Of a stretch of DNA of 52,709 nt, positions 1 through 52,709 are shown one piece after another. This DNA is from Candidatus Faeciplasma avium (lineage in GTDB: Bacteria; Bacillota; Clostridia; Oscillospirales; Ruminococcaceae), in the NCBI GenBank assembly GCA_018713505.1, contig DVOL01000005.1, forward strand, positions 1-52,709, in the 5' to 3' direction. The notes under the pieces are model-generated. The model ran no database searches, was not told the origin of the DNA, and worked only from the letters and a program-made list of their open reading frames with translations. A program made the position numbers and the translations under genes. The first letter of the stretch is position 1. The number at the start of each line of letters is the position of its first letter.

Positions 1-1248
1 GCCTATAAAGCCAATCTGCTTCTTGTAACCAGACCCGACAGCTACAGCGATTCGCTCATGCTGTATTCTCTGGATATTGACACCGGCAGGTTCTCTAAGC
101 TTATTAAGCTTTCCCAGACAAAATCTTATGACAGCATTGATTATGTCTATAATTCCAAAACCGACACGGCAATCGTCTACACTGCGCCGTCAGGCGCTTT
201 GACCAATCAGGAGGAATCCGCCTCGCCATACTATATTTCCGAGTATTCCTTGAGCGACCCGGATAATGTAGTTTTGCAAAAACACTATCTTGAAAATCAC
301 GGTGAAGCCTCCTTATTTGTCACGGTTTATGAGAACATAATTTCAACAGTAAGCGGAACTGAAAACAGCTATCGCTATTATGACTTCCTGAATCCGCCGA
401 AAAGCATAACGGTTGTCGGAAATCAGACGCTTTACGGCGATGCCATAACATCCTTTGAAATGGAAACCGGCGTACTCGTCAGGACGGTAGACTACGATTC
501 GGACTATGAAAGGCTTGATATAAAGCTAATGGCGAAAGACAAGGATTTCGACCTCTTCTCTCCTGTTTCCTATAATGTATATAAATATGTCAGGACGAAT
601 ACCTATTCCTCCTTGAACAGCTACAGCGGGCTTTTAGACAGACTTTCGCAGAGTCCCCTTGCACAGGTGCTTGCGGCTAACGGCGACGAATATTTCGGTC
701 TGCCCTTGTACGGCACATACTCCTACCCCAAAGAGAGCTACCCTGATAAAATAATCAACGCCGACGGAAGCGAGACTGACAACCCGGTTCCGTTTGCCGT
801 GGTTGCAACTCAAGGTCAGTACTGTGCAAGAAATATCGACGCCCTCGCCGGAACATATAACGACCCGGACGGCGATGAGCTGTACGAGGTTTTAAAGCAT
901 CTGGACAAAAAACCGTCTGGAGATAATCTTTTGTTCGGCGACGAATTTATTGTAAACGGCGAGTTTTGCTCGCTTAGCTGTGAGTACCTCATGATGAATC
1001 CCGCCTCTGAAAACAAAGAGGACGCCGCTAAATTTTTAGAGTATGTTTTCGATGCGAACAGCATAAATTATCCGTCGCTTGAGGAGGGCGAAAGCTACCT
1101 TGCCTTCTGGAGAATCATGCCATCCGACTATATGACGCCTCTTTACAGTGCATTTAACCGGGCAAGCCAAGGCGGCTTGTCCCAGAGCGAGCTCAAAGCC
1201 CTCGCTAAGGAAGCGGCAAAGGAGGTCCTAATGAGGATGGAGGGATAG
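1..1248 (+). CDS. hypothetical protein, 5'-truncated at window edge
   Basis: The frame of the 58..1248 ORF stays open back to base 1 (AYKANLLLVTRPDSYSDSLM...), so the gene probably starts upstream. No motif I recognise. Confidence 0.5.
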   Translation, partial: AYKANLLLVTRPDSYSDSLMLYSLDIDTGRFSKLIKLSQTKSYDSIDYVYNSKTDTAIVYTAPSGALTNQEESASPYYISEYSLSDPDNVVLQKHYLENHGEASLFVTVYENIISTVSGTENSYRYYDFLNPPKSITVVGNQTLYGDAITSFEMETGVLVRTVDYDSDYERLDIKLMAKDKDFDLFSPVSYNVYKYVRTNTYSSLNSYSGLLDRLSQSPLAQVLAANGDEYFGLPLYGTYSYPKESYPDKIINADGSETDNPVPFAVVATQGQYCARNIDALAGTYNDPDGDELYEVLKHLDKKPSGDNLLFGDEFIVNGEFCSLSCEYLMMNPASENKEDAAKFLEYVFDANSINYPSLEEGESYLAFWRIMPSDYMTPLYSAFNRASQGGLSQSELKALAKEAAKEVLMRMEG

Positions 1249-1270
1249 CGGCGCCGGGGTGATTTGGTGC

Positions 1271-1301
1271 AAAAAATCACAGAGCTTTTTAAGGCTCTGT
1301 G
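1271..1301 (-). terminator. rho-independent terminator downstream of the membrane/spermidine-synthase-like gene
   Basis: 8-bp stem cacagagc (1278-1285) / gctctgtg (1294-1301). On the minus strand the hairpin is followed by a T-run (plus-strand aaaaaa 1271-1276). Confidence 0.55.
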
Positions 1302-1427
1302 AATGGCGGCAGCTTTATTAATAAATGAAGGTAAGGGTAAGCCGGCGGACTTGATTTCTGCGGTGCGCTGGGCTTGCCTTAGGCCTGTATCCTCCCGCCG
1401 GGGCGATAAGCCGTCTGCGGGAGCTTT

Positions 1428-3011
1428 TTATCCCGTCAGAAGCTCATAAAGCTCCTTTAAGCCCATGCCTGAGAGCTGACTGCGGATGCTGACAAGCTCC
1501 CTTTCTATCATCTCGTCCAGGACCCGTATGCTTAGAAGCTCGACCGGCGCCCTGTCGTCGGTGAGGATTCTGCCGGTGCTTTTAGCCTTCGTCATGTCGT
1601 CGGCTATACGCCGCATGAAAAGATAAAGAGACTGGTTCTCTACGGTGGGGAGCATTTCGTTCAGCCGTTGTTGACAGTCGTAGCTGTTTGACGCCAGCAG
1701 TACAAGGTTGGAGCCTGCCGGGACGGTGTAGGCGTTGTCGAACACCTCTAGGATAGTGTCCTGAATGTGGGCGTTGATGCCGTCGGGATCGGGAGTGTAC
1801 ATATTCATGTTCACTCCTATCGCACCTCCAGGCTTTAGGTGCAGGGCAACCTGCTCGAAGAACTCCCGGCTTGCCATCTGGAAGGGGATGGTGATGTCCT
1901 GATAGGCGTCTATCATTATGACATCGTAGAGCTTGTCGGTCGTCGAGATGTAATGCCTGCCGTCCTGAGCGTAGGTGTCAACGCAGTCGGGGAGGTCGAA
2001 ATACTCGTTGGCAAGATATATTATCTTCTCGTCGATTTCCACGCCGTCGATATCGTCAAGACCGAAATAGTAAACGCACTGCTCGGCGCAGGTGCCCGTC
2101 CCCAGGCCCAAAATCAGCACGCTTATTTCATCGTTCTCTCCGGCTCCTGCCATCACGGCGGAGGCTAAAAGATAGTCGTAAAACATTCCGCTCAGCCCGG
2201 GACGCTTGAGCTTAATCGACTGCACCCCGAAAAGGACATTGGTGGAAAAAATCAGGCTGCTTCCGGTGTCCTCGATTCTTAGGTAGTTGTAGACGGACTC
2301 CGACTCGTAGATGTTGTCGCTTGCCCAGAAGGCGGTGCCTATCCTGGTGGAAAAGCCTCCCACGGCAAGTGCAGCCGCCGAGATTATTTCTGCCGCCGCC
2401 CTCGCCTTTTTGCGAAAAAAGAGGTATACTAGGCAGACGGTATACAAAACTCCGGCGAAGATTATAAAGGTCGCCGAGGTCCCGACATAGGGGATTGTTA
2501 CAAAGGTGGGAAGAAATGTGCCTATTATCGAGCCTACGGTGTTTGCCGCCTCGATGATTCCGCAGGTTCTGCCGTTTTCGTCGAGGCTGTTTACCGCATA
2601 CTTTACAAGATTCGGGGTCACCATTCCAAGCACCATCAGCGGGAAGGCGAAAACCAGTATTGCGCTGAGAAATGCGGCGGCTATCAGGTATCCGTTTGTC
2701 ACCACCAGAGAAAGCCCGAGAGCAACGCCGGAGATTATAAACTTTCCCAAAAGCGGGATGAGCATCGTCCAGGTTGCGGCGGCAAAGAGCCAGATAAACA
2801 GCCTGTCGGGATTCTTATGGCGGTCAGCCATCCGCCCTCCCAGGACATTTCCTATAGCCATGGCAATCATTATCGTGCCTATAATTATCGTCCAGACTAT
2901 CTGAGAGGAGGAGAAATACGGAGCCATCAGCCGTGACGCTCCCAGCTCGATAGCCATCACCGACAGCCCGGATATGAATGCGGTGAGATAAAAAAGCCAT
3001 TTGTTTTTCAT
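1428..3011 (-). CDS. fused polytopic membrane (MFS-like) / spermidine-synthase-like protein
   Basis: The N-terminal ~210 aa are hydrophobic helices. The C-terminal half carries class I methyltransferase / spermidine synthase motifs (VLILGLGTGT, DGVEIDEKI, DVIMIDAY). ATG 3011 has AAAGGA 6 nt upstream and is preferred over the TTG at 3026. Confidence 0.8.
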   Translation of the reverse strand: MKNKWLFYLTAFISGLSVMAIELGASRLMAPYFSSSQIVWTIIIGTIMIAMAIGNVLGGRMADRHKNPDRLFIWLFAAATWTMLIPLLGKFIISGVALGLSLVVTNGYLIAAAFLSAILVFAFPLMVLGMVTPNLVKYAVNSLDENGRTCGIIEAANTVGSIIGTFLPTFVTIPYVGTSATFIIFAGVLYTVCLVYLFFRKKARAAAEIISAAALAVGGFSTRIGTAFWASDNIYESESVYNYLRIEDTGSSLIFSTNVLFGVQSIKLKRPGLSGMFYDYLLASAVMAGAGENDEISVLILGLGTGTCAEQCVYYFGLDDIDGVEIDEKIIYLANEYFDLPDCVDTYAQDGRHYISTTDKLYDVIMIDAYQDITIPFQMASREFFEQVALHLKPGGAIGVNMNMYTPDPDGINAHIQDTILEVFDNAYTVPAGSNLVLLASNSYDCQQRLNEMLPTVENQSLYLFMRRIADDMTKAKSTGRILTDDRAPVELLSIRVLDEMIERELVSIRSQLSGMGLKELYELLTG

Positions 3012-3033
3012 CTTATGTCCTTTCAAGCCGACT

Positions 3034-3071
3034 GCCGCCGACCCGATTAAAACAGGACGGCGGCTTTTTTT
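3034..3071 (+). terminator. GC-rich hairpin plus T7 run, oriented for the plus strand
   Basis: 7-bp all-GC stem gccgccg (3034-3040) / cggcggc (3058-3064), then ttttttt (3065-3071). Both flanking genes are on the minus strand. Confidence 0.45.
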
Positions 3072-3096
3072 GGCTTATATTCTAAAAATATGCCTC

Positions 3097-4662
3097 CTAG
3101 AAGCTCTCGACGGCGGCTCTTTCAGCCGGAAGCATTCTCTTGTAGCGCTCGATGTAGGCGTTGAAGCCCTCGACATCCTTTTGCTCGGGAGCCTCGGTAA
3201 TAGCCTTCATGCCGGCAAAGACCCTCTCGTCAAGGTAATCGTCAAGGCTTACGCTGTTGCCCAGCACCATGTACTGAGCAAGCACCGCCATACCCCAGGC
3301 TCCGCCCTCGCCCGCCGTCTCCATTACCGAGACGGGAGTGTTCATGGCGGCGGCAAGGAGCTTTTGACCTACTCCCTTTGTCTTGAAGTATCCGCCGTGA
3401 CCTAAAATAGAGTCTATCTCGACATTCTCGGACAGAAGTATGTCCATGCCGATTTTAAGGGTCGCAAGAGCCGAGAAGAGGTTGTTTCTTATGAGGTTTG
3501 CAAGGGTAAAGCTCGACTCGGGGCTGCGAAGCAGCATCGGTCTGCCCTGCTCGAAGTGGGTTATATGCTCGCCGGAGAAGTAGTTGCAGCTCACCATTCC
3601 GCCGCAGTCGGGGTCGCCGGTGAGAGCGTGGTACAAAAGCATATCGTAAAGGGCGGGCTTTGCAATCGGATTGCCGGAAAGCGAGGCGAACTCGGAGAAT
3701 ATTCTCATCCATGCGTCAAGGTCGGTGGAGCAGTTGTTGCAGTGGACCATGGCGACCGGCTTGCCGGAGGGAGTCGTAACCATGTCAATCTCGGGATACA
3801 GTCTTGAAAGGGGACGGCTTAGGACTATCATCGCAAATACCGAGGTGCCGGCGGAGACATTTCCCGTCTTGACTCTTACGCTGTTAGTAGCAACCATCCC
3901 GGTTCCTGCGTCTCCCTCGGGAGGGCAGACCGGGATTCCCGCCTCAAGATTCCCGGAGGGGTCTATGAACCTAGCGCCGGACTCGGTGAGAAGCCCTGCG
4001 TTCTCGCCTGCGGGAAGAACCCCGGGGAGGACATCCTCCAGCCTCCAGTCAAAGGAGTAGGAAGCGATAAGCTCGTCGAACTGCTTTATCATCTCCTGAT
4101 TGAACTGGCAGCTGTCAGAGTCTATCGGGAACATTCCAGACGCCTCGCCGACTCCAAGGACCCTCTTGCCGGTGAGCATATAGTGGATGTATCCCGCAAG
4201 GGTGAGCACATAGCTTATCCTTTTTGTATGCTCCTCGCCGTTTAGTATCGCCTGATAGAGGTGCGCTATGCTCCAGCGCTGGGGGATGTTGAAGCCAAAA
4301 AGCTCGCTCAGCCTGTCGCTTGCCTCCTTGGTGATGGTGTTTCTCCAGGTCCTGAAGGGGACTAAAAGCTCGCCGGCGCTGTCAAACGCCATGTAGCCGT
4401 GCATCATTGCGGAAAAGCCCATTCCTCCGACCCTTTTAAGAGTCTCGCCGTATTTGGAGCTATAGTCCTCGGCGAGCCTTGAATAGGCGTCCTGAAGCCC
4501 GCCGGAGATATCCTCCAGCGAATAGGTCCAGATTCCGTTTTCAAGACGATTCTCCCAGTCGTGGGAGCCTTGGGCGACGACCTTGGAGTCCTCGTCGATT
4601 AGAATCGCCTTGATTCTCGTGGAGCCAAACTCGATTCCAAGATAGGTTTTCATGCTGTTCAT
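3097..4662 (-). CDS. FGGY-family carbohydrate kinase (sugar specificity unknown)
   Basis: N-terminal actin-fold phosphate motif [12 protein letters not shown] and two-domain FGGY length. The SD AAGGAGAAGGA (4667-4677) favours ATG 4662 (or 4653) over the track start at 4692. Confidence 0.8.
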
Positions 4663-4743
4663 ACTATCCTTCTCCTTGCTTTTTATTGACATAAGCTGCG
4701 CCGCCGCTATGCCAGCCTAAAGACGGGCCTTGGCAGACCTTAA

Positions 4744-5841
4744 TCAGCTTGCCTTGAATATGTATTTTGCGAAGTTGTAGGTGCCCACCTCGATGGCAGG
4801 TCCGCCGTGCCATGAGGAAACCATCTGATATTTATGGGTGACGCCGTTTCGTGTGAAGATGTCGGAATAGGTCTTGGGGGTGTTCCATACGACCTGGTCG
4901 TCGTCTCCTGCGAAGATTTCAAGAAGGTAGGGGCTGTACTCCTCGGGGAAAACAAGCTCGTCCTCCGAAAGCTGACCGGGGTGCATATTGGGGTCACCGG
5001 GGGTAAGACCGGGAGCCGGGCAGAACGCAGCTATGTAGCCGAATTTGTCCGGGTGCATAAGACCTATTGCAAGAGCCTCCCTTCCGCCCATCGAGAAGCC
5101 GCAGACGGCTGTATGGTCCCTGCCAGTGAGGGCAGAGTAGTTTTCCTCTATGTAGGGCATGAGGTCGGTGGTTATCTCCTCGACGCAGTTATCGTATATC
5201 AGGCTGTTTTCGAGATTCATCCCGGTGCAGGAGTCCTGCTGACCCTTTTTGGAGGCGAAGATGTCGGGAAATACTACAATCATCTCCTCCGCCTCACCGT
5301 CAGCAATCATCTTGCCTATAATGTTCTGACAGCCGGCGTCCTCCGCCATAGAGTTATTGTGCCCCCAATAGCCGTGGAGGATGTATAAAACCGGGTAGCT
5401 CTTCGACTCGTCATAGGACGCAGGAAGATATACCCTCGCCTTTCTGTCCTTCTCGCAAACGCTAGAGTAGTAAGTGATTTCGGTAAGAGTGCCGTACTCC
5501 TTTATCGTCGGGAAGGAGGGGGAGCCGCTCACCCAGCCCGGGGAATACTTACTGGGGAGGGTATCGGTGGTTTCAATGTCCTTCATAAAAAGCTCTCCTG
5601 TCATGGGATTCTCCTCGAGATAGGAAAACAGCATATTAAAATCACGGATGCTGATTTCCCCGCCGTTTTCGTAGATGCTTTTAAGACCTGCCATACTGCC
5701 GGTTGTGATTCCCACTAGGACATCTCTTAGGTCCTTGTTGGATGTGAAGCCGTCCTTATTGGCGTCGTATGCCGAGCGTGACGGCGTGCCGGAGAGTAAA
5801 ATCCCGGCTGCGAGTGCGGTTGATATTAGCTTGGTTGGCAT
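4744..5841 (-). CDS. secreted esterase (esterase-D / CE1-like alpha/beta hydrolase) with N-terminal dockerin-like module
   Basis: GGAGG-N6-ATG at 5841. Signal peptide MPTKLISTALAAGILLSG. DANKDGFTSNKD fits the dockerin Ca-binding repeat DxNxDGxxxxxD, followed by a degenerate second repeat. Esterase core shows YILHGYWGH and the nucleophile elbow GFSMGG. Confidence 0.75.
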   Translation of the reverse strand: MPTKLISTALAAGILLSGTPSRSAYDANKDGFTSNKDLRDVLVGITTGSMAGLKSIYENGGEISIRDFNMLFSYLEENPMTGELFMKDIETTDTLPSKYSPGWVSGSPSFPTIKEYGTLTEITYYSSVCEKDRKARVYLPASYDESKSYPVLYILHGYWGHNNSMAEDAGCQNIIGKMIADGEAEEMIVVFPDIFASKKGQQDSCTGMNLENSLIYDNCVEEITTDLMPYIEENYSALTGRDHTAVCGFSMGGREALAIGLMHPDKFGYIAAFCPAPGLTPGDPNMHPGQLSEDELVFPEEYSPYLLEIFAGDDDQVVWNTPKTYSDIFTRNGVTHKYQMVSSWHGGPAIEVGTYNFAKYIFKAS

Positions 5842-6027
5842 TTTTTCCTCCATTGCCGTGTAAAAGTTACTGCCTGTTAGGTCCCTTGAAGCCGACAGCG
5901 GCACCGGGTCTTTAGCCGACAGCGAAATATTCGTATCGGATAACAGCTCCCGTATGCCGCCGGAGGAAGCAAGCAGCCGGATAAATCCATGCCCTAGCGC
6001 CTCACAGCCTCACAGTCCTGTTTAATA

Positions 6028-6056
6028 ATTATAGAGTAAACCTACGAAAATGTCAA
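6028..6056 (-). promoter_or_regulatory. sigma-A type promoter for the esterase gene
   Basis: The minus strand reads TTGACA (6051-6056), a 17-nt spacer, then TATAAT (6028-6033). This leaves a ~180-nt leader. Confidence 0.55.
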
Positions 6057-6145
6057 TATTAATTAGTGAATAAAGAGAAAAAGCCGCATCAGGCTTTTAC
6101 AAGTTTCTAAAACGAAAAGTTTTTTGTTTTGTAACAAAAATGTAA

Positions 6146-6174
6146 TTGTATTTTCTGAGATTATGTGCTACAAT
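6146..6174 (+). promoter_or_regulatory. extended -10 promoter for murA
   Basis: TTGTAT (6146-6151), a 17-nt spacer including TG at 6166-6167, then TACAAT (6169-6174). Confidence 0.45.
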
Positions 6175-6274
6175 ACGATAGATACACTAAAAAACTTGTC
6201 GGGGACAGGGCAGGGGCTTATTTTCTTTCCTGTAGGAGGTTTCTCTCCCGGCATTTAGGGGATATTAATTAATC

Positions 6275-7564
6275 ATGAATAATATGGATAAATTTATTAT
6301 ACACGGCGGGAAGCCGCTCATCGGGAGCGTCAATGTGAGCGGAGCAAAAAACGCCGCCGTTGCCATAGTTGCCGCAACCATTCTTTCGGACGAGCCCTGC
6401 ACACTTGAGAATGTCCCGGAGATAAGCGATATAAGCATTGCTCTTAGGATTCTGTACGAGATGGGCGCAGGGATAAGGATAATCGACAAGAACACGATGA
6501 GGATAGACCCCAGGGGGATTTCAAATCCCGTAGTGCCGTATGAGCTTGCCCGCTCGATGAGGGCGTCCAGCTATTTTCTAGGCACCCTTTTGGGGAGGTT
6601 TAAAAAGGCGGATGTCCCTATGCCGGGAGGCTGCGACCTGGGAGACCGTCCCATAGACCAGCACATCAAGGCGTTTAACTGCTTGGGGGCGAGCTGCGCC
6701 ATAGACGGCGGAATAGTCAGCCTCAGGGCGGACGAGCTTATCGGAAGCCAGATTTATTTTGACATCAACACCGTAGGCGGCACGATAAACGCCATCTTCG
6801 CCGCAGTAAAGGCAAAGGGGCTTACCGTAATCGAGAACGCCGCCAAGGAGCCTCACATAGTAGACCTTGCCAACTTCCTAAACACCATGGGCGCAGATAT
6901 CATGGGAGCAGGAACGGATGTCATCAAGATAAGGGGAGTATCTGTGCTGAAGGGCGTTGACTACGCCATAATCCCCGACCAGATAGAGGCAGGAACATAT
7001 ATGGTTGCCGCCGCAGCCACAAAGGGAAATGTCTGGATAAACAATGTAATCCCCAAGCATTTGGAGTCGATAACCGCAAAGCTGAGAAAGGTTGGCGCCT
7101 CGGTGGAGGAGTATGACGAGAGCATCCATGTCCGTGCCGACGGTCCGCTTCTTTCCACAAGCCTAAAGACGCTTCCGCATCCCGGCTTCCCGACCGATAT
7201 GCAGCCGCAGTTTTCCACCATGCTGACGGTGTCCGAGGGCACCAGCGTCGTGACCGACGATATATTCGACAACCGCTTCAGATATGTCAGCGAGCTTCGC
7301 AGGATGGGAGCAAACATCAAGGTGGAGGGCACCACCGCCATAATCCAGGGCATACCCCAGCTCACGGGAGCCTCGGTCCGGGCGACCGACCTAAGAGCAG
7401 GTGCGGCGCTTGTAATAGCGGGGCTGATGGCAAGCGGGACCACGGTTGTTGAAAATATCTTCCATATAGACAGGGGCTATGAAAACTTCGACGACAAGCT
7501 CAAGGGTCTCGGGGCGGATATCAGGCGTGTTGCAGACTATGAGCCTAAAAGAAGGGTAATCTAG
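6275..7564 (+). CDS. murA: UDP-N-acetylglucosamine 1-carboxyvinyltransferase
   Basis: Full-length MurA-like protein: N-terminus FIIHGGKPLIGSVNVSGAKNAA and active-site Cys loop PGGCDLGDRPIDQH. An alternative ATG lies at 6284. Confidence 0.93.
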   Translation: MNNMDKFIIHGGKPLIGSVNVSGAKNAAVAIVAATILSDEPCTLENVPEISDISIALRILYEMGAGIRIIDKNTMRIDPRGISNPVVPYELARSMRASSYFLGTLLGRFKKADVPMPGGCDLGDRPIDQHIKAFNCLGASCAIDGGIVSLRADELIGSQIYFDINTVGGTINAIFAAVKAKGLTVIENAAKEPHIVDLANFLNTMGADIMGAGTDVIKIRGVSVLKGVDYAIIPDQIEAGTYMVAAAATKGNVWINNVIPKHLESITAKLRKVGASVEEYDESIHVRADGPLLSTSLKTLPHPGFPTDMQPQFSTMLTVSEGTSVVTDDIFDNRFRYVSELRRMGANIKVEGTTAIIQGIPQLTGASVRATDLRAGAALVIAGLMASGTTVVENIFHIDRGYENFDDKLKGLGADIRRVADYEPKRRVI

Positions 7565-7613
7565 GCGCTTTTATATTTCAAGGATAAATAAGTCAGCTAA
7601 AGGAGAGCTTTAT

Positions 7614-8399
7614 TTGGCAAGGATATATCCCTTATTTTCCTCCAGCTCGGGGAACTCCTACTTTATCGGGACGGCGTCGGGCGGAATACTTATCGACGCC
7701 GGGGCAAGCTGCCGCAGGCTGGTTTCGGCTCTTCGGCAAAACGATATCCCTCCCGAGGCGGTCAAGGCGGTGTTTATAACTCACGACCACAGCGACCATA
7801 TCGCAGGGCTTAGGGTATTTACAAAGAACTATCCCGTCCCGGTTTACGCCTCACCGGCTACGCTTGAATGGCTTGAAAGGGGAGGGCATATTGCCTCCCT
7901 CGGGAAAAGCATCCCGATAGGCGGAAGGGAGGAGGCGGCAGGCTATTTTGTGACCTCCTTCAAGACCCCTCACGACGCTATCGAGAGCGTCGGCTACAGA
8001 ATCTCCACCCCCGATAACAAGACTGTATGCATCTGCACCGACCTCGGCCATGTGACACCTGAGGCGGACGCCTGCATGTGCGGCTGCGACGCTGTTCTGA
8101 TAGAGTCAAACTATGACGAGGGAATGCTCAGGTCGGGTCCCTACCCATACTGCCTGAAGCGGCGGATAGCCTCCTCGGACGGTCATCTTTCCAACTCGAT
8201 GAGCGCAAGAGAGGTAAGGCGGCTTATAGACGCCGGAACGACAAGGGTAATACTCGGTCACCTCAGCCGGGAGAACAACACGCCCATCGTAGCGAGGAAC
8301 ACCCTTGAAAGGGAGCTTGGCGGGGAATGTGTCGCCGGGCGTGACTTCCTTTTGTACATAGCCCCCGTTGAGACGGAGGGCATGGCGGTCGTATTTTAG
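7614..8399 (+). CDS. MBL-fold metallo-hydrolase (YycJ/WalJ-like)
   Basis: HxHxDH motif ITHDHSDHIAGL. TTG start with AAAGGAGAG SD. Confidence 0.8.
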   Translation: MARIYPLFSSSSGNSYFIGTASGGILIDAGASCRRLVSALRQNDIPPEAVKAVFITHDHSDHIAGLRVFTKNYPVPVYASPATLEWLERGGHIASLGKSIPIGGREEAAGYFVTSFKTPHDAIESVGYRISTPDNKTVCICTDLGHVTPEADACMCGCDAVLIESNYDEGMLRSGPYPYCLKRRIASSDGHLSNSMSAREVRRLIDAGTTRVILGHLSRENNTPIVARNTLERELGGECVAGRDFLLYIAPVETEGMAVVF

Positions 8400-8422
8400 A
8401 AGCCGTCAGAGCGTATACGACT

Positions 8423-8905
8423 ATGAATATAAATATTGTCTGTATAGGGAAGCTCAAGGAGTCCTACTGGCGGGAGGCTGTTTCGGAGTATGTAAAAAGG
8501 GTCTCGCCGTATGCGGCTCTTAGGATTTGCGAGCTGCCTGAGTCAAGGCTTCCTGAAAATCCCTCCCCGGCTCAGATAGAGTCCGCTTTAACCGAGGAGT
8601 ATAAAAGCATGCTCCCTTATGTCAGCGCCAGGTCGGCGTATAATGTCGCCCTTTGCGTGGAGGGCGAGCAGCTTGACAGCCTACAGCTCGCCAAGGGTCT
8701 TGACAGGTGGGGGACTCAGGGCTTCAGCACCGTCAATTTCTTTATAGGAAGCTCCTTTGGGCTGAGCGGAGAGCTGAAAGCCTCGGCAAGGCTTCGGCTC
8801 TCGATCTCAAGGCTTACGCTTCCTCACCAGCTCGCCAGAGTGGTATTGTGCGAGCAGATTTACCGTGCCTACACCATAATCAACAACAAAAGATACCATA
8901 AGTAG
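8423..8905 (+). CDS. rlmH: 23S rRNA (pseudouridine1915-N3)-methyltransferase
   Basis: 160-aa SPOUT protein: MNINIVCIGKLKE start, FFIGSSFGLS and LTLPHQL motifs typical of RlmH. Confidence 0.9.
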   Translation: MNINIVCIGKLKESYWREAVSEYVKRVSPYAALRICELPESRLPENPSPAQIESALTEEYKSMLPYVSARSAYNVALCVEGEQLDSLQLAKGLDRWGTQGFSTVNFFIGSSFGLSGELKASARLRLSISRLTLPHQLARVVLCEQIYRAYTIINNKRYHK

Positions 8906-8915
8906 AAAAATGAGT

Positions 8916-8951
8916 CCGTCCCGGGAGAGATTCCTTTCGGGGCGGCTTTTT
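8916..8951 (+). terminator. rho-independent terminator after rlmH
   Basis: Stem ccgtcccg (8916-8923) / cggggcgg (8938-8945) with one G-U pair, followed by cttttt. Confidence 0.5.
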
Positions 8952-9007
8952 ATCCCGCAGATGTCTGTGCAAGACGCAATTTGCGGCTCGAAAAAGGGCG
9001 TATTTTC

Positions 9008-9037
9008 TTGCTTTTGGAGGGGGAGGTATGATATAAT
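9008..9037 (+). promoter_or_regulatory. candidate promoter of the P-type ATPase gene
   Basis: TTGCTT (9008-9013), an 18-nt spacer, then TATAAT (9032-9037). Confidence 0.4.
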
Positions 9038-9252
9038 AAAGGCAAAAGCGAAGATTTTGTTTTTATTAGGAGGATTTTTCGATTTTCGGCTTTGCCTCAG
9101 GCAGCAGGGCTTGCGCCCGGTAAGTCTCGCCGGATTAATCCGGGTATTTACTCCTGCGAGGCTGTGCGGGAGGCAAAAGGGCAGAAAATTCATACTTCGC
9201 CGGCTTATATGCCGGGGCTTCAGTGATAAAACAACGGGATGGAGGGGTTATC

Positions 9253-11319
9253 TTGAAAAAAAGGGGAAAAAGCGGCACGCCGGAGGCAAGGGTCGGGGCA
9301 AAGCCTGACCGTGCTGTCGGCAGGGCGGGAATAATCGCCTCTTCGGTGCTCACCGCTTTACTGATTATTTTAAGCCTTGCCTACAGGCTGGGGCTTCTCG
9401 GAGCCGGGGGTCTGGCGGCGCTTATCTACTCGGGAGCGGCGCTCGTTTTATATATCCCGACGGCTATAATCCTTTGGCGGACGGTAAAAACCGGGCTTTT
9501 GTCGGTAATAAGGCTTAAATTCGGACTTGGCTCGGTAGGAGCAATCGGAGCCGTGCTCGGGACGGCGTTAAGCCTCGTCTTAATGGCGATGGCTTTGCTT
9601 AAAGACCCATCCTACGCCGATTCTATCCTGCTTGACGCTATCGCCGCCTCGATGCTTCTTATAGCTCTCGGGGGATATCTAGACGAAAAAACAGCTCCTG
9701 ACAACTCCGGCGTAAAAAGGCTTAGGGAGCTTATGCCGCCTTATGCCATGACAGTAACCTTGGAGGGCGAAAGGCTTGTCCCCGTCTCGGAGCTTGAAAG
9801 GGGCAGCGTGGTTGTTGTCAGCTCGGGAGAGGTGATTCCCTGCGACGGGGAGATTATCTCGGGCAGGCTGGGAGTCGACAGGTCGATTATCACAGGAGAG
9901 GGACAGCTTGTAGGCTGTGAGACGGGTCAAAGAGTCTATCTTGGCACTCGGGCGGCGTCGGGATACGCAAGAATCAGGGTGGAAGCCGTCGGGGAGGAGT
10001 CCTCGCTGGGCGCTCTTATCAAATCGGCAGAGGAAAAAGGCTCGGGCAAGGCAAGACCCGATTCAGCCTATCTTCGGGCGGATATGCTTATTGCCCTCGG
10101 AATAACTGTGATAGCGGTCGCAGCCTTTATATTCTGGCTATTTAGAGGGGAGACGGTTCTTACCTCCTGGGAGGTTTTAACTCAGGTGCTGGTGCTGTCC
10201 TCACCGTATGCCTTCCTGCTTGCCAGGTCCTCGGCGTATATTTATGCAAAAAGAAAATGCCACAGAGAGGGAATCCTCTTAAAGGACCCCAGGTCCTGCG
10301 ACAAAATGGCGAGGGTGGACACCGTGGTGGTGGACAAGACCGGGACCGTAACCGTCGGCAGACCGTTTGTGACAAGGGTGGTGCCGTTCGGGGTCTCGGC
10401 TGAGGAGCTGGTCATGCTGGCGGCTTCACTGGCGGAGGCGTCGGCTCATCCGATAAGTCAGGCTATTTTGGACTACGCACAAAAAAACGACATCTATCCC
10501 GACAGGTGCGAGGACTGCCGTATAGAGGGCGGCACCAAGCTTCTGGGCACTGTAGGAGAGAGCATAATAGCGGCGTCCCCGCCGGAGGAGATGTATCTCG
10601 GGCAGGGGCAGAACGAGGGCTACATGGCTGTGATAAAGCCGTATATGGAGGACGGCAGGCAGATAATCTCCTTGTCTAAGGACGATGTCCCGATAGGAAT
10701 ACTTATCCTTGCGGACAGGCTCAAGCCGACAAGCCGCACCGCTTTAAGAAGCCTTAGGAGCATGGGAATTAAGACCGTCATGCTCACAGGAGACAGGGAG
10801 CAGGCGGCAAGGGGCCTTTTGGGAGAGAGCGAGCTGAGCGAGCTTATCTCGGAGGTCTCCCCGGAGCAAAAGGGCGGAGTCGTGGCGGGACTTTGCAAAA
10901 GCGGCACCGTCGCCATGGTGGGGGACAGCGTAAACGACATCGCAGCCCTTGCCTCCTCGGATGTGGGAATAGCGATGGGCGCAGGCTCGGTTGCTGTGGT
11001 GGACAGCGCACAGATGGTGCTTCTAAGAAACGACCTGCGTGACATCGCAAAGGCGATACGGCTTTCAAGGACGCTGAGCCAGATAATAAAGGAAAACTTC
11101 TTCTGGTCGGTATTTTACTCGGCAATCATGCTCCCGGTCACGGCGGGACTCGCAGTAGCCCTGGGCAAAGAGCCGGTCCCTTCGGCTGCCGGAATAATCA
11201 GCATGGGACTTTCGTTTATCTCGGTATTTTTAAACAGCTCAAGAATTTTGGCTCATGACCTTACTAAAAAGGAGGAGCCTGCGGAGAAGATAACGGAGTC
11301 TAAGAGCAAGAAGGAATAA
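9253..11319 (+). CDS. P1B-like P-type ATPase with degenerate transmembrane metal site
   Basis: Motifs TGEG (A domain), DKTGT, SAHPISQ (P1B HP motif), MLTGD and GDSVNDIAAL. TM6 reads SSPYAF where P1B pumps carry CPC/SPC. No N-terminal CxxC domain. GGAGG (9241-9245) plus 7 nt favours TTG 9253 over the track start at 9223. Confidence 0.8.
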   Translation: MKKRGKSGTPEARVGAKPDRAVGRAGIIASSVLTALLIILSLAYRLGLLGAGGLAALIYSGAALVLYIPTAIILWRTVKTGLLSVIRLKFGLGSVGAIGAVLGTALSLVLMAMALLKDPSYADSILLDAIAASMLLIALGGYLDEKTAPDNSGVKRLRELMPPYAMTVTLEGERLVPVSELERGSVVVVSSGEVIPCDGEIISGRLGVDRSIITGEGQLVGCETGQRVYLGTRAASGYARIRVEAVGEESSLGALIKSAEEKGSGKARPDSAYLRADMLIALGITVIAVAAFIFWLFRGETVLTSWEVLTQVLVLSSPYAFLLARSSAYIYAKRKCHREGILLKDPRSCDKMARVDTVVVDKTGTVTVGRPFVTRVVPFGVSAEELVMLAASLAEASAHPISQAILDYAQKNDIYPDRCEDCRIEGGTKLLGTVGESIIAASPPEEMYLGQGQNEGYMAVIKPYMEDGRQIISLSKDDVPIGILILADRLKPTSRTALRSLRSMGIKTVMLTGDREQAARGLLGESELSELISEVSPEQKGGVVAGLCKSGTVAMVGDSVNDIAALASSDVGIAMGAGSVAVVDSAQMVLLRNDLRDIAKAIRLSRTLSQIIKENFFWSVFYSAIMLPVTAGLAVALGKEPVPSAAGIISMGLSFISVFLNSSRILAHDLTKKEEPAEKITESKSKKE

Positions 11320-11324
11320 AAAAT

Positions 11325-11372
11325 CCCTGTCATATCCTGGCTGTGCGCTTGGATATGGCAGGGAAGCTTTTT
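11325..11372 (+). terminator. rho-independent terminator after the ATPase gene
   Basis: 13-bp stem ccctgtcatatcc (11325-11337) / ggatatggcaggg (11351-11363) with one G-U pair, followed by aagcttttt. Confidence 0.65.
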
Positions 11373-11378
11373 AAAGGG

Positions 11379-11804
11379 CTATTCCTTTGCGCTGTCATCC
11401 TGTACGGCGGGAGGGGTAATATCAGTCTGAGTATATGCCGCCGGAGTCTGAGACGAATTAGTCTGGGCGCTTTTGACCTCCTGGGCGGCTTGAGCGCCTT
11501 GCTCCGAGAGCCTTGTAGCCATTACAAAGCTGTTCTGTGCGATAATGGAGAGGTTCTTAGCCATGCTGCCGTAGGCGTAAAGAACAAAGCTGGAAATCCA
11601 CGACATAAGACAGCCGAATATGATAACGCCGATTCCAATAAGCATCGGTATCCAGCCTTTGTCGCTTCTGGGACCATCATAGTATCCCGTTGCGACGATT
11701 CCCCCCAGGATAAGAGCGACACCCGAAAGTATGCTCAGAATAAAGCCTATTACCGTAAAAATGACCGCGAGCTTTTGGATTTTGCCTCCGATATTTTTAA
11801 ACAT
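11379..11804 (-). CDS. small membrane protein, unknown function
   Basis: GGAGA SD plus ATG at 11804 (MFKNIGGKIQKL...). Several hydrophobic helices, then a Q/A/T-rich tail. Confidence 0.6.
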   Translation of the reverse strand: MFKNIGGKIQKLAVIFTVIGFILSILSGVALILGGIVATGYYDGPRSDKGWIPMLIGIGVIIFGCLMSWISSFVLYAYGSMAKNLSIIAQNSFVMATRLSEQGAQAAQEVKSAQTNSSQTPAAYTQTDITPPAVQDDSAKE

Positions 11805-11926
11805 AGCTATTTCTCCTTCCTTTAAACCGCTCTGGGCGGTCCTCATAGTATAAGTTTAAAGGATTTTTGTGCAGATGTCAAGCCTTGGAAGCTATAAAAT
11901 AGAAGTAAAGGAGGCTATTGCCATTT

Positions 11927-12820
11927 TTATTCCGTCCTGCCGTCCCTGACTGCGGACTTTTTGATTTTCTCATGGTAAAAGTAATTCACTATCACCGGCG
12001 GAGCGTCAAGCGGGGGAGCTATGCTGTCGTCGTTTTTAAGATAGGTAAGCCCCTCGCTTTTTGCAAGCTCGGCTATAAGCCTGTCAAGGGACTCCCAGTA
12101 GCTCATGTCCCCAAGGCGGTATATACTGTCGTAGAGCGGGACGAGCGAGGGGTATTTTTCCCTGATGTAGGCTAGTATCGCCGCCTTGTAGTCGCCTCTT
12201 AGGTTGAGATTTTCCAGCCAGATGAGATTACAGCAGTCCCTGACCCTCTTTATTATCGCCGGGACATCGGTAATCCCCGGGAAAATCGGGGAGATAAAGC
12301 AGGTTGTTCTTATCCCGGCGGAATGAAGCTCCCTCATTGCGGCAATCCGTTCCTCGATGGCTGAAGCATTGTCCATATCCTGCCTGAAGCCCTCGTCAAG
12401 GGTGTTTATGCTAAAGCCGACCCTTGCGTCCTCAAAGGAGCGAATAAGCTCTATATCCCTTAGGACAAGGCTGGACTTTGTCTGTATGCTGAGCTTTATT
12501 TTGCTCCCTCTTAGCTCCTCGAGAAGCGTTCTGGTGCGAAGATACTCGGCCTCCTGAGGAAGATAGGGGTCTGTCACCGAGCCGAAAAACAGCTCCTTGC
12601 CGTCATATTTTTGAGGAGACCTAATTTTCTGCCATAGCTTGACATCCAAAAAGCTCCCCCACGGCTCGGTGTGACCTGTAAACCGCTTCATGAAGCTGGC
12701 GTAGCAGTATTTACAGCCGTGGGTACAGCCGATATAGGGATTCACCGAGTAGTCTCCCACCGGGAGATTTGATTTTGTGAGGACGCTTTTTACCTCCACC
12801 TCTTTAATGACCGGCTCCAT
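11927..12820 (-). CDS. radical SAM protein, SplB / DNA-photolyase-like (COG1533-type)
   Basis: CxxxCxxC cluster motif in IGCTHGCKYCYA near the N-terminus. Size and layout match spore-photoproduct-lyase-family proteins. The start lies 1 nt after the nitroreductase stop. Confidence 0.8.
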   Translation of the reverse strand: MEPVIKEVEVKSVLTKSNLPVGDYSVNPYIGCTHGCKYCYASFMKRFTGHTEPWGSFLDVKLWQKIRSPQKYDGKELFFGSVTDPYLPQEAEYLRTRTLLEELRGSKIKLSIQTKSSLVLRDIELIRSFEDARVGFSINTLDEGFRQDMDNASAIEERIAAMRELHSAGIRTTCFISPIFPGITDVPAIIKRVRDCCNLIWLENLNLRGDYKAAILAYIREKYPSLVPLYDSIYRLGDMSYWESLDRLIAELAKSEGLTYLKNDDSIAPPLDAPPVIVNYFYHEKIKKSAVRDGRTE

Positions 12821-12821
12821 A

Positions 12822-13448
12822 TCACTTCCACCTTCCGTAATGAAGCTGTTTATCGAGGCAGGCGCCGGCCTGCTCCGGCAGAGCCTCGTCCGGGTCGGCG
12901 TAGCCTATTCCTATGAACGCAGGAATCATGTATGTCTTGGGGACCTTTAGCTTCTCCTTTACAATGTCGTGCTCCTCGTTAAGAGGGATTCTTAACGAGC
13001 AGGCAAGCCCCTCGGCGGCAGAGGCAAGAAGGATGTTCTCTATAACGCACCATATCGTTGAAAAGGTGTTTAGCCTTGAGACATACCTTGCGTCCAGCTC
13101 TTTGCACTTAAACAGCGGAATTACTACATAGGGAGCGTTTTTCAGCATGGTAAACTGCCGTGGCATGGCATAGCCGTACATTTTCTGTGCGAGGGTGACA
13201 GGATACGGTCTCGGTGCGTTCAGGCACTTTTCGGCGTTAAAGCCGTCGGCTGTTTTCTTGGCGTATTCAAAGGCGTACTCCTTTTCCTCCGGCGTGCTGA
13301 GTATTATATAGCTCCAGCTGCGGTTGTGATTCCAGGTGGGAGCCTGGTTTCCGGCTTCTAAAATCCGCCTGACCGCCTCAAAATCAACGCTTTTGTCAAG
13401 AAACTCTCTTACCGTTCTTCTTTTTGCGACTGCTTCATACAGCTCCAT
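12822..13448 (-). CDS. nitroreductase-family protein
   Basis: N-terminal KRRTVREF motif and ~200-aa nitroreductase-fold length. Confidence 0.8.
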   Translation of the reverse strand: MELYEAVAKRRTVREFLDKSVDFEAVRRILEAGNQAPTWNHNRSWSYIILSTPEEKEYAFEYAKKTADGFNAEKCLNAPRPYPVTLAQKMYGYAMPRQFTMLKNAPYVVIPLFKCKELDARYVSRLNTFSTIWCVIENILLASAAEGLACSLRIPLNEEHDIVKEKLKVPKTYMIPAFIGIGYADPDEALPEQAGACLDKQLHYGRWK

Positions 13449-13451
13449 TTT

Positions 13452-13964
13452 TTATTCCTCCTTAGATTCCTGCTTGATAAGCTCTGCAAGATGGCCTGTG
13501 AACTTTTTTGAAAGGCTTAAAAGCTGCTCCTGCTCGCTGGGGGTTAGCATTGACATGGCTTTGTCCTCCGCCCGGGTGATATGCCTTATAGCGTCTCCGA
13601 AAAAGGCTCTTCCAGACTCTGTCATGCAGACCGTCTTGCTCCGCCTGTTTTTCTCCTGCTCGGTGAGGGTGACATATTCGCCGCCCAGAAGGTTTCTTAT
13701 TATCAGATTGACCGTCTGCTTCGACTGAAAGGTTTTCCTGCAGATATCGGTCTGCGTCATGCCGTCCTTGGAGTAGTAAAGGACATTTACCACCAGCAGG
13801 GTTTTCATAAGCATACCGTGACGCTTTGCATACTCGTCGTAGAGGGCAAACTGCTCGTCTCGCAGCTTGCAGTAGATATAGGCGTTTTTCCTGACCTCCT
13901 TGGTTACAGTCCCCGGCAGAAAGACAAAAGCGTCCTTAATTGTATCGGCCACAGAGCGGCTCAC
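13452..13964 (-). CDS. MarR-family transcriptional regulator
   Basis: ~170 aa with a winged-helix region (MTQTDICRKTFQSKQTVNLIIRNLLGGEYVT). First gene of a three-gene unit. Confidence 0.8.
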   Translation of the reverse strand: MSRSVADTIKDAFVFLPGTVTKEVRKNAYIYCKLRDEQFALYDEYAKRHGMLMKTLLVVNVLYYSKDGMTQTDICRKTFQSKQTVNLIIRNLLGGEYVTLTEQEKNRRSKTVCMTESGRAFFGDAIRHITRAEDKAMSMLTPSEQEQLLSLSKKFTGHLAELIKQESKEE

Positions 13965-13986
13965 CTTCCTTGGTAAATTTGTTTAC

Positions 13987-14002
13987 AGTCAATTAATTGA
14001 CT
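13987..14002. promoter_or_regulatory. perfect 16-bp palindrome, probable MarR operator
   Basis: AGTCAATTAATTGACT is its own reverse complement. It lies just downstream of the -10 element of the marR promoter. Confidence 0.5.
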
Positions 14003-14004
14003 TT

Positions 14005-14033
14005 ATTATATCAGAAAAGCTCCGGCTTGCCAA
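14005..14033 (-). promoter_or_regulatory. promoter of the marR-nitroreductase-radical SAM unit
   Basis: The minus strand reads TTGGCA (14028-14033), a 17-nt spacer, then TATAAT (14005-14010). Confidence 0.55.
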
Positions 14034-14080
14034 GACCCGTCCGAAGGCTTTTACGGACCGGGCTTTATGAAAAGCCGGAG
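14012..14080 (-). terminator. possible compound terminator after xylB
   Basis: Outer stem ctccggctt (14020-14028) / aagccggag (14072-14080) with an inner cccgtccg/cggaccggg stem. The minus-strand 3' side reads cttttctg. Confidence 0.35.
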
Positions 14081-14159
14081 AATATTATCCTCTATGAAGT
14101 CGCCCCCAGTCAAACGGCTGACTGCCCGAAGTAAAAACCGAGACGGCAGCTTTTGGCCA

Positions 14160-15683
14160 TTAGATGCTCACAAGCCTCTTGAAGCTAGCCTTGAGAGCGG
14201 GATAAATCTCGGTGTAGAGCCTGTAGCAGTCCTCATACTTGGGGATGTTTTCCTCGATGGGGTTTTGAATCCTGTCGGTCTTTATGACATCACGGCATGC
14301 CTCGGGTACGCTGGAGTAAAGCCCTGCGCCGACTCCTGCCAGTATGGCGACGCCAAGAGCCGGGCCCTCCTTGGAGGATGCGGTCTTGACCGGGCAGGCG
14401 TAAAGGTCTGCAAGCATCTGTCTCCAGAGCGGGCTGGAGCCTCCGCCTCCGCACGCCATCATGTCGGAAACGCTGACCTCCATCTCCTTAAAGACCTCGA
14501 CGCAGTCTCTGAGAGAGTAGGAGACGCCCTCCATGACAGCCCTTAGCATATCCTTTTTCTCGTGCATGGCTGAAAGTCCGAAGAATACGCCCCTTGCGTC
14601 GGGGTCGAGGTGAGGGGTTCTCTCTCCCATAAGATAGGGCAGGTAAAGGAGTCTGTTAGCTCCTATCGGGACGGACTCCGCCTCCTTGTCCATAAGATAG
14701 TAAGCGTCTACTCCCATGAGCTTGGCGGTTTCCTTTTCCGCACCGCAGAAATTGTCCCTAAACCACTTGAGCGACAGTCCTGCGCCCTGGGTGACTCCCA
14801 TTACATGCCAGCAGCCCGGAACAGCCGCACAGCAGGTATGGACTCTGCCCAGCCTGTCTGTAGTCATCTTGGAGGTGTGCGCAAATACTACTCCGGAGGT
14901 CCCTATCGTTGTAAACGCCCTGCCGTCCTCAACGACGCCTGTTCCTACCGCAGCGGCGGCATTGTCTCCGGCTCCGCCTACGACAATCGTTCCCTCGCAA
15001 AGCCCGACCTCCTCGGCTACCTCCTTGGTAAGACCTCCCGTGACCTCGCAGGACTCGTATACCTTGCCAAGCATATGCCTGTCAAGTCCTAGACCGTCTA
15101 TAATCTCGTCCGACCAGTCCCTCTTGGCGACATTGAGAAGCTGCATTCCGGAAGCGTCGGAGACCTCGGTAGCGTACTCGTGGGTGAGAATGAATCTTAT
15201 GTAGTCCTTAGGCAGAAGGATTCTGCGGCAGCGCTCGTAGTTTTCAGGCTCGTTGTTCTTGACCCAGAGAATCTTGGCTGCCGTCCAGCCGGTGAGGGCA
15301 GGGTTGGCGGTTATCTCAATCAGCTTTTCCCTGCCAAGCCTTTTGTTCATCTCGTCGACCTCGTTGGCTGTTCTCTGGTCGCACCAGATTATCGAGGGTC
15401 TTATGACCTCGTTGTCCTTGTCGAGCATGACAAGACCGTGCATCTGTCCCGAAAGTCCGATGCCCTTTACATCCTCCTTCTTAACTCCGCTCTTGGCAAC
15501 GACCTCCTTGATGGTCTTGACGGCGGCGTTTGCCCAGTCGGCGGGGTCCTGCTCGGCGTAGCCGTTTTTGGGCTGGTACATCGGGTACTCGATCGTCCTC
15601 GAGGCGATTACCCTTCCCTCCTCGTCGAACAAAACCGTCTTAGTTCCGCTTGTTCCAATGTCGACTCCTATGATGTAAGCCAT
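14160..15683 (-). CDS. xylB: xylulokinase
   Basis: FGGY kinase with IIGVDIGTSGTK, LSGQMHGLV and IIWCDQRT motifs and the ~500-aa length typical of XylB. Confidence 0.8.
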   Translation of the reverse strand: MAYIIGVDIGTSGTKTVLFDEEGRVIASRTIEYPMYQPKNGYAEQDPADWANAAVKTIKEVVAKSGVKKEDVKGIGLSGQMHGLVMLDKDNEVIRPSIIWCDQRTANEVDEMNKRLGREKLIEITANPALTGWTAAKILWVKNNEPENYERCRRILLPKDYIRFILTHEYATEVSDASGMQLLNVAKRDWSDEIIDGLGLDRHMLGKVYESCEVTGGLTKEVAEEVGLCEGTIVVGGAGDNAAAAVGTGVVEDGRAFTTIGTSGVVFAHTSKMTTDRLGRVHTCCAAVPGCWHVMGVTQGAGLSLKWFRDNFCGAEKETAKLMGVDAYYLMDKEAESVPIGANRLLYLPYLMGERTPHLDPDARGVFFGLSAMHEKKDMLRAVMEGVSYSLRDCVEVFKEMEVSVSDMMACGGGGSSPLWRQMLADLYACPVKTASSKEGPALGVAILAGVGAGLYSSVPEACRDVIKTDRIQNPIEENIPKYEDCYRLYTEIYPALKASFKRLVSI

Positions 15684-15731
15684 GATTATTCCTCCTAAAA
15701 AATTAATTTTCTTTTATAATTACGGTGAGAC

Positions 15732-16334
15732 TCAGCCGCCCTGGGAGTATTTATACATACCCTCGGGGGCGAGGTTTTCTATTATATCCTTAAAGCTCTC
15801 ATCGTCGCACTCGACGCTCTCGCCGGATATCGGATTGTCCTCTGATATTATGTCCCAGAGGGTCTTAGCGTCGGGGTCGTGGCGATATCCGAGACCGTCC
15901 AGTATTTTTTTATAGCTGTCAAGACCCTTTTGGGAGTATATTTCAAGGCGCTGGTATTCTCTCATGTAAAGCTCGTCCCCTGTTATGTGGGAGCCGAAGC
16001 CGAAGCGTATGACGCCGTCCGAGTAGAGTATCCCGGAGTATCGCTTTAGTATGGCGAGAATGACGGGAAGTGTGCAGTTATCAAGATAGTAAAGCTCGAA
16101 ATCCTCCCCGGACGGAACCTCCAGAAAGAAAAACAGAGGCTCGTTAAGGCATTTGACGGCGGCAGGGAAAAGCTTTTGGTAGCTCTTAGAGGAAAGAGCC
16201 AGGACAATCCTGCCCTCCTCAGCCCGGTATGAGCGCTCAACGCCGTCGGTACTGGCGATGTAAACGCCCGGAATAAGCTCAAAATCCGGCAAGCTGTGCC
16301 CTCCTCTCGTGGTATAGTCCAAAAAATCGTACAT
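15732..16334 (-). CDS. hypothetical protein
   Basis: 200-aa ORF with local codon usage and no recognisable motif. It lies immediately upstream of xylB on the same strand. Confidence 0.55.
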   Translation of the reverse strand: MYDFLDYTTRGGHSLPDFELIPGVYIASTDGVERSYRAEEGRIVLALSSKSYQKLFPAAVKCLNEPLFFFLEVPSGEDFELYYLDNCTLPVILAILKRYSGILYSDGVIRFGFGSHITGDELYMREYQRLEIYSQKGLDSYKKILDGLGYRHDPDAKTLWDIISEDNPISGESVECDDESFKDIIENLAPEGMYKYSQGG

Positions 16335-16352
16335 AATATCCCGCCCTGCGGC

Positions 16353-16374
16353 AAAAAAGTCCGAATAATCGGAC
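16353..16374 (-). terminator. short hairpin plus T-run on the minus strand (terminator or attenuator)
   Basis: gtccga-ataa-tcggac (16359-16374). On the minus strand it is followed by tttttt (plus-strand a-run 16353-16358), 19 nt before the ATG at 16334. Confidence 0.4.
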
Positions 16375-16439
16375 AGCCAAGCCGATATAATTAGGATGTA
16401 AGAGGCGATAACGCCTCAAAAGGAAGGGGAGGATACAAA

Positions 16440-16616
16440 ATGCTGGAAATAATCGCCACAAACCTTTTCATCTTCGGCACGATGACCGCAGGTCTTTACA
16501 GGATAAGAGCCGCTCTTCTCATCCTACAGCAGATTAAAGAGGAAAAAAGAAGCTCGTCAAACAATATTATACCAAAAGATAATCCACAATGCAAGAGATT
16601 TGACCGTGCGGGATAA
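16440..16616 (+). CDS. unannotated 58-aa small membrane protein (below the ORF-track cut-off)
   Basis: GGAAGGGGAGGA-N6-ATG. Product MLEIIATNLFIFGTMTAGLYRIRAALLILQQIKEEKRSSSNNIIPKDNPQCKRFDRAG, TAA at 16614-16616. One hydrophobic helix plus a basic tail. ATA/AGG/AGA codon usage matches neighbouring genes. Confidence 0.45.
   Translation: MLEIIATNLFIFGTMTAGLYRIRAALLILQQIKEEKRSSSNNIIPKDNPQCKRFDRAG
16566..16594 (-). promoter_or_regulatory. near-consensus promoter antisense to the micro-ORF
   Basis: The minus strand reads TTGCAT (16589-16594), a 17-nt spacer, then TATAAT (16566-16571). Confidence 0.5.
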
Positions 16617-16800
16617 AATTTTTGTGCAGCCTGACACCGGGGTAAGCCACGCATTGCCGCTTCTCCCGGTGAAGGGGCAGGCTGGGGATGTCCGTAAGCA
16701 CTCGCAGATAAGGAAAAAGCCATAGGATTTTGTAAGCATAAGGACTGTTTTGCCTTAGTTCCAAGAGAGGCTTTAGCTGTGAGCGTTTATCGGCAGAATC

Positions 16801-16845
16801 AGGGGACTGTCGTTCTTAAAGGAGGGCAGTCCTCTTTTATTTTAT
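16801..16845 (+). terminator. rho-independent terminator, plus strand
   Basis: 9-bp stem aggggactg (16801-16809) / cagtcctct (16827-16835) with one G-U pair, followed by tttattttat. Confidence 0.65.
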
Positions 16846-16863
16846 AAAACTCACTGAAAATAG

Positions 16864-16892
16864 TGGAAATCTGATTTAAATTATGCTATAAT
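16864..16892 (+). promoter_or_regulatory. extended -10 promoter for the alpha/beta hydrolase gene
   Basis: TGGAAA (16864-16869), a 17-nt spacer ending with TG at 16884-16885, then TATAAT (16887-16892). Confidence 0.45.
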
Positions 16893-16943
16893 AAATGCCG
16901 TGCCTTGAAGCAGGACATTTTATCATCCGGGAGCTGTTTTTAG

Positions 16944-17714
16944 ATGACTACAACCGTTAGCGGGATAAGTATAGAATACGAAATAAAGGGGGAGGGACCC
17001 TGCGTGCTGTTTCTTCACGGCTGGGGAAGCAGCTACAGGCTGTTTGAGGGGCTTATTGCTGCCGTCTCGAAAAAATATACGGCTCTTGCCTTAGACCTCC
17101 CCGGCTTCGGCGGAAGCGGCGAGCCGCCGGTCCCCTGGAGCGTCGACGATTACTGCAGGTTTGTTTGCGAGTTTCTTTTAAGCCTCGGGCTTTCCCCCGA
17201 GGTCCTTATAGGCCATAGCTTCGGCGGCAGGCTGATGATAAAGCTTCTTGCAGACAATTCTCTTGCAGGCGTTAAGAAGGCGGTGTTTATAGACTCCGCC
17301 GGGATAAAGCCAAAGCCGTCTCTTAAAAGCAGGGCAAGGCTCGCAGTCTATAAGGCGGGGAAGGCTGTTTTGGGGCTTCCTCCGATTAAGGCCTTGTTTC
17401 CCGACGCTCTTGAGAGGCTTAGAAGAAGCCGAGGCTCCGAGGATTACAAAAACGCCTCCCCTGTCATGAGGGGGACGCTTGTAAAGGCAGTCAACGAGGA
17501 TTTAAAGGGGCTTTTGCCTAAGATAGGCGTTCCCTCGCTTCTTATATGGGGGACGCTTGACACAGCCACCCCGATATCCGACGGCGAGCTTTTTGAAAGT
17601 CTCATGCCCGACGCTGGGCTTGTCAGAGTGGAAAACGGCTCTCACTACTCGTTTCTTGACAATCCTGTGCTCTGCACAAGGGCGATATCCTCATTTCTTT
17701 CAATACCGTATTAA
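16944..17714 (+). CDS. alpha/beta hydrolase
   Basis: HGWGSS oxyanion region, GHSFGG nucleophile elbow and a C-terminal His region (NGSHYSF). Confidence 0.8.
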   Translation: MTTTVSGISIEYEIKGEGPCVLFLHGWGSSYRLFEGLIAAVSKKYTALALDLPGFGGSGEPPVPWSVDDYCRFVCEFLLSLGLSPEVLIGHSFGGRLMIKLLADNSLAGVKKAVFIDSAGIKPKPSLKSRARLAVYKAGKAVLGLPPIKALFPDALERLRRSRGSEDYKNASPVMRGTLVKAVNEDLKGLLPKIGVPSLLIWGTLDTATPISDGELFESLMPDAGLVRVENGSHYSFLDNPVLCTRAISSFLSIPY

Positions 17715-17730
17715 AATCTCGCCGGGACGG

Positions 17731-17783
17731 GGCTAAGCAGCCAAGCAGACCTTTGGCTAAGCAGCCAAGCAGACCCTTGGCTG
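17731..17783. repeat. tandem 21-bp direct repeat with embedded hairpins
   Basis: ggctaagcagccaagcagacc occurs at 17731-17751 and 17755-17775, followed by a partial ttggctgc. Each copy contains ggct-aagc-agcc. gcagccaa can instead pair with the downstream ttggctgc. Confidence 0.6.
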
Positions 17784-17819
17784 CGTATCCCTCCGATTTT
17801 AAGCTAAGGAGACCTTTTT

Positions 17820-19391
17820 ATGCTGTATATATCCCTTGCGATACTGATTTTAAGCCTTATATCGGCTCTTTGCCTCTCGGGAAGGCATTACATCCATATG
17901 TTCCAGCTTAATTCCTACAAGCCGGGAGTCCAGCTTGAATGGATAAGGAAAAACTCAAGGAAGCATTTTATAATCGCCGCAGTTTCGGCTGTGCCCTCAG
18001 CGTTTGGCTTTTTTGGGCTTAGGGACGCTTTCTCGCCCCTTCCTGTTTTTCTGACGGCGGCAGCGCTCGTTATCTACTCGGCGGCGTTTTTCTCAAAGGG
18101 GGAGAACAAGGTCCCGCTTAAATACACTATGAGGGTAAAAAGGCTCATTTTAAGCTGTGCGCTGCTCACGGCGGCGGCAGGGGCTGCCTGCTGGCTTCTT
18201 TACTCCAAGGGGCTGTTTTGGAATTTTGCCGGGCTGTACCTTCTTCTGTTTCCGTATATGATACTTCTTGCAAACCTAATAAACCGTCCTGCGGAGCTTC
18301 TTATAAGCAGGCATTACATCAAGGACGCCGCAAGGCTGATAAGGGAATGTCCCGGGCTTTTGGTGATAGGAATAACCGGGAGCTTCGGCAAAACCAGCGT
18401 CAAATACTTCCTTGAAAAGCTTTTGTCGGTGAGGTATAATGTCCTAAAGACCCCCGGCAATATAAACACCACCCTCGGAGTGGTGAGAGTGATAAGGGAG
18501 CAGCTAAAGCCCACGCATGAAATATTCCTTTGCGAGATGGGAGCTAGAAATCCCGGGGACATCAGGGAGATATGCGAGCTTGTAAGCCCGAGGATGGGTG
18601 TTATAACCTCGGTGGGACCTATGCATCTTGAGAGCTTCGGGACGCTTGAAAGAATAGTCGCCACCAAGTTCGAGCTTGCCGATTCCCTCCCTCAGGACGG
18701 CGGTCTGTATCTGAATATGGACAGCGAGCCTGTTGCAAAAAACGCCGGCTCAAGAGGCTATATCTCCTACGGAATAGACGACAGGTCCGGCTACTATGCG
18801 GACGATATAACCGTGGGAAGGGACGGCTCCGAGTTTACCGCACATTCGCCCTCCGGGGAGTCTGAGAGGTACAAAACCGCTCTGATAGGACGGCACAATG
18901 TCTTGAATCTGATGGGTGCGATAGCCGTAGCCAACAGCCTTGGGATTCCATTAAGGGAGCTTAGGGCGCCCATAAGAAGGCTTGAGAGCGTTCCGCACCG
19001 TCTCCAGCTTATAAACAAGGGGGACTACAGCATAATCGACGACGCCTACAACTCCAACCCCTCTGGCGCAAGGGCGGCGCTTGAGGCGCTCTCAATGGCC
19101 GAGGGCATGAAGATACTGGTGACCCCCGGCATGGTGGAGCTTGGCGGAAGCGAGTATGAGCTTAACAAGGAGCTTGGCGCTCAGGCGGCAGGAGTCTGCG
19201 ACTTTGTTGCGCTCGTCGGAGCTAAAAGGACGGCTCCTATCAGGGGAGGGCTTATCGAGTCCGGCTTCCCGAGCGATAGGATATATGTGGCGTCGACCCT
19301 GGGTGAGGCGATGGAGGCGGTCCGTAAGGTCGACAGCGGCGGCAGAAGAAAGACGATACTTCTTGAAAACGACCTTCCCGACAACTATTAG
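17820..19391 (+). CDS. murF: MurF-like Mur ligase (UDP-MurNAc-tripeptide--D-Ala-D-Ala ligase family) with N-terminal membrane domain
   Basis: P-loop GITGSFGKTS at residues 184-193. MurF-like blocks PGNINTTLGV, CEMGARNPGDI, VGPMHLESFG, DDAYNSNP and GMVELG. Residues 1-155 form five hydrophobic segments. ddl follows. Confidence 0.7.
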   Translation: MLYISLAILILSLISALCLSGRHYIHMFQLNSYKPGVQLEWIRKNSRKHFIIAAVSAVPSAFGFFGLRDAFSPLPVFLTAAALVIYSAAFFSKGENKVPLKYTMRVKRLILSCALLTAAAGAACWLLYSKGLFWNFAGLYLLLFPYMILLANLINRPAELLISRHYIKDAARLIRECPGLLVIGITGSFGKTSVKYFLEKLLSVRYNVLKTPGNINTTLGVVRVIREQLKPTHEIFLCEMGARNPGDIREICELVSPRMGVITSVGPMHLESFGTLERIVATKFELADSLPQDGGLYLNMDSEPVAKNAGSRGYISYGIDDRSGYYADDITVGRDGSEFTAHSPSGESERYKTALIGRHNVLNLMGAIAVANSLGIPLRELRAPIRRLESVPHRLQLINKGDYSIIDDAYNSNPSGARAALEALSMAEGMKILVTPGMVELGGSEYELNKELGAQAAGVCDFVALVGAKRTAPIRGGLIESGFPSDRIYVASTLGEAMEAVRKVDSGGRRKTILLENDLPDNY

Positions 19392-19434
19392 TAAAATATG
19401 ACTGAGGGTAATCCAGTCTGAAAGGATGAGCTTT

Positions 19435-20622
19435 ATGAAGATAAGGGTTTGCGTACTGTTCGGCGGCAGGAGCGTCGAGCATGAAATTTCGGTAATATCC
19501 GGGCTTCAGGCATACAACAGCCTCGACAGGCAAAAATACGAGGTCACCGCCGTGTATATCTCAAAGAGCGGGACGATGTACTGCGGCGAGAGAATAAGCG
19601 ACATCGGGGCGTATAAGGACATAGACGGGCTTCTCAGGGACAGCTATCCCGTCGCCATGGCCAGGGACGGCGACGGCGTCAAGCTTTTAAGGCTGGAGCC
19701 GGGACTGTTTAAAAAGCCCCTTATAGGGTATATAGATGTCGTTTTGCCTGTGGTGCACGGCACCAATGTCGAGGACGGCACGGCGGCAGGCTATCTTAAT
19801 ATGCTGGGAGCTGCCTATGCCGGCTGCGATATTCTTTCCTCCTCGGTGGGAATGGATAAGTATGCCACAAAGCTGATTCTCAGGGAGAGCGGAATCCCCG
19901 TGCTCGACTGCAGGGTCTACACCGTCAGGGAGTATGACGCAAATCCAATGTCGGTCACCGCCTCGGTGGAATCTGAGCTTTCCTATCCCGTGATAGTAAA
20001 GCCTGTAAATCTCGGCTCAAGCGTCGGGATATCGGTAGCCAGGGACAAGGAGGAGCTTGTAAGCGCTCTTGAGGAGGCGTTCAGGTACTCAAGGAGGGTG
20101 CTTGTCGAAAGGGCGATATCCAGCCTCACCGAGATTAACTGCTCGGTGCTGGGAGACTACGACTCCTGCGAGACCTCCCTGCTTGAAAGACCTGTCAGCA
20201 CCGAGGAGATTCTTAGCTACAGCGATAAGTACATAGCCGGCTCGAAAGGCTCTAAGGGCATGGCAAGCACAAAGAGGGTCATCCCGGCGGACATCTCCCT
20301 TGAGACCACCAGAGCGATTGAGGAGCTTGCAAAAAAGGCGTTTACGGCTCTTGGCTGCTGCGGAGTCGCCAGGCTGGATTTCATGATAGACAACTCCTCC
20401 GGCAGTATATATCTGAACGAGATAAACACCATTCCGGGGTCGCTGTCATTTTACCTCTGGGAGCCTAAGGGCGTGAGCTACAGCGAGCTTTTAGACAGGC
20501 TGATCTCGCTCGCCCTGAAGCGCAGAAGGGACGATTCCTCGATTACCTATACCTTTGACACGAATGTTTTGTCAAATGTCTCGCTGCAGGGGGCAAAGGG
20601 CGCAAAGCTGGGAGGAAAATAA
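19435..20622 (+). CDS. ddl: D-alanine--D-alanine ligase
   Basis: MKIRVCVLFGGRSVEHEISVISG N-terminus, ATP-grasp core, EINTIPG motif. AAAGGA sits 8 nt upstream of ATG 19435 and abuts ATG 19426. Confidence 0.88.
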   Translation: MKIRVCVLFGGRSVEHEISVISGLQAYNSLDRQKYEVTAVYISKSGTMYCGERISDIGAYKDIDGLLRDSYPVAMARDGDGVKLLRLEPGLFKKPLIGYIDVVLPVVHGTNVEDGTAAGYLNMLGAAYAGCDILSSSVGMDKYATKLILRESGIPVLDCRVYTVREYDANPMSVTASVESELSYPVIVKPVNLGSSVGISVARDKEELVSALEEAFRYSRRVLVERAISSLTEINCSVLGDYDSCETSLLERPVSTEEILSYSDKYIAGSKGSKGMASTKRVIPADISLETTRAIEELAKKAFTALGCCGVARLDFMIDNSSGSIYLNEINTIPGSLSFYLWEPKGVSYSELLDRLISLALKRRRDDSSITYTFDTNVLSNVSLQGAKGAKLGGK

Positions 20623-20643
20623 GCCTAGCCTGCCGGCAAAGTA

Positions 20644-20680
20644 AAAAAGCAGTCATCGTTTGATGGCTGCTTTCGCTTTT
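20644..20680. terminator. bidirectional terminator between ddl and the convergent lipoprotein gene
   Basis: Stem gcagtcatc (20649-20657) / gatggctgc (20662-20670), flanked by an a-run upstream and tttcgctttt downstream. Confidence 0.6.
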
Positions 20681-20706
20681 ATATTCTCCCCCGACGCCGG
20701 GGAGCA

Positions 20707-21336
20707 TCAGTCGTAGTTAACCACGCTCTGCTCGGTGATGTTGCCCTCCTCGTCCCTTTCGATTATAGAGGTGCTGACAAGCTTGGCGGAGTCTCCCTCG
20801 CCGACATACCTGTCCTCCCGTACCGACTTGTCCTTCCCGTTGTCATAAAAGGTCTTGACTCCCTTGCTGGTGGAGACCTCGCCTGTGTCCGGGTCGACGG
20901 TGGTGTTCTCCCAGGAATCCTCTATCAAAACGCTCTGCTCGTTGTAGCTCTGGGTGGTGTAGCTGATATACAGGTCCGTGCCGTCGTCTGAGGTTATCCT
21001 CTGGAAGGAGATTAGCTTCTCGGTGTAGAATATCCCGATTATCGCCATGTACTGCTTGGGACGCTGCTCCTGGTCGTATATTACCGTCATCGTGCCGACA
21101 AGGCTGGTTTTTTCGGGGTCCTCGAAGATGTAATAATTCTCCTCGACGGTAAGCTCGCCGTCTGTCACATCGTTTGCAAGCTTTATATAGTAGCCGTCGA
21201 GCCTGAGCTCGTCGTAAAGATTCTTAGACGCCTTGCTCCCGCAGCCGAAAAGGCTAAAAAGGGTCAGCAGGGCGCAGGACGCCGCCAGCACACGCCTAAG
21301 CAGGCTTATTATATTCATTCCTTTAGATTTTGACAT
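20707..21336 (-). CDS. lipoprotein, unknown function
   Basis: GGAG-N7-ATG at 21336. MSKSKGMNIISLLRRVLAASCALLTLFSLFGCGS has a lipobox (LFGC). The longer track ORF would run into rnpB. Confidence 0.65.
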   Translation of the reverse strand: MSKSKGMNIISLLRRVLAASCALLTLFSLFGCGSKASKNLYDELRLDGYYIKLANDVTDGELTVEENYYIFEDPEKTSLVGTMTVIYDQEQRPKQYMAIIGIFYTEKLISFQRITSDDGTDLYISYTTQSYNEQSVLIEDSWENTTVDPDTGEVSTSKGVKTFYDNGKDKSVREDRYVGEGDSAKLVSTSIIERDEEGNITEQSVVNYD

Positions 21337-21394
21337 AGAAAGTCTCCGTTCGGTGAGTATTATCGGCAGAGGATAGCTCCTCCGCCGAACAAGC

Positions 21395-21750
21395 CATGCG
21401 ACCAAGCCTGTAAGCCGAGTTCTGTCGAGTGCGGTAATCTATCTAATTCCTGCGTCGCCGCAGGACTCAAGCCACCTATAACAGCATATCCGCCGAGCAG
21501 GCGTTGATATGCCGAACCAAACGGTGTTGCATCGGATAGGGTTTACATGACGGAGCAGTCTCCTGCCCCTCGGTGAGCTCTTACCTCGCCTTTCCATCCT
21601 TACCGCCCCTAAGGACGGCGGTTTATTTCTGTTGCACTTTCCCTAAGGTCGCCCTCGGCTGATGTTATCAGCTATCCCGCTCTGTGATGCTCGGACTTTC
21701 CTCATCCGCCGAATAACGGCGTCCGCTACCGCACAGCTTACTCGCAAGCT
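21395..21750 (-). ncRNA. rnpB: RNase P RNA, bacterial type A
   Basis: The minus strand carries GAGGAAAGUCCGAGC (P4 5' strand), AGUGCAACAGAAAUAAACCGCC, GGUAAGGAUGGAAAGGCGAGGUAAGAGCUCACC, GUAAACCC, GCUUGAG and ACAGAACUCGGCUUACAG (P4 3' strand). P1 pairs ugcga with ucgca. End coordinates are approximate to +/-10 nt. Confidence 0.92.
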
Positions 21751-21755
21751 AATAC

Positions 21756-21784
21756 ATTTTACACTATTGACGGCGGCGTGTCAA
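21756..21784 (-). promoter_or_regulatory. rnpB promoter
   Basis: The minus strand reads TTGACA (21779-21784), a 17-nt spacer, then TAAAAT (21756-21761), about 7 nt before the predicted P1 5' end. Confidence 0.6.
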
Positions 21785-21888
21785 CAGTAAAATCGACTTT
21801 TGAGGTCTCTAAGGTGATTTTAAACAAAAATATGCAGATAATATTATTTATTTTCTCAGGGAAAATATACGCCGTTTCAAAAAAGCTA

Positions 21889-21917
21889 TTGACAATTTTC
21901 GGGGGAGGTAATATAAT
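21889..21917 (+). promoter_or_regulatory. consensus promoter of the marR-ABC exporter unit
   Basis: TTGACA (21889-21894), a 17-nt spacer, then TATAAT (21912-21917). Confidence 0.6.
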
Positions 21918-21930
21918 TAACATGTTAATT
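21915..21930. promoter_or_regulatory. perfect 16-bp palindrome, probable MarR operator
   Basis: AATTAACATGTTAATT is its own reverse complement, overlaps the -10 element, and is followed by GTTAAC. Confidence 0.5.
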
Positions 21931-21964
21931 GTTAACTGCTAAATCATTATTAGGAGTGGTGAGC

Positions 21965-22438
21965 TTGAACAATCTGGATAAGGACTATAAGGATAGATGC
22001 CGCAGGGGTATGCATATTTTCATGAAGTGCAACCGCCTTCACCGAGCGCTTGTCGAGTCGAGCGTAAAGGAGCTTGAGCTTCACAGGAGCCAGCACTCGA
22101 TGCTGCTGGCTATAAACTTTGCGGACGATATATCTCAAAAGGAGCTGTCTAAGAAGATGGAGATATCTCCGGCTGCCGTCACGGTGACGCTGAAAAGGCT
22201 GGAGGCTCAGGGCTACATTCAGAGGCAGCAGCGTGAGGACGACACCAGGATGAACAGCATCTATGTGACGGACAAGGGCAGGGATATAATCGAGAGGACC
22301 GGCGAGATATTCGACGCCGCCGACCAGCGGGCGTTCAAGGATTTCTCGGTCAAGGAGCTTGACCAGTTTATAGGCTATCTTCAAAGGATATCCTACAACC
22401 TTAAATCCGTCGGAAGCTATTTAAATAGGGAGGAATAA
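21965..22438 (+). CDS. MarR-family transcriptional regulator
   Basis: Winged-helix region (ISQKELSKKMEISPAAVTVTLKRLEAQGYIQR). The start is uncertain: TTG 21965 lies 8 nt after AGGAG (21952-21956), and the track start at 21929 sits inside the operator. Confidence 0.75.
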   Translation: MNNLDKDYKDRCRRGMHIFMKCNRLHRALVESSVKELELHRSQHSMLLAINFADDISQKELSKKMEISPAAVTVTLKRLEAQGYIQRQQREDDTRMNSIYVTDKGRDIIERTGEIFDAADQRAFKDFSVKELDQFIGYLQRISYNLKSVGSYLNREE

Positions 22439-22441
22439 ATC

Positions 22442-24187
22442 TTGAGCTGGTATAAGTACATAAAGCCGTATCTGTTTTACTTCATAATCACCCCGATATG
22501 CATGCTTGTCGAGGTGGCGGGGGAGATAATAATGCCAACCCTCTTGGGTCAGGTGATAGATTCACAGGCAAACGGCACCCTCGATGTCAGGCAGAGCCTT
22601 CTTGTCATGGGAGGGATAATTCTCTGTGCGATTTTAATGATGGCAGGAGGAGTCGGAGGCTCCTACTTCGGAGCAAAGGCGTCTGTAAACTTCGCCGCCG
22701 ATTTAAGGCAGGATGTATTCGAGAAGGTGCAGGGCTTTTCCTTTGCAAATATCGACAAGTTTTCCACCGGCTCGCTGGTGACAAGGCTTACAAACGACAT
22801 CACCCAGATGCAGAACTTTGTCAACATGCTTTTGAGGATGGCGTTCAGGGCGCCGGGAATGCTCATTATGGCGCTGTTTATGACTATAAGGCTGCAGCCT
22901 AAGCTTTCGGTTGTATTTGCGGTCACGATACCTCTGCTTCTTATCTGCGTCGGCTCGATTATAGTAAGAGGCTTTTCCAGGTTCGGCACCGTCCAGAAAA
23001 AGCTGGACAGCTTAAACTCCGTGGTTCAGGAGAATGTCACCAATGTAAGAGTCGTCAAGAGCTTCGTCAGGGAGAAAAAGGAGATAAGCAAGTTTAAAAA
23101 GGCTAACGGCGACTTCAAGGAAGCCAGCATGAGCGCCATGAACATCATGATTTTCATGTCTCCCGTCACCACGCTGATAATGAACATAACCATCCTTCTT
23201 ATAATCTATCTTGGCTCTTCAATGGTGCTTGACGGTCTTTCCGGCGAGATAGGAATGGGCATAGGAGACCTATCAAAGTTTGTGTCCTATGCAAACCAGA
23301 TTCTTTTCTCCCTGATGATGGTGTCAATGCTTCTTATGATGTCCTCAAGGGCGTTAGCGTCCGCAAGGCGTGTCAAGGAGCTTTTGGAGGAGGAGCCGGA
23401 CATTAAGGACCTTCCCGACGCCGACCCCGGGCTGAGCGTTAAAAACGGCGAGGTAGAGTTTAGGAATGTCAGCTTCAGGTACTACAAAGGCTCGGACGAG
23501 AAGGTGCTTGACGATATCAGCCTTAAAATACCCGCCAGGTCGGTGGTCGGCATAATAGGCTCCACCGGCTGCGGAAAGACCACCCTTGTCTCGATGATAT
23601 CAAGGCTTTACGACCCCGACGAGGGCGAGGTGCTTGTCGACGGCAGGGATGTAAAGGACTACACCATCTATAACCTCAGAGAGGGAATAGGAATGGTGCT
23701 TCAAAACAACACCCTGTTTTCTGGAACAATAGAGGAAAACCTCCGCTGGGGAGACGAAAACGCCACGATGGAGGAGATAAAGGCTGCCGCACACAGCGCA
23801 CAGGCCGATAAGTTTGTTTCAAGCTTTAAGGACGGCTACAGCACCGAGCTTGACCAGGGAGGAACCAATGTTTCGGGAGGTCAGAAGCAGCGTCTGTGCA
23901 TAGCGAGGGCGCTTTTGAAGCGTCCCAAGGTCCTGATTCTTGACGACTCCACCAGCGCAGTCGACACGGCGACCGAGGCTCAGATAAGGTCTGCCTTTAA
24001 AAACGAGCTTTCCGACTCGACAAAGATAATAATAGCGCAGAGGATATCCTCGATAATAGATTCTGACATGATAGTGGTAATGAACGAGGGCAGGATTTCC
24101 GGGGTAGGCACCCACGACGAGCTTCTAAAGAGCAACCAGGCCTATCAGGAGATTTACTACTCCCAGAACGAAAGGAAGGGGGCGTAG
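22442..24187 (+). CDS. ABC exporter, fused permease/ATPase (half-transporter A)
   Basis: Six-helix TMD plus NBD with Walker A GSTGCGKTT, signature VSGGQKQR and Walker B LILDDSTSAVD. Confidence 0.9.
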   Translation: MSWYKYIKPYLFYFIITPICMLVEVAGEIIMPTLLGQVIDSQANGTLDVRQSLLVMGGIILCAILMMAGGVGGSYFGAKASVNFAADLRQDVFEKVQGFSFANIDKFSTGSLVTRLTNDITQMQNFVNMLLRMAFRAPGMLIMALFMTIRLQPKLSVVFAVTIPLLLICVGSIIVRGFSRFGTVQKKLDSLNSVVQENVTNVRVVKSFVREKKEISKFKKANGDFKEASMSAMNIMIFMSPVTTLIMNITILLIIYLGSSMVLDGLSGEIGMGIGDLSKFVSYANQILFSLMMVSMLLMMSSRALASARRVKELLEEEPDIKDLPDADPGLSVKNGEVEFRNVSFRYYKGSDEKVLDDISLKIPARSVVGIIGSTGCGKTTLVSMISRLYDPDEGEVLVDGRDVKDYTIYNLREGIGMVLQNNTLFSGTIEENLRWGDENATMEEIKAAAHSAQADKFVSSFKDGYSTELDQGGTNVSGGQKQRLCIARALLKRPKVLILDDSTSAVDTATEAQIRSAFKNELSDSTKIIIAQRISSIIDSDMIVVMNEGRISGVGTHDELLKSNQAYQEIYYSQNERKGA

Positions 24188-24190
24188 GCT

Positions 24191-26149
24191 ATGGCAAGAA
24201 GCTTGGAGGCTTTAAAAAAGCAGTATAACACCTCGGCGTCGGAGTCACGCCGGGGTCCCGGGGGTCCGGGAGGTCCGGGTCCAAGAGGAAGAGGCGGTCC
24301 CAGGATGGGTCGCTCCAGTCTCAAGCACGGCACGGCGTCCATAAAGAGGCTTTTAAGGTACCTCGGAAAATACCGTCTTAGGATAGTGGTAATACTTCTT
24401 TGCATGCTTGTCAACACGGTGGCGTCCCTGTGCGGAGGGTATATGATGGCTCCCATCATAAACAAGCTGACCTATGCGATAAGCGGCATGGAGCAGCCGC
24501 TCAGCACTATAGAGAGTCTAGCCGATAGGGCGATAGCTCTTCTTGCCGGCGACACGGGAGGCACCACCGCCGGGGAGATAATGACCTATGTTATCTCGGC
24601 GATTGCGATATTTGCCGTCATCTACGCCGTGGGAGTCATAACCAGCTATTTGCAGGCAAAGATGATGCTGGTGGTCTCCCAGGGGACGATAGAGTCGATA
24701 AGAAACGACCTGTTCGCAAAGCTCCAGAAGCTCCCGGTCAGGTACTTCGACCAAAATCCCACCGGCGACATAATGTCCAGCTTTACAAACGATATTGACA
24801 ATATCGACATGATGATAAACAACTCGCTGACCTCTATTATCTCGGGAGTTGTAAACCTCGTTGGAACCTTTGTGTTCATGATAACGACAAACTGGATTCT
24901 GACCCTTGTGACCGTTTTGTTCATCCCGCTCTTTACCCTTGGAGGCGGAGCGATAGCGAAGATATCCTCAAAGTATTACACAGGTCAGCAGGCGGCTCTG
25001 GGAGCTGTAAACGGCTACACCGAGGAGACCGTCACCGGGCAGAAGGTTGTAAAGGTGTTTAACCACGAGTCGACGGCTGTCGAGGAGTTCAGCCTTTTGA
25101 ACAGGGACATGAGGGAAAAGCAGTTCAGGGCGCAGTTCTACGGCTCGATAATGGGTCCGATAATGGGAAACACCTCCCAGATATCCTACGGAGTTACAGT
25201 CGGAGTAGGAGCGCTTCTTATGGTATTCGGAAGGCTCTCCACAGGTGCGCTTCAGCTCTTTGCCCAGTATTCAAAGAGCTTCTCGATGCCGATAAACAAC
25301 ATATCCCAGCAGATGTCCACAATATTTGCGGCTCTTGCCGGAGCCGAGAGGGTGTTCGATGTCATGGACGCCCAGCCCGAGGCTCCCGACCCCGAGGGGG
25401 CGCTGTCCGAGGGTATTAAGGGAGATGTCGTGCTAAAGGATGTCACCTTCGGCTACATCCCCGGCAAGACAGTCTTAAAGCACATCAGCCTTTACGCAAA
25501 GCCCGGTCAGAAGATAGCCTTTGTAGGCTCCACCGGCGCAGGCAAGACGACTATTACAAACCTATTAAACCGCTTTTACGATGTCGACAGCGGTGAGATA
25601 CTTATAGACGGCAGGGATGTCAAGGAGTACAAAAGGGAGTATCTCAGGGAGAATATCGCCATGGTGCTCCAGGATACCCATCTTTTCACCGGCACCGTCA
25701 GGGAGAATATCCGCTACGGCAGGCTTGACGCCACCGACGAGGAGGTTGTTGCAGCCGCAAAGACAGCCAGCGCACACTCCTTTATCATGAGGCTTGAAAA
25801 CGGCTACGACACCGTTTTGGAGAGCGACGGCGCAAACCTCTCGCAGGGACAGAGGCAGCTTCTTAACATAGCAAGAGCCGCACTATCCAAAGCTCCGATA
25901 CTCGTTCTCGACGAGGCGACCTCCTCGGTAGACACAAGAACCGAGAGGCATATAGAGCACGGCATGGATAGGCTGATGAAAAACAGAACCACCTTTGTAA
26001 TAGCTCACCGGCTCTCGACGGTAAGGAACGCCAACGCCATAATGGTGCTTGAAAACGGCGAGATTATCGAAAGGGGAGACCATGACGACCTCCTTGAGCA
26101 AAGGGGCAGGTACTACGAGCTGTACACCGGCGTCAAGGAGCTTGACTAG
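24191..26149 (+). CDS. ABC exporter, fused permease/ATPase (half-transporter B) with Gly/Pro-rich N-terminus
   Basis: Walker A GSTGAGKTT, signature LSQGQRQL, Walker B LVLDEATSSVD. N-terminal RRGPGGPGGPGPRGRGGPRMGR. The start lies 3 nt after the partner's stop. Confidence 0.9.
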   Translation: MARSLEALKKQYNTSASESRRGPGGPGGPGPRGRGGPRMGRSSLKHGTASIKRLLRYLGKYRLRIVVILLCMLVNTVASLCGGYMMAPIINKLTYAISGMEQPLSTIESLADRAIALLAGDTGGTTAGEIMTYVISAIAIFAVIYAVGVITSYLQAKMMLVVSQGTIESIRNDLFAKLQKLPVRYFDQNPTGDIMSSFTNDIDNIDMMINNSLTSIISGVVNLVGTFVFMITTNWILTLVTVLFIPLFTLGGGAIAKISSKYYTGQQAALGAVNGYTEETVTGQKVVKVFNHESTAVEEFSLLNRDMREKQFRAQFYGSIMGPIMGNTSQISYGVTVGVGALLMVFGRLSTGALQLFAQYSKSFSMPINNISQQMSTIFAALAGAERVFDVMDAQPEAPDPEGALSEGIKGDVVLKDVTFGYIPGKTVLKHISLYAKPGQKIAFVGSTGAGKTTITNLLNRFYDVDSGEILIDGRDVKEYKREYLRENIAMVLQDTHLFTGTVRENIRYGRLDATDEEVVAAAKTASAHSFIMRLENGYDTVLESDGANLSQGQRQLLNIARAALSKAPILVLDEATSSVDTRTERHIEHGMDRLMKNRTTFVIAHRLSTVRNANAIMVLENGEIIERGDHDDLLEQRGRYYELYTGVKELD

Positions 26150-26180
26150 CACAGGTCTGGATTAATTTGGAGGGAAAATT

Positions 26181-27662
26181 ATGAGAAACAGCGGAATACT
26201 TCTCGGAATAGCCGGACTCCCCGGCGACTACGGCATAGGAAAGCTGGGGGACAAGGCAAGGCTTTTTGTAGACTTTTTGGCGGCTTCGGGTCAGAAATAT
26301 TGGCAGATACTTCCTTTATCTCCGACCGGCTACGGCGACTCGCCCTATCAGTCCTGCTGCTGCAACGCAGGAAATCCGTACTTTATCGACTTCGAGACCC
26401 TCGAGGCTGACGGGCTTCTTGAGCCGAGCGAGTATAAAAACACCGTTTTTGGGGACAATCCCAGCTACATAAACTACGGAATGCTCTACAAGACCGTCTC
26501 GCCGACGCTCAGGATAGCGTACTCCAGATTCAAGCCGGACTACGGCATGGAGGAGTTCGCAAGGAAAAACAGCGACTGGGTTCAGGACTATGCGCTTTTC
26601 ATGGCTTTAAAGGATGAAAACAAAGGCAAGCCCTGGTACGAGTGGAGCGAGCCTCTCAGGATGGCGGAGCAGGAGGCCTTGGCTTGTGCAAGGGAGCGTC
26701 TTAAGGAGGACATCGGCTTTTACATCTTCACCCAGTATGAGTTTTACAGACAGTGGTTTGCTCTAAAGGAGTACGCAAACAAAAAGGGAGTCGAGCTGAT
26801 AGGCGACATGCCGATATACTGCGCCTATGACAGCGTGGAGGTCTGGCTGCACCCCGAGCTTTTCGAGCTTGACAGCAAAAAAAGACCGATAACCGTAGCC
26901 GGCTGCCCTCCAGACAATTACGCCAAGGAGGGTCAGCTCTGGGGGAATCCCATCTACGACTGGAAATCCATGCAGCTAAACGGCTACAACTGGTGGGTCA
27001 GGAGGATAGGCTTTGCAACCGACATGGTGGATGTCCTTAGGATAGACCATTTCAGGGGCTTCGCAGGCTACTATTCCATTCCCGCAGGAGACAAAAACGC
27101 CCTCAGGGGAAAATGGCGGAAGGGTCCCGGGATGGAGCTTTTCAACTCCTGCAACTACTGGCTGGGAAGAAAAAGGATAATAGCCGAGGACCTAGGCTTT
27201 ATCACTCCCGAGGTCGGCGAGCTGCTTGAGGCTTCCGGCTATCCCGGGATGAAGGTTTTGCAGTTTGCCTTCGACCCCAGCGCCAAAAGCGAGTATCTTC
27301 CCTGCAATTTTGAGACCTCAAGGTGCGTCTGCTACACCTCCACCCACGACAGCGACACCGCAAAGGGCTGGGCCGACAAGCTGAGCGGCGAGAGCCTAGA
27401 GCTGTTCAAGGAGTACGCCGGCGTCAGGGACAAAAGCGAGATTCCCGACGCCATGCTTCGCCTCGCCTGGTCTAGCGTCGCCCAGACTGCGATAGCACAG
27501 CTCCAGGACCTCCTCGAGACCGGCAACGAGACAAGGATTAATGTCCCCGGGACGCTGGGTCTAAACTGGCGCTGGAGGATATCAGAGGATGCTCTTAGCG
27601 ACGAGCTGTCAAAAAGGCTTTTGACCCTCGGAAGGACCTATAACCGCCTGCCGGAAAAATAG
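26181..27662 (+). CDS. malQ: 4-alpha-glucanotransferase (amylomaltase, GH77)
   Basis: GILLGIAGLPGDYGIG N-terminus, LRIDHFRGF catalytic region and IAEDLG, ~490 aa. Confidence 0.9.
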   Translation: MRNSGILLGIAGLPGDYGIGKLGDKARLFVDFLAASGQKYWQILPLSPTGYGDSPYQSCCCNAGNPYFIDFETLEADGLLEPSEYKNTVFGDNPSYINYGMLYKTVSPTLRIAYSRFKPDYGMEEFARKNSDWVQDYALFMALKDENKGKPWYEWSEPLRMAEQEALACARERLKEDIGFYIFTQYEFYRQWFALKEYANKKGVELIGDMPIYCAYDSVEVWLHPELFELDSKKRPITVAGCPPDNYAKEGQLWGNPIYDWKSMQLNGYNWWVRRIGFATDMVDVLRIDHFRGFAGYYSIPAGDKNALRGKWRKGPGMELFNSCNYWLGRKRIIAEDLGFITPEVGELLEASGYPGMKVLQFAFDPSAKSEYLPCNFETSRCVCYTSTHDSDTAKGWADKLSGESLELFKEYAGVRDKSEIPDAMLRLAWSSVAQTAIAQLQDLLETGNETRINVPGTLGLNWRWRISEDALSDELSKRLLTLGRTYNRLPEK

Positions 27663-27665
27663 ATA

Positions 27666-27708
27666 CAAAAAAACAGCCCTGCAAAATGTAGGGCTGTTCG
27701 ATTTTATA
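27666..27708. terminator. bidirectional terminator between malQ and mscL
   Basis: Stem cagccct (27674-27680) / agggctg (27690-27696), with an a-run upstream and ttcgatttt downstream. Confidence 0.6.
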
Positions 27709-27734
27709 TTGGCTATACCGTCTATCAGGCGGGC

Positions 27735-28247
27735 TTACTCGGCTTCCTCCTTTTCGGCTCCCGCCTGCGAAGCCGTCAGCATATCCCTAATCGACCTTAG
27801 AACATCAAGCTCGGTCTCAGGAGCAGGCTCCTCCGGCTTTTCAGGCTCCGGGGCAGGCTCCGGCTTTTTCTTGAGCCTCTCCTTTGCGCCTCCGATTGCC
27901 TTAATCATTATGAATATGCAAAGAGAGATTATGAGAAAGTCCACGACGATGGAGATGAAGTTTCCGTAGAGGACGGCGGACTCCGCCTCTATTATCTCCC
28001 CGGAGGCATCGGTGACAGCCTCCTTTATGACAAGCTTCCAGTCCTCGATTGCCATTCCGCCGGTCAGGGTGCTTATAAGCGGCATGATGATGTCGTTTAC
28101 AAGCGAGGTGACTATCTTGCCGAACGCTCCGCCCATGATGACGCCGACCGCCATGTCGACGACATTGCCCCTTGATATCATCGCCTTGAACTCGTTTATA
28201 AACTTCTTGGCACGGACGATTTCCTTTTTCTCGGTGTTTTCGCTCAT
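27735..28247 (-). CDS. mscL: large-conductance mechanosensitive channel with Pro/Glu-rich C-terminal extension
   Basis: FKAMISRGNVVDMAVGVIMGGAFGKIV TM1 signature and a second TM. Tail KKKPEPAPEPEKPEEPAPE. Confidence 0.88.
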   Translation of the reverse strand: MSENTEKKEIVRAKKFINEFKAMISRGNVVDMAVGVIMGGAFGKIVTSLVNDIIMPLISTLTGGMAIEDWKLVIKEAVTDASGEIIEAESAVLYGNFISIVVDFLIISLCIFIMIKAIGGAKERLKKKPEPAPEPEKPEEPAPETELDVLRSIRDMLTASQAGAEKEEAE

Positions 28248-28335
28248 ATTTATCCCATCCTTATTATAATTTCTGGGTGTATGTATCTCCCTGACGGAGG
28301 TCCGCCGGGCGGGGAACCATTTTAATAAAATATAT

Positions 28336-28368
28336 CAAAAACTCTCCCAAAAAGCAATAGCCGGGAGA
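28336..28368 (-). terminator. rho-independent terminator after the HAD hydrolase gene
   Basis: Stem tctccc (28343-28348) / gggaga (28363-28368). On the minus strand it is followed by gtttttga. Confidence 0.5.
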
Positions 28369-28384
28369 AATTTGCGAAAAAAAC

Positions 28385-29041
28385 TCATAAAAGCTCCAAA
28401 AAGCCGGATATCACGCCGTCGCAGGACTCCCTAAGCTCCTCCTCGTTTTTTGAAAGGCCGCCCAACACCCCGATTGTCAGCATACCTGCGGACCTTGCTC
28501 CACGGCAGGCTAGCGGGACATCCTCGAACACCACGCAGTCCTCAGGCTTGAAGCCTGCAAGCCTGGCCGACATGAGGTATATATCCGGGAAGCCCTTTCC
28601 CCTTGACACCATGCCGGAGTCCACGATTGCGTCAAACAGCTCCAAAACGCCGTTTCTCTTTAAAAACGGGAGATACAGCCTTTTGTCGCAGGAGGTAGCA
28701 AGGACGACGCCACGACCCTTGTCTTTCAGCCCTTTAAGAAGCTCAAGCGCTCCGGGAAGAAGCTCAAGGCGGTGCCTGTACTCAAGCTCGACAAGGCTCA
28801 GCCACTCGCCGATTATCCTATCCTTTGGGTCGGTCACGCCGCACTCCGCCCTGACATACTCCGCCGCCTCCGAAAAGGTCATCGACGCCATTTTCTCAAA
28901 GTAGTCCTTAGGTATGGGAAGCCCTCTTCTCTGCATAAAAACAAGGTCCACCCTTTTCCACGCCGAAAAGGAGTCGGTAAGAGTGCCGTCGAGGTCAAAA
29001 ATAAAGCATCGGGAGTCCTTTATCAGCTCTTTTATATCCAT
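28385..29041 (-). CDS. HAD-superfamily hydrolase (beta-phosphoglucomutase-like subfamily)
   Basis: Motif I FIFDLDGTLTDS, cap domain, motif IV-like VVFEDV. Confidence 0.8.
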   Translation of the reverse strand: MDIKELIKDSRCFIFDLDGTLTDSFSAWKRVDLVFMQRRGLPIPKDYFEKMASMTFSEAAEYVRAECGVTDPKDRIIGEWLSLVELEYRHRLELLPGALELLKGLKDKGRGVVLATSCDKRLYLPFLKRNGVLELFDAIVDSGMVSRGKGFPDIYLMSARLAGFKPEDCVVFEDVPLACRGARSAGMLTIGVLGGLSKNEEELRESCDGVISGFLELL

Positions 29042-29098
29042 AATCCTCCCTCCCAGTCAGAAAACAGTTTACACCATGCCAAACTGTATGTCAAGTCC

Positions 29099-29127
29099 TT
29101 GAAATCGTGACGGAAATGGAGTATACT
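29099..29127 (+). promoter_or_regulatory. recG promoter
   Basis: TTGAAA (29099-29104), a 17-nt spacer, then TATACT (29122-29127). Confidence 0.45.
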
Positions 29128-29159
29128 CGGTATAAGAAAACGGCATTGGAGGCGACGGC

Positions 29160-31196
29160 TTGTCGGTATTATCGAACAGCGCAGAATGTATTGAGGGCGT
29201 TGGCAGGAAGCGGCTCGAGCTTCTTGGCAGGCTTGGGATATCCACGGTGGGGGAGCTTTTGGAGCACTACCCAAGAAGCTATCTCGACCTAAGAAGCCCG
29301 GTGGAGATTGAAAACGCCGTTTTAGGCGAGATGAATGTAATAAGGGCAAGGGTGACAAAAAAGCTAAGACCCGACCTTATCAGAAAAAATATGAGGATAT
29401 TCCGTGTCGTTTTGACCGACGGCAGCAGCGATATCACGGCGGTGATATATAACTCCGTATACTCCTACAATCGTTTAGTTGAGGGAAAGGAGTATATCCT
29501 CTACGGCAGGGTGGAGGGAAACCTTACCGCAAGGACGATATCCGCCCCGATGATACTTACTCCAGGTCCCGGCTGCGGGATACTGCCGGTTTATCCTCTT
29601 ACCAAGGGGATAACCGACGGGATGCTAAGGGTCTGGATTTCTAAGGCTCTTTGTCTTGCCGAGGCTGACAGCATAGAGACCCTTCCCGAGGATGCTATTT
29701 CAAGGCTTGGGCTTGTCGCAAGGCTTGACGCCGTAAGGGCGATACACTTTCCGAACAGCCCCGAGGAGGTCCAAGCGGCAAGGCGGCGGCTTGGCTTTGA
29801 GGAGCTTTTGGTTTTGCAGCTCGGGATGGCGAGGCTGAGAAGGAAAAACCGCACAAAAACGGCGTACCGGCTGGAGGATAAAAGCCTGTCGGAGTTTTTG
29901 TCGGCACTGCCCTTTGAGCCTACTAAGGGACAGCTCACGGCGATAAGGGAGTGCTGTCAGGATATGACAAGGGGGCACCCCATGAACAGGCTGATACTGG
30001 GAGATGTCGGCTCGGGGAAAACTGCAGTTGCCGCCGCAGCATGCTTCTTTGCGTACCTTAACGGCTATCAGTCCTGCATGATGGCTCCCACCGAGATACT
30101 TTCCGACCAGCACTATGAAACCATGACAAGGCTTCTTTCCCCTCTGGGGGTGAGGGTTGCAAACCTTAAAGGCTCGCTGAATCATGGCGCAAGGTCGAGG
30201 CTGGACGCCGAAATAGCCGCCGGAGAATACGACCTTGTCGTCGGGACTCACGCCCTGATATCCTCGGGAACGGCGTTTGACAGGCTTGCTCTTGTCATCA
30301 CCGACGAACAGCACAGGTTCGGAGTCGGTCAGCGGGACGCCCTTGCAAAAAAGGGAATAAACCCGCACAGGCTGGTTATGAGCGCAACGCCGATTCCCAG
30401 GACGCTCGCTCTGATGATATACGGAGAGCTTGACATCTCGGTTTTGGGAGAGCTTCCAAGGGGCAGAAAGCAGATAAAGACCTACGCCGTCACAGGCAGG
30501 CTGAGGGAGCGGGCTTACGCCTTTATAAAGGCTCAGCTTGACATGGGAAGGCAGGCTTATTTTGTCTGCCCTGCGGTTGAGGACGGCTTATCCGGCACGG
30601 CAGGCGTAACCGGCTACTCCCGGGAGCTTAGGGAGGGCTTTTTCAGGGACTACAGGATAGGGGTCCTCCACGGAAGGCTTCAGCAGTCCGAAAAGGAGAG
30701 GGTGATGGCTGAATTTAAGAGCGGAGAGCTTGACATTTTGGTCGCCACCACCGTTGTAGAGGTCGGCGTGGATGTTCCTAACGCCACCGTCATGCTGGTA
30801 GAATCCGCCGACAGATTCGGACTCAGCCAGCTTCATCAGCTAAGAGGGCGTGTCGGCAGGGGAGAGCACAGCTCCTACTGCATACTTATATCCGACAGCC
30901 GTCAGGAGACCGCAAGAGAGCGCCTAAGAGCCTTAGCCTCCACCTCGGACGGCTTTGAGATAAGCGAGCTTGATTTAAGGCAAAGAGGTCCCGGGGACTT
31001 TTTCGGACAGGCACAGCACGGTCTGCCAAGACTAAAGCTTGCGGACGCTGCGGCTGACAGGGAGCTTGTCGAGCTTTCCGTCAGGGAGGCTGAGGGGCTT
31101 TTTGCAAGGCTTGAAGCTAAGGACTCCGACAGCCCGTGGGCGGCGGCACTTATGGAGAGGGTTGACGCTTTGTTTGACAGCGAAGGAAAGAGCTAG
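29160..31196 (+). CDS. recG: ATP-dependent DNA helicase RecG
   Basis: Wedge-domain N-terminus. Helicase motifs GDVGSGKT, DEQHRFG, SATPIPRT and QLHQLRGRVGRG. TTG start 9 nt after GGAGG. Confidence 0.92.
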   Translation: MSVLSNSAECIEGVGRKRLELLGRLGISTVGELLEHYPRSYLDLRSPVEIENAVLGEMNVIRARVTKKLRPDLIRKNMRIFRVVLTDGSSDITAVIYNSVYSYNRLVEGKEYILYGRVEGNLTARTISAPMILTPGPGCGILPVYPLTKGITDGMLRVWISKALCLAEADSIETLPEDAISRLGLVARLDAVRAIHFPNSPEEVQAARRRLGFEELLVLQLGMARLRRKNRTKTAYRLEDKSLSEFLSALPFEPTKGQLTAIRECCQDMTRGHPMNRLILGDVGSGKTAVAAAACFFAYLNGYQSCMMAPTEILSDQHYETMTRLLSPLGVRVANLKGSLNHGARSRLDAEIAAGEYDLVVGTHALISSGTAFDRLALVITDEQHRFGVGQRDALAKKGINPHRLVMSATPIPRTLALMIYGELDISVLGELPRGRKQIKTYAVTGRLRERAYAFIKAQLDMGRQAYFVCPAVEDGLSGTAGVTGYSRELREGFFRDYRIGVLHGRLQQSEKERVMAEFKSGELDILVATTVVEVGVDVPNATVMLVESADRFGLSQLHQLRGRVGRGEHSSYCILISDSRQETARERLRALASTSDGFEISELDLRQRGPGDFFGQAQHGLPRLKLADAAADRELVELSVREAEGLFARLEAKDSDSPWAAALMERVDALFDSEGKS

Positions 31197-31231
31197 ACGC
31201 CGCAGGCCGGTATATATGGGGATAAAAATCA

Positions 31232-31260
31232 CCCGGGAGGTATTTTCCCGGGCGATTTTG
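31232..31260 (+). terminator. rho-independent terminator after recG
   Basis: Stem cccggga (31232-31238) / tcccggg (31246-31252), followed by cgattttg. Confidence 0.55.
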
Positions 31261-31333
31261 TATAGATGAATTTGAAGCTGGCAATTTTTACTTTATAACC
31301 CTTTTTAGGGCGATACCAAGGCATGAGGCGGCT

Positions 31334-32365
31334 TTACTCCTTATTCTCAGGTCTTTCGGGAGACTTTAAGCTGTTATCCTGCCTAAAGACCCTTTTTATC
31401 ACCGCTTTTACGACTATCCATAGTATGAGGATGATGACAGCCGCTATTGCAAGATAGGGAAGTGCGCTTGCCGTGCCGACAAACAGGTTTACAAACCAGT
31501 CCCCGATGCTTGCAAGGTTGTAGCTGAGATTGGTTCCTATCCTCTCAAAGACTCCCGGCTGCTGTGCGGGCTTTGTGATTCTTTCCACCTCGGTTATGCT
31601 AAGGCTGAGGGTGCTGTAGCTTATCAGGCTGTCGTAGGATTTAAGCTGTGCCGTGAAGCTCTCTATCTGGTAGTTTACATTTGAGAGGTAGCTCTGGATG
31701 CTGAGAATCTCATCGACGGTCGTAGCCATCTCCATCAGCCTAAGATAGCTCTCCTGCTCCGCCTTAAGAGCTTTGAGCCTCGCCTCGAGGTCAATATAGC
31801 TAGCCGTCACATCGTCGATATACTCATAGGAATAGGTTACCGTCGCCATGTCGCCGATAAGCCCGGTGAACTCGTCAAACCTTTCTGCGGGAATCCTAAT
31901 GGTAAAGCGTGCGGAGCGGAGACTCGTGTCGTAGTAGGAGCTTCCGTTCTGCGTGGAGTCCTGGATATATCCGCCGTACTGCGAGACGAGCCCTGACAGC
32001 TCTGAGATGAGGCTGTCGTACTCTATCGTTTCTACGCTTAAATCCCTGTTTTTGATAAGCTTTCTCTGAGAAGCCTCTATGCCGTCGGCGTCGCTGGAGG
32101 CTGTGGGATTTTGCGGCTCGTAAAAGTCCTCGACGGCCTCCTCGGCAATCTCCCATTCGCCGGTTTCCCAGATGATTTCCTCATTTGGCGCAGCATCCGC
32201 CCCGGCGTCCCAGCCCAGTGCAGGGCTTTGGCTGGAGGAGGTAAGGCTCTGCGCCCCATCTTTTGCCGTGGAGCCGCAGCCGCAGAGAAGCACAGCCGCC
32301 GCAGTTATTAATATAACCGTAAGTCTTATTTTTGAAATTATGCTTAGCTTATTGGCCATTGCCAA
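31334..32365 (-). CDS. lipoprotein with coiled-coil and C-terminal TM helix (DUF4349-like)
   Basis: Lipobox LLCGC. Central block RKLIKNRDLSVETIEYDSLISEL...IQDS, a coiled-coil segment and a terminal helix LPYLAIAAVIILILWIVV, as I recall for DUF4349 proteins. Confidence 0.6.
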   Translation of the reverse strand: MAMANKLSIISKIRLTVILITAAAVLLCGCGSTAKDGAQSLTSSSQSPALGWDAGADAAPNEEIIWETGEWEIAEEAVEDFYEPQNPTASSDADGIEASQRKLIKNRDLSVETIEYDSLISELSGLVSQYGGYIQDSTQNGSSYYDTSLRSARFTIRIPAERFDEFTGLIGDMATVTYSYEYIDDVTASYIDLEARLKALKAEQESYLRLMEMATTVDEILSIQSYLSNVNYQIESFTAQLKSYDSLISYSTLSLSITEVERITKPAQQPGVFERIGTNLSYNLASIGDWFVNLFVGTASALPYLAIAAVIILILWIVVKAVIKRVFRQDNSLKSPERPENKE

Positions 32366-32520
32366 TCAACTCCCTTCTGCAAATAATACAAGTCTGCCGA
32401 GGTTAAAATTGCAGAATGGCTGGCGGCGGTCGGATTTTAGGGACATTGACCAATTTTCAGCCTTGAAAACTGTATATTTTATCATATGGCACAAATTTTG
32501 AATATTGCCTCCCGATATGC

Positions 32521-32549
32521 TTGACAGCTTGACCTTTTTAGTGTAAACT
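32521..32549 (+). promoter_or_regulatory. candidate rpoBC promoter
   Basis: TTGACA (32521-32526), a 17-nt spacer, then TAAACT (32544-32549). This leaves a ~190-nt leader. Confidence 0.45.
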
Positions 32550-32743
32550 TTTATTCTGTATCATAATGGCTAAGTAGACGCCTATTTTCAAAAAGCGGGT
32601 TTTACACTGGCGGATTTTAACGAACTTTTCATCTAAGTTTTCTGTAGTTTGCCGCATATCAAACAAAATATTAAAGTAGTAAAATTTCGCAGGCGGATAA
32701 TGGCCAGACTTTTTTGAATTAATTTAATAAGGAGTGAATAGCA

Positions 32744-36523
<3,780 letters not shown>

Positions 36524-36565
36524 GCCCGGCTTTGATTGATACTAATAGTAAAGAGGGGTTGAACT

Positions 36566-39500
36566 TTGGATTTTAATGTTTTTGATTCAATAAAAATCGG
36601 ACTTGCTTCTCCCGAGCAGATAAGAAGCTGGTCGCACGGAGCGGTCGAGAAGCCCGAAACCATCAACTACCGTACCCAGAAGCCGGAGAGGGATGGACTG
36701 TTCTGCGAAAGGATATTCGGTCCTACCAAGGATTGGGAGTGTCACTGCGGAAAGTATAAGAAGATTCGCTTCAAGGGAAAGGTCTGCGAGCGCTGCGGAG
36801 TCGAGGTCACAAGGGCTAAGGTAAGGCGTGAGAGGATGGGTCACATCGAGCTTGCCGCCCCCGTATCCCATATATGGTACTTCAAGGGCACTCCCTCGAG
36901 AATCGGTCAGATGCTCGAAATCTCCCAGAAGAGGCTGGAGGAGGTTTTGTACTTCACCAAGTACATCGTCACCGACCCGGGAGAAACCAGCCTTGAGAAG
37001 AAGCAGATACTCAACGAGAGGGAGTATCAGGACGCCAGGGAGCGCTTTGAGGACAAATTCAAGGCGGGAATGGGCGCAGAGGCAATCAAGGTTTTGCTTC
37101 AGGAGATAGATGTCGAGGCTCTTGCCGCCGAGCTTAAAAACGAGCTGAAGGACCTCCAGCAGGGTCAGAAGAGGATAAAGCTCTTAAAGAGGCTTGAAAT
37201 CGTAGAGGCATTCAGGCTGTCCGGCAATCGTCCCGAGTGGATGATTCTGGATGTAGTGCCGGTAATTCCTCCCGAGCTAAGGCCTATGGTCCCGCTGGAC
37301 GGCGGAAGGTACGCCACCTCCGACCTAAACGACCTCTACAGAAGGGTTATAAACAGAAACAACCGTCTAAAGAGGATGCTGGAGCTTGAGGCTCCCGATA
37401 TAATCGTAAGAAACGAGAAGAGAATGCTCCAGGAGGCTGTCGACGCCCTCATCGACAACGGAAGGCACGGCCGCCCGGTCGTAGGACCTAACAACAGGGC
37501 GTTCAAGTCGCTTTCGGACATGCTAAAGGGCAAGCAGGGAAGATTCCGTCAGAATCTTTTGGGAAAGAGAGTCGACTATTCGGGAAGGTCTGTTATAGTA
37601 GTAGGTCCCGAGCTGAAGATGTATCAGTGCGGTCTGCCCAAGGAGATGGCTTTAGAGCTGTTCAAGCCCTTTGTAATGAAGAGGCTTGTCGATACAAATC
37701 CTCAGATTAACATAAAGTCTGCCAGAAAGATGGTAGAAAGAGGCAAGGACGAGGTCTGGGACGCTCTTGAGAATGTAATTCAGGGACATCCCGTCCTATT
37801 AAACCGTGCTCCGACGCTCCACAGGCTAGGAATCCAGGCGTTTGAGCCGGTCCTGGTAGAGGGAAGGGCGCTCAAGCTCCATCCTCTTGCCTGTACCGCA
37901 TACAACGCCGACTTTGACGGCGACCAGATGTCGGTCCATGTTCCGCTCAGCGTAGAGGCTCAGGCGGAGGCAAGATTTTTGATGCTTGCCGCTAACAACC
38001 TCCTAAAGCCTGCCGACGGCAAGCCTGTAACCGTCCCCACTCAGGACATGGTGCTTGGCTCCTATTATCTGACCCTTGAAAAGGAGGGCGAAAAGGGAGA
38101 GGGCAAGGTCTTTAGGGATGTCAACGAGGCTATGATGGCTTATCAGGCGGGAGTAGTCTCGCTCCAGGCAAAGATAAAGGTAAGAGTCACCCGTGGCACG
38201 GGGGACAGAAACCTCTCCAAGATAATCGACGCCACCGTGGGAAGGCTTATCTTCAACGAGAACATCCCGCAGGACCTGGGCTTTGTCGACAGGACGGACT
38301 CCTCCAAGCAGTTTGACCTTGAGATAGGCTTCCTGGTCAAGAAGAAGCAGTTAGGAAATATAATCGAGAGGTGTATAAGAAAGCACGGCACCACAAAGAC
38401 CAGCGAGGTGCTGGACAGCATCAAGGCGCTGGGCTTTAAGTACTCCACCAAGGCTGCGATAACCGTTGCGGTCTGTGACGCCGAGGTTCCTCCCGAGAAG
38501 AAGGATATCCTTGCCAACGCTGACAGGCTTGTTGATATTGTCGACAGGCAGTACAAGAGGGGACTTATCTCCCGTGCAGAGAAGTCGAACAAGTTTATAG
38601 AAATCTGGAGAAAGGCTACCGACGATGTCACAACCGCTCTTCAGAACAATCTCGACAGGTACAATCCGATATACATGATGTCCGACTCGGGAGCAAGAGG
38701 CTCCATAGCCCAGATAAGACAGCTCGCCGGCATGAGAGGACTTATTGCTAACACCTCGGGCGCCACGATAGAGATGCCTATAAGGGCAAACTACCGTGAG
38801 GGTCTTAACATCCTTGAGTATTTCATATCCTCAAGAGGCGCAAGAAAGGGTCTTACCGACACCGCTCTTAGAACGGCGGACTCTGGATATCTGACAAGGC
38901 GACTTGTAGATGTCTCGCAGGATGTCATAATCACTGAGGAGGACTGTGGCACCCACGAGGGCATCGAGGTCTTTGAGATTAAAAACGGCAACGAGATGAT
39001 AGAGCCGTTTGCCGAGAGACTCATAGGAAGATTCCTTGTCGAGGATTTAAAGGACCCCGCAACCGGCGAGGTCGTCATGTCGCACGACAGGCTTATGACC
39101 GCTCAGGACTCCGAAAAGGTCATCGCCTTCCTAGAGAGCCATGGCAGGGACAGAATTGCTATTCGCTCCGTCTTAGGCTGCAAGTCAAAGAGGGGAGTCT
39201 GTGCAAAGTGCTACGGCATGGACCTTGCACATTCCACCGTCGTCTCGGTAGGCGAGGCTGTCGGAATCATCGCAGCCCAGTCTATAGGCGAGCCGGGTAC
39301 TCAGCTCACGATGAGAACCTTCCACACGGGAGGAGTCGCCTCGGCTGAGGATATCACTCATGGTCTGCCCAGAGTCGAGGAGCTGTTCGAGTCAAGAAAG
39401 CCCAAGGGCGCAGCCATACTTGCAAGAATCGGCGGCGTTGTCTCGATAGAGGAGATAAAGAAGTCAAGAGTCATAGTCATAACCAACACCGAGACGGGCG

Positions 39501-40147
39501 AGGTCGAGCAGTACGCCATTCCGTGGGACTACAGGATAAAGGTCAAGGAGGGCGACGAGGTCAAGGCAGGAGACGAGCTGACAGCCGGCTCCAAGAACCC
39601 AGCCGATGTCCTTGCAATACTCGGCCCCGAGGCGGTAAGAAACTATATCATCACCGAGGTCCAGAAGGTCTACAGGCTCCAGGGTGTTGATGTAAACGAC
39701 AAGCATATCGAGGTAATAACCCGCCAGATGCTCCGCAAGGTTAAGATTGAGGACTCCGGCTCCAGCTACCTGCTGCCCGGAACCCTTGTGGATAAGCATG
39801 AGATAGAGGAGATAAACGCCCAGATACAGCAGGAGATTGACTCCGGCGATGAGTCTGCAAGGCTCATTACCACCAGCCCGGTCATCCAGGGTATCACAAA
39901 GGCGTCCTCAAGCTCTGAGAGCTTCCTGTCCGCCGCCTCCTTCCAGGAGACTACAAGGGCGCTCACGGACGCTGCCATAAAGGGCAAGACAGACCATCTC
40001 CAGGGTCTAAAGGAGAATGTAATTATCGGTAAGCTGCTCCCTGCCGGAACAGGTATGGCTGTCTACAACAACGCCCAGGCGGTTAAGAACGAGAGCTACA
40101 TCGAGCACGCCGCAGCCGCTCACGAGGCGGCGCAGGACAACGCCTGA
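36566..40147 (+). CDS. rpoC: DNA-directed RNA polymerase subunit beta'
   Basis: Zn finger [20 protein letters not shown], catalytic NADFDGDQM, ~1190 aa. TTG start after AGAGGGG. Confidence 0.98.
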
Positions 40148-40182
40148 GGCTGTCCCCGCAAACTAATAGGCATATAAAGCTT

Positions 40183-40218
40183 CACCCTCCGTCAATGCTG
40201 GCGGAGGGTGATTTTTTA
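40183..40218 (+). terminator. rho-independent terminator after rpoC
   Basis: 9-bp stem caccctccg (40183-40191) / cggagggtg (40202-40210), followed by atttttt. Confidence 0.7.
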
Positions 40219-40241
40219 GGCTGGCTTTTTGCTTTAGAGCT

Positions 40242-41687
40242 TTATTTACTGCTAAACGGCGTCTGAAGCACCGAGACGGCGTCCTGAATGGTCTTTTCCA
40301 TAGCCTCACGGCCGTACTTGTCGACCTCGGCCTTGTTCTTCTCACCGTGGGTGAGACAGCCGGCGCCGCCTATGCAGCCGCCTACGCAGGCCATGCCCTC
40401 GATGAAGTTGGCGTCAAGAACATTCTTCTGCTTCTTTAGGAGTGCGATTCTGCACTGCTCGATGCCGTCGCAGGAGATTCCCTTGAGGGTAAAGTCGCCG
40501 TCAAGACCCTGCTCCTTTAGACCCTCGGCAACTGCGTCTGACAGTCCGCCGCAGCGAGCGAATATTCTTCCGAAGTAGCTTGCGTTGTCAAGAACGCCCT
40601 CCTCTAGGGTAGTGATGTCGATGTCCCTGGAGTCAAACAGAGCCTGAAGCTCCTCGAAGGTCAGCACCGAGTCGACATATGGCTTGACCTCCTCACGCTG
40701 GATTTCCATCTTCTTTGCGGTGCAGGGACCTATGAAGATTATCTTTGCGTTCTTGGTGGTCTGCTTGATGTATCTGGCAATTGTAGCCATCGGGGAGAGG
40801 TTGTGCGAGATGTACTGCTTTAGCTCGGGGAAGCTCTTTTCAATGTAGCTTACAAAGCCGGGGCAGCAGGAGCTTGTCAAGAAGCCCTTTTCGTAAAGCT
40901 CCTTTGATTCTGCCTGAGCCACCATGTCTGCTCCCAGAGCAGCCTCGACCACGGTATGGAAGCCGAGCTTTTTAAGACCCGTTACCACCTGACCGAGCTT
41001 GGCATAGGTAAACTGGCTGGAAATCGAGGGAGCTACAACGGCGTAGAGCTTGTAGTTTCTTCCCTGCTGGCTCTTTTTGAGCAGGTCGATTACATTTATC
41101 ATGTAGGACTTGTCCATTATAGCTCCGAACGGGCACTGATATACGCAGGCGCCGCAGGATATGCACTTAGAGTTGTCGATGGTGGCTGCCTTGTGCTCGT
41201 TCATTGATATCGCCTTTATCTTGCAGGCGTTCTGGCAGGGACGGACCCTTGAAACAATTGCGGTGTACGGGCAAACCTTAGAGCAGGCTCCGCACTCACG
41301 GCATTTGGACTTGTCGATATGTGCGACATGGTTTTCGTCGAAGGATATCGCTCCGAATCTGCAAACATCCTCGCACCTGTGGGCAAGACAGCCACGGCAG
41401 GCGTTTGTAACCTCATAGCCGCCGACAGGGCACTCGTCGCAGGCGATGTCTATTACCTCGATGACATTGGGGTTTTCCTTGTCTCCGCCCATCGCTATCT
41501 TGACTCTCTCCTCAAGTATAGCCCTCTCCTTGTACACGCAGCAGCGCATTGTGGGGGTGTTTCCCGGGACTATCATCTTGGGAATGTCAAGAATCTTGTC
41601 GTAGAGGGTGTCATTCCAGGAGAGCCTTGCGACCTCTCTTAGCACCTTGTATTTAAGGTGCTGGACCTTTGTATCGAATTTTCTCAT
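40242..41687 (-). CDS. [FeFe]-hydrogenase homologue with N-terminal multi-[4Fe-4S] domain (HfsD / HydA2-like)
   Basis: Fe-S motifs CRGCLAHRCEDVC, CRECGACSKVCP and CISCGACVYQCP. H-cluster motifs TSSCCPGF (P1), FIGPCTAKKME (P2) and EGMACVGGCIGGAGC (P3). GAGGTG SD. Confidence 0.85.
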   Translation of the reverse strand: MRKFDTKVQHLKYKVLREVARLSWNDTLYDKILDIPKMIVPGNTPTMRCCVYKERAILEERVKIAMGGDKENPNVIEVIDIACDECPVGGYEVTNACRGCLAHRCEDVCRFGAISFDENHVAHIDKSKCRECGACSKVCPYTAIVSRVRPCQNACKIKAISMNEHKAATIDNSKCISCGACVYQCPFGAIMDKSYMINVIDLLKKSQQGRNYKLYAVVAPSISSQFTYAKLGQVVTGLKKLGFHTVVEAALGADMVAQAESKELYEKGFLTSSCCPGFVSYIEKSFPELKQYISHNLSPMATIARYIKQTTKNAKIIFIGPCTAKKMEIQREEVKPYVDSVLTFEELQALFDSRDIDITTLEEGVLDNASYFGRIFARCGGLSDAVAEGLKEQGLDGDFTLKGISCDGIEQCRIALLKKQKNVLDANFIEGMACVGGCIGGAGCLTHGEKNKAEVDKYGREAMEKTIQDAVSVLQTPFSSK

Positions 41688-41718
41688 AGCGTTTCACCTC
41701 ATCCTTGGAATTTATGAA

Positions 41719-42891
41719 TCAGAAGTAGCTTACCTTGACCTTCTTGCCCATCCTCTGGAGGCACTTTGTCAGCTCCTCCACTAGATTCATCTTTATGCTG
41801 AAATTAATCGGCAGGTCGGGGTTCTGGTGAGCGGGATTGATCGCCCGTCCGACATAGAAGTTGATGTCGGTAGCCTCCTCGAACAAAAGCCGGCTTATGA
41901 GCGAGGCGCCGTCTCTTTTGTAGCTCCACTGCTCGTACGCCTCGTTGTTCTCAAGGTAATCCCTGGCGTACTCCAGCACCTTGTTTACTGTTATGACTCC
42001 CTCGGTTACAAGGTCAACGCCCTCAAGCTCTGCTATGGGAGGGACATCGGAGCGCTCAAAGTTGAGAGACGCCTTTAACGGCTTGCCGAGATACTTTGCG
42101 GCTATCGAGGAGGTTGTTCCGCCGCAGATTATGTGCTTTCCCTCCTTGGAGAAGAACAGCGACATCATCCTGTTGCAGTCGTCCCGATTTGAGGGAGGAC
42201 CGAACAGAAGGTTCATAGGCTCCCTCTTTCTGACCCTTACCACGCAGGCTGTGGCGTCGTCTCCCGGCTGGTTGCCGTAGAGCTTGTTGCACTCGTCCAC
42301 AAGCACGGTGGAGAGATTCTTGGCGGTGTAGCCCACCAGCGAAAGAGGCTCCAGGAAGCTGATTATATCCTCTCTTTTCCAGCCGAAGTTAAACGCCGTG
42401 CCTATTCCCGCATGAGGGCAGCCGTCGCTCATGGCGACGATAAAGTCGTTCTCGCAGAGCTTTACCGAGGACCTGAGTATCTTCTTCCCGCCGATGTTAA
42501 GCTCTGTGGTGGGATAGTCGTAGTTCTGACCGTCCCTGAGCATTATCACCTTGGGATTGTCGTACTGGATGATTTCGGCGGTTTCGTTGTTGCAAAGCCG
42601 GATTATCGTAAAGGTGGAGTACGCCACCCCTCTCACCGAGCAAATTGGCAGAGTTGCGGCTATAGTCTCTACGCAGTCCTCCAGCGAAAGACCCTCAGAC
42701 ATCATGGTGGAGATTATCTTCGAGGTCAGGGTGGAGAGAATGCTCGCCTTTACGCCGCTTCCCAGACCGTCGGCAAGCACTATTACGGTGGAGCTGTCGT
42801 CCTGCGAGACTATGTCGACATGGTCGCCGCAGAGCTGCTCGCCGTAGTGATTTATACTTTTATAGCCTATATCGGCGCAGAGGTCATTCAT
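41719..42891 (-). CDS. PP2C / SpoIIE-family protein phosphatase with uncharacterised C-terminal domain (HfsC-like)
   Basis: Metal-binding Asp motifs CGDHVD, LADGLGSG and MSDG. The ATG overlaps the hydS stop (ATGAATGA). Confidence 0.85.
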   Translation of the reverse strand: MNDLCADIGYKSINHYGEQLCGDHVDIVSQDDSSTVIVLADGLGSGVKASILSTLTSKIISTMMSEGLSLEDCVETIAATLPICSVRGVAYSTFTIIRLCNNETAEIIQYDNPKVIMLRDGQNYDYPTTELNIGGKKILRSSVKLCENDFIVAMSDGCPHAGIGTAFNFGWKREDIISFLEPLSLVGYTAKNLSTVLVDECNKLYGNQPGDDATACVVRVRKREPMNLLFGPPSNRDDCNRMMSLFFSKEGKHIICGGTTSSIAAKYLGKPLKASLNFERSDVPPIAELEGVDLVTEGVITVNKVLEYARDYLENNEAYEQWSYKRDGASLISRLLFEEATDINFYVGRAINPAHQNPDLPINFSIKMNLVEELTKCLQRMGKKVKVSYF

Positions 42892-44569
42892 TGCTTATGC
42901 TCTCCTTAAGCTTGGCAAGCGCAATCTTAGTTTCGGCGGCAGTCTCGCCTAGAAGCGAGGCTATCTCCTGAACTATACGCATCTGCTTGTCTACCACCTT
43001 GTCCGCAATCTCGACGGTCTGGCGGCTTATGCTCTCCTTCTTTTCACGCTCGGTCTCCTCGTCGGTGACATCACGCATAATGCATATCAAGAGGTGGTAC
43101 TCCGAGTCGTGGATAATGGTCTGCTCGATGTATTTTTTGTACTCGGCGAGATATACTCTCTCGTTTTTGATGTTCCTGCCGGACTTCAAAACCTCCATGA
43201 ACGGCTTGGGGTCGAGGATTCTTATGACCTGGTCCCCAAGGACATCGCTTGCCTGGCGGATGTTCATAATCCTTCTTGCGGTGTTGTTTATCTGCTGGAC
43301 CTCAAGGCTCTCGTTTAGAAGTATGATGCCGTTGGGAGAGTTTGAAACTATGTTGTCTGAGAAGCTCTCCGCCTTGTCCTTCAGGAAGGGCAGGCACATC
43401 GAGATGTCCGCCTTGCCCTGATAGATGGCGATTGCCTTCTCACGGCAGGTATTGTAGCCGCAGGAGCCGCAGTTAAGCTCGTCTGACGGACGGAACTTGC
43501 CCATCTGGCGGAGAATCGACATTATCTCGGACTCCGAGGGAGTGCTGGAGCCGGTGTCTATCGGCATGAAAGCCTTTCTTATCTCGCCGGAGGACATATT
43601 CTCGACCTCGAAATCTAGCCTTCCAGCAAAGGAGGATACTGCTGAGTAGTCCTTGACGGGGGAGCGGTGGTACTTTTCCATTACCGGCCCGCCAACGCAG
43701 CTTCCCACGCAGGAGGACATCTCGATAAAGCAGTTATGTATGCTTCCGTTTTCGATATCCCTCAGGGCGGCCATGCAGTTTTCAACGCCGTCTATGGCGA
43801 GGTAGGTGTACCTTGAGGAGGTCTCCTCCATGGTTTCCTTCATCGTTTTAAGGATTCCCCCGGTGGTGGGGAAGAATCTTGCACGGCTGTGCTCCTCGTG
43901 GTCTATCTCGTTTTCAAGGGCTATACCCTCGGCGTTCAGCCAGCCGGTAAGCTCCTCGAAGGTAAGAACAGCGTCGACTATTCCGGGATACTTTCCAGCC
44001 TCGTCCTTTTTGGCTACGCAGGGACCTATAAACACCGTCTTGGCGTTGGGATACCGCTTTTTTATGTCGGTGCAGTGAGCCTGCATCGGGGAGAGGACAT
44101 CGGCAAGATAGCAAAGAAGGTTCGGAAAATACTTCTGGATAAGAAGATTTACCGAGTGACAGCAGGAGGAGATTATAATATCCCTGCTTTCCTCCTTTAT
44201 AAGCCTCTCATACTCCGACTTTACCATCGAGGCGCCGACGGCGGTCTCCTCGACATCATAAAAGCCCAGCTTTTTAAGAGCCTGCCTCATCTGGCTGATT
44301 CCTGCGCCGTAGTTTGCGACGAAGGAGGGAGCCAGGCTGACAATGACCGGGTCGCCGCCCTGGAGCAGAACCTTTACCTTCTCCGTCTCGTCGACTATCT
44401 CCTTGGCGTTCTGCGGACATACGACAAAGCACTGTCCGCACAGGATGCACTCGTCCTCGATTATATGCGCCTGATTCCCGGAGAATCTAATCGACTTCAC
44501 CGGGCAGTGGCGGATGCACTTATAGCAGTTTTTGCAGTTTGATTTTTTCAGGGTCAGACATTTGCCCAT
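42884..44569 (-). CDS. hydS: putative sensory [FeFe]-hydrogenase homologue with C-terminal 4-Cys and PAS domains (HydS / HfsB-like)
   Basis: CKNCYKCIRHCP and CILCGQCFVVCP (two [4Fe-4S] motifs). Variant H-cluster motifs ISSCCHS, FIGPCVAKKDE and EMSSCVGSCVGGP. Then CGSCGYNTC...C, a PAS-like segment (SNSPNGIILLNESLEVQQINNTARRIM...) and a coiled-coil tail. Confidence 0.85.
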   Translation of the reverse strand: MGKCLTLKKSNCKNCYKCIRHCPVKSIRFSGNQAHIIEDECILCGQCFVVCPQNAKEIVDETEKVKVLLQGGDPVIVSLAPSFVANYGAGISQMRQALKKLGFYDVEETAVGASMVKSEYERLIKEESRDIIISSCCHSVNLLIQKYFPNLLCYLADVLSPMQAHCTDIKKRYPNAKTVFIGPCVAKKDEAGKYPGIVDAVLTFEELTGWLNAEGIALENEIDHEEHSRARFFPTTGGILKTMKETMEETSSRYTYLAIDGVENCMAALRDIENGSIHNCFIEMSSCVGSCVGGPVMEKYHRSPVKDYSAVSSFAGRLDFEVENMSSGEIRKAFMPIDTGSSTPSESEIMSILRQMGKFRPSDELNCGSCGYNTCREKAIAIYQGKADISMCLPFLKDKAESFSDNIVSNSPNGIILLNESLEVQQINNTARRIMNIRQASDVLGDQVIRILDPKPFMEVLKSGRNIKNERVYLAEYKKYIEQTIIHDSEYHLLICIMRDVTDEETEREKKESISRQTVEIADKVVDKQMRIVQEIASLLGETAAETKIALAKLKESISNE

Positions 44570-44572
44570 TTG

Positions 44573-44833
44573 CTACACTCCTCCGGCTTTGATAGGTTTA
44601 AGTATTTTTTCGTTGAAAAATTCCTTGAAGCTCTCCTTGGTCACTCCGCTTATTACCTCGTCGTCTACCGTGACGGTCACGCCGAAGCGGTTGCACATGC
44701 CGGTGCAGAAGCTTCCGGCAAGAGTGACATCGTTTTCAAGGTGGTGCTCCTCGACAGCCTCCTGCAAAAGCCTGACTATCTCCTCGGAGCCTTTGAGATG
44801 GCAGGAGCTGCCAACGCATATCTGTACAATCAC
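44573..44833 (-). CDS. thioredoxin-like [2Fe-2S] ferredoxin-domain protein (NuoE/HfsA-like), copy 2
   Basis: 86 aa with Cys pattern C6-x4-C11...C43-x3-C47 (VGSSCHLKG ... FCTGMC). GTG start after GGAG. The stop lies 3 nt before the hydS ATG. Confidence 0.8.
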   Translation of the reverse strand: MIVQICVGSSCHLKGSEEIVRLLQEAVEEHHLENDVTLAGSFCTGMCNRFGVTVTVDDEVISGVTKESFKEFFNEKILKPIKAGGV

Positions 44834-44935
44834 TTATATCACTCCATTAATGCTTGGTCGTCTAAAATCGGAGCAAGGCGTGATATGAACTATCCCGCCT
44901 GCGTCAGGTTATTGGCATAAAGCCGAGCCAAGGGG

Positions 44936-45196
44936 CTACTCCCCGTCATCCTCGGGAGGGAGCTTAGCTAATATCTCACGGTTGAAGAAATCCTCTACTG
45001 TCTCCGGGCTGACGGAGAAGAAGCTGTCGTCCACGGTGACGCAGACTCCCTTCTGGCACTGTCCCATGCAGAAGGTGCCGCCAAGCTCCACCCTGTCGCC
45101 AAGACCGTTGTCCTGAATGAGCCTTTGGAGCGAGCCTACGACCTGCCTGGAGCCTTTGATATGGCAGGAGCTGCCTATGCATACTGTAACATTCAT
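44936..45196 (-). CDS. thioredoxin-like [2Fe-2S] ferredoxin-domain protein (NuoE/HfsA-like), copy 1
   Basis: 86 aa with the same four-Cys pattern (IGSSCHIKG ... FCMGQC). Paralogue of the adjacent gene. Confidence 0.8.
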   Translation of the reverse strand: MNVTVCIGSSCHIKGSRQVVGSLQRLIQDNGLGDRVELGGTFCMGQCQKGVCVTVDDSFFSVSPETVEDFFNREILAKLPPEDDGE

Positions 45197-45336
45197 ATGT
45201 ATATCCTCTCTTTAAAGCGACCGGCGGGAAAGCTCTTTATTTTCAAGGAGCCTGCCTGCCGGTCGGTCATATCCTGCCTGCGGGGTGCCGGGAGAGAAGG
45301 AGCGCCCAGCCTCCTGACACCCCGGTCAGCGCCGGC

Positions 45337-46086
45337 TTATTCGTAATCTACAACATCTACCCAGGAGAGAAGGAATTCCCTTTCCTCCTTGTTGCCCTTA
45401 ACCGACTGCGAGGCGGCTACAATGGGCATCCACTTCTGGACATACTGCTTTGCAGTGTCGCTCTTGCGGCAGAACATATCAAGATACTTTGCCGCAAGCT
45501 CGGTGTTTCCCGAGAGGCAGAAAAGAAGGTATGTCCTGGCGGCGTCTGCGGAGGCGTTTCCCTGAGTGGCGTGCGCCCAGTCAAGGACATAGAGCCTGCC
45601 GTCCCCGGTGACGATTATGTTGGAGGGGTTAAAGTCGCCGTGGCAGAGCTTTTTGTGCTTGGGCATAGCCTCAAGACGGGTTCTTAGGTCGTATCTTGTG
45701 GTAGCGTCAAGCTCAGCCTCGCCGATTTTGCGGTTCATCTTGTCCCTTAGCTTGTTGAGGTTCTGGCAGGTGTGGGACTGGACCTCTATCTGCAAATCGA
45801 CGAACATCTCGAGGTACTTGTCGATATTGTCGGGGTCCTCCTCCATGATGGAGGCGAGGGTCTTGCCCTCTATGTACTCGGTGACTATCGCCCACTTGCC
45901 GTCTACCTTGCAGACCTCGATAACCTTGGGGATATTAAGACCTGTCTCCTCGACTCTGGCGGTGTTAAGAGCCTCGTTTAGGATGTCGGCCTTGGAGAAG
46001 CTCTCGTCGAATACCTTAATGCAAAGGTCGCCGTCACGGTAGAGCGTCTTAGAATTCCTGACTGCAATAACTCTGTCTAGATTCAT
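45337..46086 (-). CDS. protein-kinase-like-fold phosphotransferase (APH / choline-kinase family), putative protein kinase
   Basis: N-lobe Lys in LCIKVFDE, catalytic loop CHGDFNPSNII, metal-binding YVLDWAHA. AGGAGGA sits 7 nt upstream of ATG 46086, inside the 15-nt gap after adhE. Confidence 0.75.
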   Translation of the reverse strand: MNLDRVIAVRNSKTLYRDGDLCIKVFDESFSKADILNEALNTARVEETGLNIPKVIEVCKVDGKWAIVTEYIEGKTLASIMEEDPDNIDKYLEMFVDLQIEVQSHTCQNLNKLRDKMNRKIGEAELDATTRYDLRTRLEAMPKHKKLCHGDFNPSNIIVTGDGRLYVLDWAHATQGNASADAARTYLLFCLSGNTELAAKYLDMFCRKSDTAKQYVQKWMPIVAASQSVKGNKEEREFLLSWVDVVDYE

Positions 46087-46101
46087 CACTTTATCCTCCT
46101 A

Positions 46102-48807
46102 TTACTTGGTTTTCTTGCCCTTCTTGGCGTATATCTGCTTGCTGGCGTCAGCGCCCGAGCTTTCAAAGTCGTGTATCTGGTCGGGCATCTTCTTCTCCTC
46201 GAAGTGCTTGCCGTAGTAGGCGTTGAGGTACATGCTCTTTATCTCGCTGATAAGAGGATATCTCGGGTTAGCGCCTGTGCACTGGTCGTCAAACGCCTGC
46301 TCGGTCATAGCGTCAAGCCTGTCAAGGAAGTCCTTTTCGTCGATGCCGTAGTCCTTGATGGTCGGCTTGATTCCGACTCTTGCCTTTAGCTCGTTGATTG
46401 CCGCTATGAGGTTTTCAAGCTTCTCCTCGTCGGTGCTTCCGCCAAGACCCAAAGCGTCTGCAATCTCGGCGTACCTTGCCAGGGTGTGAGGATGGTCGTA
46501 CTGCGAGAAGGTGCCCATCTTAACGGGAGACTCGCAGGCGTTGAATCTCAGGACCTCCTCAATCATGAGGGCGTTGGCTACGCCGTGTGCGATGTGGTGG
46601 AAGGCGCCCAGCTTGTGAGCCATCGAGTGGCAGACGCCCAGGAAGGCGTTTGCAAACGCCATACCTGCCATTGTAGCGGCGTTAGCCATCTTCTCACGGG
46701 CGATAACATCGGTCTGTCCGTTGTCATAGGCTGAGGGCAGGTACTTGAATATGGTCTTTAGAGCCTGGATTGCAAGACCGTCGGTGTAGTCTGTAGCCAT
46801 TACGGAGGCGTATGCCTCAAGAGCATGGGTTACAGCGTCGATACCCGAGGCGGCAGTAAGTCCCTTGGGAGCGGACATATGGAAGTCGGTGTCGATAATA
46901 GCCATGTTGGGAAGGAGCTGATAGTCTGCAAGAGGATACTTTATGCCGCTGTCCTGGTCGGTGATGACGGCAAAGGGAGTGACCTCAGAGCCTGTACCGG
47001 CAGAGGTGGGTATTGCTATGAAGTAAGCCTTCTCTCCCATCTTGGGGAAGGTGTAAACCCTCTTTCTGATGTCGATAAAGCGCATAGCCATATCCATGAA
47101 GTCGACCTCGGGATGCTCATAAAGCACCCACATAATCTTTGCAGCGTCCATGGCGGAGCCGCCGCCGAGTGCGATTATGCAGTCCGGCTTGAAGGAGGAC
47201 ATCTGCTTTGCTCCTGCCTGTGCGGAGGCAAGGGTGGGGTCCGGCTCGACATCGAAGAAGGTGGTGTGAGCGATTCCAAGCTGGTCAAGCTTGTCGGTTA
47301 TCGGCTTGGTGTAGCCGTTGTGATACAGGAAGCTGTCGGTTACTACGAAGCAGCGCTGCTTGTTCATCACCGATTTAAGCTCGTCAAGAGCGACGGGAAG
47401 GCAGCCCTTCTTGATGTATACCTTCTCCGGGGCACGGAACCAAAGCATATTTTCTCTCCTCTCAGCGACTGTCTTGATGTTGATAAGGTGCTTTACTCCT
47501 ACATTCTCGGAGACCGAGTTTCCTCCCCAGGAGCCGCAGCCCAGAGTGAGGGAGGGAAGGAGCTTGAAGTTGTACAAATCGCCGATTCCGCCGTGAGAGG
47601 AGGGAGTGTTGACAAGAACACGGCAGGTCTTCATCCTCGCCTGGAACCTCTCAAGCTTGTCCTGAGCGGTGAGGGTGTTCAGGTAGATGGAGGAGGTGTG
47701 TCCGTAGCCGCCGTCTGCAACCAGCTGCTCAGCCTTTGCAAGGGCGTCGTCAAAGCTCTTTGCGTGATACATGGCAAGAACGGGGGAGAGCTTCTCGTGA
47801 GCGAACTCCTCGGAGATGTCGACCGACTCGACCTCGCCTATAAGTATCTTGGTGCCCTCAGGAACGCTTACGCCGGAGAGCTGCGCTATCTTTGCGGCAG
47901 GCTGACCGACTATCTTTGCATTGAGGGAGCCGTTTATGATTATCGTCTTTCTTACCTTGTCAAGCTCGTCGGGAGCTAGGAAGTAGCAGCCTCTGTAGGC
48001 AAACTCCCTCTTGGCTGCGGCATATACGCTGTCAAGAACTATGCAGGACTGCTCCGAGGCGCATATCATGCCGTTGTCGAAGGTCTTGGAGTGGATTATG
48101 GAGTTTACAGCCAGGATTATGTCTGCGCTGTCGTCTATAATTGCGGGAGTGTTTCCTGCGCCGACTCCAAGAGCAGGCTTTCCTGAGGAGTAAGCAGCCT
48201 TTACCATTCCGGGACCGCCGGTAGCCAAAATAGTGTCAGCCTCCTTCATAAGAAGGTTGGTCATCTCAAGGGAGGGGATGTCTATCCACTCGATTATGCC
48301 CTCTGGAGCGCCCGCCTTCACGGCAGCCTCTAGGACTATCTTGGCAGCCTCGATGGTGCAGCCCTTGGCTCTCGGGTGGGGGCTTATGATGATGGCGTTT
48401 CTAGTCTTGAGGGCGATAAGGCACTTGAATATGGCGGTAGAGGTCGGGTTGGTGGTGGGTATTACCGCCGCTATGACGCCTATAGGCTCGGCGACCTTCT
48501 TGATGCCGTACTCCTTGTCCTCCTCGATGACTCCGCAGGTCTTGGTGTTCTTGTAGGCGTTGTAGATGTACTCGGAGGCATAATTGTTCTTTATGACCTT
48601 GTCCTCCACTACGCCCATGCCGGTTTCCTCGACCGCCATCTTAGCAAGGGGAAGCCTTTGCTTGTTTGCGGCTGAAGCGGCGGCAAAGAATATCCTGTCG
48701 ACCTGCTCCTGGGTAAAGCTGGCAAACTTTTCCTGTGCCTTGCGCACCGAGGCGATAACCTCCTCAAGACGCTCAACACTGTCTACGATTCTGCGTTCGT
48801 TGTTCAT
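46102..48807 (-). CDS. adhE: bifunctional acetaldehyde-CoA / alcohol dehydrogenase
   Basis: 901 aa: N-terminal aldehyde dehydrogenase half (catalytic-Cys region FDNGMICASEQS) plus C-terminal iron-type ADH half (LGGGSAMDAAK, His-rich metal site CHSMAHKLG). Confidence 0.96.
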   Translation of the reverse strand: MNNERRIVDSVERLEEVIASVRKAQEKFASFTQEQVDRIFFAAASAANKQRLPLAKMAVEETGMGVVEDKVIKNNYASEYIYNAYKNTKTCGVIEEDKEYGIKKVAEPIGVIAAVIPTTNPTSTAIFKCLIALKTRNAIIISPHPRAKGCTIEAAKIVLEAAVKAGAPEGIIEWIDIPSLEMTNLLMKEADTILATGGPGMVKAAYSSGKPALGVGAGNTPAIIDDSADIILAVNSIIHSKTFDNGMICASEQSCIVLDSVYAAAKREFAYRGCYFLAPDELDKVRKTIIINGSLNAKIVGQPAAKIAQLSGVSVPEGTKILIGEVESVDISEEFAHEKLSPVLAMYHAKSFDDALAKAEQLVADGGYGHTSSIYLNTLTAQDKLERFQARMKTCRVLVNTPSSHGGIGDLYNFKLLPSLTLGCGSWGGNSVSENVGVKHLINIKTVAERRENMLWFRAPEKVYIKKGCLPVALDELKSVMNKQRCFVVTDSFLYHNGYTKPITDKLDQLGIAHTTFFDVEPDPTLASAQAGAKQMSSFKPDCIIALGGGSAMDAAKIMWVLYEHPEVDFMDMAMRFIDIRKRVYTFPKMGEKAYFIAIPTSAGTGSEVTPFAVITDQDSGIKYPLADYQLLPNMAIIDTDFHMSAPKGLTAASGIDAVTHALEAYASVMATDYTDGLAIQALKTIFKYLPSAYDNGQTDVIAREKMANAATMAGMAFANAFLGVCHSMAHKLGAFHHIAHGVANALMIEEVLRFNACESPVKMGTFSQYDHPHTLARYAEIADALGLGGSTDEEKLENLIAAINELKARVGIKPTIKDYGIDEKDFLDRLDAMTEQAFDDQCTGANPRYPLISEIKSMYLNAYYGKHFEEKKMPDQIHDFESSGADASKQIYAKKGKKTK

Positions 48808-48849
48808 CTTATGACCATTCCTTTCTTTGATGAAGGTATTACTGACCGT

Positions 48850-49455
48850 TTAATCCTGCCTGCAAAGATGTGCCAGGGAAAGTGCGAGGTCCTCATACCT
48901 CACCGAGACATTCTTAGGCACCCTGAGCCTGCAGGGAGCAAAGCACCATATCGCAGTTATCCCGCACTTTATCAGCAGGGAGGCAACCTCCTGCGCAGAC
49001 TCCTTCGGGACGGTGATTATCCCTATCCTTATATCCTCCAGCGTGCAGATATTCTGCAGGGAATCCATAGAGTATATCGGCTTTCCGGAGGAGGAGGAGG
49101 TCTGCCACAGCCCGGCGTCCCTGTCAAAGGCGGCTGCGATTTCGATGCCGTATTCAGAAAAGCCGGAGTAGTCAAGAAGAGCCCGTCCTAGCTTTCCTGC
49201 GCCGACAAGCACAGCTTTTTTTATGTTCCCCGAGCCAAGGCAATGCTCGATGCTGGAAATAAGCTCGCTCGTGACATAGCCGACCCTGGGTCTGCCCTCG
49301 CCGCTGACTGCGCCGAGGTCCTTTCTGACCTGAACCTCGCCGAAGCCCAAAGCCCTCGATATCGAGGTTGCCGAGACAGTTTCCGATTCAAGCTGCTTCA
49401 GATAGCCTAGATACGCTGGCAGACGGCCCAGCGTCGCCTTCGGGACCATGCTCAT
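48850..49455 (-). CDS. rex: redox-sensing transcriptional repressor Rex
   Basis: Winged helix VPKATLGRLPAYLGYL and Rossmann motif LVGAGKLGRAL. Start taken at ATG 49455 (or 49449) because the promoter's predicted TSS falls inside the longer track ORF. Confidence 0.88.
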   Translation of the reverse strand: MSMVPKATLGRLPAYLGYLKQLESETVSATSISRALGFGEVQVRKDLGAVSGEGRPRVGYVTSELISSIEHCLGSGNIKKAVLVGAGKLGRALLDYSGFSEYGIEIAAAFDRDAGLWQTSSSSGKPIYSMDSLQNICTLEDIRIGIITVPKESAQEVASLLIKCGITAIWCFAPCRLRVPKNVSVRYEDLALSLAHLCRQD

Positions 49456-49492
49456 CGCTAATGCACTTCTCCTGTTTTCTTTTCTTAATGAC

Positions 49493-49521
49493 ATGATAGC
49501 ATATTTTTTTGGGGATTTCAA
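49493..49521 (-). promoter_or_regulatory. rex-adhE promoter
   Basis: The minus strand reads TTGAAA (49516-49521), a 17-nt spacer, then TATCAT (49493-49498). Confidence 0.5.
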
Positions 49522-49554
49522 TAGGCTTTAATAGATTTTTACATCTTCTACGAT

Positions 49555-49573
49555 TCGATAATATATTTATCGA
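49555..49573. promoter_or_regulatory. inverted repeat upstream of the rex promoter (candidate operator)
   Basis: TCGATAA-tatat-TTATCGA, with perfect 7-bp arms. Confidence 0.35.
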
Positions 49574-49686
49574 TAATGCTATTAGCTATTGAGCAGTATC
49601 ACCAAACCGACCATGCCGCAGGGTCACGGCGGGAGTAAAAAAAGAAGCTTATCAGCCTCTTCCCTGATATGCTCATATGCTAAATC

Positions 49687-49719
49687 AAAAAAATGTGCCC
49701 CGGCTTTCGTCGGGACACA
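49687..49719 (-). terminator. rho-independent terminator after the ferredoxin gene
   Basis: The minus strand reads ugugucccg-acgaaagc-cggggcaca (one G-U pair), followed by uuuuuuu. Confidence 0.65.
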
Positions 49720-49820
49720 TAAAACCTATCGGTTTTAAAACCTTGCGGTTTTCTTGGGGAGCGTCTGCCCCCCCTTTTTTTGAATGTACTCAGCCTAGGA
49801 TGGCTGACCCGGTTTCGGGA

Positions 49821-49991
49821 TTACTCCTCAACGGGCGCTCCTACAGGGCAGACTGCGGCGCAGTTTCCGCAGCCTATGCAGGTCTCGGCGTCGATAACGA
49901 ACTTATCCTCGCCCTCGGTGATAGCGTTTACGGGGCACTCGGATGCACATGTACCGCAGTTGATGCACTCATCGGTAATCTTGTAAGCCAT
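49821..49991 (-). CDS. fdx: clostridial-type 2x[4Fe-4S] ferredoxin (56 aa, absent from the ORF track)
   Basis: AAGGAGG-N8-ATG. Product MAYKITDECINCGTCASECPVNAITEGEDKFVIDAETCIGCGNCAAVCPVGAPVEE with two CxxCxxCxxxCP motifs. TAA at 49821-49823. Confidence 0.9.
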   Translation of the reverse strand: MAYKITDECINCGTCASECPVNAITEGEDKFVIDAETCIGCGNCAAVCPVGAPVEE

Positions 49992-50086
49992 AGTGGTGAA
50001 TCCTCCTTTAAAATAGTTGGGTGAGGTAGCTTAGAGGCTGCTCCCTGGAAATCCGGGAGGGGCCGCTCCTGTCCTCCCATGAATAC

Positions 50087-50114
50087 ATAATAGCATATAT
50101 TTTAAAAAATGCAA
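50087..50114 (-). promoter_or_regulatory. ferredoxin promoter
   Basis: The minus strand reads TTGCAT (50109-50114), a 16-nt spacer ending TGC, then TATTAT (50087-50092). Confidence 0.45.
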
Positions 50115-50147
50115 GTGTATTTTGACACGGTCTGCAATAATTTTAGC

Positions 50148-50176
50148 TTGAAAAAGCGGATTGGATATGCTACAAT
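50148..50176 (+). promoter_or_regulatory. promoter of the SEDS-family gene
   Basis: TTGAAA (50148-50153), a 17-nt spacer, then TACAAT (50171-50176). Confidence 0.5.
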
Positions 50177-50192
50177 CATCTAAAGAATTCTT

Positions 50193-51371
50193 TTGACTGG
50201 AGTGAGGACGCTGCTGGGTGCTGTTGTTAAGAGGGCGCTTGCGTATATTAAGAGGCTGGACAAGCTGCTTTTGCTGCTTGCCGGCTGCTGCAGTGCGATA
50301 GGGATAACGCTCATATACTCGCTTGTGATAAACAGCAGGTCGCAGAGGATAACCGACGCCGCCGTCGACTCGCAGACGGTCAAGGTCCAGCTTATAGCCG
50401 CTCTTGTCGGGCTATTTCTGGCGCTTATCATCGCCGTGTTTGACTACAGATGGTTTTCAAGGCTCTGGTTTTTGTACCTCCCGGCGGCGCTCGGGCTGAC
50501 GCTTCTTACCTTTACGGGGCTGGGGATCTCCGGGCTGGAGGGCGCAGACGACCGTGCGTGGATAGACCTCGGCTTCATTACCGTCCAGCCGGCGGAGTTT
50601 TTAAAGCTGGCATATATCCTCTCACTGTCGTACCACTGCTTTAGGACAAAGGAGTTTTTCAACAATCCCCTAAACATACTCGCCCTGCTTGTCCACGGAG
50701 GGCTTCCGGCTGCTCTTGTAATGCTCCAGGGGGACGACGGCACAGCGATGGTATTTATAATCATATTCCTGGCGATAGTCTTTGCGGCAGGGCTTTCCTG
50801 GAAGTATATCCTCGGTGCGGCGGCTTTGGCTCCCGCAGTGTTCTGGCTCCTGTGGACATATTACCTCCAGCCGGTGCACAAAAACAGGATACTAAGCGTG
50901 ATATTCCCCGAAAAATACTCAAACGCCGACCTGCTTTACCAGACCAGCCGCTCGCTTATCGCCCTAGGCTCGGGACAGCTTGAGGGCAAGGGGCTTTTCG
51001 GAGGGGATTACACCTATGTCCCGGTCTGCCACAGCGACTTTATATTCTCCTACGCCGGGCAGACGCTTGGCTTTATCGGCTGTCTGGCTATCGTTTTGCT
51101 GATTACGCTTTTCTGCCTCAGGCTTTTGCTCAGCGGCATGAGGAGTCAGGACGAGCTTGGAAGGTATATCCTAGTCGGGATATTCTCCTACTTTTTAACC
51201 CACTCGGTCTTAAATATCGGGATGGTGACCGGCATCACCCCGGTAATAGGCATCCCGCTGCCCTTTTTCTCTGCGGGAGGCACGGCTATGCTATCCTCCT
51301 GGCTGGCGGTGGGGCTTGCGCTGTCGGTGTATTATCATCATCAAAGATTTGACACAATCTTCAAAAATTAA
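50193..51371 (+). CDS. FtsW/RodA/SpoVE (SEDS) family peptidoglycan glycosyltransferase
   Basis: ~10 TM helices and conserved blocks (GDDGTAMVF, SDFIFSYAGQ, PLPFFSAGGTAM). The start is uncertain: TTG 50193 or GTG 50202. Confidence 0.88.
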   Translation: MTGVRTLLGAVVKRALAYIKRLDKLLLLLAGCCSAIGITLIYSLVINSRSQRITDAAVDSQTVKVQLIAALVGLFLALIIAVFDYRWFSRLWFLYLPAALGLTLLTFTGLGISGLEGADDRAWIDLGFITVQPAEFLKLAYILSLSYHCFRTKEFFNNPLNILALLVHGGLPAALVMLQGDDGTAMVFIIIFLAIVFAAGLSWKYILGAAALAPAVFWLLWTYYLQPVHKNRILSVIFPEKYSNADLLYQTSRSLIALGSGQLEGKGLFGGDYTYVPVCHSDFIFSYAGQTLGFIGCLAIVLLITLFCLRLLLSGMRSQDELGRYILVGIFSYFLTHSVLNIGMVTGITPVIGIPLPFFSAGGTAMLSSWLAVGLALSVYYHHQRFDTIFKN

Positions 51372-51394
51372 ATAGGGAAAGGACGGCTTGGATA

Positions 51395-52657
51395 ATGAAC
51401 AGGATTGATTTTTCAGCGCTGTACGGCGACGCTCAGCTTCAAAAAAAGAGGTATCAGAAAACTGCGCTTTTGTTTAAGGAGGAGTTTGGGAGGCTTCCCG
51501 AGCTTTGGTTTTCCGCTCCCGGCAGGACGGAGGTCTGCGGAAACCACACCGACCACAATCACGGCATAGTCGCAGCGGCGGCTGTGGATATGGACATCAT
51601 CTGCGCCCTGGCTCCGACTGAGGACGGCATTATCACCGTAAAGTCGGAGGGCTTCCCGGGGACTGACATAGTAGACACCCGGGAGCTTGAGATAAGGGCT
51701 GAGGAGTATTCAAGCTCCTGCGCCCTTATAAGGGGAGTCGCAAAGGGCTTTTTTGACAGGGGCTACAGGATAGGGGGCTTTACCGCCTACACCAGCTCGC
51801 AGGTCTTAAAAGGCTCCGGGCTTTCCTCCTCGGCGGCGTTCGAGGTGCTTATCGGCACCGCTCTTAACCATCTTTACAACGGCGGGGAGGTTTCAGCCGT
51901 CGAGATAGCCCAGATAGCCCAGTTTTCGGAGAATGTCTACTTCGGCAAGCCGTCCGGGCTTATGGACCAGATGGCGTCCTCGGTGGGAAGCTTTATTTCC
52001 ATCGACTTTAAGGACCCCTCAAGCCCGGTGATAGACACTATCGACTTCGACCCAGCTAGAAGCGGGCTCAGGCTCTGCATTATAGACACAAGGGGAAGCC
52101 ACGCCGAGCTGACCCCGGAGTACGCCGCAATACCCGCCGAGATGAAGGCGGTTGCCGGCTCCTTCAAAAAGGATTATCTTAGGGAGCTTGACAAGAGCAC
52201 GCTTATTTCGGATATCGCAAGGGTAAGGCAGGAGTGCGGCGACAGAGCTGTTTTAAGAGCGCTTCACTTCTTTGACGAAAACGACAGGGTAATAAGCCTT
52301 TGCAGGGCTCTAAGGGCAGGCGACACCGAGAAAATGCTGGAAATAATTAATCTCTCGGGAAGAAGCTCCTTTGATTATCTCCAGAATGTCTACGCCTCGT
52401 CCATGCCGGGGATGCAGAGCGTCTCGCTGGCTCTTTACACCTGCGGAAGCCTCTTGGGCGGCAGGGGAGCCTACAGGGTCCACGGCGGAGGCTTTGCGGG
52501 AACGGTGCAGGCGTTTGTCCCAGAGGACGCCCTAGATTATTTCAGGCAGGGAATAGAGTCTGTTTTCGGGGAGGGAAGCTGTCATGTTCTTAATTTCCGT
52601 CCCTGCGGCGGAGTCATGGTTGACGGCGTAAGCCTTTCCTGCGAGGAGTCCTGCTGA
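51395..52657 (+). CDS. galactokinase-family GHMP kinase
   Basis: Galactokinase-signature-like PGRTEVCGNHTDHNHG, GHMP phosphate loop GSGLSSSAAFEV and a C-terminal GGGFAG block. Confidence 0.8.
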   Translation: MNRIDFSALYGDAQLQKKRYQKTALLFKEEFGRLPELWFSAPGRTEVCGNHTDHNHGIVAAAAVDMDIICALAPTEDGIITVKSEGFPGTDIVDTRELEIRAEEYSSSCALIRGVAKGFFDRGYRIGGFTAYTSSQVLKGSGLSSSAAFEVLIGTALNHLYNGGEVSAVEIAQIAQFSENVYFGKPSGLMDQMASSVGSFISIDFKDPSSPVIDTIDFDPARSGLRLCIIDTRGSHAELTPEYAAIPAEMKAVAGSFKKDYLRELDKSTLISDIARVRQECGDRAVLRALHFFDENDRVISLCRALRAGDTEKMLEIINLSGRSSFDYLQNVYASSMPGMQSVSLALYTCGSLLGGRGAYRVHGGGFAGTVQAFVPEDALDYFRQGIESVFGEGSCHVLNFRPCGGVMVDGVSLSCEESC

Positions 52658-52659
52658 GT

Positions 52660-52709
52660 ATGAGGATGAGAAGAAAGGCGAATCTTGACGCAAGGCTTAA
52701 AGGCTGTCA
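52660..52709 (+). CDS. start of a gene truncated by the window end (possibly tRNA (guanine-N7)-methyltransferase)
   Basis: ATG 52660 gives MRMRRKANLDARLKGC..., which resembles TrmB N-termini from memory. Only 16 codons are visible. Confidence 0.3.
   Translation, partial: MRMRRKANLDARLKGC

What the first reader, a model, noticed from the sequence alone, without database searches (positions are those of the whole stretch)
16335..16943. 600-bp orphan intergenic region: SD-preceded 58-codon membrane micro-ORF, antisense consensus promoter, and terminators on both strands
Seen in sequence, plus strand: GGAAGGGGAGGA-N6-ATG (16440) opens a 58-codon ORF with one hydrophobic helix and a basic tail. 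Its codon usage matches local genes, and it falls below the track cut-off. About 190 nt of hairpin-rich sequence follows, for example cagcctg-a-caccggg ... cccggtg-aagggg-caggctg at 16627-16684. A strong plus-strand terminator then sits at 16801-16845. No plus-strand gene lies upstream that could otherwise use it.
Seen in sequence, minus strand: TTGCAT-17-TATAAT (16566-16594) lies inside the micro-ORF and points antisense across its 5' two-thirds and SD. That transcript reaches a short hairpin plus T-run (16353-16374) just before the ATG of the 200-aa gene.
Inference: one reading is a type I toxin-antitoxin-like pair, a small membrane peptide with a cis-antisense RNA. The other is a ~200-nt attenuator or riboswitch-type leader controlling the hypothetical-xylB operon, plus an independent plus-strand sRNA. 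I could not match either strand to a riboswitch or sRNA family from memory.
Basis: partly seen in the sequence, partly recalled or inferred. Interest (0 to 1): 0.6.

Follow-up and report, generated by a model that had tools for sequence, protein, structure and literature searches.

The report
Small gene, embedded antisense promoter, transposon
The "orphan" 600 bases hold a real small membrane-protein gene that carries, inside its last codons, the conserved promoter of the oppositely oriented neighbouring sugar-kinase operon, followed by a small gene-less jumping element parked on the gene's terminator.

Summary
Rfam explains none of it.

1. **The micro-ORF (16440-16616) is a real gene.**
   - A profile finds it in 37 of 40 species genomes of the genus. 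It finds it in none of 198 genomes from 165 other genera of the family.
   - Selection is purifying: pN < pS in 105 of 105 pairs.

2. **The antisense promoter is conserved in 30 of 30 loci.**
   - It forces invariant synonymous sites: ATT 29/29, ATA 30/30, TGC 28/28, AAG 28/28. Other conserved codons vary freely.
   - It is the only sigma-70-like site upstream of the conserved 186-aa-gene/xylB operon (0 of 28 loci have another; synteny).
   - The best reading is an excludon-like overlap, not a type I toxin-antitoxin pair.

3. **The "minus-strand terminator" is one of two conserved, phased palindromes.** They look like operators. The T-run is specific to this species.

4. **The hairpin-rich tail (16627-16801) is an internally deleted IS1182-type miniature transposon.** It abuts the host terminator at 16801-16845. 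The scan has noted this kind of element before on other DNA.

No strand-specific RNA data were available.

The parts
14160..15683 (-). xylB (xylulokinase-like, 507 aa), second gene of the conserved operon
   Evidence: ORF. A homologous MAYIIGVDIGTSGTK... ORF follows the 186-aa gene in the same direction in 28 of 28 loci that have that gene.
15732..16292 (-). Conserved 186-aa gene of unknown function. The ORF is open up to the ATG at 16334, but the likely true start is the TTG at 16292-16290.
   Evidence: 50 homologues, all unnamed or 'hypothetical', with no Pfam family. Homologues begin at the position of the TTG (alignment A3; tblastn alignments begin at residues 2-20 of the long ORF, mostly 10-20). 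AlphaFold model: pLDDT 96, pTM 0.90. No Foldseek PDB match at E <= 0.001.
16299..16307 (-). Shine-Dalgarno AGAGGAGGG of the 186-aa gene, 6 nt before the TTG
   Evidence: Read.
16317..16332 (.). Box 1, palindrome GTCCAAAAAATCGTAC (family GTMC-N8-GKAC), operator-like
   Evidence: Present 41-42 nt upstream of Box 2 in all 30 loci. It matches the strict pattern in 28. G009 and G020 have GTAC-N8-GTAT.
16359..16374 (.). Box 2, palindrome GTCCGAATAATCGGAC. It covers -39..-24 of the small gene's promoter.
   Evidence: It starts exactly 27 nt before the plus-strand TATAAT in 30 of 30 loci (in G052 the spacing is to the second of two overlapping TATAAT, read). 15 of 60 boxes have non-complementary half-sites (corrected by hand for G052). 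An uninterrupted T-run after it occurs only in this species; the script's looser count (at least 5 T in 8) gives 2 of 30.
16386..16391 (+). -10 hexamer TATAAT of the small gene's promoter (P_small). There is no recognisable -35.
   Evidence: Invariant in 15 of 15 aligned loci and found in 30 of 30.
16422..16433 (+). Shine-Dalgarno GGAAGGGGAGGA of the small gene
16440..16616 (+). Small membrane-protein gene, 58 aa: N-terminal hydrophobic helix, basic stretch, conserved C-terminal ..IIPK..QCK.F..A.
16566..16594 (-). Antisense promoter P_as: -35 TTGCAT (16594-16589), 17-nt spacer, TGG, -10 TATAAT (16571-16566)
   Evidence: TTG(C/A)A(T/A)-N17-TATAAT in 29 of 30 loci, with TATACT in the 30th. Synonymous sites under it are invariant although codon use is even. 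TGn is present in 20 of 30.
16627..16801 (+). IS1182-type miniature transposon, internally deleted. It has a 5' hairpin module (16627-16684), a left inverted-repeat core (16684-16721) and a right end GTTTATCGGCAGAATCA (16785-16801).
   Evidence: nhmmer E = 1e-18 to the family core. The ends align with complete copies from other genomes. The termini resemble those of a transposase-bearing IS.
16801..16845 (+). Host intrinsic terminator of the small gene, which is also the landing hairpin of the transposon
   Evidence: In 20 of 20 near-complete copies elsewhere, the 3' end of the element abuts a locus-specific hairpin.
16864..16892 (+). Promoter-like site TGGAAA-17-TATAAT with TG, for the alpha/beta-hydrolase gene 16944-17714
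   Evidence: 10 of 12 matches. Pfam Abhydrolase_1, E = 1.2e-25.

Best explanation
The region is a compact regulatory junction followed by a transposon scar.

**Shown**
- A real, genus-specific gene for a 58-aa membrane protein is transcribed rightwards. Its promoter has a conserved -10. Its -35 region is covered by a conserved palindrome (Box 2).
- Inside the last third of that gene, on the other strand, lies a conserved sigma-70 promoter (P_as). Its hexamers are written in the codons Ile-Ile and Cys-Lys.

**Inferred**
- P_as is the promoter of the divergent operon (186-aa gene, then xylB).
- The leader of that operon, about 270 nt, runs antisense over the first two thirds of the small gene, its ribosome-binding site and its promoter.
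- The two face-to-face promoters are about 160 bp apart and should interfere with each other. The means would be polymerase collision, promoter occlusion and RNA duplex formation, as in an excludon.
- An unidentified dimeric DNA-binding protein, bound at the two palindromes 42 bp (four helical turns) apart, would sit on P_small and in the path of P_as transcription. It would set which side wins.

**Shown by comparison**
- Downstream, the small gene's mRNA runs through a 175-bp internally deleted IS1182-type miniature transposon. The element landed at the foot of the gene's terminator hairpin.
- That transposon accounts for the 'hairpin-rich' sequence.
For: **The small ORF codes**
- Profile hits in 37 of 40 genus genomes, 32 of 34 high-quality ones.
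- The frame is open in 29 of 30 fetched loci, although there are 12 different ORF lengths.
- Median pS 0.73 against pN 0.33. pN < pS in 105 of 105 pairs of 15 representatives, over the N-terminal 34 columns.

**P_as is a conserved DNA element**
- Present in 30 of 30 loci with a fixed 17-nt spacer.
- Codon choice: ATT 29/29, ATA 30/30, TGC 28/28, AAG 28/28, TTT 25/26. Conserved Y, L, G, R, Q, D and A columns each use 2-6 codons.
- In the neighbouring gene, Ile codons are used 109/130/145 and Lys codons 156/145.
- The residue after Ile-Ile changes (P, S, T, A, Q, I) while TATAAT stays. QCK becomes DFK in two species while TTG stays.

**P_as serves the operon**
- The 186-aa gene is divergent in 28 of 30 loci.
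- xylB follows it in 28 of 28.
- No other minus-strand sigma-70-like site (at least 9 of 12) lies in the intergenic gap in 0 of 28 loci.

**RNA**
- Metatranscriptome contigs of two runs of one study bridge the whole junction: X15 at 15655-16804, depth 23.7 against 4.3 and 4.6 on the flanks, and X16 at 15830-17400.

**Boxes**
- Fixed phasing in 30 of 30 loci.

**Transposon**
-.
Against: - No strand-specific reads, transcription start sites or transcript ends could be obtained. The RNA runs are unstranded contigs, DNA carry-over cannot be excluded, and a contig across two genes does not show one transcript.
- The -35 of P_as matches the consensus at only 3-5 of 6 positions.
- Two species (G009, G020) keep P_as and both boxes but lack the 186-aa/xylB operon at this locus. 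P_as therefore has, or had, some role besides driving that operon.
- In this species a 6-bp hairpin plus T6 lies in the leader and could stop part of the antisense transcripts before the operon.
- The box motif is not enriched elsewhere in the genome: 6 and 9 pattern matches, against 3-9 in shuffles. No regulator was identified.
- Mutual interference is inferred from geometry only.
Confidence: 0.6

Rival explanations
1. P_as makes a stand-alone cis-antisense RNA of about 200 nt. This RNA controls only the small gene and ends at the Box 2 hairpin. The 186-aa/xylB operon has its own, unrecognised promoter.
For: - In this species the hairpin is followed by T6 and is listed as terminator-like.
- G009 and G020 keep P_as without the operon.
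Against: - An uninterrupted T-run occurs only in this species. The looser script count (at least 5 T in 8) gives 2 of 30.
- No other sigma-70-like site lies in the gap in 0 of 28 loci.
- RNA contigs bridge the hairpin with more than 31 nt on both sides (X15 and X16).
Confidence: 0.2
2. The locus is a type I toxin-antitoxin pair: the 58-aa peptide is a membrane toxin, held in check by the antisense RNA.
For: - A small peptide with one hydrophobic helix and a basic tail.
- A conserved antisense promoter overlapping it.
Against: - It is a single-copy, vertically conserved core gene of one genus.
- Selection is purifying.
- The Shine-Dalgarno is strong and exposed; the predicted fold leaves it unpaired.
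- The antisense promoter faces a coding operon in 28 of 30 loci.
- No PADLOC, Pfam or NCBIfam family matches.
- Toxicity was not tested.
Confidence: 0.07
3. The invariant bases in the C-terminal codons serve something other than a promoter, for example a protein-binding site or an mRNA element on the plus strand.
For: No transcription start has been mapped. The -35 is only 3-5 of 6.
Against: - The pattern of variation is that of a sigma-70 promoter: TTG and TATAAT are fixed, the spacer sequence is free, and the spacer length is fixed at 17 in 30 of 30 loci.
- The one -10 variant, TATACT, keeps positions 1, 2 and 6.
Confidence: 0.08
4. The leader is a riboswitch or attenuator that senses a metabolite for the xylB operon.
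For: A long leader of about 270 nt contains two hairpin-capable boxes.
Against: - No Rfam family matches at E <= 10 apart from noise.
- Most of the leader is the antisense of a protein-coding sequence.
- 15 of 60 boxes break the would-be base pair.
Confidence: 0.05

Closest known systems
Divergent excludons: overlapping 5' UTRs of divergent neighbours. First named in Listeria (PMC3377988, listing and abstract start only). Mapped genome-wide in E. coli and S. aureus by ExcludonFinder (PMC12288877, passages read).
   Same: The promoter of one transcription unit lies inside the divergent neighbour. Its long 5' UTR is therefore antisense to that neighbour. The expected result is transcriptional interference and duplex RNA.
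   Different: Here the overlap is predicted from conserved promoters, not observed in stranded RNA. The overlapped partner is a 58-aa gene, and the promoter hexamers are encoded in its codons. The arrangement is conserved across about 30 species.
Antisense promoters created or destroyed by synonymous codons within a coding sequence (PMC11388325, listing and abstract start only)
   Same: Synonymous codon choice deep in an ORF sets antisense transcription towards a divergent upstream gene.
   Different: That work, by its abstract, concerns engineered genes. Here the effect is read from natural conservation.
Type I toxin-antitoxin systems (Hok/Sok, TxpA/RatA, Fst; recalled, not looked up here)
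   Same: A small hydrophobic peptide gene with a cis-antisense promoter.
   Different: It is a core, single-copy, genus-wide gene. The antisense transcript most likely continues as an mRNA. There is no conserved terminator for a short RNA.
IS1182-family insertion sequences that pick hairpins as targets: IS1272 and TnSha1 of staphylococci (PMC4923244, passages; PMC5678879, abstract and section 22)
   Same: Insertion occurs at the foot of terminator-type hairpins whatever their sequence. The termini of the element here resemble those of a PF13751-transposase IS of the same bacterial family.
   Different: The staphylococcal elements are reported to delete or replace part of the hairpin without duplication. 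This family usually duplicates the whole hairpin (13 of 17 copies with an intact 5' end; also the autonomous IS in L114). The window copy has no transposase, is internally deleted, and has the hairpin on one side only.
Bacterial MITEs and small dispersed repeats (BOX, RUP, SPRITE, Correia, ERIC; review PMC10969869, passages)
   Same: Short, gene-less, multi-copy and intergenic, with inverted-repeat ends, strong folds and variable internal modules.
   Different: The passages read mention no MITE that duplicates a whole hairpin.

Membership tests
Type I toxin-antitoxin system | Small (under 60 aa) hydrophobic peptide gene | tested here: met
   58 aa with an N-terminal hydrophobic stretch.
Type I toxin-antitoxin system | Short non-coding antisense RNA with its own promoter and terminator | tested here: not met
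   The promoter is conserved. An uninterrupted T-run after the hairpin occurs only in this species; the looser script count gives 2 of 30. The promoter faces a coding operon in 28 of 30 loci.
Type I toxin-antitoxin system | Peptide is toxic when overexpressed | not testable with these tools
   Needs an expression experiment.
Type I toxin-antitoxin system | Patchy, often multi-copy distribution (a usual trait, recalled) | tested here: not met
   One copy in this genome. Found in 37 of 40 genus genomes, mostly once each.
Divergent excludon | Divergent neighbouring transcription units | tested here: met
Divergent excludon | Transcripts that overlap in their 5' parts | tested here: inconclusive
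   Promoter positions predict about 160 nt of overlap. Unstranded RNA contigs bridge the junction. No stranded data were available.
Divergent excludon | Mutually exclusive expression or RNase III processing | not testable with these tools
   Needs stranded or short-RNA sequencing, or reporters.
Sigma-70 promoter (P_as) | -35 and -10 hexamers with a 16-18 nt spacer | tested here: met
   TTGCAT-17-TATAAT with TGn. Present in 30 of 30 loci.
Sigma-70 promoter (P_as) | Mapped transcription start | not testable with these tools
   The runs are held as contigs only.
Riboswitch or known cis-regulatory RNA (Rfam 15) | Match to a curated covariance model | tested here: not met
   No hit at the gathering score. 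Only chance-level hits at E 1.6-9.7.
IS1182-family-derived MITE | Termini like those of an autonomous IS with an IS1182-type (PF13751) transposase | tested here: met
   The IS in L114 is 1,571 bp with a 482-aa ORF. It begins CAGCCTGTCGAAAAAG and ends ..CTACAAGCTGA. The element family begins CAGCTTGTCGAAAAAG and ends ..TCGACAGNCTGA. The window copy begins CAGCCTG. The nhmmer scores for these short ends are weak (E 0.1-0.7), so the match rests on reading them.
IS1182-family-derived MITE | No transposase, short, many copies | tested here: met
   175 bp here. At least 11 copies in this genome at E < 1e-7. BLAST matches of 39, 9, 27 and 52 in four other genomes.
IS1182-family-derived MITE | Sits at a hairpin target | tested here: met
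   The window 3' end abuts the terminator at 16801-16845. The same holds in 20 of 20 copies elsewhere.
IS1182-family-derived MITE | Hairpin duplicated on both sides | tested here: not met
   There is no copy of the terminator upstream of 16627 in the window. Elsewhere, 13 of 17 intact copies have the duplication.
IS1182-family-derived MITE | Autonomous partner in the same genome | tested here: not met
   No PF13751 match in this genome or in the four other MAGs that carry the element. All are draft MAGs, so absence is not shown.

The most novel reading that the evidence does not exclude
The small gene and the 186-aa/xylB operon form a genus-wide, hard-wired either/or switch. Two face-to-face promoters, one of them written into the codons of the other's product, are arbitrated by one unknown regulator bound at two in-phase operators. 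On this reading, the 'conserved' C-terminus of the micro-protein (II..CK) is dictated by the promoter it hosts rather than by the protein's own function. That would be a natural case of a regulatory element shaping a protein sequence over about 30 species.
Probability: 0.3. Interest if true: 0.55.

Novelty: new member of a known kind. Interest (0 to 1): 0.42.

Why it matters
- It turns an 'orphan' gap into three annotatable things: an unannotated-size but real small membrane-protein gene, a promoter, and a transposon.
- It corrects the start of the neighbouring gene.
- Invariant synonymous sites across 30 species pin down a promoter inside a coding sequence. This is a clean natural example of overlapping protein and regulatory codes. 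It is also a rare case where an excludon-type layout can be argued from comparative sequence alone.
- It gives a simple, testable handle on how an uncultured chicken-gut Ruminococcus-like genus controls a xylulokinase operon.
- The transposon adds one more host lineage to the hairpin-seeking IS1182-type elements. It also shows how such elements lengthen 3' UTRs without removing the terminator.

Tried and rejected
**Searches that gave nothing**
- Rfam on both strands: E <= 10 on 15500-17800, gathering score on the whole window, and E <= 1 on three paralogous loci. Nothing relevant.
- Pfam, NCBIfam and PADLOC for both proteins: nothing.
- A PDB sequence profile for the 186-aa protein: best E = 0.25.
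- Foldseek against PDB: best E = 0.039, TM 0.15.
- ESM Atlas: only 'hypothetical' clusters.
- Box motif as a regulon: no enrichment in this genome. The four AT-spacer candidates looked like ordinary terminators or lay in coding sequence.
- BLAST of the element against plasmids: only 37-nt chance-level hits.

**Readings rejected**
- Sigma-54 and sigma-D readings of the promoters were rejected by eye. These motifs are recalled, not from a call.
- An RNA-hairpin reading of the boxes was rejected, because 15 of 60 boxes have mixed half-sites.

**The transposon's partner and empty site**
- The 'solo left ends' in two other genomes were followed up, but all nine lay at contig ends.
- An empty-site search for the window insertion in metagenome contigs gave 0 matches. 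That collection holds only one contig of this species. It carries the same insertion, and all 3 of its differences in the 601 aligned window bases (16300-16900) lie inside the element. The negative result therefore says little.

**RNA cover**
- X17 and X18 gave only short pieces at low depth. I draw nothing from the parts they leave uncovered.

**Not consulted**
- Supplementary files of papers were not consulted. Figures 2 and 5 and the supplements of the IS1272 papers may show duplications that I could not see.
Full report
**1.
- The Shine-Dalgarno GGAAGGGGAGGA (16422-16433), the ATG at 16440 and the 58-codon ORF to 16616 are as described.
- On the minus strand, TTGCAT (16594-16589), 17 nt and TATAAT (16571-16566) are present, with TGG just before the -10. 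The consensus scan missed this site only because the -35 matches TTGACA at 3 of 6 positions.
- The hairpin at 16627-16684 folds at -29.7 kcal/mol.
- The plus-strand terminator folds at -22.6 kcal/mol, z -5.3.
- The minus-strand hairpin plus T6 at 16374-16353 folds as described.
- Rfam 15 explains none of this.

**2. The micro-ORF is a gene.**
- One sequence finds relatives in 15 of 40 species genomes of the genus.
- A profile of 14 of them finds the gene in 37 of 40 genomes, 32 of 34 good-quality ones. I left out G002 from the profile because of an in-frame TGA.
- The same profile finds it in none of the 198 sampled genomes of 165 other genera of the family.
- In 30 fetched loci the frame is open in 29. 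The Ile-Ile motif stays in frame with the ATG across 12 different ORF lengths.
- Over the N-terminal 34 alignment columns, synonymous sites are near saturation (median pS 0.73) while pN is 0.33. pN < pS in 105 of 105 pairs of 15 representatives.
- Public annotations call it 'hypothetical protein' or leave it unnamed. There are 85 clusters and no Pfam family. Locus tags adjacent to those of the 186-aa gene show the same pairing.
- There is no Pfam, NCBIfam or PADLOC family.

**3. The antisense promoter is conserved as DNA.**
- All 30 loci carry TTG(C/A)A(T/A), exactly 17 nt, then TATAAT. One locus has TATACT instead.
- The hexamers are the codons Ile-Ile and Cys-Lys. Their codons never vary: ATT 29/29, ATA 30/30, TGC 28/28, AAG 28/28, and the following Phe TTT 25/26.
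- Every other conserved column (Y, L, G, R, Q, D, A) uses 2 to 6 synonymous codons.
- Codon bias does not explain this. In the neighbouring gene, Ile is ATT/ATC/ATA 109/130/145, Lys AAG/AAA 156/145 and Phe TTT/TTC 100/189.
- The amino acid after Ile-Ile changes (P, S, T, A, Q, I) and QCK becomes DFK in two species. Yet TATAAT and TTG persist.
- This pattern of fixed TTG and TATAAT, free spacer sequence and fixed spacer length is what a sigma-70 promoter predicts.

**4. What P_as most likely drives.**
- The gene to the left is conserved and divergent in 28 of 30 loci. A xylB homologue follows it in 28 of 28.
- Its homologues start at the position of the TTG at 16292, behind AGAGGAGGG. The protein therefore has 186 aa, not 200.
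- Between that start and the small gene, none of the 28 loci has any minus-strand sigma-70-like site of 9 of 12 or better. P_as scores 9-10 of 12.
- P_as is therefore the only conserved candidate promoter for the operon. It would give a leader of about 270 nt that is antisense to codons 1-40 of the small gene, its Shine-Dalgarno and its promoter.
- Chicken-gut metatranscriptome contigs agree, weakly. X15 has one contig over 15655-16804 at depth 23.7, against 4.3 and 4.6 for its neighbours. X16 has a contig over 15830-17400. Both bridge the junction. They are unstranded and may contain DNA.
- This layout is that of a divergent excludon (PMC12288877, passages).

**5. The 'minus-strand terminator' is an operator-like box.**
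- Two palindromes of the form GTMC-N8-GKAC are conserved.
- Box 2 (16359-16374) starts exactly 27 nt before the invariant plus-strand TATAAT (16386-16391) in 30 of 30 loci. It therefore covers -39..-24 of the small gene's promoter, which has no -35 of its own.
- Box 1 (16317-16332) lies 41-42 nt further on, about four helical turns.
- In 15 of 60 boxes the two half-sites differ (GTCC with GTAC). That would break an RNA pair but suits a dimeric DNA-binding protein (one mis-parsed row corrected by hand).
- An uninterrupted run of T after Box 2 on the minus strand exists only in this species. The script's looser count is 2 of 30.
- The motif is not enriched elsewhere in the genome. The regulator is unknown.
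- A GntR/AraR-like sugar repressor is a guess from memory. It was not tested.

**6. The hairpin-rich tail is a miniature transposon.**
- Bases 16679-16721 have paralogues in the same genome. nhmmer finds 11 copies at E < 1e-7 and two weaker ones. Several sit at contig ends.
- BLAST finds 15 matches in this genome. In the 39 other species of the genus it finds only one 24-nt match.
- The core motif recurs in four other MAGs, labelled Ruminiclostridium sp., Oscillospiraceae and Clostridia. These give 39, 9, 27 and 52 BLAST matches.
- Complete copies are about 240-290 bp. They have imperfect inverted repeats of about 35 nt and an extra 5' hairpin module.
- Of 20 near-complete copies, 20 are followed at once by a stable locus-specific hairpin. 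Of the 17 with an intact 5' end:
  - 13 have the same hairpin (20-33 nt) duplicated upstream;
  - 2 have a diverged copy;
  - 2 have a different hairpin.
- Notes from earlier work in this scan pointed to the IS1182 family. I tested this.
  - PF13751 transposases occur in 27 of 201 genomes of the family.
  - One such IS (L114) is 1,571 bp with a 482-aa ORF. It starts CAGCCTGTCGAAAAAG, ends ..CTACAAGCTGA, and is flanked by a 38-39-nt duplicated hairpin.
  - A second IS (L115) has like ends, each abutting a hairpin.
  - The nhmmer scores for these short ends are weak (E 0.1-0.7). The match rests on reading them.
- The window copy (16627-16801) begins CAGCCTG and ends GTTTATCGGCAGAATCA, like a short variant in another genome (L062). 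It lacks the middle modules and abuts the terminator at 16801-16845.
- So the terminator is the host's, very likely that of the small gene. The element lengthened the 3' UTR.
- In relatives the small gene is followed within 5-164 nt by an RmuC-like or an ATPase gene. Here there is a 328-nt gap and a hydrolase gene. The element therefore sits at a synteny break.
- A second strain has the same insertion. All 3 of its differences in the 601 aligned window bases (16300-16900) lie inside the element.
- In print, IS1272 and TnSha1 of this family target terminator hairpins without duplication (PMC4923244, passages; PMC5678879, abstract and section 22).
- I recall, but did not check, that ISfinder lists long variable direct repeats for IS1182.

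**7. Verdict.**
- The type I toxin-antitoxin reading fails on distribution, selection and the target of the antisense promoter.
- The 'leader of the hypothetical-xylB operon' reading survives in altered form. It is a long antisense leader from a promoter embedded in a real small gene, with DNA operators rather than a riboswitch.
- The 'plus-strand sRNA' is a 3' UTR that carries a transposon.
- All promoter use, overlap and interference remain inferred until stranded RNA data exist.
- The 186-aa protein folds confidently (pLDDT 96) but matches nothing solved. Its function, and that of the micro-protein, stay open.

Noticed in passing
L010/L044 (G002), small ORF: This species has an in-frame TGA five codons after Ile-Ile. 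Yet the downstream QCK.F codons and the antisense -35 are intact. This fits selection on the DNA (the promoter) rather than on the protein tail, or else a recent nonsense change.
   Followed up: partly
window 15732-16334 (-): The '200-aa' ORF most likely starts at the TTG at 16292, giving 186 aa. Its product is a confidently folded alpha/beta protein (pLDDT 96). It has no Pfam family and no Foldseek PDB match, and it is always paired with xylB in this genus.
   Followed up: partly
L040 (G009) and L043 (G020): Two related species lack the 186-aa/xylB operon next to the small gene. A Na/Pi-cotransporter-like gene lies about 250 nt away instead. They keep P_as (with -35 TTGAAA) and both boxes, so P_as may have a role of its own.
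   Followed up: partly
L114 (G084:C5, about 637-2207): An autonomous IS1182-type insertion sequence of 1,571 bp with a 482-aa transposase ORF. It is flanked by a perfect 38-39-nt duplication of a terminator hairpin, so it shows the same behaviour as the miniature copies.
   Followed up: yes
G000 contigs C28 about 660-800 and C6 about 4700-4823: Some copies of the element in this genome carry tandem internal units of about 49 nt (..AAAGCCCAAAATTATTCAGTGTGTTTCAACACAC..) in variable number. This amounts to a minisatellite inside the transposon.
   Followed up: no
L106 (a metagenome contig of another strain) against window 16300-16900: All 3 differences in the 601 aligned window bases fall inside the 175-bp element. 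One changes CAGCCTG to the family consensus CAGCTTG.
   Followed up: partly
L096 and L075 (other genomes): In two copies the flanking hairpins have the same or compensated stems but different loops. The duplicated terminators apparently keep evolving as hairpins after the insertion.
   Followed up: no
window 16402-16417 (+): A 6-bp hairpin GAGGCG-ATAA-CGCCTC lies in the predicted 5' UTR of the small gene, just upstream of the Shine-Dalgarno. It was not seen in the relatives aligned.
   Followed up: no

Follow-up and report, generated by a model that had tools for sequence, protein, structure and literature searches.

Our results support a model in which an eight-gene cluster of Candidatus Faeciplasma avium acts as a "high-H2" fermentation module, its enzymes being made together with their own regulators, a reading to which we give a probability of roughly 0.6. 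The cluster lies in the window, the whole 52,709-nt stretch of DNA that we analyzed, and judging from its gene content it is almost certainly the chromosomal ortholog of the rex-adhE-kinase-2Fe2S-2Fe2S-hydS-PP2C-hydA2 system of Ruminococcus albus 7. In R. albus, co-culture with an H2-consuming partner lowered the eight genes jointly by about 111-fold, and the cluster was described as putatively H2-responsive, with a proposed H2 sensor (PMC6776011, Greening et al. 2019). The cluster is real and widespread and has already been described; here it occurs in another host. The original prediction presented it as a compact model for the choice between H2 and ethanol, a claim that is overstated, given that R. 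albus is culturable, C. thermocellum is genetically tractable and the cluster is already published. Its novelty and model value are low because RNA-seq data already in print indicate that H2 regulates the same eight genes together. What is new here is a set of leads: an upstream LysR-type regulator, a split in Rex boxes between adhE-first and rex-first loci, a dyad and the C-terminal domain of the PP2C phosphatase.

Open reading frames and family profiles agree on eight minus-strand genes in the order rex-adhE-kinase-2Fe2S-2Fe2S-hydS-PP2C-hydrogenase (40242-49521), and all nine reading frames, including the ferredoxin gene fdx, are on that strand where they had been predicted (Table 1). The rex product also matches Pfam Put_DNA-bind_N and CoA_binding. 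Its mechanical reading frame spans 48850-49521, but the TTG at 49521 forms part of the -35 hexamer of a TTGAAA-17-TATCAT promoter, and rex therefore most likely starts at ATG 49455.

Table 1. Features of the cluster and its flanks (positions in the window)
Feature	Position	Strand	Evidence or remark
fdx, 2x[4Fe-4S] ferredoxin gene, 56 aa	49821..49991	-	NCBIfam FdxA_fam 93 bits, cut-off 65
fdx intrinsic terminator	49693..49720	-	10-bp stem then TTTTTTT; sequence and promoter/terminator scan
Conserved dyad upstream of rex promoter, candidate operator	49555..49588	.	Sequence and relatives
Cluster promoter, sigma-70-type	49493..49521	-	TTGAAA-17 nt-TATCAT, TG before -10; 10/12 matches
rex, redox-sensing repressor, 201 aa (probable start ATG 49455)	48850..49455	-	NF003994 229 bits, cut-off 130
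adhE, bifunctional acetaldehyde-CoA/alcohol dehydrogenase, 901 aa	46102..48807	-	NF010378 1396 bits, cut-off 951
APH/RIO-fold phosphotransferase ("kinase"), 249 aa	45337..46086 (other ORF end 46089)	-	Pfam APH 65 bits
Atypical 140-nt spacer, two stable hairpins	45197..45336	-	Folding -62.5 kcal/mol, z -2.88
Thioredoxin-like [2Fe-2S] ferredoxin #1, 86 aa	44936..45196	-	Pfam 2Fe-2S_thioredx 28 bits, cut-off 24.8
Thioredoxin-like [2Fe-2S] ferredoxin #2, 86 aa, GTG start	44573..44833	-	Pfam 2Fe-2S_thioredx 36 bits
hydS, HydS/HfsB-type putative sensory [FeFe]-hydrogenase, 561 aa	42884..44569	-	Fer4, Fe_hyd_lg_C, FeS, weak PAS
SpoIIE/RsbU-type PP2C phosphatase, 390 aa	41719..42891	-	Pfam SpoIIE
Group B monomeric [FeFe]-hydrogenase, 481 aa	40242..41687	-	TIGR04105 574 bits, cut-off 450
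Bidirectional terminator hairpin, hydrogenase vs convergent rpoC	40182..40211	.	13-bp stem; sequence

The predicted junctions could all be read from the sequence: gaps of 42 nt between rex and adhE, 15 nt with AGGAGGA between adhE and the kinase gene, and 3 nt between the second [2Fe-2S] gene and hydS, an 8-nt overlap of hydS with the PP2C gene (ATGAATGA), and a 31-nt gap with GAGGTG before the hydrogenase gene. The claim of operon-like spacing stands at these five junctions, but it overlooked two spacers in mid-cluster, of 140 nt between the kinase gene and the first [2Fe-2S] gene and of 102 nt between the two [2Fe-2S] genes, where the medians in relatives are 17 and 3 nt. The 140-nt spacer contains no T-run or promoter-like site and has no homolog among the 82 related loci; it may be a processing, stabilizing or attenuating element. 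Together, the two long spacers, one of them with stable hairpins, may split the cluster into sub-transcripts, which counts against our main reading. No internal promoter-like or terminator-like site was found between cluster genes on the minus strand. The ferredoxin gene directly upstream is, as predicted, separately terminated, and it has its own promoter (TTGCAT, 50114-50109; TGnTATTAT, 50092-50087); these signals mark it as a transcription unit apart from the cluster, and its position there is not conserved in relatives.

The two hydrogenase homologs belong to different groups. HydS, which is 72% identical to R. albus HydS, comprises two [4Fe-4S] clusters, the H-domain, a Cx2Cx4Cx16C motif, a PAS domain and a C-terminal helical tail. 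It retains all four H-cluster cysteines, and these and the substitutions M353G, M497S, S319A and E282R, together with the Cx2Cx4Cx16C motif and PAS domain, are invariant in 75 orthologs. M353G and M497S are also carried by T. maritima HydS (PMC8163306), and the pocket, motif and PAS domain fit [FeFe] group C3, which HydDB labels "phosphatase-linked (putative)". These features identify HydS as a sensory-type group C homolog and not a group A enzyme, in agreement with the prediction made for the PAS-containing protein. The last gene, whose motifs TSSCCP, GPC and MACxGGC are invariant in orthologs, is assigned by profile to the group B hydrogenases as an ortholog of R. albus HydA2 (577 bits on TIGR04105) and Thermoanaerobacterium HfsD, so that neither homolog classifies as an ordinary group A enzyme. 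The equivalents of Cys299 and Glu279 are retained in HydS and in all 75 orthologs, whereas the M2f class is described as being without the Cys299-equivalent cysteine (PMC8163306). Because of these retained residues, some residual catalysis by HydS is possible, which counts against the sensory model, as does the lack of any measured H2 binding, phosphatase or kinase activity for a C3 system in the literature that we searched.

Residues 1-222 of the phosphatase form a PP2C domain, and its AF2 model (pLDDT 88; Foldseek match 5mqh, E 8e-15) predicts a SpoIIE fold with the metal-binding Asp residues. The C-terminal part (residues ~224-390) is a conserved domain of alpha/beta type (model pLDDT 91.5) for which we found no PDB or Pfam match. 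PP2C is translationally coupled to hydS through the 8-nt overlap, which is invariant (74/74 loci), and the same phosphatase is encoded by at least 588 species-level genomes. The two [2Fe-2S] thioredoxin-like genes, the first with cysteines at positions 6, 11, 43 and 47, are both found in nearly all relatives.

We propose the following mechanism. AdhE would dispose of NADH as ethanol, and the group B hydrogenase would be ferredoxin-dependent. HydS would bind H2 at a slow, sensor-type H-cluster, and the resulting redox change would be relayed via the Cx2Cx4Cx16C accessory cluster and the PAS domain to PP2C, whose synthesis would keep a constant ratio to that of HydS; the pair of small [2Fe-2S] proteins may be redox partners. 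PP2C, opposed by the APH/RIO-fold kinase where one is present, would then set the phosphorylation of a target whose output, when H2 is high, makes AdhE and the hydrogenase more strongly expressed, more active or both, with Rex adding gating by NADH/NAD+. We regard this chain from HydS through PP2C and a phospho-target to AdhE and the hydrogenase as having about even odds. The phosphorylation substrate had been said not to be established for this family, and indeed none is assigned in the literature searched.

Transcriptional control is suggested by sequences upstream of the cluster and its relatives. In 17 of 23 adhE-first relatives the promoter is overlapped by canonical Rex boxes, which establishes the unit as a Rex target. 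Rex boxes are present in adhE-first loci but absent from rex-first loci, including the window, where no canonical box was found and the best site has 5 mismatches; this counts against our main reading, as does the observation that rex expression in Thermoanaerobacterium moves contrary to what a simple Rex model predicts. The window does contain a perfect dyad, TCGATAA-N5-TTATCGA (49555-49573), overlapped by a second copy 15 bp out of phase (49570-49588). Of 14 rex-first relatives, 10 carry the dyad 91-140 nt ahead of the rex start, as does R. albus 7, and further copies with at most one mismatch are rare across 1.24 Mb of loci. It is a candidate operator, with a LysR-type regulator or a Rex variant as possible binder. 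The statement that no DNA-binding partner besides Rex is encoded is correct for the window, but a LysR-type regulator gene lies directly upstream in 33 of the 82 related loci.

Across these 82 loci, 2Fe2S-2Fe2S-hydS-PP2C-hydrogenase forms an invariant core, with kinase, adhE and rex as optional additions. This pattern speaks for an alternative, to which we give about one chance in four, in which control is post-translational and centered on the core: HydS and PP2C would tune the adjacent hydrogenase in its activity or its electron supply, acting for instance by way of the small [2Fe-2S] proteins or directly on the hydrogenase, with adhE, rex and the kinase gene as co-expressed cargo of some lineages and transcription left to Rex and/or the LysR-type regulator. 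Consistent with this, neither a kinase nor a regulator gene lies near the core in about 13 complete loci, which also counts against our main reading, and the sensor-PP2C pair always adjoins a hydrogenase, of group B or, in C. thermocellum, of a trimeric group A type. In T. thermosaccharolyticum, deletion of hfsABCD with add-back of hfsD reproduces the phenotype of the hfsB deletion, from which it follows that HfsB acts through HfsD. Levels of adhE transcript do not explain the changes in enzyme activity, and transcription can be accounted for by Rex boxes and LysR genes, with no part for HydS. However, the whole R. albus cluster is regulated very strongly at the transcript level, and adhE transcripts rise two- to three-fold on deletion of hfsA or hfsB. 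Nor did we identify a phospho-acceptor in the core proteins, in which no Ser or Thr position tracks the presence of the kinase, a result that weighs against our main reading as well.

The kinase-like protein itself is an APH/RIO-fold phosphotransferase by motif and profile, and its role as a protein kinase is putative, which counts against our main reading. It has the catalytic motifs HGDFNPSN and LDW and a conserved Lys24, and it matches RIO1 (35 bits) and Bud32 profiles; its Pkinase score (22 bits) is under the Pfam cut-off of 31.7, its closest PDB relative is choline kinase (E 2e-5), and a Hanks-type glycine-rich loop is absent. The original prediction spoke of a kinase/phosphatase pair; that the two act on one substrate is an assumption. 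It is conceivable, if rather improbable, that the protein is no partner of PP2C and instead, as a member of the APH/choline-kinase family, phosphorylates small molecules, or is an atypical ATPase, in a metabolic function connected with the operon, the PP2C target being phosphorylated by a kinase encoded elsewhere. Such a role would suit an APH match above threshold beside a Pkinase match below it, the choline kinase relative, the missing loop and the core-only loci that do without the gene. On the other hand, in about 54 loci and in C. thermocellum the gene, 50-90% identical, keeps a tight and consistent place immediately ahead of the sensor core; the RIO1 and Bud32 profiles are those of atypical protein kinases, and the HxDxxPxN catalytic loop is similar to protein-kinase loops. 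That position, like the finding that adhE never occurs without the gene, speaks for our main reading.

That the genes are independently transcribed, functionally unrelated and on one strand by chance is very improbable and effectively refuted by synteny: the two long spacers and the separate fdx unit are set against an order kept, with gap medians of 3-18 nt, in two families and dozens of species, the published joint regulation in R. albus, and the absence of internal promoter-like or terminator-like sites. The arrangement is, on this comparison, far beyond chance, and the claim of one physical unit is borne out in R. albus 7, C. thermocellum and many gut metagenome-assembled genomes.

The literature background given in the prediction (HydS and HfsB as proposed sensors, ethanol flux on loss of hfsB, the R. 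albus 7 neighborhood) proved correct on checking, although calling the R. albus neighborhood "related" understates an identity of all eight genes and their order, with RNA-seq published. The R. albus cluster (pRUMAL01, RUMAL_RS17350-17385; see also Zheng 2014, as summarized in PMC5707799) matches in strand and domain architectures, its proteins are 57-78% identical (Rex 57%, AdhE 75%), and it shares the 8-nt overlap, the group B hydrogenase and the dyad upstream of rex. It differs in lying on a 420-kb megaplasmid, whereas the window cluster is beside rpoB/rpoC, in having a LysR-type gene rather than a ferredoxin gene directly upstream of rex, in gaps of 5-17 nt where the window has the long spacers, and in being the only one with expression data.

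A HydS/HfsB sensor with a PAS domain, followed by a 389-390-aa PP2C, is common to the window, Thermoanaerobacterium hfsABCD and C. thermocellum (Acetivibrio), and thermophile genetics tie HfsB to the ethanol/H2 balance, with hfsB deletion directing flux to ethanol in five thermophiles. The C. thermocellum module, rex-adhE-kinase-2Fe2S-HfsB-HfsC (rex 52%, adhE 80%, kinase 69% and PP2C 61% identical), differs in that a single small 2Fe2S gene, not two, precedes the sensor and that the downstream hydrogenase is a trimeric NuoE/NuoF/HydA enzyme, not one of group B; Thermoanaerobacterium has its adhE and rex at other genomic sites. T. maritima HydS (M2f; HydDB C3) shares the domain order, the Gly and Ser at positions 353 and 497 and an adjacent Ser/Thr phosphatase gene. 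The PP2C fold, coupled to sensory input, also resembles the SpoIIE/RsbU-RsbV-RsbW partner-switching modules, but neither the cluster nor its relatives encode a STAS-domain substrate, HATPase anti-sigma kinase or sigma factor, and the C-terminal domain is not STAS-like. Finally, although Ralstonia eutropha HoxBC has an unrelated metal site and protein family, and signals through the histidine kinase HoxJ and response regulator HoxA, with a known output, rather than through PP2C and an APH-fold kinase, the logic is alike: a catalytically weak hydrogenase homolog with a PAS-type link controls genes of H2 metabolism.

Our results identify the cluster as an orthologue of a system that has already been described. 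When plasmid records were searched by tblastn with HydS, Ruminococcus albus 7 pRUMAL01 gave a match at 72% identity, and the annotation of that plasmid gives eight genes in identical order on one strand, as in the window: Rex, AdhE, a phosphotransferase, two (2Fe-2S) ferredoxin-domain proteins, a HydS-type protein, a SpoIIE phosphatase and a 478-aa hydrogenase. Identities between the two clusters by tblastn are 57% for rex, 75% for adhE, 70% for the phosphotransferase ("kinase"), 70% and 65% for the two [2Fe-2S] proteins, 72% for HydS, 78% for PP2C and 77% for the hydrogenase, and another 10 complete loci, in other species, repeat the eight-gene order. Because gene order and identities agree with those of a published cluster, the original prediction of a "related neighbourhood" in R. 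albus 7 was an understatement; the likeness is gene for gene, at 57–78% protein identity. Greening et al. (2019) found the R. albus "putative eight-gene cluster" to be 111-fold down in the presence of the H2 consumer Wolinella and proposed that the group C hydrogenase and its phosphatase subunit sense H2 directly (PMC6776011). In the summary given in PMC5707799, Zheng et al. (2014) proposed a chain of HydS, PAS and Ser/Thr kinase. Joint H2-dependent transcription of the eight-gene cluster has been published for R. albus only. The locus is real, conserved and was read correctly, and its system type is already known; as the compact model it had been taken for, it makes the substrate and output of the switch no more testable than R. 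albus or Clostridium thermocellum already do.

At the level of genes, the ORF list, translations, and Pfam and NCBIfam scans bore out nine minus-strand genes, including an upstream ferredoxin gene (fdx) that is indeed separate, with its own promoter and its own terminator (see table). The cluster lies on the chromosome of an uncultured Oscillospiraceae bacterium, with rpoB/rpoC, recG and rodA close by, and a bidirectional hairpin closes it against the convergent rpoC. The junctions quoted for operon-like spacing are all right: 42 nt between rex and adhE, 15 nt with AGGAGGA between adhE and the kinase gene, 3 nt before hydS, the 8-nt ATGAATGA overlap of hydS and the PP2C gene, and 31 nt with GAGGTG before the hydrogenase gene. 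That reading overlooked, however, a 140-nt gap between the kinase gene and the first [2Fe-2S] gene and a 102-nt gap between the two [2Fe-2S] genes. The corresponding medians in relatives are 17 and 3 nt, and gaps as long as those of the window occur in only 2 of 53 loci (140 nt) and 2 of 73 loci (102 nt). Since the other gaps in relatives are also tight (medians 3–18 nt), both spacers are unusual. The longer one forms two stable hairpins (-62.5 kcal/mol, z -2.9). An Rfam scan of 39900–50400 at E up to 1 returned no RNA family, and a repeat element was ruled out, since no copy of either spacer was found in the rest of the window or in the related loci. The spacers of the closest relative, L003, are longer still (453 and 436 nt) and lie at other junctions.

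Positions of the cluster genes and associated elements (window coordinates unless a related locus, L001 and so on, is named)
Feature	Position	Strand	Evidence or remark
fdx, 56-aa 2x[4Fe-4S] ferredoxin	49821-49991	minus	ORF list, Pfam/NCBIfam scans
rex ORF	48850-49521	minus	NF003994, 229 bits vs cut-off 130
adhE	46102-48807	minus	Pfam/NCBIfam scans
APH/RIO-fold phosphotransferase	45337-46086	minus	Pfam/NCBIfam scans
Thioredoxin-like [2Fe-2S] protein #1, 86 aa	44936-45196	minus	Pfam/NCBIfam scans
Thioredoxin-like [2Fe-2S] protein #2, 86 aa	44573-44833	minus	Pfam/NCBIfam scans
HydS-type protein, 561 aa	42884-44569	minus	Pfam/NCBIfam scans
SpoIIE-type PP2C, 390 aa	41719-42891	minus	Pfam/NCBIfam scans
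PP2C C-terminal alpha/beta domain, residues ~224-390	41722-42222		motifs CGGTTS, EGVDLVTEGVIT, NPAHQNP
[FeFe]-hydrogenase, 481 aa	40242-41687	minus	Pfam/NCBIfam scans
Spacer, 140 nt	45197-45336		
Spacer, 102 nt	44834-44935		
Hairpin	40182-40211		bidirectional
fdx promoter	50087-50114		
rex promoter	49493-49521		TTGAAA, 17 nt, TATCAT
Dyad	49555-49588; L001 4281-4299; L009, L010, L013, L027, L030, L041, L042, L051, L074, L081		TCGATAA-N5-TTATCGA
LysR-type gene, examples	L001 3273-4205; L011 3207-4145; L004 5970-7034		

The 5' end of rex calls for one correction. A good promoter has its -35 hexamer at the TTG of 49521, so the start is most likely the ATG at 49455. The Rex protein has winged-helix and Rossmann domains and keeps the GAGKLG motif. 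The fdx and rex promoters have a near-identical extended -10 region, AATATGCTATTATGT and AATATGCTATCATGT. The surroundings at 21929–27662 and 29160–40147 are ordinary chromosome, with a MarR-type regulator, two ABC exporter genes, 4-alpha-glucanotransferase, recG, rpoB and rpoC; beyond fdx lie rodA and a galactokinase-like gene. ORFs at 21929–26149 that had been suspected of encoding a bifurcating HydABC hydrogenase are really the MarR-type regulator and the two ABC exporter genes, and no bifurcating hydrogenase or maturase genes were found in the window.

The neighbourhood survey that had been suggested was run by scanning a PP2C alignment against one genome per species. PP2C relatives are present in at least 588 species-level genomes, the best 80 loci being 81–90% identical; the closest named relatives among the matches listed belong to Candidatus Faeciplasma species (88%). 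When the window proteins were mapped onto 82 loci (survey basis: the best 80 loci of at least 588 genomes), the two [2Fe-2S] genes, hydS, the PP2C gene and the hydrogenase gene formed an invariant core. Where the 5' side of the locus is intact, this core is preceded by adhE and the kinase gene in about 20 cases, by rex, adhE and the kinase gene in 11 complete eight-gene loci (R. albus included, and the same form as in the window), by the kinase gene in 6 and by rex and the kinase gene in 2, and it stands alone in about 13. There was no case of adhE without the kinase gene in the 82 loci mapped. The overlap of hydS and the PP2C gene is identical in 74 of 74 loci, an invariance that argues for fixed-ratio synthesis and a HydS/PP2C complex. 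The survey shows that gut Oscillospiraceae and related families commonly carry the unit, and it splits the invariant sensor–phosphatase–hydrogenase core from optional kinase, adhE and rex modules.

Classification of the two hydrogenase homologues, one of the checks originally proposed, placed neither among the ordinary group A enzymes. We aligned HydS to CpI and checked residues in 75 orthologues. All four cysteines that ligate the H-cluster are kept, and the SSCCH, GPC and CxGxC motifs are invariant (n = 75; Fe_hyd_lg_C, 176 bits). In the pocket, all 75 orthologues have Gly in place of M353 and Ser in place of M497, as was reported for HydS of T. maritima (PMC8163306). Of the positions in the group A proton-transfer pathway, S319 is replaced by Ala and E282 by Arg (CpI alignment; invariant, n = 75), and R286 is absent. 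At HydS residues 119 and 136–137, the equivalents of CpI Glu279 and Cys299 are kept in 75 of 75, and Pro301 is an invariant His. The M2f sensory class has been described as being without the proton-relay Cys, whereas the window HydS and its orthologues retain the Cys299 equivalent. A Cx2Cx4Cx16C motif (C367-x2-C370-x4-C375-x16-C392) is exact and invariant (Pfam FeS, 42 bits) and is followed, again invariantly, by a PAS domain, scoring slightly below the cut-off (PAS 20.7 bits vs 22.6; PAS_9 19.6), and a helical tail. These features fit HydDB group C3, labelled "phosphatase-linked (putative)". H2 sensing, with low turnover and H2-dependent signalling, is a putative role; the adjacent Ser/Thr phosphatase gene that characterizes [FeFe] group C3 / M2f is present in the window as the overlapping PP2C gene. 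The last gene encodes a group B [FeFe] hydrogenase (HydA2/HfsD, "colonic-type"; TIGR04105, 574 bits vs cut-off 450) with intact L1–L3 motifs (TSSCCP, GPCTAKK, EGMACxGGC), and R. albus HydA2 likewise scores above the cut-off, at 577 bits.

Of the predicted kinase/phosphatase pair, the phosphatase stood as a SpoIIE-fold PP2C. Its AF2 model is confident (pLDDT 88, pTM 0.85), and residues 1–222 match SpoIIE and RsbU phosphatases (Pfam SpoIIE, 51 bits; Foldseek 5mqh, E 8e-15) and keep the metal-binding Asp residues. The C-terminal domain is conserved at least as well as the catalytic domain and, modelled alone, reaches pLDDT 91.5. It had no Pfam match at E up to 1, only a faint match to an SIS-like protein (E 0.36) in a sequence search of the PDB, and nothing better than E 0.018 / TM 0.40 in Foldseek, where generic flavodoxin-like or Rossmann-like folds were returned; on this confident model, Foldseek led us to reject a STAS domain. 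As had been stated for the window, neither a STAS-domain substrate nor a HATPase-type anti-sigma kinase is present there (Pfam scan), and the same is true of the neighbours of the 82 loci. The kinase half of the pair needs qualification, since the protein is of APH/RIO fold, with both scores above cut-offs (APH 65, RIO1 35 bits), whereas Pkinase, at 22 bits, falls below its cut-off of 31.7 and a Hanks-type family match is not reached. Its top PDB relative is choline kinase. The catalytic Lys, the HGDFNPSN loop and the LDW motif are conserved, and protein-kinase activity is plausible. We looked in the [2Fe-2S] proteins, HydS, PP2C and the hydrogenase for Ser/Thr residues whose conservation is confined to loci with the kinase and found none, although this test is weak because relatedness confounds it.

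The regulatory DNA differs between forms of the operon. We sought the canonical Rex operator as TTGTTAA-N4-TTAACAA or TTGTGAA-N4-TTCACAA and found none with ≤3 mismatches near the window cluster; at 5 mismatches, the best Rex-like site ahead of rex or fdx is at background level. Where the operon begins with adhE, 17 of 23 loci carry a Rex box (≤2 mismatches) 57–108 nt upstream of adhE, overlapping the -10 region (TTGTTAAAATATTAACAA; examples of such loci are L064, L066, L073 and L079), as against only 1 of 14 loci beginning with rex and 0.55% of equal-length random pieces. Rex boxes occur just where the operon itself carries no rex. Most rex-first loci, the window and R. albus among them, have in common the dyad TCGATAA-N5-TTATCGA, often doubled with a 15-bp phase, about 100–117 nt upstream of the rex start. 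The dyad is very rare elsewhere (1.24 Mb of loci); a copy with 1 mismatch at 24789–24807 was taken as chance, since it falls within the ORF of an ABC transporter. In three adhE-first loci the place of the Rex box is taken by TCGATAA-ATAG-TTATCGA, which has the geometry of a Rex box, so that TCGATAA may be a variant half-site for Rex. The position of the dyad upstream of the -35 hexamer would also fit a LysR-type regulator box. In 33 of the 82 related loci, the gene immediately upstream, in the same orientation, encodes a LysR-type regulator (Pfam HTH_1); these are mostly loci bearing the kinase, adhE or rex extension. The prediction that the window cluster encodes no DNA-binding partner besides Rex agrees with the lack of any tblastn match in the window to 29 LysR sequences from related loci, yet it does not extend to those 33 relatives. 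In the literature searched, no paper links a LysR-type regulator to HydS, and neither the LysR-type gene nor the dyad is linked to the HydS–PP2C–kinase switch.

The published reading is also the best supported. What we show here are the identities, coupling, sensory pocket and conservation; each signalling step is one that we infer. HydS would sense H2, and the signal would travel by way of its accessory cluster and PAS domain to PP2C, which is co-translated with HydS. Opposed by the kinase, PP2C would set the phosphorylation level of a target, with Rex contributing NADH gating; AdhE and the ferredoxin hydrogenase would then be made at high H2. Deletion of hfsB is published to shift flux to ethanol, as the original prediction had stated. 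The main rival explanation is that the neighbouring hydrogenase is controlled after translation and that adhE, rex and the kinase gene are added cargo; it is favoured by the existence of core-only loci and by the genetic dependence of the hfsB phenotype on hfsD. For the HydS–PP2C–kinase switch, we think it unlikely, but worth stating, that the upstream LysR-type gene (33 of 82) and the phased dyad mark its transcriptional output, with phosphorylation controlling the LysR-type regulator or the operon's fast-evolving Rex (reading the TCGATAA half-site) and with the 165-residue C-terminal domain of PP2C as docking or receiver surface. The survey thereby yields testable candidates for the output step: the LysR-type regulator, the conserved dyad and the PP2C C-terminal domain. 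The choice between H2 and ethanol in fermenting gut and rumen bacteria bears on methane emission, gut cross-feeding and biofuel yields, and for making that decision the leading candidate is the HydS/HfsB sensor.

Finally, comparison with known systems places the window's locus within an existing type; it brings no new one, and R. albus 7 and C. thermocellum, the latter open to genetic manipulation, are better experimental hosts than the window's organism. A SpoIIE-fold PP2C is common to the window cluster and to SpoIIE/RsbU partner-switching. A HydS homologue with a PAS domain (37% identity) is encoded at 6992–8698 of the Acetoanaerobium noterae locus, with HD-GYP-like genes near on the other strand. 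We considered this neighbourhood as a distant source of PP2C and set it aside, as it has no adjacent PP2C gene; it may represent a group C sensor with a different output. In C. thermocellum (CP013828.1, 1996–13498), rex, adhE, the kinase gene, one [2Fe-2S] gene, hydS and the PP2C gene form the sensor module, and the PP2C is HfsC of the hfs literature. Downstream, however, C. thermocellum has a trimeric NuoE/NuoF/HydA hydrogenase and another [2Fe-2S] gene, of 81 aa, whereas the window has a group B enzyme. Because the same module is coupled there to the trimeric hydrogenase, the sensor module is portable between hydrogenase types.

Follow-up and report, generated by a model that had tools for sequence, protein, structure and literature searches.

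Gene hydS of Candidatus Faeciplasma avium, which lies in the 52,709-nt stretch of contig DVOL01000005.1 analyzed here (the window), raises the question of whether an [FeFe]-hydrogenase with substitutions in all three of its active-site motifs is a bulk catalyst or a sensor and whether it is of an already known kind. A first, sequence-only reading had labeled the product a HydS-like sensory protein. That label was borne out by 72% identity over 99% of the length to HydS of R. albus 7, by shared gene neighbors, and by the group C/M2f architecture known from earlier work (PMC13104023; PMC10055695). The features discussed below are listed in Table 1.

Table 1. Features of the hydS locus, with positions in the window and the evidence for each
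Feature	Position	Strand	Evidence
hydS, 561-aa group C (M2f) putative H2-sensing [FeFe]-hydrogenase	42884..44569	-	ORF, Pfam domains, R. albus 7 HydS identity, AF2 model
N-terminal F-domain, residues 8-55	44405..44548	-	Fer4 matches (Pfam)
H-domain, residues 61-300, H-cluster ligands C137, C184, C287, C291	43670..44389	-	PF02906
P1 ISSCCHS, residues 133-139	44153..44173	-	Translation, CpI alignment
Ala156 codon, CpI proton-pathway S319 position	44102..44104	-	CpI alignment
P2 FIGPCVAKKDE, residues 180-190	44000..44032	-	Translation, CpI alignment
P3 EMSSCVGSCVGGP, residues 283-295	43685..43723	-	Translation, CpI alignment
Cx2Cx4Cx16C [4Fe-4S] domain, residues 365-394 (C367, C370, C375, C392)	43388..43477	-	PF04060
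PAS domain, residues 405-501	43067..43357	-	Weak Pfam PAS, PAS_9; AF2 sub-model
J-alpha-like long helix, residues 502-560	42890..43066	-	Secondary structure of AF2 models
PP2C/SpoIIE-family Ser/Thr phosphatase, 390 aa	41719..42891	-	PF07228, E=2.4e-13
hydA2, 481-aa monomeric group B1 [FeFe]-hydrogenase	40242..41687	-	TIGR04105
Thioredoxin-like [2Fe-2S] ferredoxin, 86 aa	44573..44833	-	PF01257, E=8e-9
Second thioredoxin-like [2Fe-2S] ferredoxin, 86 aa	44936..45196	-	PF01257, E=2e-6
APH/RIO/Bud32-like small protein kinase, 250 aa	45337..46089	-	PF01636, E=1e-17; RIO1, Pkinase matches
adhE, bifunctional acetaldehyde-CoA/alcohol dehydrogenase, 901 aa	46102..48807	-	Aldedh, Fe-ADH, ADH_Fe_C domains
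rex, redox-sensing repressor	48850..49455	-	Put_DNA-bind_N, CoA_binding domains
Candidate sigma-70 promoter TTGAAA-17-TATCAT, extended -10 TG	49493..49521	-	Consensus scan, 10/12 matches
GC-rich 13-bp hairpin between convergent rpoC and hydA2	40182..40211	.	Sequence scan

Domain layout and active-site motifs of HydS

An AlphaFold (AF2) model of the full-length protein, one of the checks proposed with the sequence-only reading, was of high confidence (pLDDT of 94.2) and had the fold of [FeFe]-hydrogenases, which were its top Foldseek matches. The Pfam family Fe_hyd_lg_C (PF02906) matched well beyond chance, with an E value of 1.2e-51. In the F-domain, CxxCxxCxxxC occurs twice (C12, C15, C18, and C22; C41, C44, C47, and C51), giving sites for two [4Fe-4S] clusters. 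To measure conservation, we used a family set of 123 sequences spanning 33 to 63% identity to HydS, in which all eight of these cysteines were at least 90% conserved and the four H-cluster ligands were invariant. The site is complete, with the four Cys ligands plus K187 and E190.

HydS was aligned with phmmer to CpI and to T. kivui HydA1, and the positions were confirmed by translation. The alignment paired the three segments with the true P1 to P3 motifs, so that both earlier claims about them, substitutions in all three and retention of the cluster-ligating cysteines, held. In P1, SSCCHSV pairs with TSCCPGW of CpI; C299 and C300 are kept, and P301, G302, and W303 are replaced by His, Ser, and Val. 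Cys136 thus stands at the proton-relay position (C299) and Cys137 is the cubane ligand (C300), followed by His138, with the codon CAC at 44156-44158. In P2 (GPCVAKKDE with MPCTSKKFE), M353 is replaced by Gly182 and Asp189 occupies the F360 position, with C355, K358, and E361 kept. In P3 (EMSSCVGSC with EVMACHGGC), M497 is replaced by Ser285. The ligands C137, C184, C287, and C291 therefore correspond to C300, C355, C499, and C503 of CpI.

Loss of the conserved Met residues had been proposed as a hallmark of sensory proteins. The substitutions are real, but loss of M353 is not diagnostic: since HydA2, the catalytic group B1 paralog encoded in the same operon, also reads FIGPC, Gly at this position is not sensor specific. 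Catalytic CpIII and CpII carry Gly or Thr there as well (PMC10055695). In group C, the M353 position is held by Gly, Ser, or Thr, and the residues at the M497 and C299 positions vary (PMC10055695); a set of 122 distant cluster representatives agreed with this.

Judging from the alignment to CpI, the canonical proton path is interrupted at Ala156, independently of the P1 His, which had been suggested to alter it. The S319 position is Ala in 75 and Ser in 15 of the 122 representatives, with Ser kept in the paralog HydA2, and E282 of CpI is not conserved in HydS. The proton-relay Cys is kept (Cys136), although most group C proteins lack it. Given that Cys is found at this position in 17% of the group C sequences of HydDB (PMC10055695) and in 42 of the 122 representatives, replacement of the relay Cys is typical of group C but not defining. 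The usual argument that a missing conserved Cys slows turnover is therefore inapplicable to HydS, which, going by its residues, might turn over faster than TmHydS of Thermotoga maritima.

Downstream of the H-domain, the family "Putative Fe-S cluster" (PF04060) matched with an E value of 8e-11, and its four cysteines were invariant among the 123 sequences. The Pfam PAS score (20.7 bits) was below the cut-off of 22.6, but the PAS-like fold noticed earlier was substantiated by an AF2 sub-model of residues 396 to 561 (pLDDT of 92.9), for which the best Foldseek matches were PAS/LOV domains with a J-alpha helix (E value of about 5e-7). Both elements had been described as additions to the hydrogenase; they are present but are not extras, since both define group C. 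Groups C and D are unified by the atypical C-terminal four-Cys [4Fe-4S] site (PMC13104023). The tail that had been read as a coiled coil is a helix of residues 502 to 560, with a kink at G541 in the full-length model and none in the isolated one. Conservation in the family peaks in its residues 525 to 550 (column entropy of 0.98 bits versus 2.38 for the H-domain). It gave no meaningful family match in Pfam at E values up to 10 or in a PDB sequence search, and it is presumed to be an output or docking surface.

Group assignment and the His138/Asp189 pair

HydS combines the features of group C: the H-domain ligands, the F-domain, the C-terminal four-Cys site, and the PAS domain. It also has a small residue at the M353 position, a residue other than Met at the M497 position, and linkage to signaling genes, with an APH-like kinase gene upstream of hydS and a PP2C gene that shares 8 nt with it, an arrangement conserved in 80 loci and also in distant relatives. 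Replacement of the relay Cys, a further trait of the group, was not found. HydS of R. albus is classed as group C (PMC6776011), and our placement was made by proxy, through the 72% identity to that protein. The closest named genomes were gut Oscillospiraceae, Acutalibacteraceae, and Ruminococcus MAGs, with HydS identities of 73 to 79%. The anatomy of HydS is the defining anatomy of the group C (M2f) putative sensory [FeFe]-hydrogenases, an already known kind.

Other assignments were rejected. HydS scored 210.8 bits on the group B1 model TIGR04105 (cut-off of 450) and 89.7 bits against the group A models (TIGR02512, NF040762, and NF040763; cut-off of 405.95), the motifs of which are substituted. 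Group D is ruled out by the PAS domain, which that group lacks. One close homolog (P0072) is labeled a sensor histidine kinase, but HydS had no HisKA or HATPase_c match; helix 502-560 contains no His, and by Foldseek the resemblance to kinases is confined to the PAS and J-alpha part. To our knowledge, H2-dependent signaling has been shown biochemically for no group C protein, and none of these sensory hydrogenases has a solved structure or a proven signaling mechanism. Our literature search found no biochemical characterization of R. albus HydS or HfsB, and reviews term the sensory role of group C "putative" (PMC8924675).

The P1 His had been called atypical. This is true of the wider family, in which only 9 of the 122 distant representatives had it, every time together with Asp189, but not of its own clade, in which it was invariant (120 of 120 close homologs and 80 of 80 species loci, as well as HydS of R. 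albus). Cys136, His138, and Asp189 were strictly conserved in 200 relatives. By these alignments, the R. albus-type clade has the His138/Asp189 pair as its signature. Among the papers searched, none described it and no hydrogenase paper had P1 motif strings containing His, and the pair is the sole mildly new point of the locus.

His138 adjoins Cys137, and the two residues of the pair flank Cys137 and Cys184. Speculatively, what the pair probably adjusts is the [4Fe-4S]H subcluster, how mobile the P1 loop is, or a proton route nearby. It could act as a hydrogen bond or charge pair that shifts the potential of [4Fe-4S]H, or it could loosen the P1 loop so that Cys136 caps the distal Fe in an Hinact-like state; such capping, if true, would set the H2 threshold or the O2 tolerance of the sensor. 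That the pair and the retained Cys136 together make up a functional element peculiar to the clade of R. albus-type HydS is a tentative suggestion, which we hold to be possible rather than probable.

Gene cluster, transcription, and role of HydS

The cluster runs in the order rex, adhE, kinase-like gene, two small 2Fe-2S genes, hydS, PP2C phosphatase gene, and hydA2, and this eight-gene order was conserved in 80 gut Clostridia species genomes. The overlap between the hydS stop and the phosphatase start suggests translational coupling, and the adjacency of the two genes persists in distant relatives at 34 to 39% identity. The C-terminal half of the phosphatase gave no meaningful family match (Pfam at E values up to 10 and PDB sequence search). 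HydA2 scored 573.7 bits on TIGR04105 (cut-off of 450), is 77% identical to HydA2 of R. albus, and is presumed to be a ferredoxin-dependent catalytic enzyme. The ferredoxin gene immediately upstream of the sensor gene (Cx4Cx31Cx3C) occupies the hfsA position. The small kinase has the catalytic loop HGDFNPSN, and its R. albus counterpart is annotated as "phosphotransferase." The likely start of rex is the ATG at 49455, with the mechanical ORF extending to 49521; Rex of R. albus has 200 aa.

Contigs from chicken-gut metatranscriptomes, which have no strand information and could contain DNA, covered the whole rex-to-hydA2 cluster, and one of 8,227 nt ran from hydA2 to adhE (seven of the eight genes). 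Contig ends fell at 49469-49474 in four metatranscriptomes, by the predicted promoter, and at 40221-40233 in three runs, by the hairpin that is likely a bidirectional terminator. These data are consistent with a single transcript. Scans for a Rex operator (Clostridial consensus with up to three mismatches and TGTKAA-N4-TTMACA with up to two) gave only chance-level matches, none of them near the operon. In R. albus, the eight-gene cluster is 90- to 111-fold down-regulated at low H2 (PMC10838669; PMC6776011), and since the co-culture stoichiometries equaled earlier low-H2 ones, the authors concluded that the H2 level drives the regulation (PMC6776011). In T. saccharolyticum, deletion of hfsB raised adhE expression and ethanol yield, the high-ethanol phenotype being absent in strains without hfsC or hfsD (PMC5707799).

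We consider it likely that the gene is an ortholog of R. albus hydS, the equivalent of Thermoanaerobacterium hfsB, and that it encodes a group C (M2f) sensor rather than a bulk catalyst. By analogy, H2 would react slowly at an H-cluster detuned by the changes M497 to Ser, S319 to Ala, and P301 to His and by the lack of a conserved E282. A redox or conformational change would then reach the phosphatase by way of the C-terminal Fe-S/PAS/helix module, and the phosphatase, opposing the kinase, would set the phosphorylation state of a target. High H2 would induce the operon and shift fermentation to ethanol and ferredoxin-dependent H2 production. H2-free HydS would restrain the phosphatase, which the T. 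saccharolyticum genetics fit. Against the proposed signal route counts the finding that H2 does not reduce the C-terminal cluster in TamHydS (PMC13104023).

HydS might instead join HydA2 and the two small 2Fe-2S proteins in a heteromeric Hfs-type hydrogenase as a structural or electron-transfer subunit and serve chiefly in catalytic H2 production, with the PAS domain and the phosphatase only modulating. RNA contigs covering hydS together with hydA2 and both ferredoxin-like genes, the full ligand set with the C299-equivalent Cys, and the reported need of the hfs operon for H2 production in T. saccharolyticum (PMC8924675) speak for this. However, hydrogenase activity rose when only hfsB was deleted (PMC5707799), Ala156 and the lack of a conserved E282 interrupt the canonical proton pathway, one locus (L086) has the hydS-PP2C pair without an adjacent hydrogenase, and the C-terminal helix rather than the H-domain is the most conserved part of HydS, all of which make the subunit role unlikely.

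Somewhat less likely still is a role in which the Fe-S clusters sense O2 or the redox state of the cell (reduced ferredoxin or NADH), with an H-cluster site that is vestigial or just a redox cofactor. The three accessory [4Fe-4S] sites, the two neighboring 2Fe-2S proteins, rex at the head of the operon, and the unresponsive cluster of TamHydS would suit it. Yet the H-cluster ligands and the K358 and E361 equivalents are nearly invariant among the 123 sequences, which speaks for a working H-cluster, TmHydS shows H2 turnover and has a normal [2Fe] subcluster bound (PMC10055695), and the R. albus co-culture data were attributed to H2. Decay of a hydrogenase paralog without function of its own, which the substitution of several residues important in group A catalysis might suggest, is effectively refuted by conservation and expression, since the ORF is intact and occurs in hundreds of species genomes, Cys136, His138, and Asp189 are strictly conserved, the gene is present in gut metatranscriptomes, and the AF2 model is of high confidence.

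The sensor reading bears on a wider matter, as group C sensors are thought to decide between H2 release and ethanol in gut and rumen Clostridia, a choice with consequences for methane emission and the gas balance of the gut. The locus adds nothing new in kind. It offers a clean case, a chromosomal copy, seen in gut metatranscriptomes, from a lineage abundant in the chicken gut, and it gives mutagenesis of R. albus-type HydS two concrete targets, the His138/Asp189 signature and the ultra-conserved C-terminal helix.

Comparison with known systems

The nearest known system is that of R. albus 7, the HydS of which (WP_013483411, pRUMAL01; Zheng et al. 2014, J Bacteriol, as cited in PMC5707799 and PMC6776011) has the same domain order and the same P1 core, SSCCHSVN, including the His. 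The order from rex to hydA2 is also the same, and the 8-nt overlap recurs between the annotated CDSs of HydS and the phosphatase. The P3 motifs differ (SSCVGSCV here versus SACNGSCI), and the R. albus cluster lies on a 420-kb plasmid, whereas the one here is chromosomal, faces rpoC in convergent orientation, and belongs to an uncultured member of the Clostridia from the chicken gut. The hfsB gene of T. saccharolyticum is described as homologous to R. albus hydS, with a link to adhE expression established by genetics, and a PAS domain was the reason for suspecting the hfs hydrogenase of being a regulator (PMC5707799). TsHfsD is a group B hydrogenase (PMC8924675), like HydA2 here. However, hfsABCD comprises four genes, with no rex, adhE, or kinase gene inside, and the likeness is drawn from its description.

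TmHydS (group C; Chongdar 2018; PMC10055695) shares the F-domain, H-domain, C-terminal [4Fe-4S] site, and PAS domain, as well as Gly (G177) and Ser (S267) at the M353 and M497 positions, respectively, and its canonical proton pathway is not conserved either. It differs in having Ala (A131) at the C299 position, where HydS has Cys136, and Tyr (Y223) at the F417 position, where HydS has Phe233. TamHydS of Thermoanaerobacter mathranii (group D/M2e; PMC8163306, PMC13104023) shares the N-terminal clusters and the atypical C-terminal [4Fe-4S] cluster but belongs to a different phylogenetic group and lacks the PAS domain found here. HydA2, of the CpIII and ToHydA types, is 33% identical to HydS, with an ungapped P1 loop of equal length (SSCC) and FIGPC in common, but it keeps Pro after the ligand Cys, Met at M497, Ser at S319, and Glu at E279 and E282 and lacks the C-terminal Fe-S/PAS/helix module. 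Within one operon, sensor and catalytic paralog are thus separated by P301 to His, M497 to Ser, S319 to Ala, and E279/E282, and not by M353.

HydS, its catalytic paralog and the family background

Full-length HydS was modelled with AlphaFold2 from a 123-sequence alignment, giving a confident model (pLDDT 94.2, pTM 0.86). In a Foldseek search of the PDB, the top 50 matches were all group A [FeFe]-hydrogenases (50/50; TM of ~0.5, over F- and H-domains), and neither this search nor the PDB sequence search turned up a group C or D structure. Residues 396-561 modelled alone (pLDDT 92.9) matched PAS/LOV domains with a J-alpha helix, chimeric LOV-histidine kinases and the cytoplasmic PAS domain of CitA (E of ~5e-7), so the PAS-like fold suggested from sequence is real, and the tail then called a coiled coil is a long helix following the PAS domain (residues 502-560). 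HisKA and HATPase domains were not found in HydS, and the helix contains no His; the label "histidine kinase", which one source attaches to a close homolog, was rejected on these grounds.

Features of the HydS locus, with residue ranges where a protein segment is meant
Feature	Position	Strand	Residues	Details
rpoB-like ORF and rpoC	32744-40147	+
13-bp GC-rich hairpin	40182-40211			between convergent rpoC and hydA2
HydA2	40242-41687	-
PP2C phosphatase (SpoIIE family)	41719-42891	-
PP2C C-terminal half	41719-42210	-	~225-390	~165 aa
HydS ORF	42884-44569	-		561 aa, translation
HydS two ferredoxin-type 4Fe-4S motifs		-	8-55	Pfam
HydS [FeFe]-hydrogenase H-domain		-	74-295	PF02906, E=1.2e-51
HydS "Putative Fe-S cluster" domain		-	365-394	PF04060, E=8e-11
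HydS PAS		-	405-503	weak Pfam matches
HydS conserved helix stretch	42920-42997	-	525-550	KQMRIVQEIASLLGETAAETKIAL
Asp189 codon	44003-44005	-		CpI F360 position
His138 codon	44156-44158	-
Promoter-like site	49521-49493			TTGAAA-17-TATCAT
FtsW/RodA-family and galactokinase genes	50193-52657			other flank of cluster

Among PDB sequences, phmmer aligned HydS to CpI, the group A reference enzyme on which positions are numbered, and to other group A enzymes. The sequence-only reading had identified three segments as the H-cluster motifs P1 to P3, substituted throughout and with the cluster-ligating Cys kept. This observation is confirmed in every particular, since phmmer pairs all three segments with the genuine motifs and the motif coordinates and codons were verified via translation. 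Retained are C299 and C300 in P1, C355, K358 and E361 in P2, and C499 and C503 in P3.

H-cluster motifs and proton-path positions in CpI, HydS and HydA2, with residue counts among 122 family representatives
CpI motif or position	CpI	HydS	HydA2	Family
P1	FTSCCPGW	ISSCCHSV	TSSCCPGF
C299	Cys	Cys136		C 42, A 35, S 32
P301	Pro	His138		P 105, H 9, S 4, A 2
W303	Trp	Val
P2	MPCTSKKFE	FIGPCVAKKDE	FIGPCTAKKME
M353	Met	Gly182	Gly	G 110, S 11
P3	EVMACHGGC	EMSSCVGSC	EGMACVGGC
M497	Met	Ser285	Met	S 34, N 34, L 22, M 17
S319	Ser	Ala156	Ser
E279	Glu	Tyr120	Glu
E282	Glu	Leu123	Glu

HydA2, the second hydrogenase of the operon, is 33% identical to HydS, with an ungapped P1 loop. It clears the NCBIfam group B1 model TIGR04105 (573.7 bits; cut-off, 450), and the classifications conflict, as R. 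albus HydA2 (77% identical) is "group A1" in PMC6776011. Its P1 reads TSSCCP, and the description of group B (M2a) gives TSCCCP. Loss of the conserved Met residues near the H-cluster had been put forward as a hallmark of sensory proteins; Gly at the M353 position is common to the sensor and its catalytic paralog and is therefore no such hallmark. By this comparison, the sensor-specific substitutions are those at the P301, M497, S319, E279 and E282 positions, E279 being ambiguous because the phmmer alignment to CpI sets its helix one residue off (Glu119 at E279, Arg122 at E282). E282 and S319 are lost under both registers, and HydS, which retains the relay Cys, has lost the canonical proton path behind it. 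This contrast within one operon, which corrects the M353 idea, may be new, if modest.

Among HydDB group C sequences, just 17% have Cys at the C299 position and 43% have Ala; at M353, Gly accounts for 51%, Ser for 32% and Thr for 17%; residues vary at M497, where TmHydS has Ser, and E279, E282 and S319 are unconserved (PMC10055695). Our family sample, drawn from clusters at 50% identity, comprised 122 full-length representatives, 33 to 63% identical to the HydS query, among which the four C-terminal Cys showed no variation. Given these invariant Cys and the residue counts in the table, the features flagged as special in HydS are the family norm, with His138 as the sole exception.

The His138/Asp189 pair and the C-terminal helix

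The suspicion that a His in P1 is atypical was borne out across the family, where His138 is scarce (9/122 representatives), yet it is invariant in its own clade. The motif [ST]SCCHS was present in 120/120 HydS homologs at 77% identity or more and C136-H138-D189 in 80/80 species loci, while His138 and Asp189 co-occurred in 200/200 close relatives. The neighbour-joining tree placed the His-bearing representatives within one clade of 17 (10 with His, 7 without). Position 189 is Asp in every His-bearer and V, V, Q, H, Q, E and D in the seven His-less representatives of that clade, 6/7 being without Asp. Over all representatives, the association (9/9 versus 13/113) gave 4e-8 in Fisher's exact test, uncorrected for phylogeny. 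Leu142 and Met243 accompany the pair. The papers searched held no mention of this P1 motif, and the clade signature is possibly a new, modest finding. In CbA5H and the group B enzyme ToHydA, flexibility of the Cys-bearing P1 loop governs formation of the O2-protected Hinact state; by analogy, and speculatively, loss of the helix-initiating Pro beside the ligand Cys could affect Hinact formation.

The best-conserved stretch of the HydS family is formed by residues 525-550, with a mean column entropy of 0.98 bits versus 2.38 for the H-domain. It lies within the J-alpha-like helix that follows PAS, and searches of Pfam and of PDB sequences gave no match to it. This stretch is the best candidate for an output or docking surface, and such an ultra-conserved C-terminal helix might also be a modest novelty.

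Gene neighbourhood and RNA coverage

HydS orthologs at 73 to 79% identity were collected from 80 species-representative genomes (80 of at least 585 matches) of gut Oscillospiraceae, Acutalibacteraceae, Ruminococcus and unclassified Clostridia MAGs, with gene order essentially unchanged. At only 34 to 39% identity, a PP2C gene (~385 aa) still lies directly downstream, and one distant pair stands without a hydrogenase or adhE next to it; because the pairing persists to this extent, HydS and the phosphatase form the conserved core. In GCA_051658525.1 (JBOFMT010000079.1, 5642-8477), a His-bearing HydS (39% identity) and its PP2C are surrounded by genes for sugar utilisation, and neither a hydrogenase nor adhE nor 2Fe-2S genes adjoin them; evidently, the sensor and phosphatase can be coupled to other outputs. 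The PP2C C-terminal half has no Pfam match even at an E of ≤10, and the length of the protein is kept (382 to 390 aa) beside HydS of distant relatives. Here, the cluster is chromosomal and adjoins rpoBC, with a 1,259-aa ORF resembling rpoB immediately upstream of rpoC. HydE, HydF and HydG maturases were not found among those ORFs of the window that were scanned.

Near-identical sequence occurs in many chicken-gut metagenomes and also in chicken-gut metatranscriptomes, four of which were mapped on 40000-49800. One metatranscriptome contig of 8,227 nt covers 40233-47663, reaching from hydA2 into adhE. Contigs tend to end at 40221-40233, just past the GC-rich hairpin, and again at 49469-49474, just downstream of the promoter-like site, with zero depth beyond 49483 in two runs. 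Intergenic gaps within the operon range from -8 to 140 nt. The RNA coverage is consistent with a single transcript from rex to hydA2, the contigs being unstranded and the libraries possibly containing DNA. Although rex heads the operon, no Rex operator consensus was found upstream of it or at the promoter (49480-49720). A direct repeat, TTATCGA-N9-TTATCGA, lies in the same interval just upstream of the -35 element.

A putative H2-responsive scheme and the R. albus operon

Beyond the observed HydS architecture, phosphatase pairing and RNA coverage of the cluster, we infer the rest of a signalling scheme by reference to relatives. The detuned H-cluster of HydS would react with H2, and the C-terminal Fe-S/PAS/helix module would relay the change to the PP2C phosphatase, which, set against the APH/RIO-like kinase, would control a putative phosphoprotein and through it adhE and hydA2 expression. 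To our knowledge, signalling has been shown for no group C protein. The R. albus cluster is off at low H2 (PMC10838669, PMC6776011). In T. saccharolyticum, adhE expression and ethanol yield both go up when hfsB (the sensor) or hfsA is deleted, while strains without hfsC and/or hfsD yield as much ethanol as the wild type (PMC5707799); a model in which H2-free HydS would restrain the phosphatase fits these genetics. In the group D protein TamHydS, the C-terminal cluster is unresponsive to H2 (PMC13104023).

HydS could alternatively belong to a heteromeric Hfs-type hydrogenase as one of its subunits, but hfsB deletion raises hydrogenase activity (PMC5707799) and HydS-PP2C pairs exist without a neighbouring hydrogenase. 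It could also sense redox or O2 instead of H2, against which stands the near-invariant H-cluster site. Conservation and expression data exclude a decaying paralog.

The cluster has its closest counterpart in Ruminococcus albus 7, where HydS reportedly was named by Zheng et al. in 2014, work summarised and extended in PMC5707799, PMC10838669 and PMC6776011. A tblastn search of plasmid records found pRUMAL01 (72% identity over 99% of the HydS query), in which gene content and order match across all eight genes, encoding in turn Rex, AdhE, a "phosphotransferase", a pair of (2Fe-2S) ferredoxin-domain proteins, HydS, a SpoIIE-family phosphatase and HydA2. The description of the protein as HydS-like is supported by this identity and gene order. 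The phosphatase and HydS coding sequences overlap by 8 nt in R. albus 7, and the P1 core VISSCCHSVN is common to both HydS proteins. Removal of H2 by a partner organism down-regulates the R. albus "putative eight-gene cluster" 111-fold (PMC6776011). That cluster lies on a 420-kb plasmid, whereas the one described here is chromosomal. The system is already known: an uncultured member of the Clostridia from chicken gut here carries the HydS/HydA2/AdhE regulatory operon of R. albus.
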